The translations under genes were made by a program, and so were the position numbers. The notes under the pieces were generated by a model, which did not search any database, was not told the DNA's origin, and saw nothing but the letters and a program-made list of their open reading frames with translations. Below are positions 1-29,969 of a stretch of DNA of 29,969 nucleotides, in pieces. The DNA lies in the NCBI GenBank assembly GCA_964415445.1, contig CAYQAE010000008.1:2032-32000 (forward strand), in the 5' to 3' direction. Each line of letters begins with the position of its first letter. Position 1 is the first letter of the stretch. The stretch comes from an uncultured archaeon. GTDB taxonomy: Archaea; CAYQAE01.

Positions 1-69
1 ACCTATTATTATTGTATCATAATTCATCTTCAAAAACTTTAAAATAACATTATTTTATTATACGTTTTT

Positions 70-447
70 ATGTCAAAAGGAATTCCTAGTCCTGATGAGA
101 TAGTTGAAAAATCAAATATTACTTATCTTATTATAATAATCTCAATTTTAGCAGCTGCTACTTATCTAATAGATATAATTGGCAAAGTTTTACTTGCTTT
201 GATTATATTAACTGTCCCAGGATATTGTCTTATGTATTCTATTTTAGTGGATGTAGATACTGAAATGGATGGTATCGAAATTGTTGGGTTAAGTATAGTT
301 ATGAGTATGGTAGTTTTGATATTTGTATCATTAGTTTTGGCATTTTTGCATCATCTTGAAAGTTTTTATCTTAGAATTTCTATTTTTTTAATTACTTTAA
401 TTTTTCTATTGGTAGGTTATCTTCGTGAGAGACGACAGGTGGTCTAA
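70..447 (+). CDS. Small polytopic membrane protein, function unknown
   Basis: 125-aa ORF with several hydrophobic helices (ITYLIIIISILAAATYLIDII, VLLALIILTVPGY, IVGLSIVMSMVVLIFVSLVLAFL, ISIFLITLIFLLVGY). The PGY...GLS pattern recalls the N-terminal membrane part of archaeal DUF1616 proteins, from memory only. The 3' end overlaps the pth2 GTG start by 23 nt. Confidence 0.5.
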   Translation: MSKGIPSPDEIVEKSNITYLIIIISILAAATYLIDIIGKVLLALIILTVPGYCLMYSILVDVDTEMDGIEIVGLSIVMSMVVLIFVSLVLAFLHHLESFYLRISIFLITLIFLLVGYLRERRQVV

Positions 448-808
448 CCTGAATGATTTTAAATTAAAACAAGTTATTGTTTATCGATCTGACTTAAAAT
501 TAACTAAAGGAAAATTAGCCATACAGGTGGCACATGCTGCGGTATCTTCAGCTGAACGCGCAAAAAATTTTAAGGATTGGTATAGTATCTGGCGTGATGA
601 GGGTCAGAAAAAAGTTTTAGTTAAAGTTAAGACTAAAGAAGAATTAATAGAGCTAAAAAATTTAGCAAAATCAAAAAATCTTCCCTATTATCTCATAAAA
701 GATGCAGGTTTAACTCAAATACCTCCAAATACTATTACATGCTTAGGAATTGGCCCGGCTCCTAATGAAAAAGTAGATAAATTGACAGGGGAACTTCCCC
801 TAGTTTAG
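425..808 (+). CDS. pth2: Peptidyl-tRNA hydrolase, archaeal/eukaryotic type (Pth2)
   Basis: Typical Pth2 length and sequence: KQVIVYRSDLKLTKGKLAIQVAHAAV ... GQKKVLVKVKT ... IKDAGLTQIPPNTITCLGIGPAP. GTG at 425 is the only standard in-frame start. Confidence 0.9.
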   Translation: MRDDRWSNLNDFKLKQVIVYRSDLKLTKGKLAIQVAHAAVSSAERAKNFKDWYSIWRDEGQKKVLVKVKTKEELIELKNLAKSKNLPYYLIKDAGLTQIPPNTITCLGIGPAPNEKVDKLTGELPLV

Positions 809-811
809 ATT

Positions 812-1318
812 TTATTTATTTTTTGACATAACGTAAGCTGCAGTTCCATCACGATAGTAGGAAGGAACCACTCTTTCAAAGATAAATCCTTTTTTAATAT
901 ACATCTCTTGAGCAATTCTGTTGTCAAGTCTCACTTCAAGTCTTATTTTTGAAACAAATTCATAATTTTCAAAATAGTTTATTATCCTCTCAAGAAGCAT
1001 TGTACCTATTCCTCTACTTCTCTTATCAGGAGAGACACCAATAGATACAATATGGCCTTCTTTTTGATATTTAAATTTTCTAAAAGAAAAAAAATGTGTA
1101 ATTCTACACATTATATATCCTACTATTTTATTATTAATCTCTGCAACTAAAAATCCTTTAGGAAATTGTTCATAAAGTGAATTGAAGGTTACAACTGAAT
1201 AAGGATTCGGAAAACAAATGTTGTTTAGTTTCATTACTTCTTCTAAATCATCAGGATGAAACTTTCTAATAATTGGTATGTTTTCTAAATCTAGGATATC
1301 AGATTCAATTGCAGTCAT
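812..1318 (-). CDS. GNAT-family N-acetyltransferase (RimI / archaeal N-terminal acetyltransferase-like)
   Basis: 168 aa. It carries the acetyl-CoA binding motif A (RSRGIGTMLLERI, i.e. R-x-x-G-x-G) and the GNAT core IVSIGVSPDKR. Convergent with pth2, with a 3-nt gap. Confidence 0.85.
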   Translation of the reverse strand: MTAIESDILDLENIPIIRKFHPDDLEEVMKLNNICFPNPYSVVTFNSLYEQFPKGFLVAEINNKIVGYIMCRITHFFSFRKFKYQKEGHIVSIGVSPDKRSRGIGTMLLERIINYFENYEFVSKIRLEVRLDNRIAQEMYIKKGFIFERVVPSYYRDGTAAYVMSKNK

Positions 1319-1372
1319 TATAATCTGCGTTGTTTTATCAACATATAAAACTTACTATTTACACTTTATAGA

Positions 1373-2182
1373 GTGTGGGTGATCTCTACGATTGATAGAT
1401 TTAAGAAAATAGGACATAAATTGAAAAAAGCTATATCTCCTATTTTTGGTACAGAAAAAGCCAGTGAAGTAATTAAAATTGGTGCAAGCGGTGATAAAAC
1501 TACATATATTGATCAAATTGCAGAAAAGATTATTTTAGATGAATTAAGTGATCTTCATAAATCAGGATATAATTTTACAATCTATTCAGAAGAGATAGGT
1601 ATTAAAAAAATGGGTGATTCTACTCATAGATTTGTTATTGATCCAATAGATGGTAGTCTAAATGCAAAAAGAGGTATCCCTTTTTTTTCGACATCTATTG
1701 CCCTATGCACAGACTCTAATTTAGGATCTTTAGATTCAGGGTATGTTCTAAATTTAGCTAATGGTGATGAATTTTATGCTAAATCAGGCGAAGGTGCTTA
1801 TTTTAATGATAAATTAATAAAAAAATCTTCAGATGAAAATTTAAATGTTCTAAGTTTAGAATTGAGCCCTAAAATTAATGATATCATTGTAAGATCTACA
1901 AAAGCAATTGATGAAGTTAGAAATATTAGAGTTATGGGATCCATCGCTTTGGATATGTGTTATGTTGCATTGGGGTCTATTGATTCATTAATTCATTTAA
2001 CTAGAGGAAGTCGACCGATTGATTTTGCAGCTGCTAAATTAATCTTAGAAGAAGCAGGTGGTATAGTTACAGATGCAGAAGGAAAAAGAATAGATCATCT
2101 GCTAGCAGATCTAGATAGAAAAACCGATTTAGTTGCTTCAAAAAATAAAAAAATACATAGAAAGATTTTAAGTTTAATTTAG
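1373..2182 (+). CDS. suhB: Inositol monophosphatase / fructose-1,6-bisphosphatase family protein (SuhB-like)
   Basis: IMPase signatures are present: SEEIG, FVIDPIDGSLNA (DPIDG[ST] metal site) and GSIALDMCYVALGSIDS. GTG start. Substrate specificity cannot be read from the sequence. Confidence 0.85.
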   Translation: MWVISTIDRFKKIGHKLKKAISPIFGTEKASEVIKIGASGDKTTYIDQIAEKIILDELSDLHKSGYNFTIYSEEIGIKKMGDSTHRFVIDPIDGSLNAKRGIPFFSTSIALCTDSNLGSLDSGYVLNLANGDEFYAKSGEGAYFNDKLIKKSSDENLNVLSLELSPKINDIIVRSTKAIDEVRNIRVMGSIALDMCYVALGSIDSLIHLTRGSRPIDFAAAKLILEEAGGIVTDAEGKRIDHLLADLDRKTDLVASKNKKIHRKILSLI

Positions 2183-3339
2183 AAATCTAAATTTTCTAAT
2201 CTCTCTTTAGCTTTATTTATCTCTTCTATTTCTGGAACTAAAGCTATTCTTATATGATTTTTGCCTGCATGCTGGCTTATCATCTCTCCAGGAACAGCTA
2301 CAATTGCAACATCATCTTTAAGTAGTTTTTTAGCAAATTCAATGGATGTATACCCTTCAGGACATCTTTGCCATATATAGAAGGTAGCTTCAGGATCTGA
2401 AAAACCAAGACCCGCTTCTGTTAATGCTCTAGCCATAATCGCTTTTTTCTCTCTATAACTATCTCTTATTTTTTTTACGTGCTCTTCATCGCTTAATGCT
2501 GCAGCAGCTGCTTCTTGGGATACCCAAGGCGCCCCTGAATCTATATTGGTCTTTAGAATCTTAAAAGTAGATATAATCTCTTCATTTCCACAAACCCACC
2601 CTATCCTATATGAGGTCATGTTACTTCTTTTAGATAAAGATTGAAATACTACAGATACATCATATGCATCTTTATATTCAAGTAAGCTCTTTGGTTTTCT
2701 ATCATAGTATATTTCAGTATATGCCTCATCTGAAGCTAGAATTATTTCATTATCATGGGCAAAATCTATGAGTTCTTTGTAAAACTCATCAGATGCAACT
2801 TTAGAGGTGGGACTATTTGGATAGTTTATCCAAAATATTTTGCTTTGCTTTGCAATTTTGGAATCTATCTCTTCTAAATTTGGATAAAAATTATTTTCTT
2901 CAAACAAAGGGACATAATTAATTTTACCTCCAGCAAATAATGTGCCCATTTTGTAAGGTGGATATCCTGGATCAGGAATAATTACTTGGTCGCCTTTATT
3001 TAATATAGATTTAGGAAAATGGAAAATGCCTTCTTTTGAACCTAAAAGTGCACATATCTCTTTTTCAGGATCAATTGATACTGAAAATCTCCTTTTCAAC
3101 CATTCACAGGCAGCATTTCTAAATTTATCAGAACCAACATATGAGGGATATCCTGAATTTTTATGTTTTCTAATAGCTTCACTTGCAGCTTCTCGTATAA
3201 ATTCTGGCGTTTCTTCTTGTGGATCTCCTACTCCAAAATCTATTGGTTCTATTCCTTTATTTTTTAATTCATTTACTTTTTTATCTATTTCAGCAAACGC
3301 ATATGGCGGTATTTTTTTAAGCAGTTTATTAAAATACAT
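2179..3339 (-). CDS. PLP-dependent aminotransferase, class I/II fold (LL-diaminopimelate/aspartate aminotransferase-like)
   Basis: 386 aa. N-terminus YAFAEIDKKVNELKNKGIEPIDFGVGDPQEETP; PLP-lysine motif SLSKRSNMTSYRIGW; NYPNSPT motif. Its stop codon overlaps the stop of the convergent IMPase gene. Confidence 0.85.
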   Translation of the reverse strand: MYFNKLLKKIPPYAFAEIDKKVNELKNKGIEPIDFGVGDPQEETPEFIREAASEAIRKHKNSGYPSYVGSDKFRNAACEWLKRRFSVSIDPEKEICALLGSKEGIFHFPKSILNKGDQVIIPDPGYPPYKMGTLFAGGKINYVPLFEENNFYPNLEEIDSKIAKQSKIFWINYPNSPTSKVASDEFYKELIDFAHDNEIILASDEAYTEIYYDRKPKSLLEYKDAYDVSVVFQSLSKRSNMTSYRIGWVCGNEEIISTFKILKTNIDSGAPWVSQEAAAAALSDEEHVKKIRDSYREKKAIMARALTEAGLGFSDPEATFYIWQRCPEGYTSIEFAKKLLKDDVAIVAVPGEMISQHAGKNHIRIALVPEIEEINKAKERLENLDF

Positions 3340-3405
3340 CTAAACACCTATATCTTTGAAATTTAATCTCTTTTTTTTTAATTGTATCTTTACGATGATT
3401 CTACA

Positions 3406-3440
3406 AAAAGATTTATATACTATAAGTGGTATATAATAAG
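3406..3440 (+). promoter_or_regulatory. Candidate BRE/TATA elements upstream of the giant surface-protein gene
   Basis: aaaagATTTATATAc and ggTATATAAtaag lie in the 196-nt intergenic region. A GGGTG Shine-Dalgarno-like element lies about 10 nt before the ATG at 3536. AT-rich background makes TATA calls weak. Confidence 0.3.
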
Positions 3441-3535
3441 TACAGAGCAAAAAGTTTGTATTTCATAAAATAAGTTGAGGAGTAGCCAAATTCAATGGTC
3501 TAAGTTTGATTTACTATGTTGGGTGTTGTAAATAA

Positions 3536-6500
3536 ATGAAAAACGTAAATAAAATGTTTATAGTATTTATAGCTATAATAAGCTTATCTTCATCTAGTGC
3601 TAATATTATAGTTAGCTCCGATGATCCTAATCTTCAAACCTCCTCTAAACTAGACTTGGGCTCTCTACCTTATCAATTTCAAGGTAGCACAATACTAAAA
3701 ATTAAAGCAGAAGATGAACCAGTAATTTATCAGGAAGTTGATTGGCAAATACCCGAATATGAACCTGCACTTTATGAAAATGAAAGCCAAGCAAGTTATA
3801 CTGAAGATTTTTGGGCTCAGTTTTTAATAAGCGAAGATTGGAGTAACTTGGACGAATTATTCCAAGTTTTTCAAGAAGGTAGAGCTGATGAATATAGTGA
3901 TGATGAAGATGAAGTAGAACCTTATCTTTATTTGGTAGATGTAAAGAATCCTTTTATTAAAATAAATATAAATAATCCTTACCCTGGAGTTAATCTCTCA
4001 ATTTCTGATTATTTTCTTCCATCATATATTATAAGAAACAAAACATATAATGATCAAACATGGATAGGCAATCCAATAGGTAAAATTAATTGGGTGGGAG
4101 AGCGAGACGGATATATTGTGGTCTCTAATGATGGAGGTAGTACTCTATATAATTTAACTTTTGGTATGCTTTGGGGTTTAAGAGATTCTTCTGATATGCA
4201 TAGACAAATTTCTCTTCCTATAAAACTTAATATAGATATTAATTTAAGTTATGATTTTGAAGCAGATAGCGATATTACTTCACAAATTGTATCTGGACTT
4301 ATTCAATTCTACAGTGAAGAGAATGGAACAAAAAGAGATGTTGATACTTCAACTGATCAAGATATAATTGTCGATGAGCCAGGTCTAAATTATTTTGATA
4401 CTAAATTACATTATACTCTAAAAACTACTCCTATCCCGCTTATTTTAGGTGAGACTTTTATTTGGGGCGAAGCTGAGATAAATGATTTTATAGATGATAC
4501 TTATTGGATAAATACTTTCTGTCCTGGTTTTGTATTTGATAAAGATTTACACGGAAAAAATAGTACTACTCTATTTTTTAGATTAGATTTTTCAGATTAT
4601 AATTATAATACACCAAATAGGATTGGTTATGAAGATATTATACCTTTAATTCAAGATCTTTATATGGAATATACAATAATGAACGGTAGCAATTCTAAAT
4701 ATGGATATTTTGGTTTGAATTATAATTATAACTTTAATTATTTTGAGAATATAATTCTTATCTCTGATTTAGGAGTTTCTAATCCAAAAAGTATTACTTT
4801 CAATATTACAGTTGAGACTATATATGGTGATACATTCTCTAGTGATAATGTTGAATTAATTATTTTAGAGCGTGGAAATTATGATGGAAATTCTCTTCTA
4901 AAATTAGGGTCTAATAATTTGTATAATGAGATAGTTGATGTAGGTGATATTTATTATGGTAGTTCAAAAACAGTTAATTTTCAGTTAGAGGATTTATATA
5001 TTCATCCAGCAGATAGGTTTAGTTCAAAAGTTAAATTCATAGAAGTTGATCCAACTACAGGGTATTTATATGCTTTAACTTGGCACGGATTATTTAGATC
5101 TAAAGATTATGGAAATAGATGGGAATTGATAAATGATGTTTATAAAGCAGAAGATGTAAATGCTATGGAAATTTCTCCTGCAGGTGATGTATTTATTGCT
5201 GTAAATGATGGAAAATATTATTTAAGATTAAATAGTGACAATACCTGGCCTTCTAATATGTATTGGGGACATATAAATGATTTAGAAGGGACAAATATTA
5301 CTGCATATGCGTTTTCACCGTGGTATGACGGCATAAATGATGATTTAATATTTTTTGGAACTGAAAATGGTCGTATTTTTAATGGTACAAACTCTAGTGG
5401 AATTGATCAGTGTATAACAGAACATGAAGACGATTTTGGTATGGGATCTAAAACTATTTCTTCTATTAGTTCAGAGTGGCCAATAACTGTAATTGAAACT
5501 GCAATTCTAAATTATACAACGGGAAGATATACAATTGCTGCAGGAACCCAATCTGCAGGTTTTTATTGGGCTAATAATGGTACAAATACATTAGATTATT
5601 CACATTTTTTTAATATGACAATTGATTGGAGAAATGTAGGTAGATTTACAGATGACATAAACCTCCTTTCAAATATCAGCAAATCAGATTTATCTGGCAT
5701 CGCACCATGGGATACACAATCTTATGATAGAACACATTTAGGTGGATGGATAAAAACCCGTCTTTTAGATCATGGATATAATACATATAATATTTCGAAA
5801 GTTTATAGCAGTAGTGAAAAACATGTAGATATAATTGATTCTGGTTTTCTATATAATGATACTATTAATTGGGAAAATTGTCTTGATAAAACAGGTGTTT
5901 TTCCTGAAGTTTTTTTATATTTACAATTTCCAAGTGATATTTTTTCTAACAATGGTGATATTGAAGAGCATCTAAAAAATACTCTAAACAATAGAAATAC
6001 AAGTTATCCTCATCAAGTAGAAAAAGTCTATATTGAAAATGAGGATATTAATCAAGTTGATGTAATAGAAGACTTATGGGAAGAATTTTTAGAATGGCTA
6101 CCTGAATGGGCACTTGGTAAAGAAGATTTTGATTTTTGGAAAATAAATAAAATTAAAGTAGAATACAAAACTTTCAATATCTCAGCTTTAAATGTCGAAT
6201 GTTTTAATTTTAATTATACATGGGATCCCGGAAACACAGTCAGCCATCTAGCTACTTGGAATTTGACTATAAACTATAAAAATGTAGGAGATTATACCCC
6301 TGACTATCCAAATAATTTTACAAATGTTAGCAGCAGTATAGATGGAGATACCATAAAAATTTGGCTTGAAGAAAATGGTTTTCCATACAATATACAAAAA
6401 GTATATGGTGGCAATTGGATAGATCAGGCCGAATATGATGGTAAAGGCGGCGGAGATGAAATAATAGCTTATAGAGTAGAATGTAACAATACTTATGATC

Positions 6501-9500
6501 TAGATTATCTTGTTTGGCATAATCAAATTTACATTGATCCGACTTATGGGGATATAGGTATGCGTGTTCCGAGCTGGATTACTGATATTGAATTTTCTCC
6601 TAATTATTCCAATGATGGACAAATATATATTGGCACAAGATCTGATGGTCTTCTATCTCAAGGTGTATATCAAACCACATGTGGAGCTCCGTGGGGCAAT
6701 GCAATATTAAATACTACGCCCATAGATGATCCACTTAACAATTATACTACATCTTTAACTATTTTAGGTGATTATTTATATGTTGGAACAAGTAATGGTG
6801 GAATCTATAGAGGAGATTCAAACGGGAATTGGAAAAATGTTGGGGATTTTAATTGGTTTGGTAATAATTTATACAATCAAAAAATAAATGATATTGAAGT
6901 AAATAATTCTAATCTATATGTTGCCACCGAAGGTGGTGGTATATTCAGAAATACTACTAATGGATGGACTGTGAACAATTCTGGTCTTGAAGAGATTAAT
7001 TGGTCTTTATATATGCAAAATAAAAATAAATTAGCTTCCGGTTTATATGAATGTGTCTCTGATGAAGACTATATAAATGGATATCTGCCAATTTTAGAGG
7101 GTAGTTCTGATTATAGATATGAATATAAAGTAAAAGATTGGAACGTGGCATTAATTGATGGGCAATATGTAGGAAACCTTACTTTAGAAATGTTTAATTG
7201 GAGAAAAGAAACCATAATGAATGCTTTTTCTGAGCTTAGAATAAGATGGGGATTCAATGAAAAAGATACTTCTTTTGGATCTACAGCTTTAATTAGTCTT
7301 GATCTTAATGCTATTTATCCGGATGTTTCTCAAACTGAAATTTTTGCAGATAGAAATACTATAGATGATTCGTCAGATTTAGAGATTAATTTAGATTTTT
7401 CTAAAAAGCTCAAAGATAGTGGTAAGATAAATGCAGTATATTTAGGCTATGGTCATGCTACAACGAATTTAACTTATGTAAAAATAGATGACAGCTATAA
7501 TTCTAATATATTCTCAGGAGGAAGCAATTATAATTATTCAATTGACAAAAGTATACTTCCTAGAGGTTATAGTGTATTTTTAGGTTTAGTTGAATGGGAA
7601 TATAATGGTAGTTACAAAAATATCACTTTTATACCTTCATATTATTCTGGTTTGGATTATCCTCAATATGTAGAGGATGATTTTACATATAAGCCTAAAA
7701 TATACTTTTTGAGACCACCCTCATATGAGATAGTCTCAGATGAAATATATTTTAGTCCAAGAGCTAGTGTAGATGTTTATAATTCTAAATTAGAAAATGT
7801 AACTGTGGAATATTGTGTGGTCAATTATTCTAATCATTCCCAAATAATTTCAGATGATATTTACAAAGATAAAATGTATTTTAAGGATATGGTAGATACT
7901 CTAAATTTAGTAGATGGAGATCCTCTCTGGGACTTTGCCAAAAGTTTGGGTAATTATTATTGGAATTCTAGCTCTTTTGAATTTAAAGGTTCATATGAAT
8001 GGAATCTTTTGTCTGTAAAAGTTTATGCCATCGATAAGGATAGAACACGACCAACTGATAAAACTTATTCTAAGCCATATAAATTTTTTGTATTAATTAC
8101 AGATGATGACCAAGAGCCACCTGAGATGTCTGAAATATCTTATACTTCTCAAGTAGGTAAAATTGTAGATAAAGAAAAAGATATAAATATAGAAATATCT
8201 ATTAGTGCATCAAATGATAATCCTGATTCTGGAGAAGAATTTAAAATTTATGTGTCTGTTACAAATCACAATAGTAGGAAATTTACTAGTGTTTATGAAT
8301 ACATTGTTAATTTAAGTGCTTTGGATGAAAATGTAGATGTTGAATTTTCTCATTTTTCCTCTGGTAAAAAATATACTTTAGGTCCATCAGAATCTCGTAT
8401 TGAGACATGGATAGTTACAGCGCATAGTGTAGGTCTAAAATCATTTGGTTTTCATCTTAGAAAAAGTGAAGCATATCATTATTTTGAAAATAATTTTAAT
8501 ATAGAAGTTGGAAATGATCCATTATATGATGTTTCTGATCTGAAAGTTAGGGCTAAGATAGTTGATGAAAGTAATATATCTTCAGCAATAATAAGATATA
8601 AATCAAATAAATATACTAATTGGCAAGAAATTTCTATGGATTATCAGGGAGATGATTATTACTCTATAGTTATACCTAGGGAAATTTCTGAACAAATAGA
8701 ATTTAAAATAGTTGCTTGGGATAATGATTCTAAAATTCAAAGAGATCAAGCTTATTCTTGGTCAGATATAATGGCCTGTGAAGGTTATGATTACATGCCA
8801 CCTACAATTTTAGATGTAAATTATATGCAAAATCAATCAACAAAAAATACTCTAAAAATAGCTGCTTATGTTGTAGATCCTGGAAGCGGTGTAAAAGAGG
8901 TGAAAATTCATTTTAAAGTATATTTTAAAGAAAATACAGATGGATTTGAGATTTATGAATCTCGAAACATGAAACAAAGTTCTTTTGATCCTAATTATTG
9001 GCAATATTCACTTACTACGAATAGACCTTTAGTTGATTTTGTTATTAGCGCTATAGATAATGAAGGCAATTCTATCATGACCAATCAATCTAAATCATAT
9101 AATAAGATATTTAATATGGCAATGTTTGATGCGACTCCTAGATATAAGAAAGAAGCAATTGACTATATCTTCTTCAGTCCTATTATCCCTAACAATATCA
9201 CGCCTGGTAAAATGATGAGGTCACATGTAAAAGCTTATGGAGATATTCAGGGAGTTCGTCTATATTTCAGAGGAGAAACAATGGAAACATACATTTTGAT
9301 GCCATATAATGGCACATATGCTAGTATAAATTGGAAAGTTCCAGTTTGTCTTGATCCAGGTAGATATAATATTAGTATGTTTTTGTTAGCAGAAAATGAG
9401 TATATAGCACTCAATGGAAGTAAAGCTATCTATGTTGATGAGACAGATCAAAATTATATTCTCTCTACAAATATTGTAGAAATTGAAAAAATATCAAAAA

Positions 9501-9931
9501 ATACTTACAAAGCTTATGTAAATGTATCCTACACCAATGGAGTTGAATTTGATACAGAATTAGGTGGAGCAGTGTATGTTAAAGTTAATGGTATTTTATA
9601 TTCAGCTGAGTATGATTCTGAAAGTGGACTTTGGGTAGCAACATTTAGTCCTGATAATGAAAATTTTGTGGTAAATGCATATGTAAGTGATCAAGACGGT
9701 CGAGCTGCAGTATCTAGTCGATCTGCAGATTTCACAGAATCTTCACATACTTTAGAATATATATTAATATCAGTTTTGATAGGTTCAACTTCTGTATTTG
9801 GTATAGTTATGTATAAATATCATAAAAAGAAAGAGGATCAACTTATATCTCAGATGATGGAGATAGAAAGAAAAGCAACAGAAGATGAAGTTACACAAGT
9901 TTTACATGAACATTTGTTTGATGATATGTGA
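3536..9931 (+). CDS. Giant secreted/membrane-anchored surface protein (2131 aa)
   Basis: Uninterrupted 6.4 kb ORF.
- N-terminal signal-like segment: MFIVFIAIISLSSSSA.
- Degenerate Asp-box/propeller repeats: RSKDYGNRW, YVGTSNGGIYRGDSNGNW, YVATEGGGIFRNTTNGW.
- CARDB-like segment at about 8150-8520.
- Ig-like modules at about 8520-9100.
- C-terminal TM helix (YILISVLIGSTSVFGIVMY, about 9757-9822) and a charged cytoplasmic tail.
- More than 30 N-x-S/T sequons by eye. Confidence 0.9.
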   Translation: MKNVNKMFIVFIAIISLSSSSANIIVSSDDPNLQTSSKLDLGSLPYQFQGSTILKIKAEDEPVIYQEVDWQIPEYEPALYENESQASYTEDFWAQFLISEDWSNLDELFQVFQEGRADEYSDDEDEVEPYLYLVDVKNPFIKININNPYPGVNLSISDYFLPSYIIRNKTYNDQTWIGNPIGKINWVGERDGYIVVSNDGGSTLYNLTFGMLWGLRDSSDMHRQISLPIKLNIDINLSYDFEADSDITSQIVSGLIQFYSEENGTKRDVDTSTDQDIIVDEPGLNYFDTKLHYTLKTTPIPLILGETFIWGEAEINDFIDDTYWINTFCPGFVFDKDLHGKNSTTLFFRLDFSDYNYNTPNRIGYEDIIPLIQDLYMEYTIMNGSNSKYGYFGLNYNYNFNYFENIILISDLGVSNPKSITFNITVETIYGDTFSSDNVELIILERGNYDGNSLLKLGSNNLYNEIVDVGDIYYGSSKTVNFQLEDLYIHPADRFSSKVKFIEVDPTTGYLYALTWHGLFRSKDYGNRWELINDVYKAEDVNAMEISPAGDVFIAVNDGKYYLRLNSDNTWPSNMYWGHINDLEGTNITAYAFSPWYDGINDDLIFFGTENGRIFNGTNSSGIDQCITEHEDDFGMGSKTISSISSEWPITVIETAILNYTTGRYTIAAGTQSAGFYWANNGTNTLDYSHFFNMTIDWRNVGRFTDDINLLSNISKSDLSGIAPWDTQSYDRTHLGGWIKTRLLDHGYNTYNISKVYSSSEKHVDIIDSGFLYNDTINWENCLDKTGVFPEVFLYLQFPSDIFSNNGDIEEHLKNTLNNRNTSYPHQVEKVYIENEDINQVDVIEDLWEEFLEWLPEWALGKEDFDFWKINKIKVEYKTFNISALNVECFNFNYTWDPGNTVSHLATWNLTINYKNVGDYTPDYPNNFTNVSSSIDGDTIKIWLEENGFPYNIQKVYGGNWIDQAEYDGKGGGDEIIAYRVECNNTYDLDYLVWHNQIYIDPTYGDIGMRVPSWITDIEFSPNYSNDGQIYIGTRSDGLLSQGVYQTTCGAPWGNAILNTTPIDDPLNNYTTSLTILGDYLYVGTSNGGIYRGDSNGNWKNVGDFNWFGNNLYNQKINDIEVNNSNLYVATEGGGIFRNTTNGWTVNNSGLEEINWSLYMQNKNKLASGLYECVSDEDYINGYLPILEGSSDYRYEYKVKDWNVALIDGQYVGNLTLEMFNWRKETIMNAFSELRIRWGFNEKDTSFGSTALISLDLNAIYPDVSQTEIFADRNTIDDSSDLEINLDFSKKLKDSGKINAVYLGYGHATTNLTYVKIDDSYNSNIFSGGSNYNYSIDKSILPRGYSVFLGLVEWEYNGSYKNITFIPSYYSGLDYPQYVEDDFTYKPKIYFLRPPSYEIVSDEIYFSPRASVDVYNSKLENVTVEYCVVNYSNHSQIISDDIYKDKMYFKDMVDTLNLVDGDPLWDFAKSLGNYYWNSSSFEFKGSYEWNLLSVKVYAIDKDRTRPTDKTYSKPYKFFVLITDDDQEPPEMSEISYTSQVGKIVDKEKDINIEISISASNDNPDSGEEFKIYVSVTNHNSRKFTSVYEYIVNLSALDENVDVEFSHFSSGKKYTLGPSESRIETWIVTAHSVGLKSFGFHLRKSEAYHYFENNFNIEVGNDPLYDVSDLKVRAKIVDESNISSAIIRYKSNKYTNWQEISMDYQGDDYYSIVIPREISEQIEFKIVAWDNDSKIQRDQAYSWSDIMACEGYDYMPPTILDVNYMQNQSTKNTLKIAAYVVDPGSGVKEVKIHFKVYFKENTDGFEIYESRNMKQSSFDPNYWQYSLTTNRPLVDFVISAIDNEGNSIMTNQSKSYNKIFNMAMFDATPRYKKEAIDYIFFSPIIPNNITPGKMMRSHVKAYGDIQGVRLYFRGETMETYILMPYNGTYASINWKVPVCLDPGRYNISMFLLAENEYIALNGSKAIYVDETDQNYILSTNIVEIEKISKNTYKAYVNVSYTNGVEFDTELGGAVYVKVNGILYSAEYDSESGLWVATFSPDNENFVVNAYVSDQDGRAAVSSRSADFTESSHTLEYILISVLIGSTSVFGIVMYKYHKKKEDQLISQMMEIERKATEDEVTQVLHEHLFDDM
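5612..6412 (+). repeat. Internal protein-level duplication within the 2131-aa protein
   Basis: NMTIDWRNVGRFTDD...NISKS...GYNTYNISKVYSS (about 5612-5812) aligns with NLTINYKNVGDYTPD...NVSSS...GFPYNIQKVYGG (about 6260-6412). Confidence 0.6.
9198..9931 (+). repeat. C-terminal anchor region, paralogous copy 1 (pairs with 14020-14742)
   Basis: Shared motifs with the second giant protein: PGRYNIS/KGDYNIT, LNGSK/LDGSK, EKI..NTYKAYVNVSY/EKL..NKYKIYISVNY, VYVKVNGILY/VYVKIRGIIY, SDQDGRAA/SDGRTAT. A TM helix and an acidic tail follow in both. Confidence 0.75.
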
Positions 9932-9936
9932 TTTTA

Positions 9937-12900
9937 ATGTTAAATTCAAAAATAAAATATAAGGGATTCACTGTATTTTTATCTCTAATTTTGAGTATAT
10001 CAATATCTTCTTCTATGTTAGTATCTAATGAAGATAAAATTGATTTTGGATATATATCTCCTGGAGAAACTACATATAATTTAGAAATTTATGCAGATTC
10101 TAGATTGCCTTATTATGAACATAATCATCAATTTAATTCATCTGAAACTATTTATGAATTTGGAGATTTTAAATCAAATTATAAAACTAAAGATGGTAGT
10201 ATCTTAGAAGATAAATATAGTATTTTTTGGAATGAATTTTTCATCCAATATATGGACACCTTAGGTGCTTTTAGAATAGCTAACGATATTACTTTAGAGA
10301 ATGATATATACTATACTTTAGAAAATGAAACTAATCAAGTTAAGCTCATTGAAAATGATATAAAAATAAATTTTAGCATATCTGACTCTTTAAGTTTTTT
10401 TGATGTTACAATTGGTGGTAAAAAAAGAGGCGAATTAACTTCTATATCATATTCTGACTTACTTTCATATAATAAAGATAGCCCATATAATTTAGAAATA
10501 AAAATAGATTATACTTATAATAATGAACTTCAAAACCTACCTCTAATAATAGGGCAGATTAATTTTACAGTTTATAAAGATGAAGACAAATATGTAATTC
10601 GTATACCTTATAGAGCAAGATTAATTTCCCACTTTGAATTGATTTATGGGGAGCCAAAAAAATATGAAAATGGAAATTTTTTCTGGAGAGGTTCAAAAGG
10701 TTATTTTTGCCCAAAAACTGTCTCTGTTGAAGACGATTTACAATTCAAATTAGATTTAATAAAATCTGATTTGGATAAATCTTATGAAGAAAAAGAAATT
10801 TTAAAAGAATCAATTGACAGTGTTTATATATATTATGATTGGGATAAAGCATTAAATATTTCAGATGCACCTGTGGATACCTCAGAGGCAGAAGGAAGAT
10901 TAAATACAGATATAGTCAAATTAAAATATAGTTTCTATGGGTGGTCTATGAATTTTACTTTGGATCCAGGGGGGCCTGTAGATGACAACAGATTATATTT
11001 TGTTCCTTTAGTATTCATAAATGATCAAAGACCTTCTGATGATATTTTATATACTTTAAATAGAAGTATAAGAGTCATAAATGATTCTAAATATGTAGTA
11101 GGAAATTTAAGTATAAGCGAACCACAATATTTAGATTTTAATCCTGATAATATCGCTGATAACTTAATATTATATAATTATTCTCTCAATTTCACATGCG
11201 CTTGGGAACTTAATGCAGGAGGAACAGGCGATTGGATTAAAAAATGGGCACAAAATACAGATGATTTGTATGATGGTGGCACTACCAGAAATCCAATATT
11301 TTATGGTAATTTTTATGATGGAGTAGATGTAAATTTAGTTGAATGGAATTATAATGGAACTCATGCTGGTTTTACTTTAAATGTAAAAAATTTACATAAA
11401 GAATATGGCACAAAGAAGTTATATTTAAATATAACTTACAATAACATCTCTTCAAATCAAATAGATATCAATTTTATATCTATATACCCGGATGAAGATT
11501 CTTTTAATTTATCTAAAGATATAATAGTTTCAGATGATATATCTAGTTTAAATATTTACATAAATAATTCCACTTCATATAATTATTTGCTTGAAGAAAA
11601 TATAAATCGAATTTTTCTTAAATTATATAAAGAAGGTATTATTGATTTGAATGAAACACATTCTAATAACTTTAATATTTATAGACATGGACATGAGGTA
11701 TTATTAGATTATAATTTACATTTTTCTGGAATCTCTTCTGATGTAGTAGATCTTAGTTCAAAACAGACAAAATTAAGTTCAGATTCTTCTTTAATATTTT
11801 GGGTTAATTTAAATTTTTCAGGGGATCCAAAAGAATATATCCATGGTATTTTTTCAAATGAGAGCACAGGTAGAAATGAAAACTATATTTCTATATATAA
11901 CGCAGGAGATGGAGAACATCAAATACATTGCAAAGGTAGCGAAGGAATCTGGGTAAATTCATCAAATATTTCATTATCTTTAAATAAATGGCATCAGATA
12001 GCAATAATTTTAGATGATGATATCTTAAATTTTTATTATGATGGCCAATCGTTTGGTTCTTATTCGTTTCCCGACAAAATTGATTTAGACTATTTAGGAG
12101 TAGGTTATTTAGATTCTTATTTAAATGGATCAATAGATGAAGTTATTTTTTATGATAGGAAACTAAGTTCTGATGCCATTTGGGATTTATATTCATCGTC
12201 TGAATTTTATATTCCTAAAATTTTATTGGACAATTTTTCAGAATTTAATGGAATAGATGATCAAATAGATCTTAGTTCAGAAAATTTAGGTTTAGATAAA
12301 GATACTTCTTTGATAGTTTGGATTAGGCCAAAAAATTTAGAGGATGGAAAAAGTCAAGGTATTTTCTCAAGTAGGGGAATTGGTTCTTTGGATAATTATA
12401 TTACTTTGGCTAAAACTGATTCTGGTAAAGCTCATATTTACTATGAAGATAAAGATGGCAACGCAAGAAATTCTTCTGAATTTTCATTAAGTTTAGATAA
12501 GTGGCATCAAATAGCTATTGTAATGAATGAGGGCGGTATTCCTAATTTTTATTATGATGGTGAATTTTTGGGCAGTGATATAGCTTCAGGTAAAATTGAT
12601 CTAAATTATTTAGGATTAGGACATTATTATTTTGACAATAGAAGCCATTTTAATGGATCAATAGGTGAAGTTACTTTTTATGATAAGGCTTTAAGTTCTA
12701 ATGCTATTTTAGCTCTTAATAATTCTATTAGTTTTTCTGAATCTAAAATAGAATTATATAATTATACTGAAATATCCATTCCTACTTTAAATTATTATAA
12801 TATCCCTAAATCTGATTTTATAGACAAAGCTTCAACTGGAGAATCTTTTTCTCTATATTATGTCCCTATCTTTGAATGGAATTTATCAGATGGAAATTTA

Positions 12901-14742
12901 GTTAACCTTACAAATTATAATTATGATTCATTTTCTAAATTTTATAAAATAACCATCGTCGATGATGATTCTCAAAAACCAAATCTAGAACTCTTCTCTC
13001 CCGAGTATATTTCAAGTGAATCTGAAATATCTTCTGATCAAAGCTTAAATATTGTGGTAAATGCATCTGATGCACAATCAAACTTAGAATACGTAAATAT
13101 TACTTATCAATATTTTAATGAAACTACAAATATTACAAATTATTTTACTAAACAGATGCAAAAATCTGGAAATAGTTATAATTATACTCTCAATTTCGAT
13201 GAGGCATATGAAAATTGCTTTATACAATTTTATATTATAGCTTATAATGATGATTTAGATCATATTTATGATCAAGAATTTAATTCACTTGGCCCCTATT
13301 CATATAGGATCTTAGATGATGATAATACATCTCCAAGAGTATCAGATTTAGAAGCTAATATCTTTGGATCAGAAGTTGTAATTTCTGCAGATATTGTAGA
13401 TAGTGGTGGAATTTATAATGCAACTCTCTTTTATAGAAATTTAGAGACATCTTGGAAATTTATTGACATGTTCTATGAAAATGGTGTCTATAATGTTACT
13501 TTAGAAGGAAATAATGCAACATATGTAGAATATTATGTTGTGGCATTTGATAATGATTCAATATCTGATTCTGATAAACAGATGAGTTTAACTGAAATAT
13601 ATTCGGTATATTCAGATGATACAAAACCACCTGAGATTTTTGAGATAATCTATCCGATAGATGTTGATTATGGTGAATCTAGTGCAATATGTTCATTTGT
13701 AGATGATTATGCATCAGGTGTAAATTATGTTAATTTAGTTTGGAGTTATGCAGATGAAAATACAGAATCAGAATATTCTGAATATATAACAACACAGATG
13801 AAAAAAATTGGAGGCACTAATATGTATGTCACAAATCTAATTTCATTTTATCCATATATTAGATTTTATGTAACATCTGAGGATAATGCAGGAAATTTAA
13901 ATACATCTGATGAATATACTGCTAAATTTGTACCTAAAGCAAATCAAAATAGAGGCAATAGTTTATTTTTGGACTTCTCTTTTGATAATATGAATATATC
14001 AAACTTAACTACTGCTAAAAATTATAATCCCACACTTTTAGGCCTTGGAAATATACAAAAAGTATCTATAGGGGTATTTGGAGATGAATTTTCAACTATA
14101 ATAAATTTAGAAAAATCAGAAAATAATTTATGGAAAAATCAATGGTATACACCTTATGCTATGCCAAAAGGAGATTATAATATAACAATCTCCTACACAG
14201 ATTCTAATGGTAAATCCTATACTTTGGATGGCTCAAAAATATTTACTGTCAAAAAATCAGATGTAGATGCACAAATTCTAATTTCAATTTTTAATTTTGA
14301 AAAATTAGATGAAAACAAATACAAGATTTATATTTCTGTTAATTATTCTCAGGATATCTCTTTTGATGCAGAATATGATTTTGGGTCAGTTTATGTTAAA
14401 ATAAGAGGAATAATCTATCCTGCATTTTATAATAATACTTCTGGCAATTGGTATTGTATATATGAGACAGATGAAGAATATTTCTTAATCCGTGCTTTTG
14501 CCTATGATAGTGATGGCAGAACTGCGACAACAACTTATCTTGTGGAGGCTCCAAAATCCTTTGATTATACAAATTATATTGTTGGTGTAGTTGTAACATT
14601 TTTAGGTATCTCTGGTGGAGTAGCACTTCAGAAACGTCAAAAATCAAAGAAAAAGGAAATTTTAGAGACACTCAAGAGAGTTCAAAAAGAGCGAGATGAT
14701 GAAGAAATAACTAAAACCTTCCATGATGAATTGTTTGATTAA
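9937..14742 (+). CDS. Giant surface protein paralogue (about 1600 aa)
   Basis: 4.8 kb ORF.
- I prefer the ATG at 9937, which is preceded by a GTGAT SD-like element at 9928-9932. The ORF track starts at GTG 9928, which overlaps the upstream stop.
- Signal-like segment: FTVFLSLILSISISSS.
- Two LamG-like domains.
- Three Ig-like modules bounded by DDDSQKP / DDDNTSP / DDTKPPE.
- The C-terminal region is homologous to the upstream protein.
- TM helix YIVGVVVTFLGISGGVAL (about 14572-14631), followed by an acidic tail. Confidence 0.9.
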   Translation: MLNSKIKYKGFTVFLSLILSISISSSMLVSNEDKIDFGYISPGETTYNLEIYADSRLPYYEHNHQFNSSETIYEFGDFKSNYKTKDGSILEDKYSIFWNEFFIQYMDTLGAFRIANDITLENDIYYTLENETNQVKLIENDIKINFSISDSLSFFDVTIGGKKRGELTSISYSDLLSYNKDSPYNLEIKIDYTYNNELQNLPLIIGQINFTVYKDEDKYVIRIPYRARLISHFELIYGEPKKYENGNFFWRGSKGYFCPKTVSVEDDLQFKLDLIKSDLDKSYEEKEILKESIDSVYIYYDWDKALNISDAPVDTSEAEGRLNTDIVKLKYSFYGWSMNFTLDPGGPVDDNRLYFVPLVFINDQRPSDDILYTLNRSIRVINDSKYVVGNLSISEPQYLDFNPDNIADNLILYNYSLNFTCAWELNAGGTGDWIKKWAQNTDDLYDGGTTRNPIFYGNFYDGVDVNLVEWNYNGTHAGFTLNVKNLHKEYGTKKLYLNITYNNISSNQIDINFISIYPDEDSFNLSKDIIVSDDISSLNIYINNSTSYNYLLEENINRIFLKLYKEGIIDLNETHSNNFNIYRHGHEVLLDYNLHFSGISSDVVDLSSKQTKLSSDSSLIFWVNLNFSGDPKEYIHGIFSNESTGRNENYISIYNAGDGEHQIHCKGSEGIWVNSSNISLSLNKWHQIAIILDDDILNFYYDGQSFGSYSFPDKIDLDYLGVGYLDSYLNGSIDEVIFYDRKLSSDAIWDLYSSSEFYIPKILLDNFSEFNGIDDQIDLSSENLGLDKDTSLIVWIRPKNLEDGKSQGIFSSRGIGSLDNYITLAKTDSGKAHIYYEDKDGNARNSSEFSLSLDKWHQIAIVMNEGGIPNFYYDGEFLGSDIASGKIDLNYLGLGHYYFDNRSHFNGSIGEVTFYDKALSSNAILALNNSISFSESKIELYNYTEISIPTLNYYNIPKSDFIDKASTGESFSLYYVPIFEWNLSDGNLVNLTNYNYDSFSKFYKITIVDDDSQKPNLELFSPEYISSESEISSDQSLNIVVNASDAQSNLEYVNITYQYFNETTNITNYFTKQMQKSGNSYNYTLNFDEAYENCFIQFYIIAYNDDLDHIYDQEFNSLGPYSYRILDDDNTSPRVSDLEANIFGSEVVISADIVDSGGIYNATLFYRNLETSWKFIDMFYENGVYNVTLEGNNATYVEYYVVAFDNDSISDSDKQMSLTEIYSVYSDDTKPPEIFEIIYPIDVDYGESSAICSFVDDYASGVNYVNLVWSYADENTESEYSEYITTQMKKIGGTNMYVTNLISFYPYIRFYVTSEDNAGNLNTSDEYTAKFVPKANQNRGNSLFLDFSFDNMNISNLTTAKNYNPTLLGLGNIQKVSIGVFGDEFSTIINLEKSENNLWKNQWYTPYAMPKGDYNITISYTDSNGKSYTLDGSKIFTVKKSDVDAQILISIFNFEKLDENKYKIYISVNYSQDISFDAEYDFGSVYVKIRGIIYPAFYNNTSGNWYCIYETDEEYFLIRAFAYDSDGRTATTTYLVEAPKSFDYTNYIVGVVVTFLGISGGVALQKRQKSKKKEILETLKRVQKERDDEEITKTFHDELFD
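11719..12725 (+). repeat. Tandem pair of LamG / concanavalin-A-like lectin domains (protein-level repeat)
   Basis: Two units of about 160 aa.
- Unit 1: ...SSLIFWVNLNF...GIFSNES...SLSLNKWHQIAIILDDDILNFYYDGQSFGS...LNGSIDEVIFYDRKLSSDAIWDLY.
- Unit 2: ...TSLIVWIRPKN...GIFSSRG...SLSLDKWHQIAIVMNEGGIPNFYYDGEFLGS...FNGSIGEVTFYDKALSSNAILAL.
- Both match the Laminin_G_3 pattern (WH..A......l.lY.DG......G.iDEv.iY..aLs..ei). Confidence 0.8.
14020..14742 (+). repeat. C-terminal anchor region, paralogous copy 2 (pairs with 9198-9931)
   Basis: See copy 1. The two regions align by eye over about 240 aa, including the terminal motif D-[DE]-E-[VI]-T-x-x-[LF]-H-[ED]-x-L-F-D. Confidence 0.75.
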
Positions 14743-14817
14743 TTTTATTTCTATCTCCTAAAGTGTTAAAGATTTTCTAGATTAATGTTATTTTGAGATT
14801 TAATTTAAGTGATTTTA

Positions 14818-15003
14818 ATGGCAGAAAATCGACCAATTTGTGCTGAATGTGCAGATTACATGAAAAAATTGAAATTAAAAAAAGGAGATCACAAAGATCA
14901 CGAAGTTTATAGATGTTGCAAAACTATCTATTGTAAAACTTGCAAAAAATACTTAAAAGAAAATTGTTTTACTTATGAAGATCCTGTTTCATATCTGTTT
15001 TAG
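14818..15003 (+). CDS. Small Cys-rich zinc-ribbon protein (61 aa from the ATG; 64 aa from GTG 14809)
   Basis: MAENRPICAECADYMKK...YRCCKTIYCKTCKKYLKENC carries CxxC pairs. The ATG at 14818 follows the same GTGATTTTA context as the upstream giant gene. The stop lies 3 nt before the next CDS. Confidence 0.6.
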   Translation: MAENRPICAECADYMKKLKLKKGDHKDHEVYRCCKTIYCKTCKKYLKENCFTYEDPVSYLF

Positions 15004-15006
15004 TAG

Positions 15007-15759
15007 GTGTTAGTTTTGGAAGATGTTACTGTATTTGGTGGAAAAAAAGGAGATAAAAAATCAAATTATTCATTTGATAAAAAAATATCTACAGGCATTG
15101 AGGCATTAGATAAAAAAATTGAAAGTGGACTACCTATAGGTAGCAGAGTATTAGTCTTTGGGGATGTTGCCACGTCTAAAACTATTTTTTCTCTTAATAT
15201 GATTTTGAAAAATGTTAATTCTAAAGAAAAAGGATTATATATCACCTTAGATGAAAATATAGATGAATTCTTACAAAATGCTACTAATCTAGATTTTAAA
15301 ATACCAGATAAAACTTTGAAAGTCTATGATGAGAATTTAGGACAAGAAGATGATATTTTTGGAGAAGAAAAATCTCTCACTTTAGATAAATTAATATCAG
15401 AACTTCCTGATATAATACAAACTAATGATTTTAAACATATAGTTATCGATCCTATTACTAGTTTAGTTGAAGGATATAATAATAATTTAGATATGAAAAA
15501 TAACCTAAAACAATTATTTAAAGAGTTAATTAGACTAAACTTAAATTCAATTATTTGTATCTTGGATAGTTATTTCGATTATAAAGTTTTATCTCCACTT
15601 TTTACTTCTTCAATTGAATTGAAAAGAGATGCAAAACGTAAAAAAGTACGAAAAGAAATTTCAATCAAAAAAATTAGAGGTATGAAAGTAAAACCACAAC
15701 CATATGAATTTAGGATCGAAAAAGGAAAAATTGATCTTCTAAGCAAATATAGATCATAA
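15007..15759 (+). CDS. KaiC/RecA-superfamily protein with degenerate Walker A
   Basis: KaiC-like N-terminus TGIEALDKKIESGLPIGSRVLVFGDVATSKT. The Walker A at 15160-15183 reads GDVATSKT, so the second conserved Gly is Ser. Walker B-like HIVIDPITSL. The start may be GTG 15007 or TTG 15016. The 3' end overlaps the convergent FAU-1 gene by 6 nt. Confidence 0.8.
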   Translation: MLVLEDVTVFGGKKGDKKSNYSFDKKISTGIEALDKKIESGLPIGSRVLVFGDVATSKTIFSLNMILKNVNSKEKGLYITLDENIDEFLQNATNLDFKIPDKTLKVYDENLGQEDDIFGEEKSLTLDKLISELPDIIQTNDFKHIVIDPITSLVEGYNNNLDMKNNLKQLFKELIRLNLNSIICILDSYFDYKVLSPLFTSSIELKRDAKRKKVRKEISIKKIRGMKVKPQPYEFRIEKGKIDLLSKYRS

Positions 15760-17145
15760 TTTGGATTGTAATTTTTTTGCAATTGCCATTGATTCTTTAA
15801 ATAGTTCTTCTGTTATCATCCCTAAGTCATAAGCTCTTTTTAAGTGTTTTTCATCTCTTAATTCTGGATCTTTCTCTGGTGATTTAACTATATCTACTTC
15901 TAAATCTATATATCTTGCTCTATCTGGATAAATTTCAATTGGGGTATTTATATTTACATATTTCCCTTTTAATTTACCATCTGCACTAAAGTACTCATTT
16001 TTATAATGCCACATGCCCTCTTCTATTGTAGTGAGAGCATAATCTCCTCTCTCTTTGGGTGAATTTAGACCATCATATATACCTGGAGTTTGCATCTCTC
16101 TATAAATTACAATTTTCTCATCGTTGATTTTTTTCACTATTCCATTAAGTTTGAATTTAGATCCATTAATCTTTAGATGTTCTAAAAAAAACTTCTGTCC
16201 AACTCGTGGTCCTTTTACAATTTTTAATGATTCTTTGAATTTTTCAATTAATTTTTTTTCATCTTTAATTATATCAGTAAAAGTCTCCATTACATCTACT
16301 AAAAGTGAGATATCATCTGTGCCTGACTTATATTTATGATGGCCATCTAATGTTTTCATAATCTTTTTTCTAATTTTGTCAAATTTTTGCTTTGACCTAT
16401 GGCTGAAATCAATTTCAACATATTTTTTTCCATCTAAAAGCTTTGCAGGTGCTTTTACTTTTGAATTTTTTACTCTCCCAAATTTATCTCTTATGTTTTC
16501 AATTTCATCAATTAATTGTTCGCTGTTTAATGATATCGCTGGAGTTTTCCAGACGAATCCATTTCCAATTCCCTTCTTTTTTTTAGCTAAATTTAGAAGA
16601 TTAACTTTTTTTTCAACTTCAATTTTGTTATCAACTATAATTTTATCTTCAAAAGGAAGAACAGAAGCATATTCATCTGATACTGTATAATACATTGAAA
16701 TTAAGGGCATTTTCTTAGAAAAAGGAATATTTTTTATCTGAACTATTGCTTCATCTGCTACTTTTAGTCTCTCTTTAGTATTTGAAAAGGGCAAAAACCC
16801 TGTAAAATGACCTAAATCCATAAGTAGGGCTCTTTTGTCATAATCGATTTGCAATACTTTCCCTTTATATATCGCATTATGTTCAATATTACTCTCTCTT
16901 ACTATAATATCTTCTACATTTTCTTTTATTTTATTTAGGAATTCTCGTATAAGTTCAGGTTTTCCAGAAATTGATATTCCTCTTTTTTCATTGTCTTTAA
17001 GCTCAATTTGGTGAGCTCTAAAATCTTTTTCTAAATTTAATCTCTCTATCAAAACTGAAGATGGATCTACAATATTAAAGCCAAAATCTTGAGAAAGTTT
17101 AGTTAAGGCACTTGCAAACATTCCCCTTATTCGAATATTTTTCAT
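15754..17145 (-). CDS. fau-1: Probable ribonuclease FAU-1 (archaeal RNA-binding protein AU-1, RNase E/G-like, C-terminal DUF402)
   Basis: 463 aa. Characteristic N-terminus MKNIRIRGMFASALTKL...FNIVDPS. Length and C-terminal ...YIDLEVDIV... region are as in the FAU-1/DUF402 family. Recognised from memory. Confidence 0.8.
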   Translation of the reverse strand: MKNIRIRGMFASALTKLSQDFGFNIVDPSSVLIERLNLEKDFRAHQIELKDNEKRGISISGKPELIREFLNKIKENVEDIIVRESNIEHNAIYKGKVLQIDYDKRALLMDLGHFTGFLPFSNTKERLKVADEAIVQIKNIPFSKKMPLISMYYTVSDEYASVLPFEDKIIVDNKIEVEKKVNLLNLAKKKKGIGNGFVWKTPAISLNSEQLIDEIENIRDKFGRVKNSKVKAPAKLLDGKKYVEIDFSHRSKQKFDKIRKKIMKTLDGHHKYKSGTDDISLLVDVMETFTDIIKDEKKLIEKFKESLKIVKGPRVGQKFFLEHLKINGSKFKLNGIVKKINDEKIVIYREMQTPGIYDGLNSPKERGDYALTTIEEGMWHYKNEYFSADGKLKGKYVNINTPIEIYPDRARYIDLEVDIVKSPEKDPELRDEKHLKRAYDLGMITEELFKESMAIAKKLQSKL

Positions 17146-17267
17146 AAAATTCTCCTTATTTTAATAATTCTTATAAAAAATAGTATATAACTTTTTTAGG
17201 ATTTCTTACCAAAAATTCAATACTAATAAAGATATCGATATATTGTAAATAAAATTATAATTAGGGG

Positions 17268-18356
17268 ATGTTTTATTTGATAAAATCAGAAATTAGGGAT
17301 AAATTAAGTTCTATGGGTGAACATATCTTTGATCTAATAAATAAGGATGAAAATCCTTGGATAGATATACCTGTGCGCTCTTATTCGAATATTGAATTTG
17401 ATGAAGATACAGGGTTATTAGATTTAGGTGATAAAAAATCAAGGAGATATTTTCTAAATTTAGGTCATGCTAAAAAATTTATGCAGACTACATTAGTTGC
17501 AGCTTTTTGTAAAGAATTAATAGGAGAAGGAGTCCATGCTAATTTAAGGGAAATGTTTTATTCACTAAAGCATACCGTAGGTGGAACAAAAGAGAATACT
17601 TTTGATGAACAGAGAGAATCAGATCCAATTGTAGTAGATTTAGAAGTTGCCCTAGATATTTTGAGGGAACAGATGCATGTAAATGCAGATAGACGTGGAG
17701 TTGCAGCAGGTCGTGTTACTATCCAAGATCGAGGAGATATTATCGATTGGAGTAAATTAGGCAGTGGTGGTTGGTCAATACCTAGTAATGTTGAAGATTT
17801 AACTATAAAAGATGCAAAAGCTGATTATATTTTAGTTGTGGAGAAAAATGCTACTTTTGATAGACTTCATGAAGATAAATTTTGGGATAGACACAATTGT
17901 ATTTTAGTAGGAACCCAAGGTCAAGCAGCACGTGGTATTCGTAGATTAATTCGACGTTTACATGAACAATTTGATCTACCTGTTTATGTCTTTGCAGATT
18001 GTGATGCATATGGATTCTATATTTATTCTGTTATAAAAATAGGTTCTATGAATTTAGCCCATGTTTCCCAAAAGTTAGGAACACCTAATGCAAAATTTTT
18101 GGGATTAACCATGTCAGATATAGAGCACTATGGTTTGGATAATTATACCATCAGAGCAACAGAAAGCGATCTCAAAAGGGTGGCTGAGCTTAAAAAATAT
18201 AGTTGGTTCTCTTCAGCCAAATGGCAGAGAGAATTAAATAAAATGAAAAAAAGAAAAATTAAAGCAGAACAGGAAGCATTAGCTTCTAAAAGGTTAAAAT
18301 TTGTCTCAGAAGAATATCTACCCAAAAAAATAGCTGAAAGAGATTTTGTAGAATAA
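17268..18356 (+). CDS. top6A: DNA topoisomerase VI subunit A (Spo11 homologue)
   Basis: Catalytic-Tyr context LREMFYSLKH. Toprim region ILVVEKNATFDRL, GTQGQAARGIRRLIRRL, VYVFADCDAYGFYIYSV. 362 aa. Confidence 0.93.
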   Translation: MFYLIKSEIRDKLSSMGEHIFDLINKDENPWIDIPVRSYSNIEFDEDTGLLDLGDKKSRRYFLNLGHAKKFMQTTLVAAFCKELIGEGVHANLREMFYSLKHTVGGTKENTFDEQRESDPIVVDLEVALDILREQMHVNADRRGVAAGRVTIQDRGDIIDWSKLGSGGWSIPSNVEDLTIKDAKADYILVVEKNATFDRLHEDKFWDRHNCILVGTQGQAARGIRRLIRRLHEQFDLPVYVFADCDAYGFYIYSVIKIGSMNLAHVSQKLGTPNAKFLGLTMSDIEHYGLDNYTIRATESDLKRVAELKKYSWFSSAKWQRELNKMKKRKIKAEQEALASKRLKFVSEEYLPKKIAERDFVE

Positions 18357-18361
18357 GTTTA

Positions 18362-19069
18362 TTATGGCCTTTGCATACCATATGGTGGTAGGGGCATTAA
18401 CATTCTTTTTTTTGGACTACGCATTATCGCAGCTGATATCATAAATAATATACAACCAATAAAGAAGAAAATAGGCGCTATTGTAAAATGCCATATATCT
18501 TTTGCAATTGTATTATTTAATTCCTCTGCAATATCTACTAAAACCTGTATTCCTGAAATAATAGATATAAAACCTAAAATTATCATTATAATTTTTAGTC
18601 CAATATTGTATTTAGCAATAGATATGAAACTTAAAATCATTAATATAACTGCTAATCCTGCCAATGTTCCATTATAATCTGTATCAAACGTTTCATCATA
18701 TTCTTCTAATGTTATCTCTTCATTGAGTCCTACTGCTGGAAGATTAAATCTTAACCAAGGCAAACTTATTGTAATAAGCATAAAAAACGAAAAAACTAAT
18801 GAAAAGAAAGCAGCAACTCTATGTCTATATTTCTTTTTTTTCATTGTTGAGGCTGCTGTTGTGGGATATTTGCTGACAGATGCTCCTTGATATGGCCCAT
18901 ATGTTTTTGGTGGATAATTTTGAGTTCGTGGATCCCATATTATAGGTGTACCACAATTGGGACATACTTTCATAGTTTCATTGATTTCAGCTTTGCAAGT
19001 TGCACATAATCCTTCTCTCATCCAATCACAAAATAAATTTTGGACATATATCATTAAAAAAGTTCTCAA
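18362..19069 (-). CDS. Zinc-ribbon membrane protein
   Basis: N-terminal ribbon CATCKAEINETMKVCPNCGTPI, a Pro/Tyr-rich linker, then about four TM helices. The true start is possibly the ATG at 19021 (MREGLCATC). Confidence 0.7.
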   Translation of the reverse strand: MRTFLMIYVQNLFCDWMREGLCATCKAEINETMKVCPNCGTPIIWDPRTQNYPPKTYGPYQGASVSKYPTTAASTMKKKKYRHRVAAFFSLVFSFFMLITISLPWLRFNLPAVGLNEEITLEEYDETFDTDYNGTLAGLAVILMILSFISIAKYNIGLKIIMIILGFISIISGIQVLVDIAEELNNTIAKDIWHFTIAPIFFFIGCILFMISAAIMRSPKKRMLMPLPPYGMQRP

Positions 19070-19178
19070 ATCTCAGAGATATAAATCAAAAAAACATTAT
19101 ATTGATGTATATTTTTGAATATTATCATATTTATATTATTTTTTATTTTACAATTTTTTAATCTATATCATTGTTTAT

Positions 19179-19279
19179 GCCGAGGTGGCCCAGCCTGGCT
19201 AAGGCGCGAGCCTGGAGACAAAAAGCAAGATAGCTCGTTTCTCTTTGGAGAATCGTGGGTTCAAATCCCACCCTCGGCG
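19179..19279 (+). tRNA. tRNA-Ser(GGA), type II, with a 14-nt intron at the canonical 37/38 position
   Basis: Manual cloverleaf:
- Acceptor GCCGAGG/CCTCGGC with discriminator G.
- D arm GCCC-AGCCTGGCTA-AGGC.
- Anticodon stem CGAGC/GCTCG with loop CTGGAG..A; anticodon at 19214-19216.
- Intron at about 19218-19231.
- Long variable arm TTCTC-TTTG-GAGAA.
- T arm GTGGG-TTCAAAT-CCCAC.
- No encoded CCA; T-rich tract downstream. Confidence 0.9.
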
Positions 19280-19328
19280 TTTAGTATTATTTTATTTGTT
19301 TTTGTAATCAATATATGAAGTTGATAAA

Positions 19329-20870
19329 TTGAAATTAAATATCGATAATTTAGAAAAAGAAGATCTTGAAGCTTTAAAAAAAGGTTTAGCTAGAGAGTTA
19401 AATCTAGGAAAGATACCAAAAAATTCTGAAGTAATTGAGCTATTAAAAGATAATGGTTTAAAATATAAATTTAGATTAAAACCAACTCGTACTATCTCTG
19501 GTGTTTCAGTTATTGCTGTGATGACAAAACCTCAAAAATGTCCCCATGGAAGATGCACATATTGTCCAGGTGATGTAAGCTATGCACCACAAAGCTATAC
19601 GGGGCACGAGCCTGCTGCCATGCGGGGAATTCAACATAATTTTGATCCGTTTGATCAAATAAAATCACGAATAAATCAATTAACTAAAATAGGTCACCCC
19701 ACAGACAAAATAGAGCTTATTATTATGGGTGGAACTTTTCTATCGTATGATAAAAATTATGTATATAATTTTGTAAAGAGGTCTTTTGATGCTCTAAATT
19801 CTTACTCTCAAAATGAACCTTCAAAAAACTTAGATGAAGCAAAAAAAATTAATGAGACAGCTAAAAAACGATGTGTTGCACTTTGCATTGAATCTAGGCC
19901 TGATTATGCTAAAGAAAAACAAGCTGATATGATGCTTAATTTAGGCACAACTAGAGTTGAAATTGGTGTTCAATCCTTAAGTGATTCAATATACAAAAGA
20001 GTTGAGCGTGGCCATAGCATAGATGACGTTGCCGCATCCACACAAATTCTCAAAGACAGTGGCTTTAAAACTTTATATCATATGATGCCAGGTCTGTATC
20101 AAACTCCTGATGAAGATCTCTCTATGTTTAGAAAACTTTATTCAGATTCTAACTTCCGCCCAGACGGACTTAAAATTTATCCTTGTTTAGTATTAAAAGG
20201 GACTAAAGTTTATAAAGAGTGGATAGAAGGTAAATTTAAACCAATAGATTTAGATCAAGCAATAGAATTAATATTAAAGATTAAACAACTTCTTCCAAAA
20301 TATACAAGAACTATGAGGATAAATCGAGATATTCCTACAACTTTAGTTGATGCTGGTGTTTTAAAATCTAACATTGGCCAGATGGTGTATCAAGAGATGG
20401 AAAAAAGAAATTTAAAATGTAGATGCATCAGATGCAGAGAAGTTGGACACCTTGCAAAAAAATACGGTATTTATCCTAAAGATATTGATTTTTGCAAAGA
20501 AGTCTATTCAGCATCTGGGGGTAAAGAGCTATTTTTAAGTTATGAAGATATCTCTCAAGATATTTTAATTGGCTTTTTGAGACTTAGAATTCCTTCACCA
20601 AACGTACATAGAAAGGAAATAGATGAAAATACTGCAATAGTGAGACAACTTAATGTTTTTTCTCCCTCTGCTCCAATAGGTAAAAAAATAGATTCATCCT
20701 ATCAGCATAGAGGATATGGAAAAAAACTTCTGAATAAAGCAGAAGTTATTTCAAAAGAAGAATATGATATAAAAAAGCTATTGGTAATTAGTGGTGTAGG
20801 TGCAAGAGAATATTATAGAAAACATGGATATACTTTCGATGGAACTTATATGAAAAAAGATTTAGCTTAA
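19329..20870 (+). CDS. elp3: Elp3-family tRNA-modifying radical SAM / GNAT enzyme
   Basis: 513 aa. Radical-SAM cluster CPHGRCTYC (C-x4-C-x2-C), conserved GHEPAAMRG, and C-terminal GNAT motif QHRGYGKKLL. Apparent TTG start with no obvious SD. Confidence 0.92.
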   Translation: MKLNIDNLEKEDLEALKKGLARELNLGKIPKNSEVIELLKDNGLKYKFRLKPTRTISGVSVIAVMTKPQKCPHGRCTYCPGDVSYAPQSYTGHEPAAMRGIQHNFDPFDQIKSRINQLTKIGHPTDKIELIIMGGTFLSYDKNYVYNFVKRSFDALNSYSQNEPSKNLDEAKKINETAKKRCVALCIESRPDYAKEKQADMMLNLGTTRVEIGVQSLSDSIYKRVERGHSIDDVAASTQILKDSGFKTLYHMMPGLYQTPDEDLSMFRKLYSDSNFRPDGLKIYPCLVLKGTKVYKEWIEGKFKPIDLDQAIELILKIKQLLPKYTRTMRINRDIPTTLVDAGVLKSNIGQMVYQEMEKRNLKCRCIRCREVGHLAKKYGIYPKDIDFCKEVYSASGGKELFLSYEDISQDILIGFLRLRIPSPNVHRKEIDENTAIVRQLNVFSPSAPIGKKIDSSYQHRGYGKKLLNKAEVISKEEYDIKKLLVISGVGAREYYRKHGYTFDGTYMKKDLA

Positions 20871-21172
20871 TTTTGGATCTTTAAAAATAAAAATAAGATG
20901 ATATATTTTATTAATTCAAAATATATTACACTAAAGGGTGTGATTAAAAAGATTTATAAACCATAAATAATTATATAAAAATGTATTAATAAGTAAGATA
21001 TGTAAAATTTTCAAAAAACGGTGTAGTATAGGCAATGGATTTAGAAAGTAGTTATTTGTTGTTGACTTTATATAAAAATCGATTCTATTTTGATACAGAT
21101 TATATAAATGAATTGTGTTTAGTAAAGGAGTTCTATAGTGTATATACCGCGTGATAGGAAATTGACAAAATA

Positions 21173-21177
21173 GGAGG
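21173..21177 (+). promoter_or_regulatory. Shine-Dalgarno element (GGAGG) of the csp gene
   Basis: GGAGG lies 7 nt upstream of the ATG at 21185. It is complementary to the conserved 16S rRNA 3' end. Confidence 0.7.
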
Positions 21178-21184
21178 AAATAAG

Positions 21185-21388
21185 ATGGTTTCTGGAAAAG
21201 TTAAGTGGTTTAATCCTAAAAGGGGATATGGCTTTATCCAGCAAGAAAATGGCGAAGATGTTTTCGTCCATTATTCAGCTATCAGTATGGAAGGATTTGC
21301 AACCTTAAATCCTGACGAAGAAGTTGAATTTGAAATTGTTGATGGAGATAAAGGACCACAAGCAGCAAATGTAGTAAAAAAGGAATAA
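21185..21388 (+). CDS. csp: Cold-shock protein (CspA family, S1-like OB fold)
   Basis: 67 aa. [16 protein letters not shown] carries RNP1 and DVFVHYSAI carries RNP2. Length is typical of the CSD family. Confidence 0.93.
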
Positions 21389-21427
21389 AGTTTGATTGAG
21401 TATTTAGAATATTGAATATATTTTGTT

Positions 21428-21470
21428 TTTCTCAAAATTAAACATTTTGAGAAACTATTTTTTATTTTTT
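21428..21470 (+). terminator. Hairpin plus oligo-T terminator downstream of csp
   Basis: Perfect 11-nt inverted repeat TTTCTCAAAAT (21428-21438) / ATTTTGAGAAA (21444-21454) with loop TAAAC. It is followed by CTATTTTTTATTTTTT. It sits between convergent genes. Confidence 0.55.
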
Positions 21471-22328
21471 AGTAGTTTTAATGTCAGCTCCACATTTGTG
21501 GCATTTAATTGATCTAGGTAATAAAACAGCGTTACAGTTTAGACATTTTGCTACAGTTCTTTTTCCACAAAAAGGGCAAAATGAAGCTACAACAGGGAAA
21601 GTTTTTCCACAATTACTACAAGTTTTTGTCCCTCTTGCTTTGAATGGAGATATTACTTTAAGTTCTCTTCTGGGTCCAACTTTCATAACAGGTATTTTCT
21701 TAAATTCAGATTTGGATTTGACAATAACCTCTTCTTTTTTGGTTTCCCTATTTTCTGTCGGTGTTTGGAATTTTGGTTTTGTGAAATTTTTGATATTTAT
21801 CTTTCTAAATCCTTTTTGGGGTTGTTTGCGGGGGGATAATTTTATTATTTTAGTTTCACCGTCTTTTGTCTCAGTATTAGTTTGTTTAGGTATTTTTGGA
21901 CTAATTTTTGGAGCATAAGTTTTTGATTTAGGTGATAATTTCATTAATGCTCTTGATTTTTCTCTCTCTCTTTTTTTTGATAAAATCATTCTATTTTTTT
22001 GAATCTCTTTTTGAGTTAGTTGACTTTGTGCTCGAGTTTTTGGTTTTATTCTCATAATCTGTGATTTAATTTTATCTCTTGAGACAGGACTTTTTCTAAT
22101 ACCCCAACTTTTTTGAGTAGGTTTGGGTTTTCTTTGAATTTTGATCTGCTTTTTTGATTTAACTTCTATGTCTTGAAGTTCAGAAGGAATAGTTAAGGCT
22201 TCTTTTTTTTCTTTAATAGATTTTTTGAAGCTTATTTTTCCCTTTAAAAATAAAATTAAGAAAAAGATGACCGCTACTGAGGCTATGATCAAAATTAATA
22301 AAACGAAAGTATTTATCATATTAACCAT
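21462..22328 (-). CDS. N-terminally membrane-anchored, lysine-rich protein with C-terminal double zinc ribbon
   Basis: TM helix FVLLILIIASVAVIFFLILFL, then about 200 aa of K/R/P/S/T/Q-rich low complexity. C-terminal ribbons: CSNCGKTFPVVASFCPFCG...CLNCNAVLLPRSIKCHKCG. Confidence 0.7.
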   Translation of the reverse strand: MVNMINTFVLLILIIASVAVIFFLILFLKGKISFKKSIKEKKEALTIPSELQDIEVKSKKQIKIQRKPKPTQKSWGIRKSPVSRDKIKSQIMRIKPKTRAQSQLTQKEIQKNRMILSKKREREKSRALMKLSPKSKTYAPKISPKIPKQTNTETKDGETKIIKLSPRKQPQKGFRKINIKNFTKPKFQTPTENRETKKEEVIVKSKSEFKKIPVMKVGPRRELKVISPFKARGTKTCSNCGKTFPVVASFCPFCGKRTVAKCLNCNAVLLPRSIKCHKCGADIKTTKK

Positions 22329-22456
22329 TTGGATGTTAGGTAATTAATATTTTAAAATATCGATGTTTTAAATATATTAAGTTACTTTGATAATAAATTT
22401 AAAATATATTTTAATGATAATTATTTGGGATGTCTTTATAATTTGGAGATGAAATA

Positions 22457-23203
22457 ATGTCTTGGGAAATCACAGGTAAATGTCCGGAGTGTGGAACAGA
22501 TCTTCTTGATGGGGCTAAATTCTGTATGAGATGTGGATATACTGTAGAAGAAGAAAGTGATGAAAAAAAAGAAGAAAAAGTTGATAAAAAAGAATCTCAA
22601 ATAGAAGAATTAGGATTAAGTCAGGAAAAAAAGGATGAGAAAAATAAAGAAGAAGTAGATGTGGATGAATTAGATATATCTTTTGAGGATCTTGAACCTG
22701 AAGCGTCTAAAGAACCAAAAGAAAAACCTAAAAAGGAAACTAAAGAAGAAACAAAAAAGAAAGAAAAGACAAAGGAAGAGAAGCCTGAATTATCGAAACC
22801 GAAAGATATTCCTAAAGAACCTCCTAAGAAGGAAGATATCAAAGCTTCTAAAGTGCAAGAAAATATATCATTGGAAGATAGAAAGAAAGAAGATGCAAAA
22901 AAGTGTTTAAGCTGTGGACATCCAGTTCCACCAGGATCCAAATTTTGTATAAATTGTGGAATTCGTATTACTAAACCTAAATGTCCTAAATGTAATTTAA
23001 AAAATGAATTCGATGCCAAATTTTGTTCCGAATGTGGTACGCCTTTGTTAACTAAATGTCCTTCATGTGATTCTGAATTAACTGATGATTCAAAATTTTG
23101 TATTCATTGCGGTATGAATTTACATCCCACTTGTCCTAATTGTAAAGCAAATTTGCCAGCAGGCGCAGAATATTGTGCAAAGTGTGGGAAAAAAATAGAA
23201 TAA
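22457..23203 (+). CDS. Multi-zinc-ribbon protein with K/E/P-rich linker
   Basis: Five CxxC-x(9-12)-CxxC ribbons: CPECG..FCMRCG, CLSCG..FCINCG, CPKCN..FCSECG, CPSCD..FCIHCG, CPNCK..YCAKCG. The first is separated from the other four by a KEKE-type low-complexity stretch. A GGAG SD lies upstream. Confidence 0.75.
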   Translation: MSWEITGKCPECGTDLLDGAKFCMRCGYTVEEESDEKKEEKVDKKESQIEELGLSQEKKDEKNKEEVDVDELDISFEDLEPEASKEPKEKPKKETKEETKKKEKTKEEKPELSKPKDIPKEPPKKEDIKASKVQENISLEDRKKEDAKKCLSCGHPVPPGSKFCINCGIRITKPKCPKCNLKNEFDAKFCSECGTPLLTKCPSCDSELTDDSKFCIHCGMNLHPTCPNCKANLPAGAEYCAKCGKKIE

Positions 23204-23208
23204 ATATA

Positions 23209-23302
23209 TGGGCCTGGAGGGATTTGAACCCCCGACCTATTGGTCACTTCCACTTTTTCATGTCCGAAGCCAATCGCGCCATCCAAGCTACGCCACAGAC
23301 CC
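23209..23302 (-). tRNA. tRNA-Arg(TCG) with a 19-nt canonical-position intron
   Basis: Manual cloverleaf on the minus strand:
- Acceptor GGGTCTG/CAGGCCC (one G-U pair).
- D stem GCGT/GCGC.
- Anticodon stem ATTGG/CCAAT with loop CTTCGG..A; anticodon at 23265-23267.
- Intron at 23245-23263.
- T arm GGGGG-TTCAAAT-CCCTC.
- Textbook BHB: central helix CTTC/GAAG flanked by 3-nt bulges GGA and TGA. Confidence 0.9.
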
Positions 23303-23307
23303 AAAAA

Positions 23308-24468
23308 CTAATTTTTTGAGAATATTTCAATCGCTGCTTTAGTTCCTTCTCCTATATTAAAATTATGGCCTGCTTTATGTAAAACTAATTCTAAAGAAGC
23401 AATTGCAGCCAATATATCTCGCTCTGAGGTAATTCCCATATGGGCTATCCTAAAAATTTTTCCTGCTAAATTTGCTTGACCTCCAGCTAAGGTTATACCA
23501 TATTCATTTTTCATAGGTCCTCTTATATCTTTATCTTCTATTGATTTTGGTATTTTTACTGAAGTTACTGTCTCAGACATTGTAATTTTGTCTTTTACAA
23601 AAAATTCTAAATTCATAGCTTCAATTGCAGCCCGCACTGCTTCTGCCATAATTTTATGTCTATTTATTCTTTTGTCTATTCCTTCCTCTATTATCATTTT
23701 CAATGCTTCAACTAAAGCATATATCATAGATATAGGATGAGTAAAAGGCATATTTCCTTCTGATTTTTTCAATGCATCTTTATATCTTTTGAGATCTAAA
23801 TAATATGCTTTTCTATCATTTTTCTCAATTACATTCCATGCTTTATCTGATATCGACACAAAAGCAAGACCAGGCGGAAGAGATAATGCTTTTTGTGAGC
23901 CTGATACGCATAGATCAATATTGTAATTATCTACTTCTATGTTGTCTCCTGATAGAGAAGATACACAATCAACTACAAATAATGCTTTTTTATCTTTTAG
24001 AAAATTACCTATCTCTCCTATAGGTGTTTTTACACCAGTACTTGTTTCATTATGAACTAGGGCAATTGCATCTATATCGTCAGTAAATTTTTCTTTTATA
24101 TCCTCTAATATTACACTCTCTCCATATTCTTTTTTTATTTCAATTACATCTGCACCATAGGAGAGTGCAATATCTCTAAATCTCTCTGAAAATTTTCCAA
24201 AAGTGGGTATGATCATTTTAGATCCTTTGTATGAAATGTTGCCTAATGCTGCATCCATACCAGATGTAGAGCTACCTGCTAAAATTATAACATCATTTTT
24301 TGTTTTAAATATCTCTTTGAGCATATTTCTTGCTTTTGCAACTATTTCTTCAAAATCTTTTTCTCTATGGGCCATTATCGGTTTGGATAATTCTCTTAAT
24401 ACTCTAGGATGTACTGAAACCGGCCCAGGAATCATTAAAATATTTCTTTCTAAATCCAACTTTTTCAC
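23308..24468 (-). CDS. Class V PLP aminotransferase (serine-pyruvate / alanine-glyoxylate aminotransferase-like)
   Basis: 386 aa. N-terminus LMIPGPVSVHPRV; PLP-lysine motif SGSQKALSLPPGLAFVS; HNETSTGV motif. Confidence 0.88.
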   Translation of the reverse strand: MKKLDLERNILMIPGPVSVHPRVLRELSKPIMAHREKDFEEIVAKARNMLKEIFKTKNDVIILAGSSTSGMDAALGNISYKGSKMIIPTFGKFSERFRDIALSYGADVIEIKKEYGESVILEDIKEKFTDDIDAIALVHNETSTGVKTPIGEIGNFLKDKKALFVVDCVSSLSGDNIEVDNYNIDLCVSGSQKALSLPPGLAFVSISDKAWNVIEKNDRKAYYLDLKRYKDALKKSEGNMPFTHPISMIYALVEALKMIIEEGIDKRINRHKIMAEAVRAAIEAMNLEFFVKDKITMSETVTSVKIPKSIEDKDIRGPMKNEYGITLAGGQANLAGKIFRIAHMGITSERDILAAIASLELVLHKAGHNFNIGEGTKAAIEIFSKN

Positions 24469-24577
24469 CGACCTCTAAAATCTTCTTTGTTGTATTTTTA
24501 GATTAAAACATTTAATATATAAATTTACAGATTTGATAAATTATATCCACTTTATTCGACTTATTTTTTAAAATATA

Positions 24578-24677
24578 CGCCGAGGGGGAGATTTGAACTC
24601 CCGCGGTGTTTCCACCAGTAGATCTCGAGTCTACCGCGTACTAATGTATGTTCTTAGCCGGACTAGACTACCTCGGC
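24578..24677 (-). tRNA. tRNA-Ser(CGA), type II, with a ~15-nt non-canonical intron in the D arm
   Basis: Minus-strand cloverleaf:
- Acceptor GCCGAGG/CCTCGGC with discriminator G.
- Anticodon arm GTAGA-CTCGAGA-TCTAC; anticodon at 24625-24627.
- Variable arm GGTG-GAAA-CACC.
- T arm GGGAG-TTCAAAT-CTCCC.
- The D arm closes only if AACATACATTAGTAC (24638-24652) is removed, giving GTCT-AGTCCGGCTA-AGGC. Confidence 0.85.
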
Positions 24678-24777
24678 AGAAATGAAAAATTTTGGTTTAT
24701 ATTAGGAGTTTACAATTTAAGAAAGGTTATAAATAAATTTTCTATACATTTGCAATTATAACTTAGCTGGCGGTAAT

Positions 24778-25332
24778 ATGCGTTTAGTAGATATCCTTAC
24801 CAAGAAAAAAAATCGAGAAGAGAAATTTTGTCAAAGATGTTCTAAAAAAACAAAGTTAGAATTTATGCACAAAAGACCTTATTCTAAAATAAAAGTTTTT
24901 TATTGTCCTGAATGTAGATGTAAATTTGAATTTGGAGATCAAAAAAGAATTACTGAAGATATAATTGTTAATCCCAAAGGAACCGCTTTATTTTTTGTAG
25001 ATGGAGGCGATGATTCATATCACTTTTTCGATCAAGTATCTGTTTTTTGCAAAAAGTGGAAATATATTTTAATATGTATAAATACATCAGGTGAGAGTAA
25101 AATAAAAGATGATTTTTGTGCATATTGGATAAAATTTATTGATTTAGATCAAAATGAATTATTAGATAGAATTACAAAAATTATAACAGATTATAAAGTG
25201 AATATTTTATTCTTACCTCGTCGCCGATCTGTTCGGGAAAAAAATTCAATTTATAAAAAAGAGATATTAAGATCGCTATATTTTAGTAAATTATATGATA
25301 CTTTAAGATTAGATATAGTTTATAATGTGTGA
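24778..25332 (+). CDS. Hypothetical protein with N-terminal zinc ribbon and possible USP-like C-terminal domain
   Basis: Ribbon CQRCSKK...YCPECRCKF. The downstream segment ALFFVDGGDDSYHFFDQV...ILICIN...VNILFLPRR loosely resembles an adenine-nucleotide alpha-hydrolase/USP fold; this is a weak call by eye. A TATA-like GGTTATAAATAAA lies about 45 nt upstream. Confidence 0.5.
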   Translation: MRLVDILTKKKNREEKFCQRCSKKTKLEFMHKRPYSKIKVFYCPECRCKFEFGDQKRITEDIIVNPKGTALFFVDGGDDSYHFFDQVSVFCKKWKYILICINTSGESKIKDDFCAYWIKFIDLDQNELLDRITKIITDYKVNILFLPRRRSVREKNSIYKKEILRSLYFSKLYDTLRLDIVYNV

Positions 25333-25336
25333 TTAG

Positions 25337-25759
25337 ATGAATAAATTAGTTTGTCTGGCGTTAGGTTCAAAATATGACAAAATTGCAATTAAGAGGGCCA
25401 TAAAATTAGCTCCATTTTATGAGAGGAGGTTTTTAGTTTTATATTTTTTAAAATCAAAAAAGAATGGTTTAATTAATTTTTTTAATAATAAATCAGATAA
25501 AAAACAGATCAAACAAATTAAACATTATAAAGAATTATGTGAAGAGACTGATCAATGCGAAAATATTTATGCTAAGACAGATATATTTAAAGGATCAATT
25601 AAAGATCTTATTAATTATTTAGAGGATTCAGATACAAAACTTGTTATAATATGTGACAAAAGCATAGAAGATGAAACCGACAGTTATAAATATAACGAAG
25701 ATGCTTATAATATAGCAAAAAATGTATATTGTCCTGTAATATGTGTCAGAAGTGAGTAA
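25337..25759 (+). CDS. Universal-stress-protein-like (divergent) protein
   Basis: 140 aa. KLVCLALGSKYDKIAIKRAIKLA...FLVLYF, later TKLVIICDKS and a C-terminal NIAKNVYCPVICVR. These resemble the USP pattern (ILVAVDGS...; ...CPVLVV), but no clear G-x2-G-x9-G[ST] ATP motif is present. A GTGAT SD lies 3 nt before the ATG. Confidence 0.5.
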   Translation: MNKLVCLALGSKYDKIAIKRAIKLAPFYERRFLVLYFLKSKKNGLINFFNNKSDKKQIKQIKHYKELCEETDQCENIYAKTDIFKGSIKDLINYLEDSDTKLVIICDKSIEDETDSYKYNEDAYNIAKNVYCPVICVRSE

Positions 25760-25760
25760 T

Positions 25761-26435
25761 ATGAATGAAAGAAGAGAAATGTGGCAGAGGCGTTTAGGAG
25801 ATTGGCTTGATCATGTAAAAAAACGTGAGATTCTACAAACTTTAGAAGAATATACTCATTATATTGTAGAGATGACAGATTTATTTGTAGAAGCTATGGA
25901 TTCTCTTATTAAAGATAAAAATATCACAATACAAGTTGATCTTATATCAGAAAGAGAAGAAGAAGCAGATATTGATGCAAAAAAATTAATGAATGAGATA
26001 ATTCCTGCAGATCTAGATCCTAGTGAGCGAGGAGAAATATTAGGATTAATTTATAATTTGGAACAGATTGCAGATGAAATAAAGAGATTAGGTCACCTTT
26101 TGGAATTGCCTGCAAAACCATCCAAAAAAATGGAAAAAGAGCTTAGAAACATTGCTAAAGCTTCAGAGTCATGCCTTAGGGCCACATGTGAGAGTGTAAT
26201 CGAGCTAAACAATGATTATCAAAAGGCAATAGCTTGGGCTGAAGAAGCGGCTAGATTACAAGGTGAAATAGATGCTCTCTCTCGAATAGCATATAGAGAA
26301 TTATTTTCAGAAGCACAATGTATTGATCCTTCGTTTTTGATAACTCGAGATTTAATCAACAAACTTGAATTTATTGGAGATTTATGTGAAAAAACTGCAG
26401 ACAATGTTAGAATAATTTCACTAACTCATAGCTGA
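25761..26435 (+). CDS. DUF47 / PhoU-like (TIGR00153-type) putative transport regulator
   Basis: Two helical repeats with the family pattern: EREEEADIDAKKLMNEI...PSERGEILGLIYNLEQIADEI, and LSRIAYRELF...LINKLEFIGDLCEKTADNV. I prefer the ATG at 25761; the ORF track starts at GTG 25743, inside the upstream gene. Confidence 0.72.
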   Translation: MNERREMWQRRLGDWLDHVKKREILQTLEEYTHYIVEMTDLFVEAMDSLIKDKNITIQVDLISEREEEADIDAKKLMNEIIPADLDPSERGEILGLIYNLEQIADEIKRLGHLLELPAKPSKKMEKELRNIAKASESCLRATCESVIELNNDYQKAIAWAEEAARLQGEIDALSRIAYRELFSEAQCIDPSFLITRDLINKLEFIGDLCEKTADNVRIISLTHS

Positions 26436-26444
26436 GGTAATTTG

Positions 26445-27716
26445 ATGGATAATACACTAGCACAAATTATAGCACTGACAATATTTGCTTTGGTATACTT
26501 TTTTATAGTAACTGAAAAAGTTCCTCGAGCTACAGCAACCCTAGCTGGTGGTCTTTTAGTTGTAGTTTTGGGAATTATTTCAGAAGAAGAAGCATTGGAT
26601 TCGGTTAATTTTGAAACTTTAGGTCTACTATTTGGGATGATGCTTTTGGTAGCAGTTTTGAGATTAAATAATTTTTTTCAATATGTCGCATACAAAACAT
26701 ATGGTCTATCTCCTCATAATCCTAAAAAAGCAATGGTCATATTTACTATAATTACAGCACTTCTATCTTCGGTCTTAGATAATGTAACTACAGTTCTTTT
26801 GATGATACCTGTAATTATTGAAATTACTAGAGCTTGGGGAGTTAAAGCTACACCTTTTTTAATTGCTGTAACTATTGCTTCAACTATTGGAGGCACAGCA
26901 ACTATGATTGGCGATCCTCCAAATACATTGATTGGAACTAATACTGATTTGACATTTAATGATTTTATAATTTATCTTGCACCCATAGTGTTCTCTTTAG
27001 TGATTGTTTTTGCATTTTTAGTTCCTAAATTTTATGGAGGCGAAATTCCGCATTTTTCAGCAACTAGATATTCAATAAGACATATGTTTGAGATATCTGA
27101 TCCAAAAACGATCAAAATTTGTTTAGCTGTTATGGGGTTAGCTATTATCTTATTTTTTGCACATAGTACATTAGGAGTATCGCCTGCTTTAATTGCAATA
27201 GGTAGTGCAACACTACTTTTAGTTGTAACACAAACTAGACCTACAGATGCATTTAGACATGTTGAATGGAATACTTTGGTTTTTTTCTCAGGTCTTTTTG
27301 TGTTAGTTGGGGCGTTAGAGGCGGCTGGAGTTACAGATAAACTTGCCAGTTGGTTATCTACAGCTTCTGGGGATAATCTTAGTTTGGCTATAATAATTAT
27401 TTTATGGGTAACAGCATTTTTGACTATGATTTTAAGTGCAGTACCTCTAACTTTACTTATGATACCTGTTATAATTGAATTAAGTCTAATTAGTGGGATG
27501 TCTGCTACTCCTCTTTTTTGGGCGTTGGCTTTAGGTGCTTGTTTGGGGGGTGCTGGCACATTAGTTGCATCAGCTGCTAATGTGGTGGTCTCAGATATAT
27601 CTGATCATTTTGGAGAAAAGATTACATTCAAAGAGTTCTTTAAGGTAGGATTTCCAATTACTATACTGAATTTAGCTATCTCTACAATTTATTTGATTAT
27701 AATTTATGGTCTTTAG
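26445..27716 (+). CDS. ArsB/NhaD-superfamily (CitMHS-like) anion/ion permease
   Basis: About 423 aa and highly hydrophobic, with roughly 10-12 TM helices. Signature GGTATMIGDPPNTLIG. The two halves show duplicated-repeat character (LLMIPVIIEI twice). A GAGGT SD lies upstream of the ATG at 26445. Confidence 0.82.
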   Translation: MDNTLAQIIALTIFALVYFFIVTEKVPRATATLAGGLLVVVLGIISEEEALDSVNFETLGLLFGMMLLVAVLRLNNFFQYVAYKTYGLSPHNPKKAMVIFTIITALLSSVLDNVTTVLLMIPVIIEITRAWGVKATPFLIAVTIASTIGGTATMIGDPPNTLIGTNTDLTFNDFIIYLAPIVFSLVIVFAFLVPKFYGGEIPHFSATRYSIRHMFEISDPKTIKICLAVMGLAIILFFAHSTLGVSPALIAIGSATLLLVVTQTRPTDAFRHVEWNTLVFFSGLFVLVGALEAAGVTDKLASWLSTASGDNLSLAIIIILWVTAFLTMILSAVPLTLLMIPVIIELSLISGMSATPLFWALALGACLGGAGTLVASAANVVVSDISDHFGEKITFKEFFKVGFPITILNLAISTIYLIIIYGL

Positions 27717-27809
27717 AAATATATTTTTCAAGGCAATATCTTATTTTATTACTAAATAAGTGCAAAACTTAATATAATTTTTTGACCAAAATATATATAG
27801 GAAATAAAA

Positions 27810-28754
27810 ATGGTGGAAAGAATACCTTCGGGTGTTTTGGGATTAGATCAATGTATCGATGGTGGATTTCTTCCTAATACATCTATAGCTGTATTAGGTG
27901 CCCCTGGAACAGGAAAAACAACAATAGCTTTACAATTCTTAAGTAAAAGTGTTGAAGAAGACGTGGGGGCAATATATGTTAGTTTAGAAGAATCTCAAGA
28001 AAATATAATTAAAAATGCAAAATTATTGAATTTTAATTGGATAGAATCAGGGATTACTTTTGTTAAAGCAAATGCACGAGATTTTCATGAGCACATCTAT
28101 GAATTACTCATCGATGAAGTTACTAAATGGAAAGAAATAAATGATAGCGAAGAACCCTTAAGGATCGCTGTAGATCCAATATCTCCTATATTGTGGAAAT
28201 CTGATGAAGCTGTGAAAAAGAGAGAAAAAATCGCCGATTTACTTAAAATGTTAACTAGTGTGGGCACAGTTTTATTAGTAACTGAAGAAGATTCTTCAAA
28301 TCCGTTAGGTGCTTTTGATTCTACACTTATTAAATATTTAGTAGATTCTGTGATAGATCTAAGATTTGTAGGACAAGGAAAGCAATATGATCATCTTTTA
28401 AGGATTTTAAAGATGAGAGGAACAGACCATGAGAGAGAATCGTTTCCTATACATTTTCTTAAAGGATTAGGTATTGTTCTTCAACTTAGAGATAAAACAA
28501 AAAAGAAAGTAAAAGGGGAGCCCATTCCAGATCATCTTATTAAAAAATTAGAAAATGTAGCTAATAACCTATCAGAAAAACAAAGAAAAATACTAACTGA
28601 AAGACTTTCTCCACTCTATAGCGGTAGAGAAGAATTACCTCATCTTCTGCCTCCAGAGATGATTATAGATAATTTAATTGAAGAGTATAGCAGAGATCAA
28701 AAGGAAGTTGAAAAAAAATCCTTACCTTTTAAGCAAAAATCGATGTGGAAATAA
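27810..28754 (+). CDS. KaiC-like / RecA-superfamily ATPase with C-terminal extension
   Basis: IPSGVLGLDQCIDGGFLPNTSIAVLGAPGTGKTTIALQF contains a canonical Walker A, GAPGTGKT, at 27897-27920. Walker B RIAVDPISPI. LRILKMRGTDHE is typical of single-domain archaeal KaiC homologues. An ~80-aa charged C-terminal tail has no recognisable domain. Confidence 0.85.
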   Translation: MVERIPSGVLGLDQCIDGGFLPNTSIAVLGAPGTGKTTIALQFLSKSVEEDVGAIYVSLEESQENIIKNAKLLNFNWIESGITFVKANARDFHEHIYELLIDEVTKWKEINDSEEPLRIAVDPISPILWKSDEAVKKREKIADLLKMLTSVGTVLLVTEEDSSNPLGAFDSTLIKYLVDSVIDLRFVGQGKQYDHLLRILKMRGTDHERESFPIHFLKGLGIVLQLRDKTKKKVKGEPIPDHLIKKLENVANNLSEKQRKILTERLSPLYSGREELPHLLPPEMIIDNLIEEYSRDQKEVEKKSLPFKQKSMWK

Positions 28755-28755
28755 C

Positions 28756-29292
28756 TTAGGTTATCTCTTCTAATTTTTTTTTATAGGTTGAATAGTCTTT
28801 TTTGCTAAATAAAACAAATTGAACTATTTTTATTTTGGTATTTGTATCTTTAATATAATCTATAACTGAATTAATTGCTACTTCAGATGCTTTATCTTTT
28901 GGATATCCATATATACCAGTACTTATAGATGGAAAACTAATTGAATCTAATTTTAAGTCATCTGTTTTTTTCAAAGAATTAACATAACAATTTTTGAGAT
29001 ATTTAGATTCTTTCCTACTTCCACCAGACCATATTGGTCCAACAGTATGGATTACATATTTTGAAGGCATATTCCCTGATGAAGTTATTCTGAATTCTCC
29101 AGTTGGGCATCCATCATATTTTTTACACTCTTCTAATATTTTAGGGCCACCTGCACGGTGTATTGCACCATCAACTCCACCTCCTCCGCGTAAAGAGTTG
29201 TTTGCTGCATTAACTATTGCATCAGTTTTTTGTTTAGTTATATCTCCTTCAACTAAACATATTTTTGTATTATTTATCTTTTTTTCAAACAT
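28756..29292 (-). CDS. Macro-domain protein (ADP-ribose / O-acetyl-ADP-ribose binding or deacetylase, YmdB/AF1521-like)
   Basis: VEGDITKQKTDAIVNAANNSLRGGGGVDGAIHRAGG, VIHTVGPIW, ISFPSISTGIYGYP. A GGTGGT SD lies upstream. Confidence 0.92.
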   Translation of the reverse strand: MFEKKINNTKICLVEGDITKQKTDAIVNAANNSLRGGGGVDGAIHRAGGPKILEECKKYDGCPTGEFRITSSGNMPSKYVIHTVGPIWSGGSRKESKYLKNCYVNSLKKTDDLKLDSISFPSISTGIYGYPKDKASEVAINSVIDYIKDTNTKIKIVQFVLFSKKDYSTYKKKLEEIT

Positions 29293-29304
29293 ATTACCAC
29301 CATA

Positions 29305-29520
29305 TTAATCTCTTTTTGCATATAATACCCATATTAGAAAACACAAAGAAGCGATAATAAAAAATAATATTATCCCAGTTATTGATGATAAAATGAACAA
29401 TAAAAGAGATGAATACAGAAATATATCTTTTTTTGATCTTTTGTGACTTTTATCTTCTTTTATTTCTGCTAATTGCCGACCAGCAGTATAATTATTTTTT
29501 TTCATAAGTATCGATATCAT
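29305..29520 (-). CDS. Small membrane protein, function unknown
   Basis: 71-aa ORF with a charged N-terminus and two C-terminal hydrophobic helices (IFLYSSLLLFILSSITGIILFFIIASLCFLIWVLY). It ends 12 nt upstream of the macro-domain gene on the same strand. Short, so coding status is uncertain. Confidence 0.45.
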   Translation of the reverse strand: MISILMKKNNYTAGRQLAEIKEDKSHKRSKKDIFLYSSLLLFILSSITGIILFFIIASLCFLIWVLYAKRD

Positions 29521-29729
29521 TAATTGATAAAGAAGTTAAAATATTTCAAAATAATTTTTCTCAAATATAAGGATCTCTATATATAATATATAGCTTAAAA
29601 TGCATAAAATCTTATTTTAAGGATTTTTAGTATTTTATTAATTATTTCACCTAAAATTATATATAGGTTATTTTTTTTGACATAAATTAAATATAAATAA
29701 GAAAAAAATTGATCTCAAGTGACTTGATT

Positions 29730-29969
29730 ATGAAAAATGAGTTAGAAAAAGTAAAAGAAGAAATTAAAAATTCTGTAAATGATGTTTTAGAAACAGGATA
29801 TATAGATGATAAGATTGCTGATAAAATTTTAAGATCAAATAAAATTTATAATGAAATTAATTCTCAAAAAGAAGATTTATCATATGATGAGAAAATAATT
29901 AATAATAGAATAAAAAAAGAGTTTGAAAAACTTGACCTCTTTTTTGAAGAGAGTGTGAGAATATTTAAT
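29730..29969 (+). CDS. 5' part of an ORF running off the window edge, hypothetical (Lys/Glu-rich, likely helical)
   Basis: From the ATG at 29730, 80 codons are open to the end of the window (MKNELEKVKEEIKNSVNDVLETGYIDDKIADKIL...). It is absent from the ORF track because it has no stop. It is preceded by a 209-nt AT-rich intergenic region. Confidence 0.4.
   Translation, partial: MKNELEKVKEEIKNSVNDVLETGYIDDKIADKILRSNKIYNEINSQKEDLSYDEKIINNRIKKEFEKLDLFFEESVRIFN

Follow-up and report, generated by a model that had tools for sequence, protein, structure and literature searches.

The window, a stretch of 29,969 nt from an uncultured archaeon, carries two neighboring units on one strand: an operon for two giant surface proteins, P1 and P2, and, downstream of it, a bicistron for a Cys/His-rich protein (the Zn protein) and a KaiC-like protein. 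The reading that we favor, with a confidence a little above even, is that the two units merely adjoin one another and that their adjacency was inherited. None of the results ties them together functionally, and we interpret their arrangement as one retained from an ancestor. The genes are of ordinary kinds in a poorly sampled lineage, and a functional link between the units is unproven. Among the observations counted against this reading are that the order giant, Zn protein, KaiC-like protein is kept in one relative, that a tail motif is shared, and that all four genes lie on one strand.

Two tandem genes for giant membrane-anchored proteins

The first unit comprises the following features.

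3536 to 9931, + strand: P1 (ORF), type I membrane-anchored giant surface protein of 2,131 aa, 245 kDa, pI 4.4
3536 to 3619, + strand: signal-peptide-like N terminus of P1 (MKNVNKMFIVFIAIISLSSSSANI...), Kyte-Doolittle hydrophobic segment at aa 7 to 28
5099 to 6949, + strand: possible BNR-type propeller region of P1 (regex), with a single strict Asp-box, SKDYGNRW, at aa 522 and several blade-like motifs of the form G-G-I-[FY]-R at aa 612, 1088, and 1134
7994 to 9928, + strand: C-terminal region of P1 homologous to P2 (BLASTP), comprising a stalk of ~100- to 140-aa all-beta modules, the membrane-proximal part, the TM helix, and the tail
9749 to 9928, + strand: P1 TM helix (9749 to 9817) and 37-aa cytoplasmic tail (9818 to 9928), ending in EDEVTQVLHEHLFDDM
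9928 to 9939, + strand: P1/P2 junction GTGATTTTAATG, SD-like GTGAT, 4-nt spacer, and ATG of P2
9937 to 14742, + strand: P2, type I membrane-anchored giant surface protein of 1,601 aa, 184 kDa, pI 4.4, its C-terminal ~620 aa paralogous to P1
11737 to 12708, + strand: tandem pair of Laminin_G_3 (concanavalin A-like lectin) domains of P2 (PF13385), at 11737 to 12180 and 12250 to 12708
12961 to 13935, + strand: P2 repeat modules M1 to M3 (aa 1009 to 1333), each starting with DD(D)xxxP, of Ig-like size and predicted to be all-beta
14572 to 14739, + strand: P2 TM helix (14572 to 14634) and 35-aa cytoplasmic tail (14635 to 14739), ending in DDEEITKTFHDELFD

An earlier note on this DNA had described two head-to-tail ORFs of 2,131 and about 1,600 residues, and these were found at 3536 to 9931 and at 9928 or 9937 to 14742, the latter encoding 1,604 or 1,601 residues; the database record has the form starting with ATG at 9937. 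In DNA of 29% G+C, ORFs as long as 6.4 and 4.8 kb cannot be of chance origin. The SD and the start of P2 had been placed within or 5 nt past the end of P1, which proved correct, as the SD-like GTGAT (9928 to 9932) overlaps the P1 stop codon TGA (9929 to 9931) and the ATG follows at 9937. With an SD-like motif overlapping the stop codon in this way, translation of P2 appears to be coupled to that of P1.

Both proteins also possess the signal-like N terminus, the one TM helix, and the short acidic tail that had been ascribed to them. The single C-terminal TM helix spans residues 2072 to 2094 in P1 and 1546 to 1566 in P2, and the tails of 35 to 37 residues are first Lys-rich and then acidic, ending in HEHLFDDM in P1 and HDELFD in P2. 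N-glycosylation sites in the large acidic ectodomains of the two proteins reach about twice the shuffle expectation (z about 5 to 6.5); specifically, P1 contains 51 N-x-S/T sequons, compared to 27.1 ± 4.6 in shuffled sequences. No archaeosortase-type sorting motif (PGF-CTERM and relatives) precedes the TM helix of P1 or P2, no NCBIfam sorting-signal model matched, and 35 to 37 residues follow the helix, compared to the few basic residues in archaeosortase-type signals.

Unrelated tips on a paralogous stalk

BLASTP aligned residues 1667 to 2129 of P1 with residues 1148 to 1604 of P2 (28% identity, E value of 9e-45) and, in a longer match, residues 1487 to 2129 with residues 979 to 1601 (25% identity, E value of 3e-41), extending the homologous C-terminal region from the approximately 240 residues first supposed to about 470 to 640. 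The stalk modules Ma to Mc of P1 (8102 to 9115) match M1 to M3 of P2 in collinear order with z-scores of 5.9, 12.7, and 9.3, and within P2, M1 resembles both M3 (z-score of 9.1) and M2 (z-score of 5.3). AlphaFold2 predicted the stalk modules to be all-beta, albeit in a low-confidence model (pLDDT of 43.8), and these repeats of ~100 residues are compatible with Ig-like folds without proving them. The N-terminal two-thirds of P1 and P2 are mutually unrelated, and consequently there is no single mosaic plan common to both; of the shared plan assumed previously, the signal, the C-terminal homology, the TM helix, and the tail hold for both proteins, whereas the N-terminal two-thirds do not fit it.

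A LamG pair had been assigned to both giants and was recovered in P2, whereas P1 is devoid of LamG. P2 matched PF13385 with an E value of 7.1e-33 (114.3 bits versus a cut-off of 27.6) at residues 604 to 751 and about 770 to 925, and scans of P2 segments with this model gave E values of 1.1e-22 and 2.8e-17. For P1, no Pfam or NCBIfam family matched above the cut-off, and for residues 480 to 1180 no sequence match in the PDB was obtained. The sub-threshold matches of P1 were to BNR_6 (E value of 0.28), a Vps18 propeller (E value of 0.03), and the NCBIfam F510_1955 glycosylhydrolase (E value of 1.6e-4, below the cut-off), and the AlphaFold2 model of the propeller-like region, with a pLDDT of 33.4, was, like that of the stalk, too poor for use. 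P2 contains no Asp-box or BNR-type motif or profile match. Of the proposed Asp-box/propeller-like repeats, one strict Asp-box in P1 was thus found, and neither Pfam, the PDB, nor AlphaFold2 supported a propeller; judged by its motifs, P1 could possibly contain one of the BNR type. As for the CARDB/Ig-like modules, CARDB was not matched, and Ig-like domains were represented by sub-threshold hints in P2, namely Big_13 (E value of 7.8e-4, 20.3 versus 27 bits) and DUF4625 (E value of 0.06), which together with DUF4912 fall into the membrane-proximal region, roughly residues 1365 to 1444, adjoining M1 to M3. Neither CARDB nor PKD was found in P1 or P2 even at E values of up to 1 on segments of 260 to 320 residues, and Kelch and YVTN repeats were not detected in either protein.

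The cytoplasmic tails

The earlier note proposed that the Zn protein, the KaiC-like protein, or both may dock on the tails of P1 and P2, forming a module for outside-in sensing, anchoring, or turnover, and it regarded the tails as conserved. Taken as a whole, the tails are not more constrained than the ectodomains, which argues against this docking: P1 and P2 share 23% identity in the tail and 29% in the adjacent ectodomain, and P2 and its orthologue on the related contig L005 share 57% (hand count) in the tail and 55% in the rest of the protein. Between the paralogues, the last ~14 residues nevertheless stand out from the remainder of the tail. These 14 residues are 43% identical in P1 and P2, and the last 9 are 78% identical in P2 and the orthologue, whose tail ends in ...FHDELFES. 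The terminal motif, E[VI]T..H..LFD in the paralogues and E[VI]T..H..LF[DE] when the orthologue is included, speaks for docking and hints at a cytoplasmic ligand. Considering also the neighborhood data described below, we regard docking of the pair on the tails as unlikely.

A Zn protein and a KaiC-like protein encoded as a pair

The second unit and the gap in front of it contain the following features.

14758 to 14795, + strand: conserved noncoding block CTAAAGTGTTAAAGATTTTCTAGATTAATGTTATTTTG of 38 nt between P2 and the Zn gene, candidate promoter or operator for the two genes of the pair
14809 to 14820, + strand: SD-like GTGAT, 4-nt spacer, and ATG of the Zn gene (AGTGATT kept in L005)
14818 to 15003, + strand: Zn protein of 61 aa, Cys/His-rich, candidate ligands C8, C11, H25, H28, C33, C34, C39, and C42
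15007 to 15759, + strand: KaiC-like protein of 250 aa, single-domain member of the KaiC/RecA superfamily, start codon GTG at 15007 or TTG at 15016
15160 to 15183, + strand: Walker A of the KaiC-like protein, GDVATSKT
15247 to 15258, + strand: LDEN with the conserved Glu
15436 to 15450, + strand: Walker B, HIVID

A 61-residue ORF 75 nt downstream of P2 and a 250-residue ORF 3 nt further on were confirmed as described previously. The spacing within the pair is 3 nt in the window, 4 nt in contig L004, and 14 nt in L005, and a genuine, tightly coupled gene pair conserved in L004 and L005 is supported. In an alignment of the window, L005, and L004, the Zn protein showed 60 to 74% identity, with a conserved C-terminal motif TYEDPxSxxF; both CxxC motifs (residues 8 and 11, and 39 and 42), the HxxH (residues 25 and 28), and the CC (residues 33 and 34) are kept in the orthologues, and zinc binding is predicted. 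The protein had no match in Pfam, NCBIfam, PADLOC, PHROG, or the PDB, so that zinc-ribbon families such as Zn_Ribbon_1 and DZR were not matched either.

The KaiC-like protein matched PF06745 over residues 27 to 245 (E value of 8.9e-32, 110.7 bits versus a cut-off of 26.6), and its best PDB match was KaiC (8zn5, E value of 2.8e-19). In an alignment of eight sequences, E83 is invariant, HIVID (residues 144 to 148) aligns with the Walker B motif of the homologues, and KK[MI]RG is conserved; the subfamily has a specific N-terminal extension of ~22 residues. The degenerate Walker A that had been noted was confirmed insofar as GDVATSKT departs from the canonical G-x4-G-K-[ST] by replacement of the second Gly by Ser, and the independent assembly L001 (SRR7048220) has the same sequence as the window, including this motif. 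The degeneracy is, however, private to the copy in the window, as the orthologues have the canonical sequences GPESAGKS (L005) and GPQSSGKS (P0011); hence, the subfamily possesses the Walker A feature and the window's copy lacks it. Judging from the exchange in the P-loop, this copy may no longer hydrolyze NTP.

Among 1.84 billion proteins, only three matched the KaiC-like protein with E values below 1e-30, and it reached no NCBIfam cut-off, KaiC_arch_4 included (60.3 versus 247.8 bits). Circadian KaiC was rejected, as the single domain of 250 residues differs from the duplicated CI and CII domains of ~500 residues and the scores for the NCBIfam KaiC equivalogs were 85.4 versus 408 and 52.6 versus 546 bits; no protein in the window matched KaiA or KaiB. 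ArlH/FlaH was likewise rejected (NF052589, 58.8 bits versus a cut-off of 215), and the window contains no ArlI, ArlJ, or archaellin genes. The third rejected candidate was RadB (NF006861, 16.5 bits versus a cut-off of 278); the motif here is LDEN, of the KaiC type, and not DTEG.

It seems very unlikely to us that the pair serves nucleic acid metabolism, as a RadC- or RadB-like paralogue and a Zn-ribbon binder acting with the neighboring FAU-1 and Top6A, the giants being an unrelated upstream insertion. PF06745 also includes the archaeal RadA paralogue SSO2452 (2w0m, E value of 1.6e-10), and PHROG matches were of the DnaB and UvsX type, but the NCBIfam scores of 85 bits for KaiC versus 16.5 for RadB and 20.5 for RadA argue against such an assignment. 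At its 3′ end, the KaiC-like gene runs into the convergent FAU-1 gene with an overlap of 6 nt, a pairing that is kept in L003 and L005, and radB is convergent with FAU-1 in L090, a GenBank assembly whose FAU-1 resembles Thermococcus proteins. Convergent genes, however, are not cotranscribed, no RecA-type neighbor was present at the FAU-1 loci of Palaeococcus and four others, and BLASTP of the KaiC-like protein against the RadB of L090 (motifs GPYASGKTT and VDTEGGF) gave 25% identity and 31 bits.

The gap between the two units

The 38-nt block is approximately 87% identical to its counterpart in L005 by hand count, compared to 63 to 69% for the flanking coding DNA and 50% for the FAU-1/Top6A intergenic region, and it is unique within the window. 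Its conservation suggests a control element belonging to the Zn/KaiC-like pair, and such separate control would weigh against docking on the tails. The earlier note had held that a strong promoter of its own plus a terminator between 14743 and 14817 would speak against its model; this interval contains the conserved block, with no clear BRE/TATA match in AT-rich DNA, and a comparison of the window with L005 revealed no conserved terminator between P2 and the Zn gene. As the four genes lie on one strand with no conserved terminator, there is room for cotranscription and for a functional link.

This arrangement, which is as expected for tail docking, would also suit a scheme without tail contact, in which the pair controls expression, export, glycosylation, or shedding of the giants, is coexpressed with them by read-through, and is tuned by the gap element; we consider it rather unlikely, too. 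The scheme gains from the SD/start 12-mer, which is identical at P2 and at the Zn gene, and from the proposal that KaiC-like ATPases are archaeal regulators and regulatory hubs, CirA regulating motility that depends on surface structures in Haloferax (PMC10983859). A nanohaloarchaeal giant surface-protein gene also precedes an ATPase gene, but that ATPase is of the VirB4/TraG and not the KaiC type (PMC10266531), and the Zn protein shows no recognizable DNA-binding or other family match.

Conservation of the neighborhood

Of the related contigs, only L005, a cold-seep contig of 4.8 kb, is of sufficient length to display the order of giant and pair, and it retains the order P2-like giant, Zn protein, KaiC-like protein, FAU-1, and Top6A. 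Linkage of the pair to a giant thus recurs outside the window, the absence of which had been named as evidence against docking; like the common strand and the short gaps, this order is in line with that model. Yet L005 is a close relative (Top6A 88% and FAU-1 61% identical to the window), and the housekeeping neighbors FAU-1 and Top6A are syntenic as well, so that the gene order is expected from shared ancestry alone, says little on function, and does not discriminate in favor of either docking or control without contact. Neither the pair nor the giants were found in 80 GTDB Top6A loci, in five distant FAU-1 loci, or in scans of GTDB, JGI, and IMG/VR, and sequence homologues of either giant were confined to one relative. 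With pair and giants absent from the other lineages searched, there is no independent co-occurrence, which also counts against docking.

The source is an uncultured low-G+C archaeon of marine, cold-seep origin without a close genome in GTDB. The best GTDB matches of Top6A were DPANN-type with at most 65% identity, a retrieval that was biased by the search patterns and leaves the lineage uncertain.

Proposed roles and significance

Returning to two adjoining units, the first (3536 to 14742) would be a two-gene, translationally coupled operon for paralogous adhesin- or lectin-like proteins, which would be exported via Sec-type signal peptides, be heavily N-glycosylated, and have one C-terminal helix as their membrane anchor, with the tail in the cytoplasm. 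The common stalk of ~100-residue all-beta modules would carry unrelated tips, i.e., two LamG lectin-type domains in P2 and, in P1, an orphan sequence in which a few blade motifs are BNR-like. They are likely to bind glycans, surfaces, or cells, a role that has been proposed for large LamG, propeller, and Ig-like proteins on the surface of DPANN and other archaea. The second unit (14818 to 15759) would be a coupled bicistron in which the 61-residue Zn protein would partner a lineage-specific, single-domain P-loop protein of the KaiC family. In analogy to ArlH, CirA, and further KaiC-like ATPases of archaea, a nucleotide-dependent regulatory switch in the cytoplasm is the most likely function of the latter.

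The data document tandem giant adhesin-like proteins that form a lineage-specific family and have a modular stalk in common, as well as a new, very narrowly distributed Zn-protein/KaiC-like pair and a conserved noncoding element between pair and giants. In uncultured archaea, it is usually surface proteins of this type that are considered candidates for attachment to substrates or between cells. Were the adjacency functional, this would be the first case in which a surface receptor of an archaeon is connected to a KaiC-type switch, and it would provide a concrete handle on the role of the many orphan archaeal KaiC-like ATPases.

Comparison with known systems

Eukaryotic type I adhesion receptors of the integrin and cadherin type recruit adaptors via short cytoplasmic tails. 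P1 and P2 resemble them, by analogy, in the large, presumably glycosylated ectodomain, the single TM helix, and the short tail, but they are unrelated to them in sequence, and nothing points to an adaptor in this archaeon. A prokaryotic counterpart, in which the motif E[VI]T..H..LF[DE] of giant glycosylated receptors recruits a Zn-finger adaptor and a KaiC-type NTPase for outside-in adhesion or signaling, is quite improbable in our estimation; to our knowledge, such a device has not been described in any archaeon.

Single-domain archaeal KaiC-like ATPases have reportedly been proposed as signal-transduction hubs. The window's protein shares with ArlH/FlaH, CirA, PH0186, PH0284, and SSO2452 the one RecA-type KaiC domain (PF06745) of about 230 to 250 residues, the catalytic Glu, the Walker B Asp, and KK[MI]RG, whereas its subfamily differs in the N-terminal extension and the dedicated 61-residue Zn partner, and no archaellum genes lie near it in the window.

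In the nanohaloarchaeal SPEARE system, the gene for a giant surface protein has a co-oriented gene for a VirB4/TraG-like ATPase downstream of it, from which the authors inferred one functional system, and the SPEARE proteins of 8,900 to 9,400 residues contain an intrinsic VirB4-like ATPase domain (PMC10266531). The arrangement of a membrane-anchored giant and a downstream ATPase gene is alike, but P1 and P2 lack an ATPase domain, their tails comprise 35 to 37 residues, and the neighbor is a 250-residue KaiC-type protein with a Zn partner.

DPANN surface proteins with LamG, propeller, and CARDB domains, such as SVXNc_0801 to SVXNc_0831 of "Ca. Nanohalococcus" and those of Mia14, are presumed to bind hosts or glycans (PMC10266531, PMC5498576). 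While P1 has no recognizable domain and PKD, CARDB, Kelch, and YVTN were undetected in P1 and P2, the giants share with these LamG/propeller/Ig-like proteins the LamG domains, represented by two Laminin_G_3 domains in P2, the tandem beta-sandwich modules, as predicted for P1 and P2, and the organization of their genes in tandem or in operons.

Gene organization and genomic setting

The four open reading frames (ORFs) of the locus, including their spacing, match the earlier note exactly. They are listed here with the archaeal marker genes and tRNA matches of the window.

3536-9931, plus strand: giant surface protein P1 (2131 aa)
9937-14742, plus strand: its paralogue P2 (1601 aa)
14818-15003, plus strand: Zn protein (61 aa)
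15007-15759, plus strand: KaiC-like protein (250 aa), forming with the Zn protein "the pair"
15754-17145, minus strand: FAU-1/DUF402 RNase, archaeal marker
17268-18356: topoisomerase VI subunit A (Top6A), archaeal marker
19179-19279, plus strand: tRNA match
23208-23303, minus strand: tRNA match
Elsewhere in the window: ELP3-type radical-SAM/GNAT protein, archaeal marker

The stop codon of P1 (TGA, 9929-9931) and the start codon of P2 (ATG, 9937), which is the form of P2 carried in public records, are both covered by the 12-mer GTGATTTTAATG (9928-9939), composed of an SD-like GTGAT, 4 nt, and ATG. An identical copy of the 12-mer lies at the start of the Zn gene (14809-14820), and for P2 and the Zn gene alike it forms the context in which translation starts. 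Most genes of the window have an SD-like motif in front of them. At their 3' ends (15754-15759), the KaiC-like gene and FAU-1, which converges on it, share 6 nt.

The G+C content of the window ranges from 26 to 34%. The two tRNA matches span 94 to 101 nt compared to a model of 71 positions, which suggests that both tRNAs are probably intron-bearing and would fit an archaeal origin. One of them was recognized by both ARAGORN and Rfam, as tRNA-Pro(CGG), and the other by Rfam alone. All window proteins looked up were singletons from one 35-kb NCBI contig. The nearest Top6A proteins among GTDB species representatives are of the DPANN type (Altiarchaeota, Aenigmatarchaeota, Undinarchaeota; ≤65% identity), an affiliation that is tentative since retrieval relied on two exact peptide patterns. 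The sole informative relative was a 4.8-kb contig (L005) from the metagenome of a cold seep in the South China Sea. Farther downstream in the window, at 24778-25759 (plus strand), two neighboring ORFs of 184 and 140 aa, neither with a family match, lie upstream of genes for a PhoU-like protein and a CitMHS transporter.

Topology and domain organization of P1 and P2

As proposed in the earlier note, both giants carry an N-terminal Sec-type hydrophobic segment and a single C-terminal transmembrane helix. The tails that follow have 35 to 37 residues and are basic near the membrane and acidic beyond. Both proteins are acidic (pI 4.4) and rich in N-x-S/T sequons, with 51 in P1 and 48 in P2 versus 27 ± 4.6 and 22 ± 3.9, respectively, in shuffled sequences; this acidity and sequon excess would agree with N-glycosylated extracellular proteins.

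The earlier note had described one mosaic plan for both proteins, with a homologous C-terminal region of about 240 aa and CARDB modules. While its observation of the giants was largely right, the domain description and the extent of paralogy required correction. Homology between P1 and P2 is exclusively C-terminal, with 28% identity over approximately 470 columns (E 9e-45), and extends to approximately 640 columns (E 3e-41). The shared region is modular, consisting of units of approximately 100 to 140 aa that each open with DD(D)xxxP(P); these modules are collinear between the two proteins (z 5.9, 12.7, and 9.3), and modules within one giant are also related to one another (z up to 9.1). The N-terminal two-thirds of P1 and P2 are unrelated. 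P2 features two Laminin_G_3 domains (E 7e-33), whereas P1 had no match in Pfam, NCBIfam, or PDB; a single strict Asp-box and a handful of blade-like motifs are all that it shows. CARDB was not detected in either giant, and Ig-like families appeared only below threshold. Since homology is confined to the C-terminal part and the tips are unrelated, the giants are predicted to have stalk, membrane anchor, and tail in common but to differ in their tips, instead of following one mosaic plan.

AlphaFold2 suggested nearly all β-strands for the shared C-terminal region (two-sequence alignment), at a low confidence (pLDDT 43.8); for residues 480 to 1180 of P1, predicted from the single sequence, the pLDDT was 33.4. 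A word-indexed homologue search with the C-terminal 465 residues of P1 (8534-9931) gave zero matches, missing even P1 and P2 themselves, which are in the collection, so that its negatives for the giants are unreliable. The giant stalk pattern had no match in IMG/VR.

The KaiC-like gene and its pairing with the Zn gene

The KaiC/RecA-fold assignment of the 250-aa protein was borne out: it consists of a single KaiC/RecA-type domain (PF06745, E 9e-32), with KaiC CI as the top PDB match (E 3e-19). None of the curated NCBIfam families was reached, including ArlH, KaiC_arch_3/4, and RadB; a role of the pair in nucleic-acid metabolism, to which the RecA-type fold might point, is considered improbable. 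When all 1.84 billion representatives were scanned (phmmer, full library), 1,993 KaiC-family matches emerged, only three of which fell below 1e-30, namely, the same organism and two fragments with 58% and 50% identity. The word-indexed search returned the same organism only; KaiC-like patterns had no match in GTDB and, in JGI metagenomes, none beyond a DnaB-like phage locus (L002). An N-terminal extension of approximately 22 aa is specific to the subfamily. A defense-system or viral origin was considered and rejected, as PADLOC gave no match and PHROGs merely generic RecA/DnaB-type matches.

The degenerate Walker A motif reported earlier (GDVATSKT) is genuine rather than an assembly error, but it is private to this organism, the P-loops of the orthologues being canonical (GPESAGKS and GPQSSGKS). 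In Haloferax CirA, substitution of a Walker A glycine acts as a loss of function (PMC10983859), and by this analogy the window's copy may be impaired. In an NCBI metagenome contig (L003; JAZHCG012867745.1, 1-585), the orthologue is broken by an in-frame stop (…ENLGSG*DMFEEEK…), so that it is a pseudogene unless the contig was misassembled. The window contains a second single-domain KaiC-like gene (27810-28754, plus strand; 314 aa) with a canonical P-loop (GAPGTGKT) and a C-terminal extension of approximately 90 aa; its product shares only 22% identity with the 250-aa protein, and the gene adjoins a CitMHS transporter gene and has no Zn-protein gene upstream.

At another locus (L090; GCA_000258515.1, AJLF01000002.1, 6001-8420), whose FAU-1 is similar to those of Thermococcus, the position of the window's KaiC-like gene, convergent with FAU-1, is taken by a gene for a RadB-type protein of 239 aa. 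This arrangement is probably a coincidence, because Palaeococcus and four other FAU-1 loci have no RadB-type neighbor there. The idea of the KaiC-like gene as a positional RadB equivalent was rejected, as sequence scores spoke against it and the position is not kept in Palaeococcus.

The pair was compared using the short contigs of the two KaiC-like fragments and the 4.8-kb contig, which was reached via its FAU-1 neighbor. In these relatives, 4 to 14 nt separate the Zn gene from the KaiC-like gene downstream of it, and the Zn protein is 60 to 74% identical, retaining C8, C11, H25, H28, C33, C34, C39, and C42 as candidate Zn ligands and a TYEDPxSxxF end. The Zn protein pattern had no match in IMG/VR. 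Within the searches made, no description turned up of this KaiC-like subfamily paired with a Zn protein, and the pairing is confined to a very narrow lineage. Separately, the window harbors a cluster of zinc-ribbon proteins (18362-19069, minus; 21462-22328, minus; 22457-23203, plus); one, of 248 aa, comprises five double-zinc-ribbon repeats (DZR, E 2.8e-34), and each of the remaining two combines one zinc ribbon with uncharacterized regions.

Relationship between the giants and the pair

The earlier note had joined P1, P2, and the pair in a candidate surface-to-cytoplasm module. The pair does occur beside a P2-like giant elsewhere: L005 contains, in the order and orientation of the window, a P2 orthologue, the Zn and KaiC-like genes, FAU-1 (61%) convergent with them, and Top6A (88%). 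The last 449 residues of the P2 orthologue are present, 55% identical and ending in ...FHDELFES. This order is predicted by common descent, as L005 comes from a close relative in which synteny extends to the housekeeping genes. No trace of the pair or of the giants, and hence no independent co-occurrence, was found at the distant loci surveyed (five FAU-1 neighborhoods at approximately 33 to 36% identity and 80 Top6A neighborhoods). The module is neither supported beyond inherited adjacency nor refuted, and it seems unlikely that the pair controls the giants indirectly.

Docking of the Zn protein, the KaiC-like protein, or both onto the tails is likewise doubtful. The conserved tail invoked for it is real as a terminal motif, E[VI]T..H..LFD, in the last 14 residues (43% identity between the paralogues), the only stretch standing out. 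The whole tail is not visibly more constrained than the rest, with 23% identity between P1 and P2 versus 29% in the neighboring ectodomain, and 57% between P2 and its L005 orthologue (hand count on the alignment) versus 55% over the whole alignment.

The 75-nt gap between P2 and the Zn gene comprises a diverged stretch and then a 38-nt block (14758-14795) whose identity to L005, counted by hand in the alignment, is approximately 87%, compared to 63 to 69% for flanking coding DNA and 50% for the FAU-1/Top6A intergenic region. The block, unique in the window, ends approximately 22 nt ahead of the Zn ATG and is followed by a conserved SD-like motif. On the simplest reading, the block would serve the pair as promoter or operator, followed by a short leader. 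No BRE/TATA match was confirmed in this AT-rich DNA, and TATA-like pattern matching upstream of window genes was uninformative at 29% G+C; a scan for sigma-70 promoters and intrinsic terminators, of a type not applicable to archaea, gave nothing useful. No conserved terminator was found in the gap relative to L005, so transcriptional read-through from P2 is possible. A shared operator was rejected, since the conserved motif recurs neither upstream of P1 nor elsewhere. Overall, we slightly favor the reading that the giants and the pair are two neighboring units acting separately.

Previously described archaeal systems

DPANN archaea are well documented to have large surface proteins of the LamG, propeller, and Ig-like types, which often occur in tandem and are often strain specific; they are read as host- or glycan-binding (PMC10266531, PMC5498576). 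In nanohaloarchaea, an ATPase gene follows the giant gene and is counted by the authors in the same system; however, the ATPase there is of a VirB4/TraG-like type and a domain of this type is also part of the giant, neither of which is true of the window's genes (PMC10266531). The single-domain KaiC-like proteins ArlH and CirA are established or proposed archaeal regulators (PMC10983859). The parts found in the window are new representatives of already known kinds of proteins.
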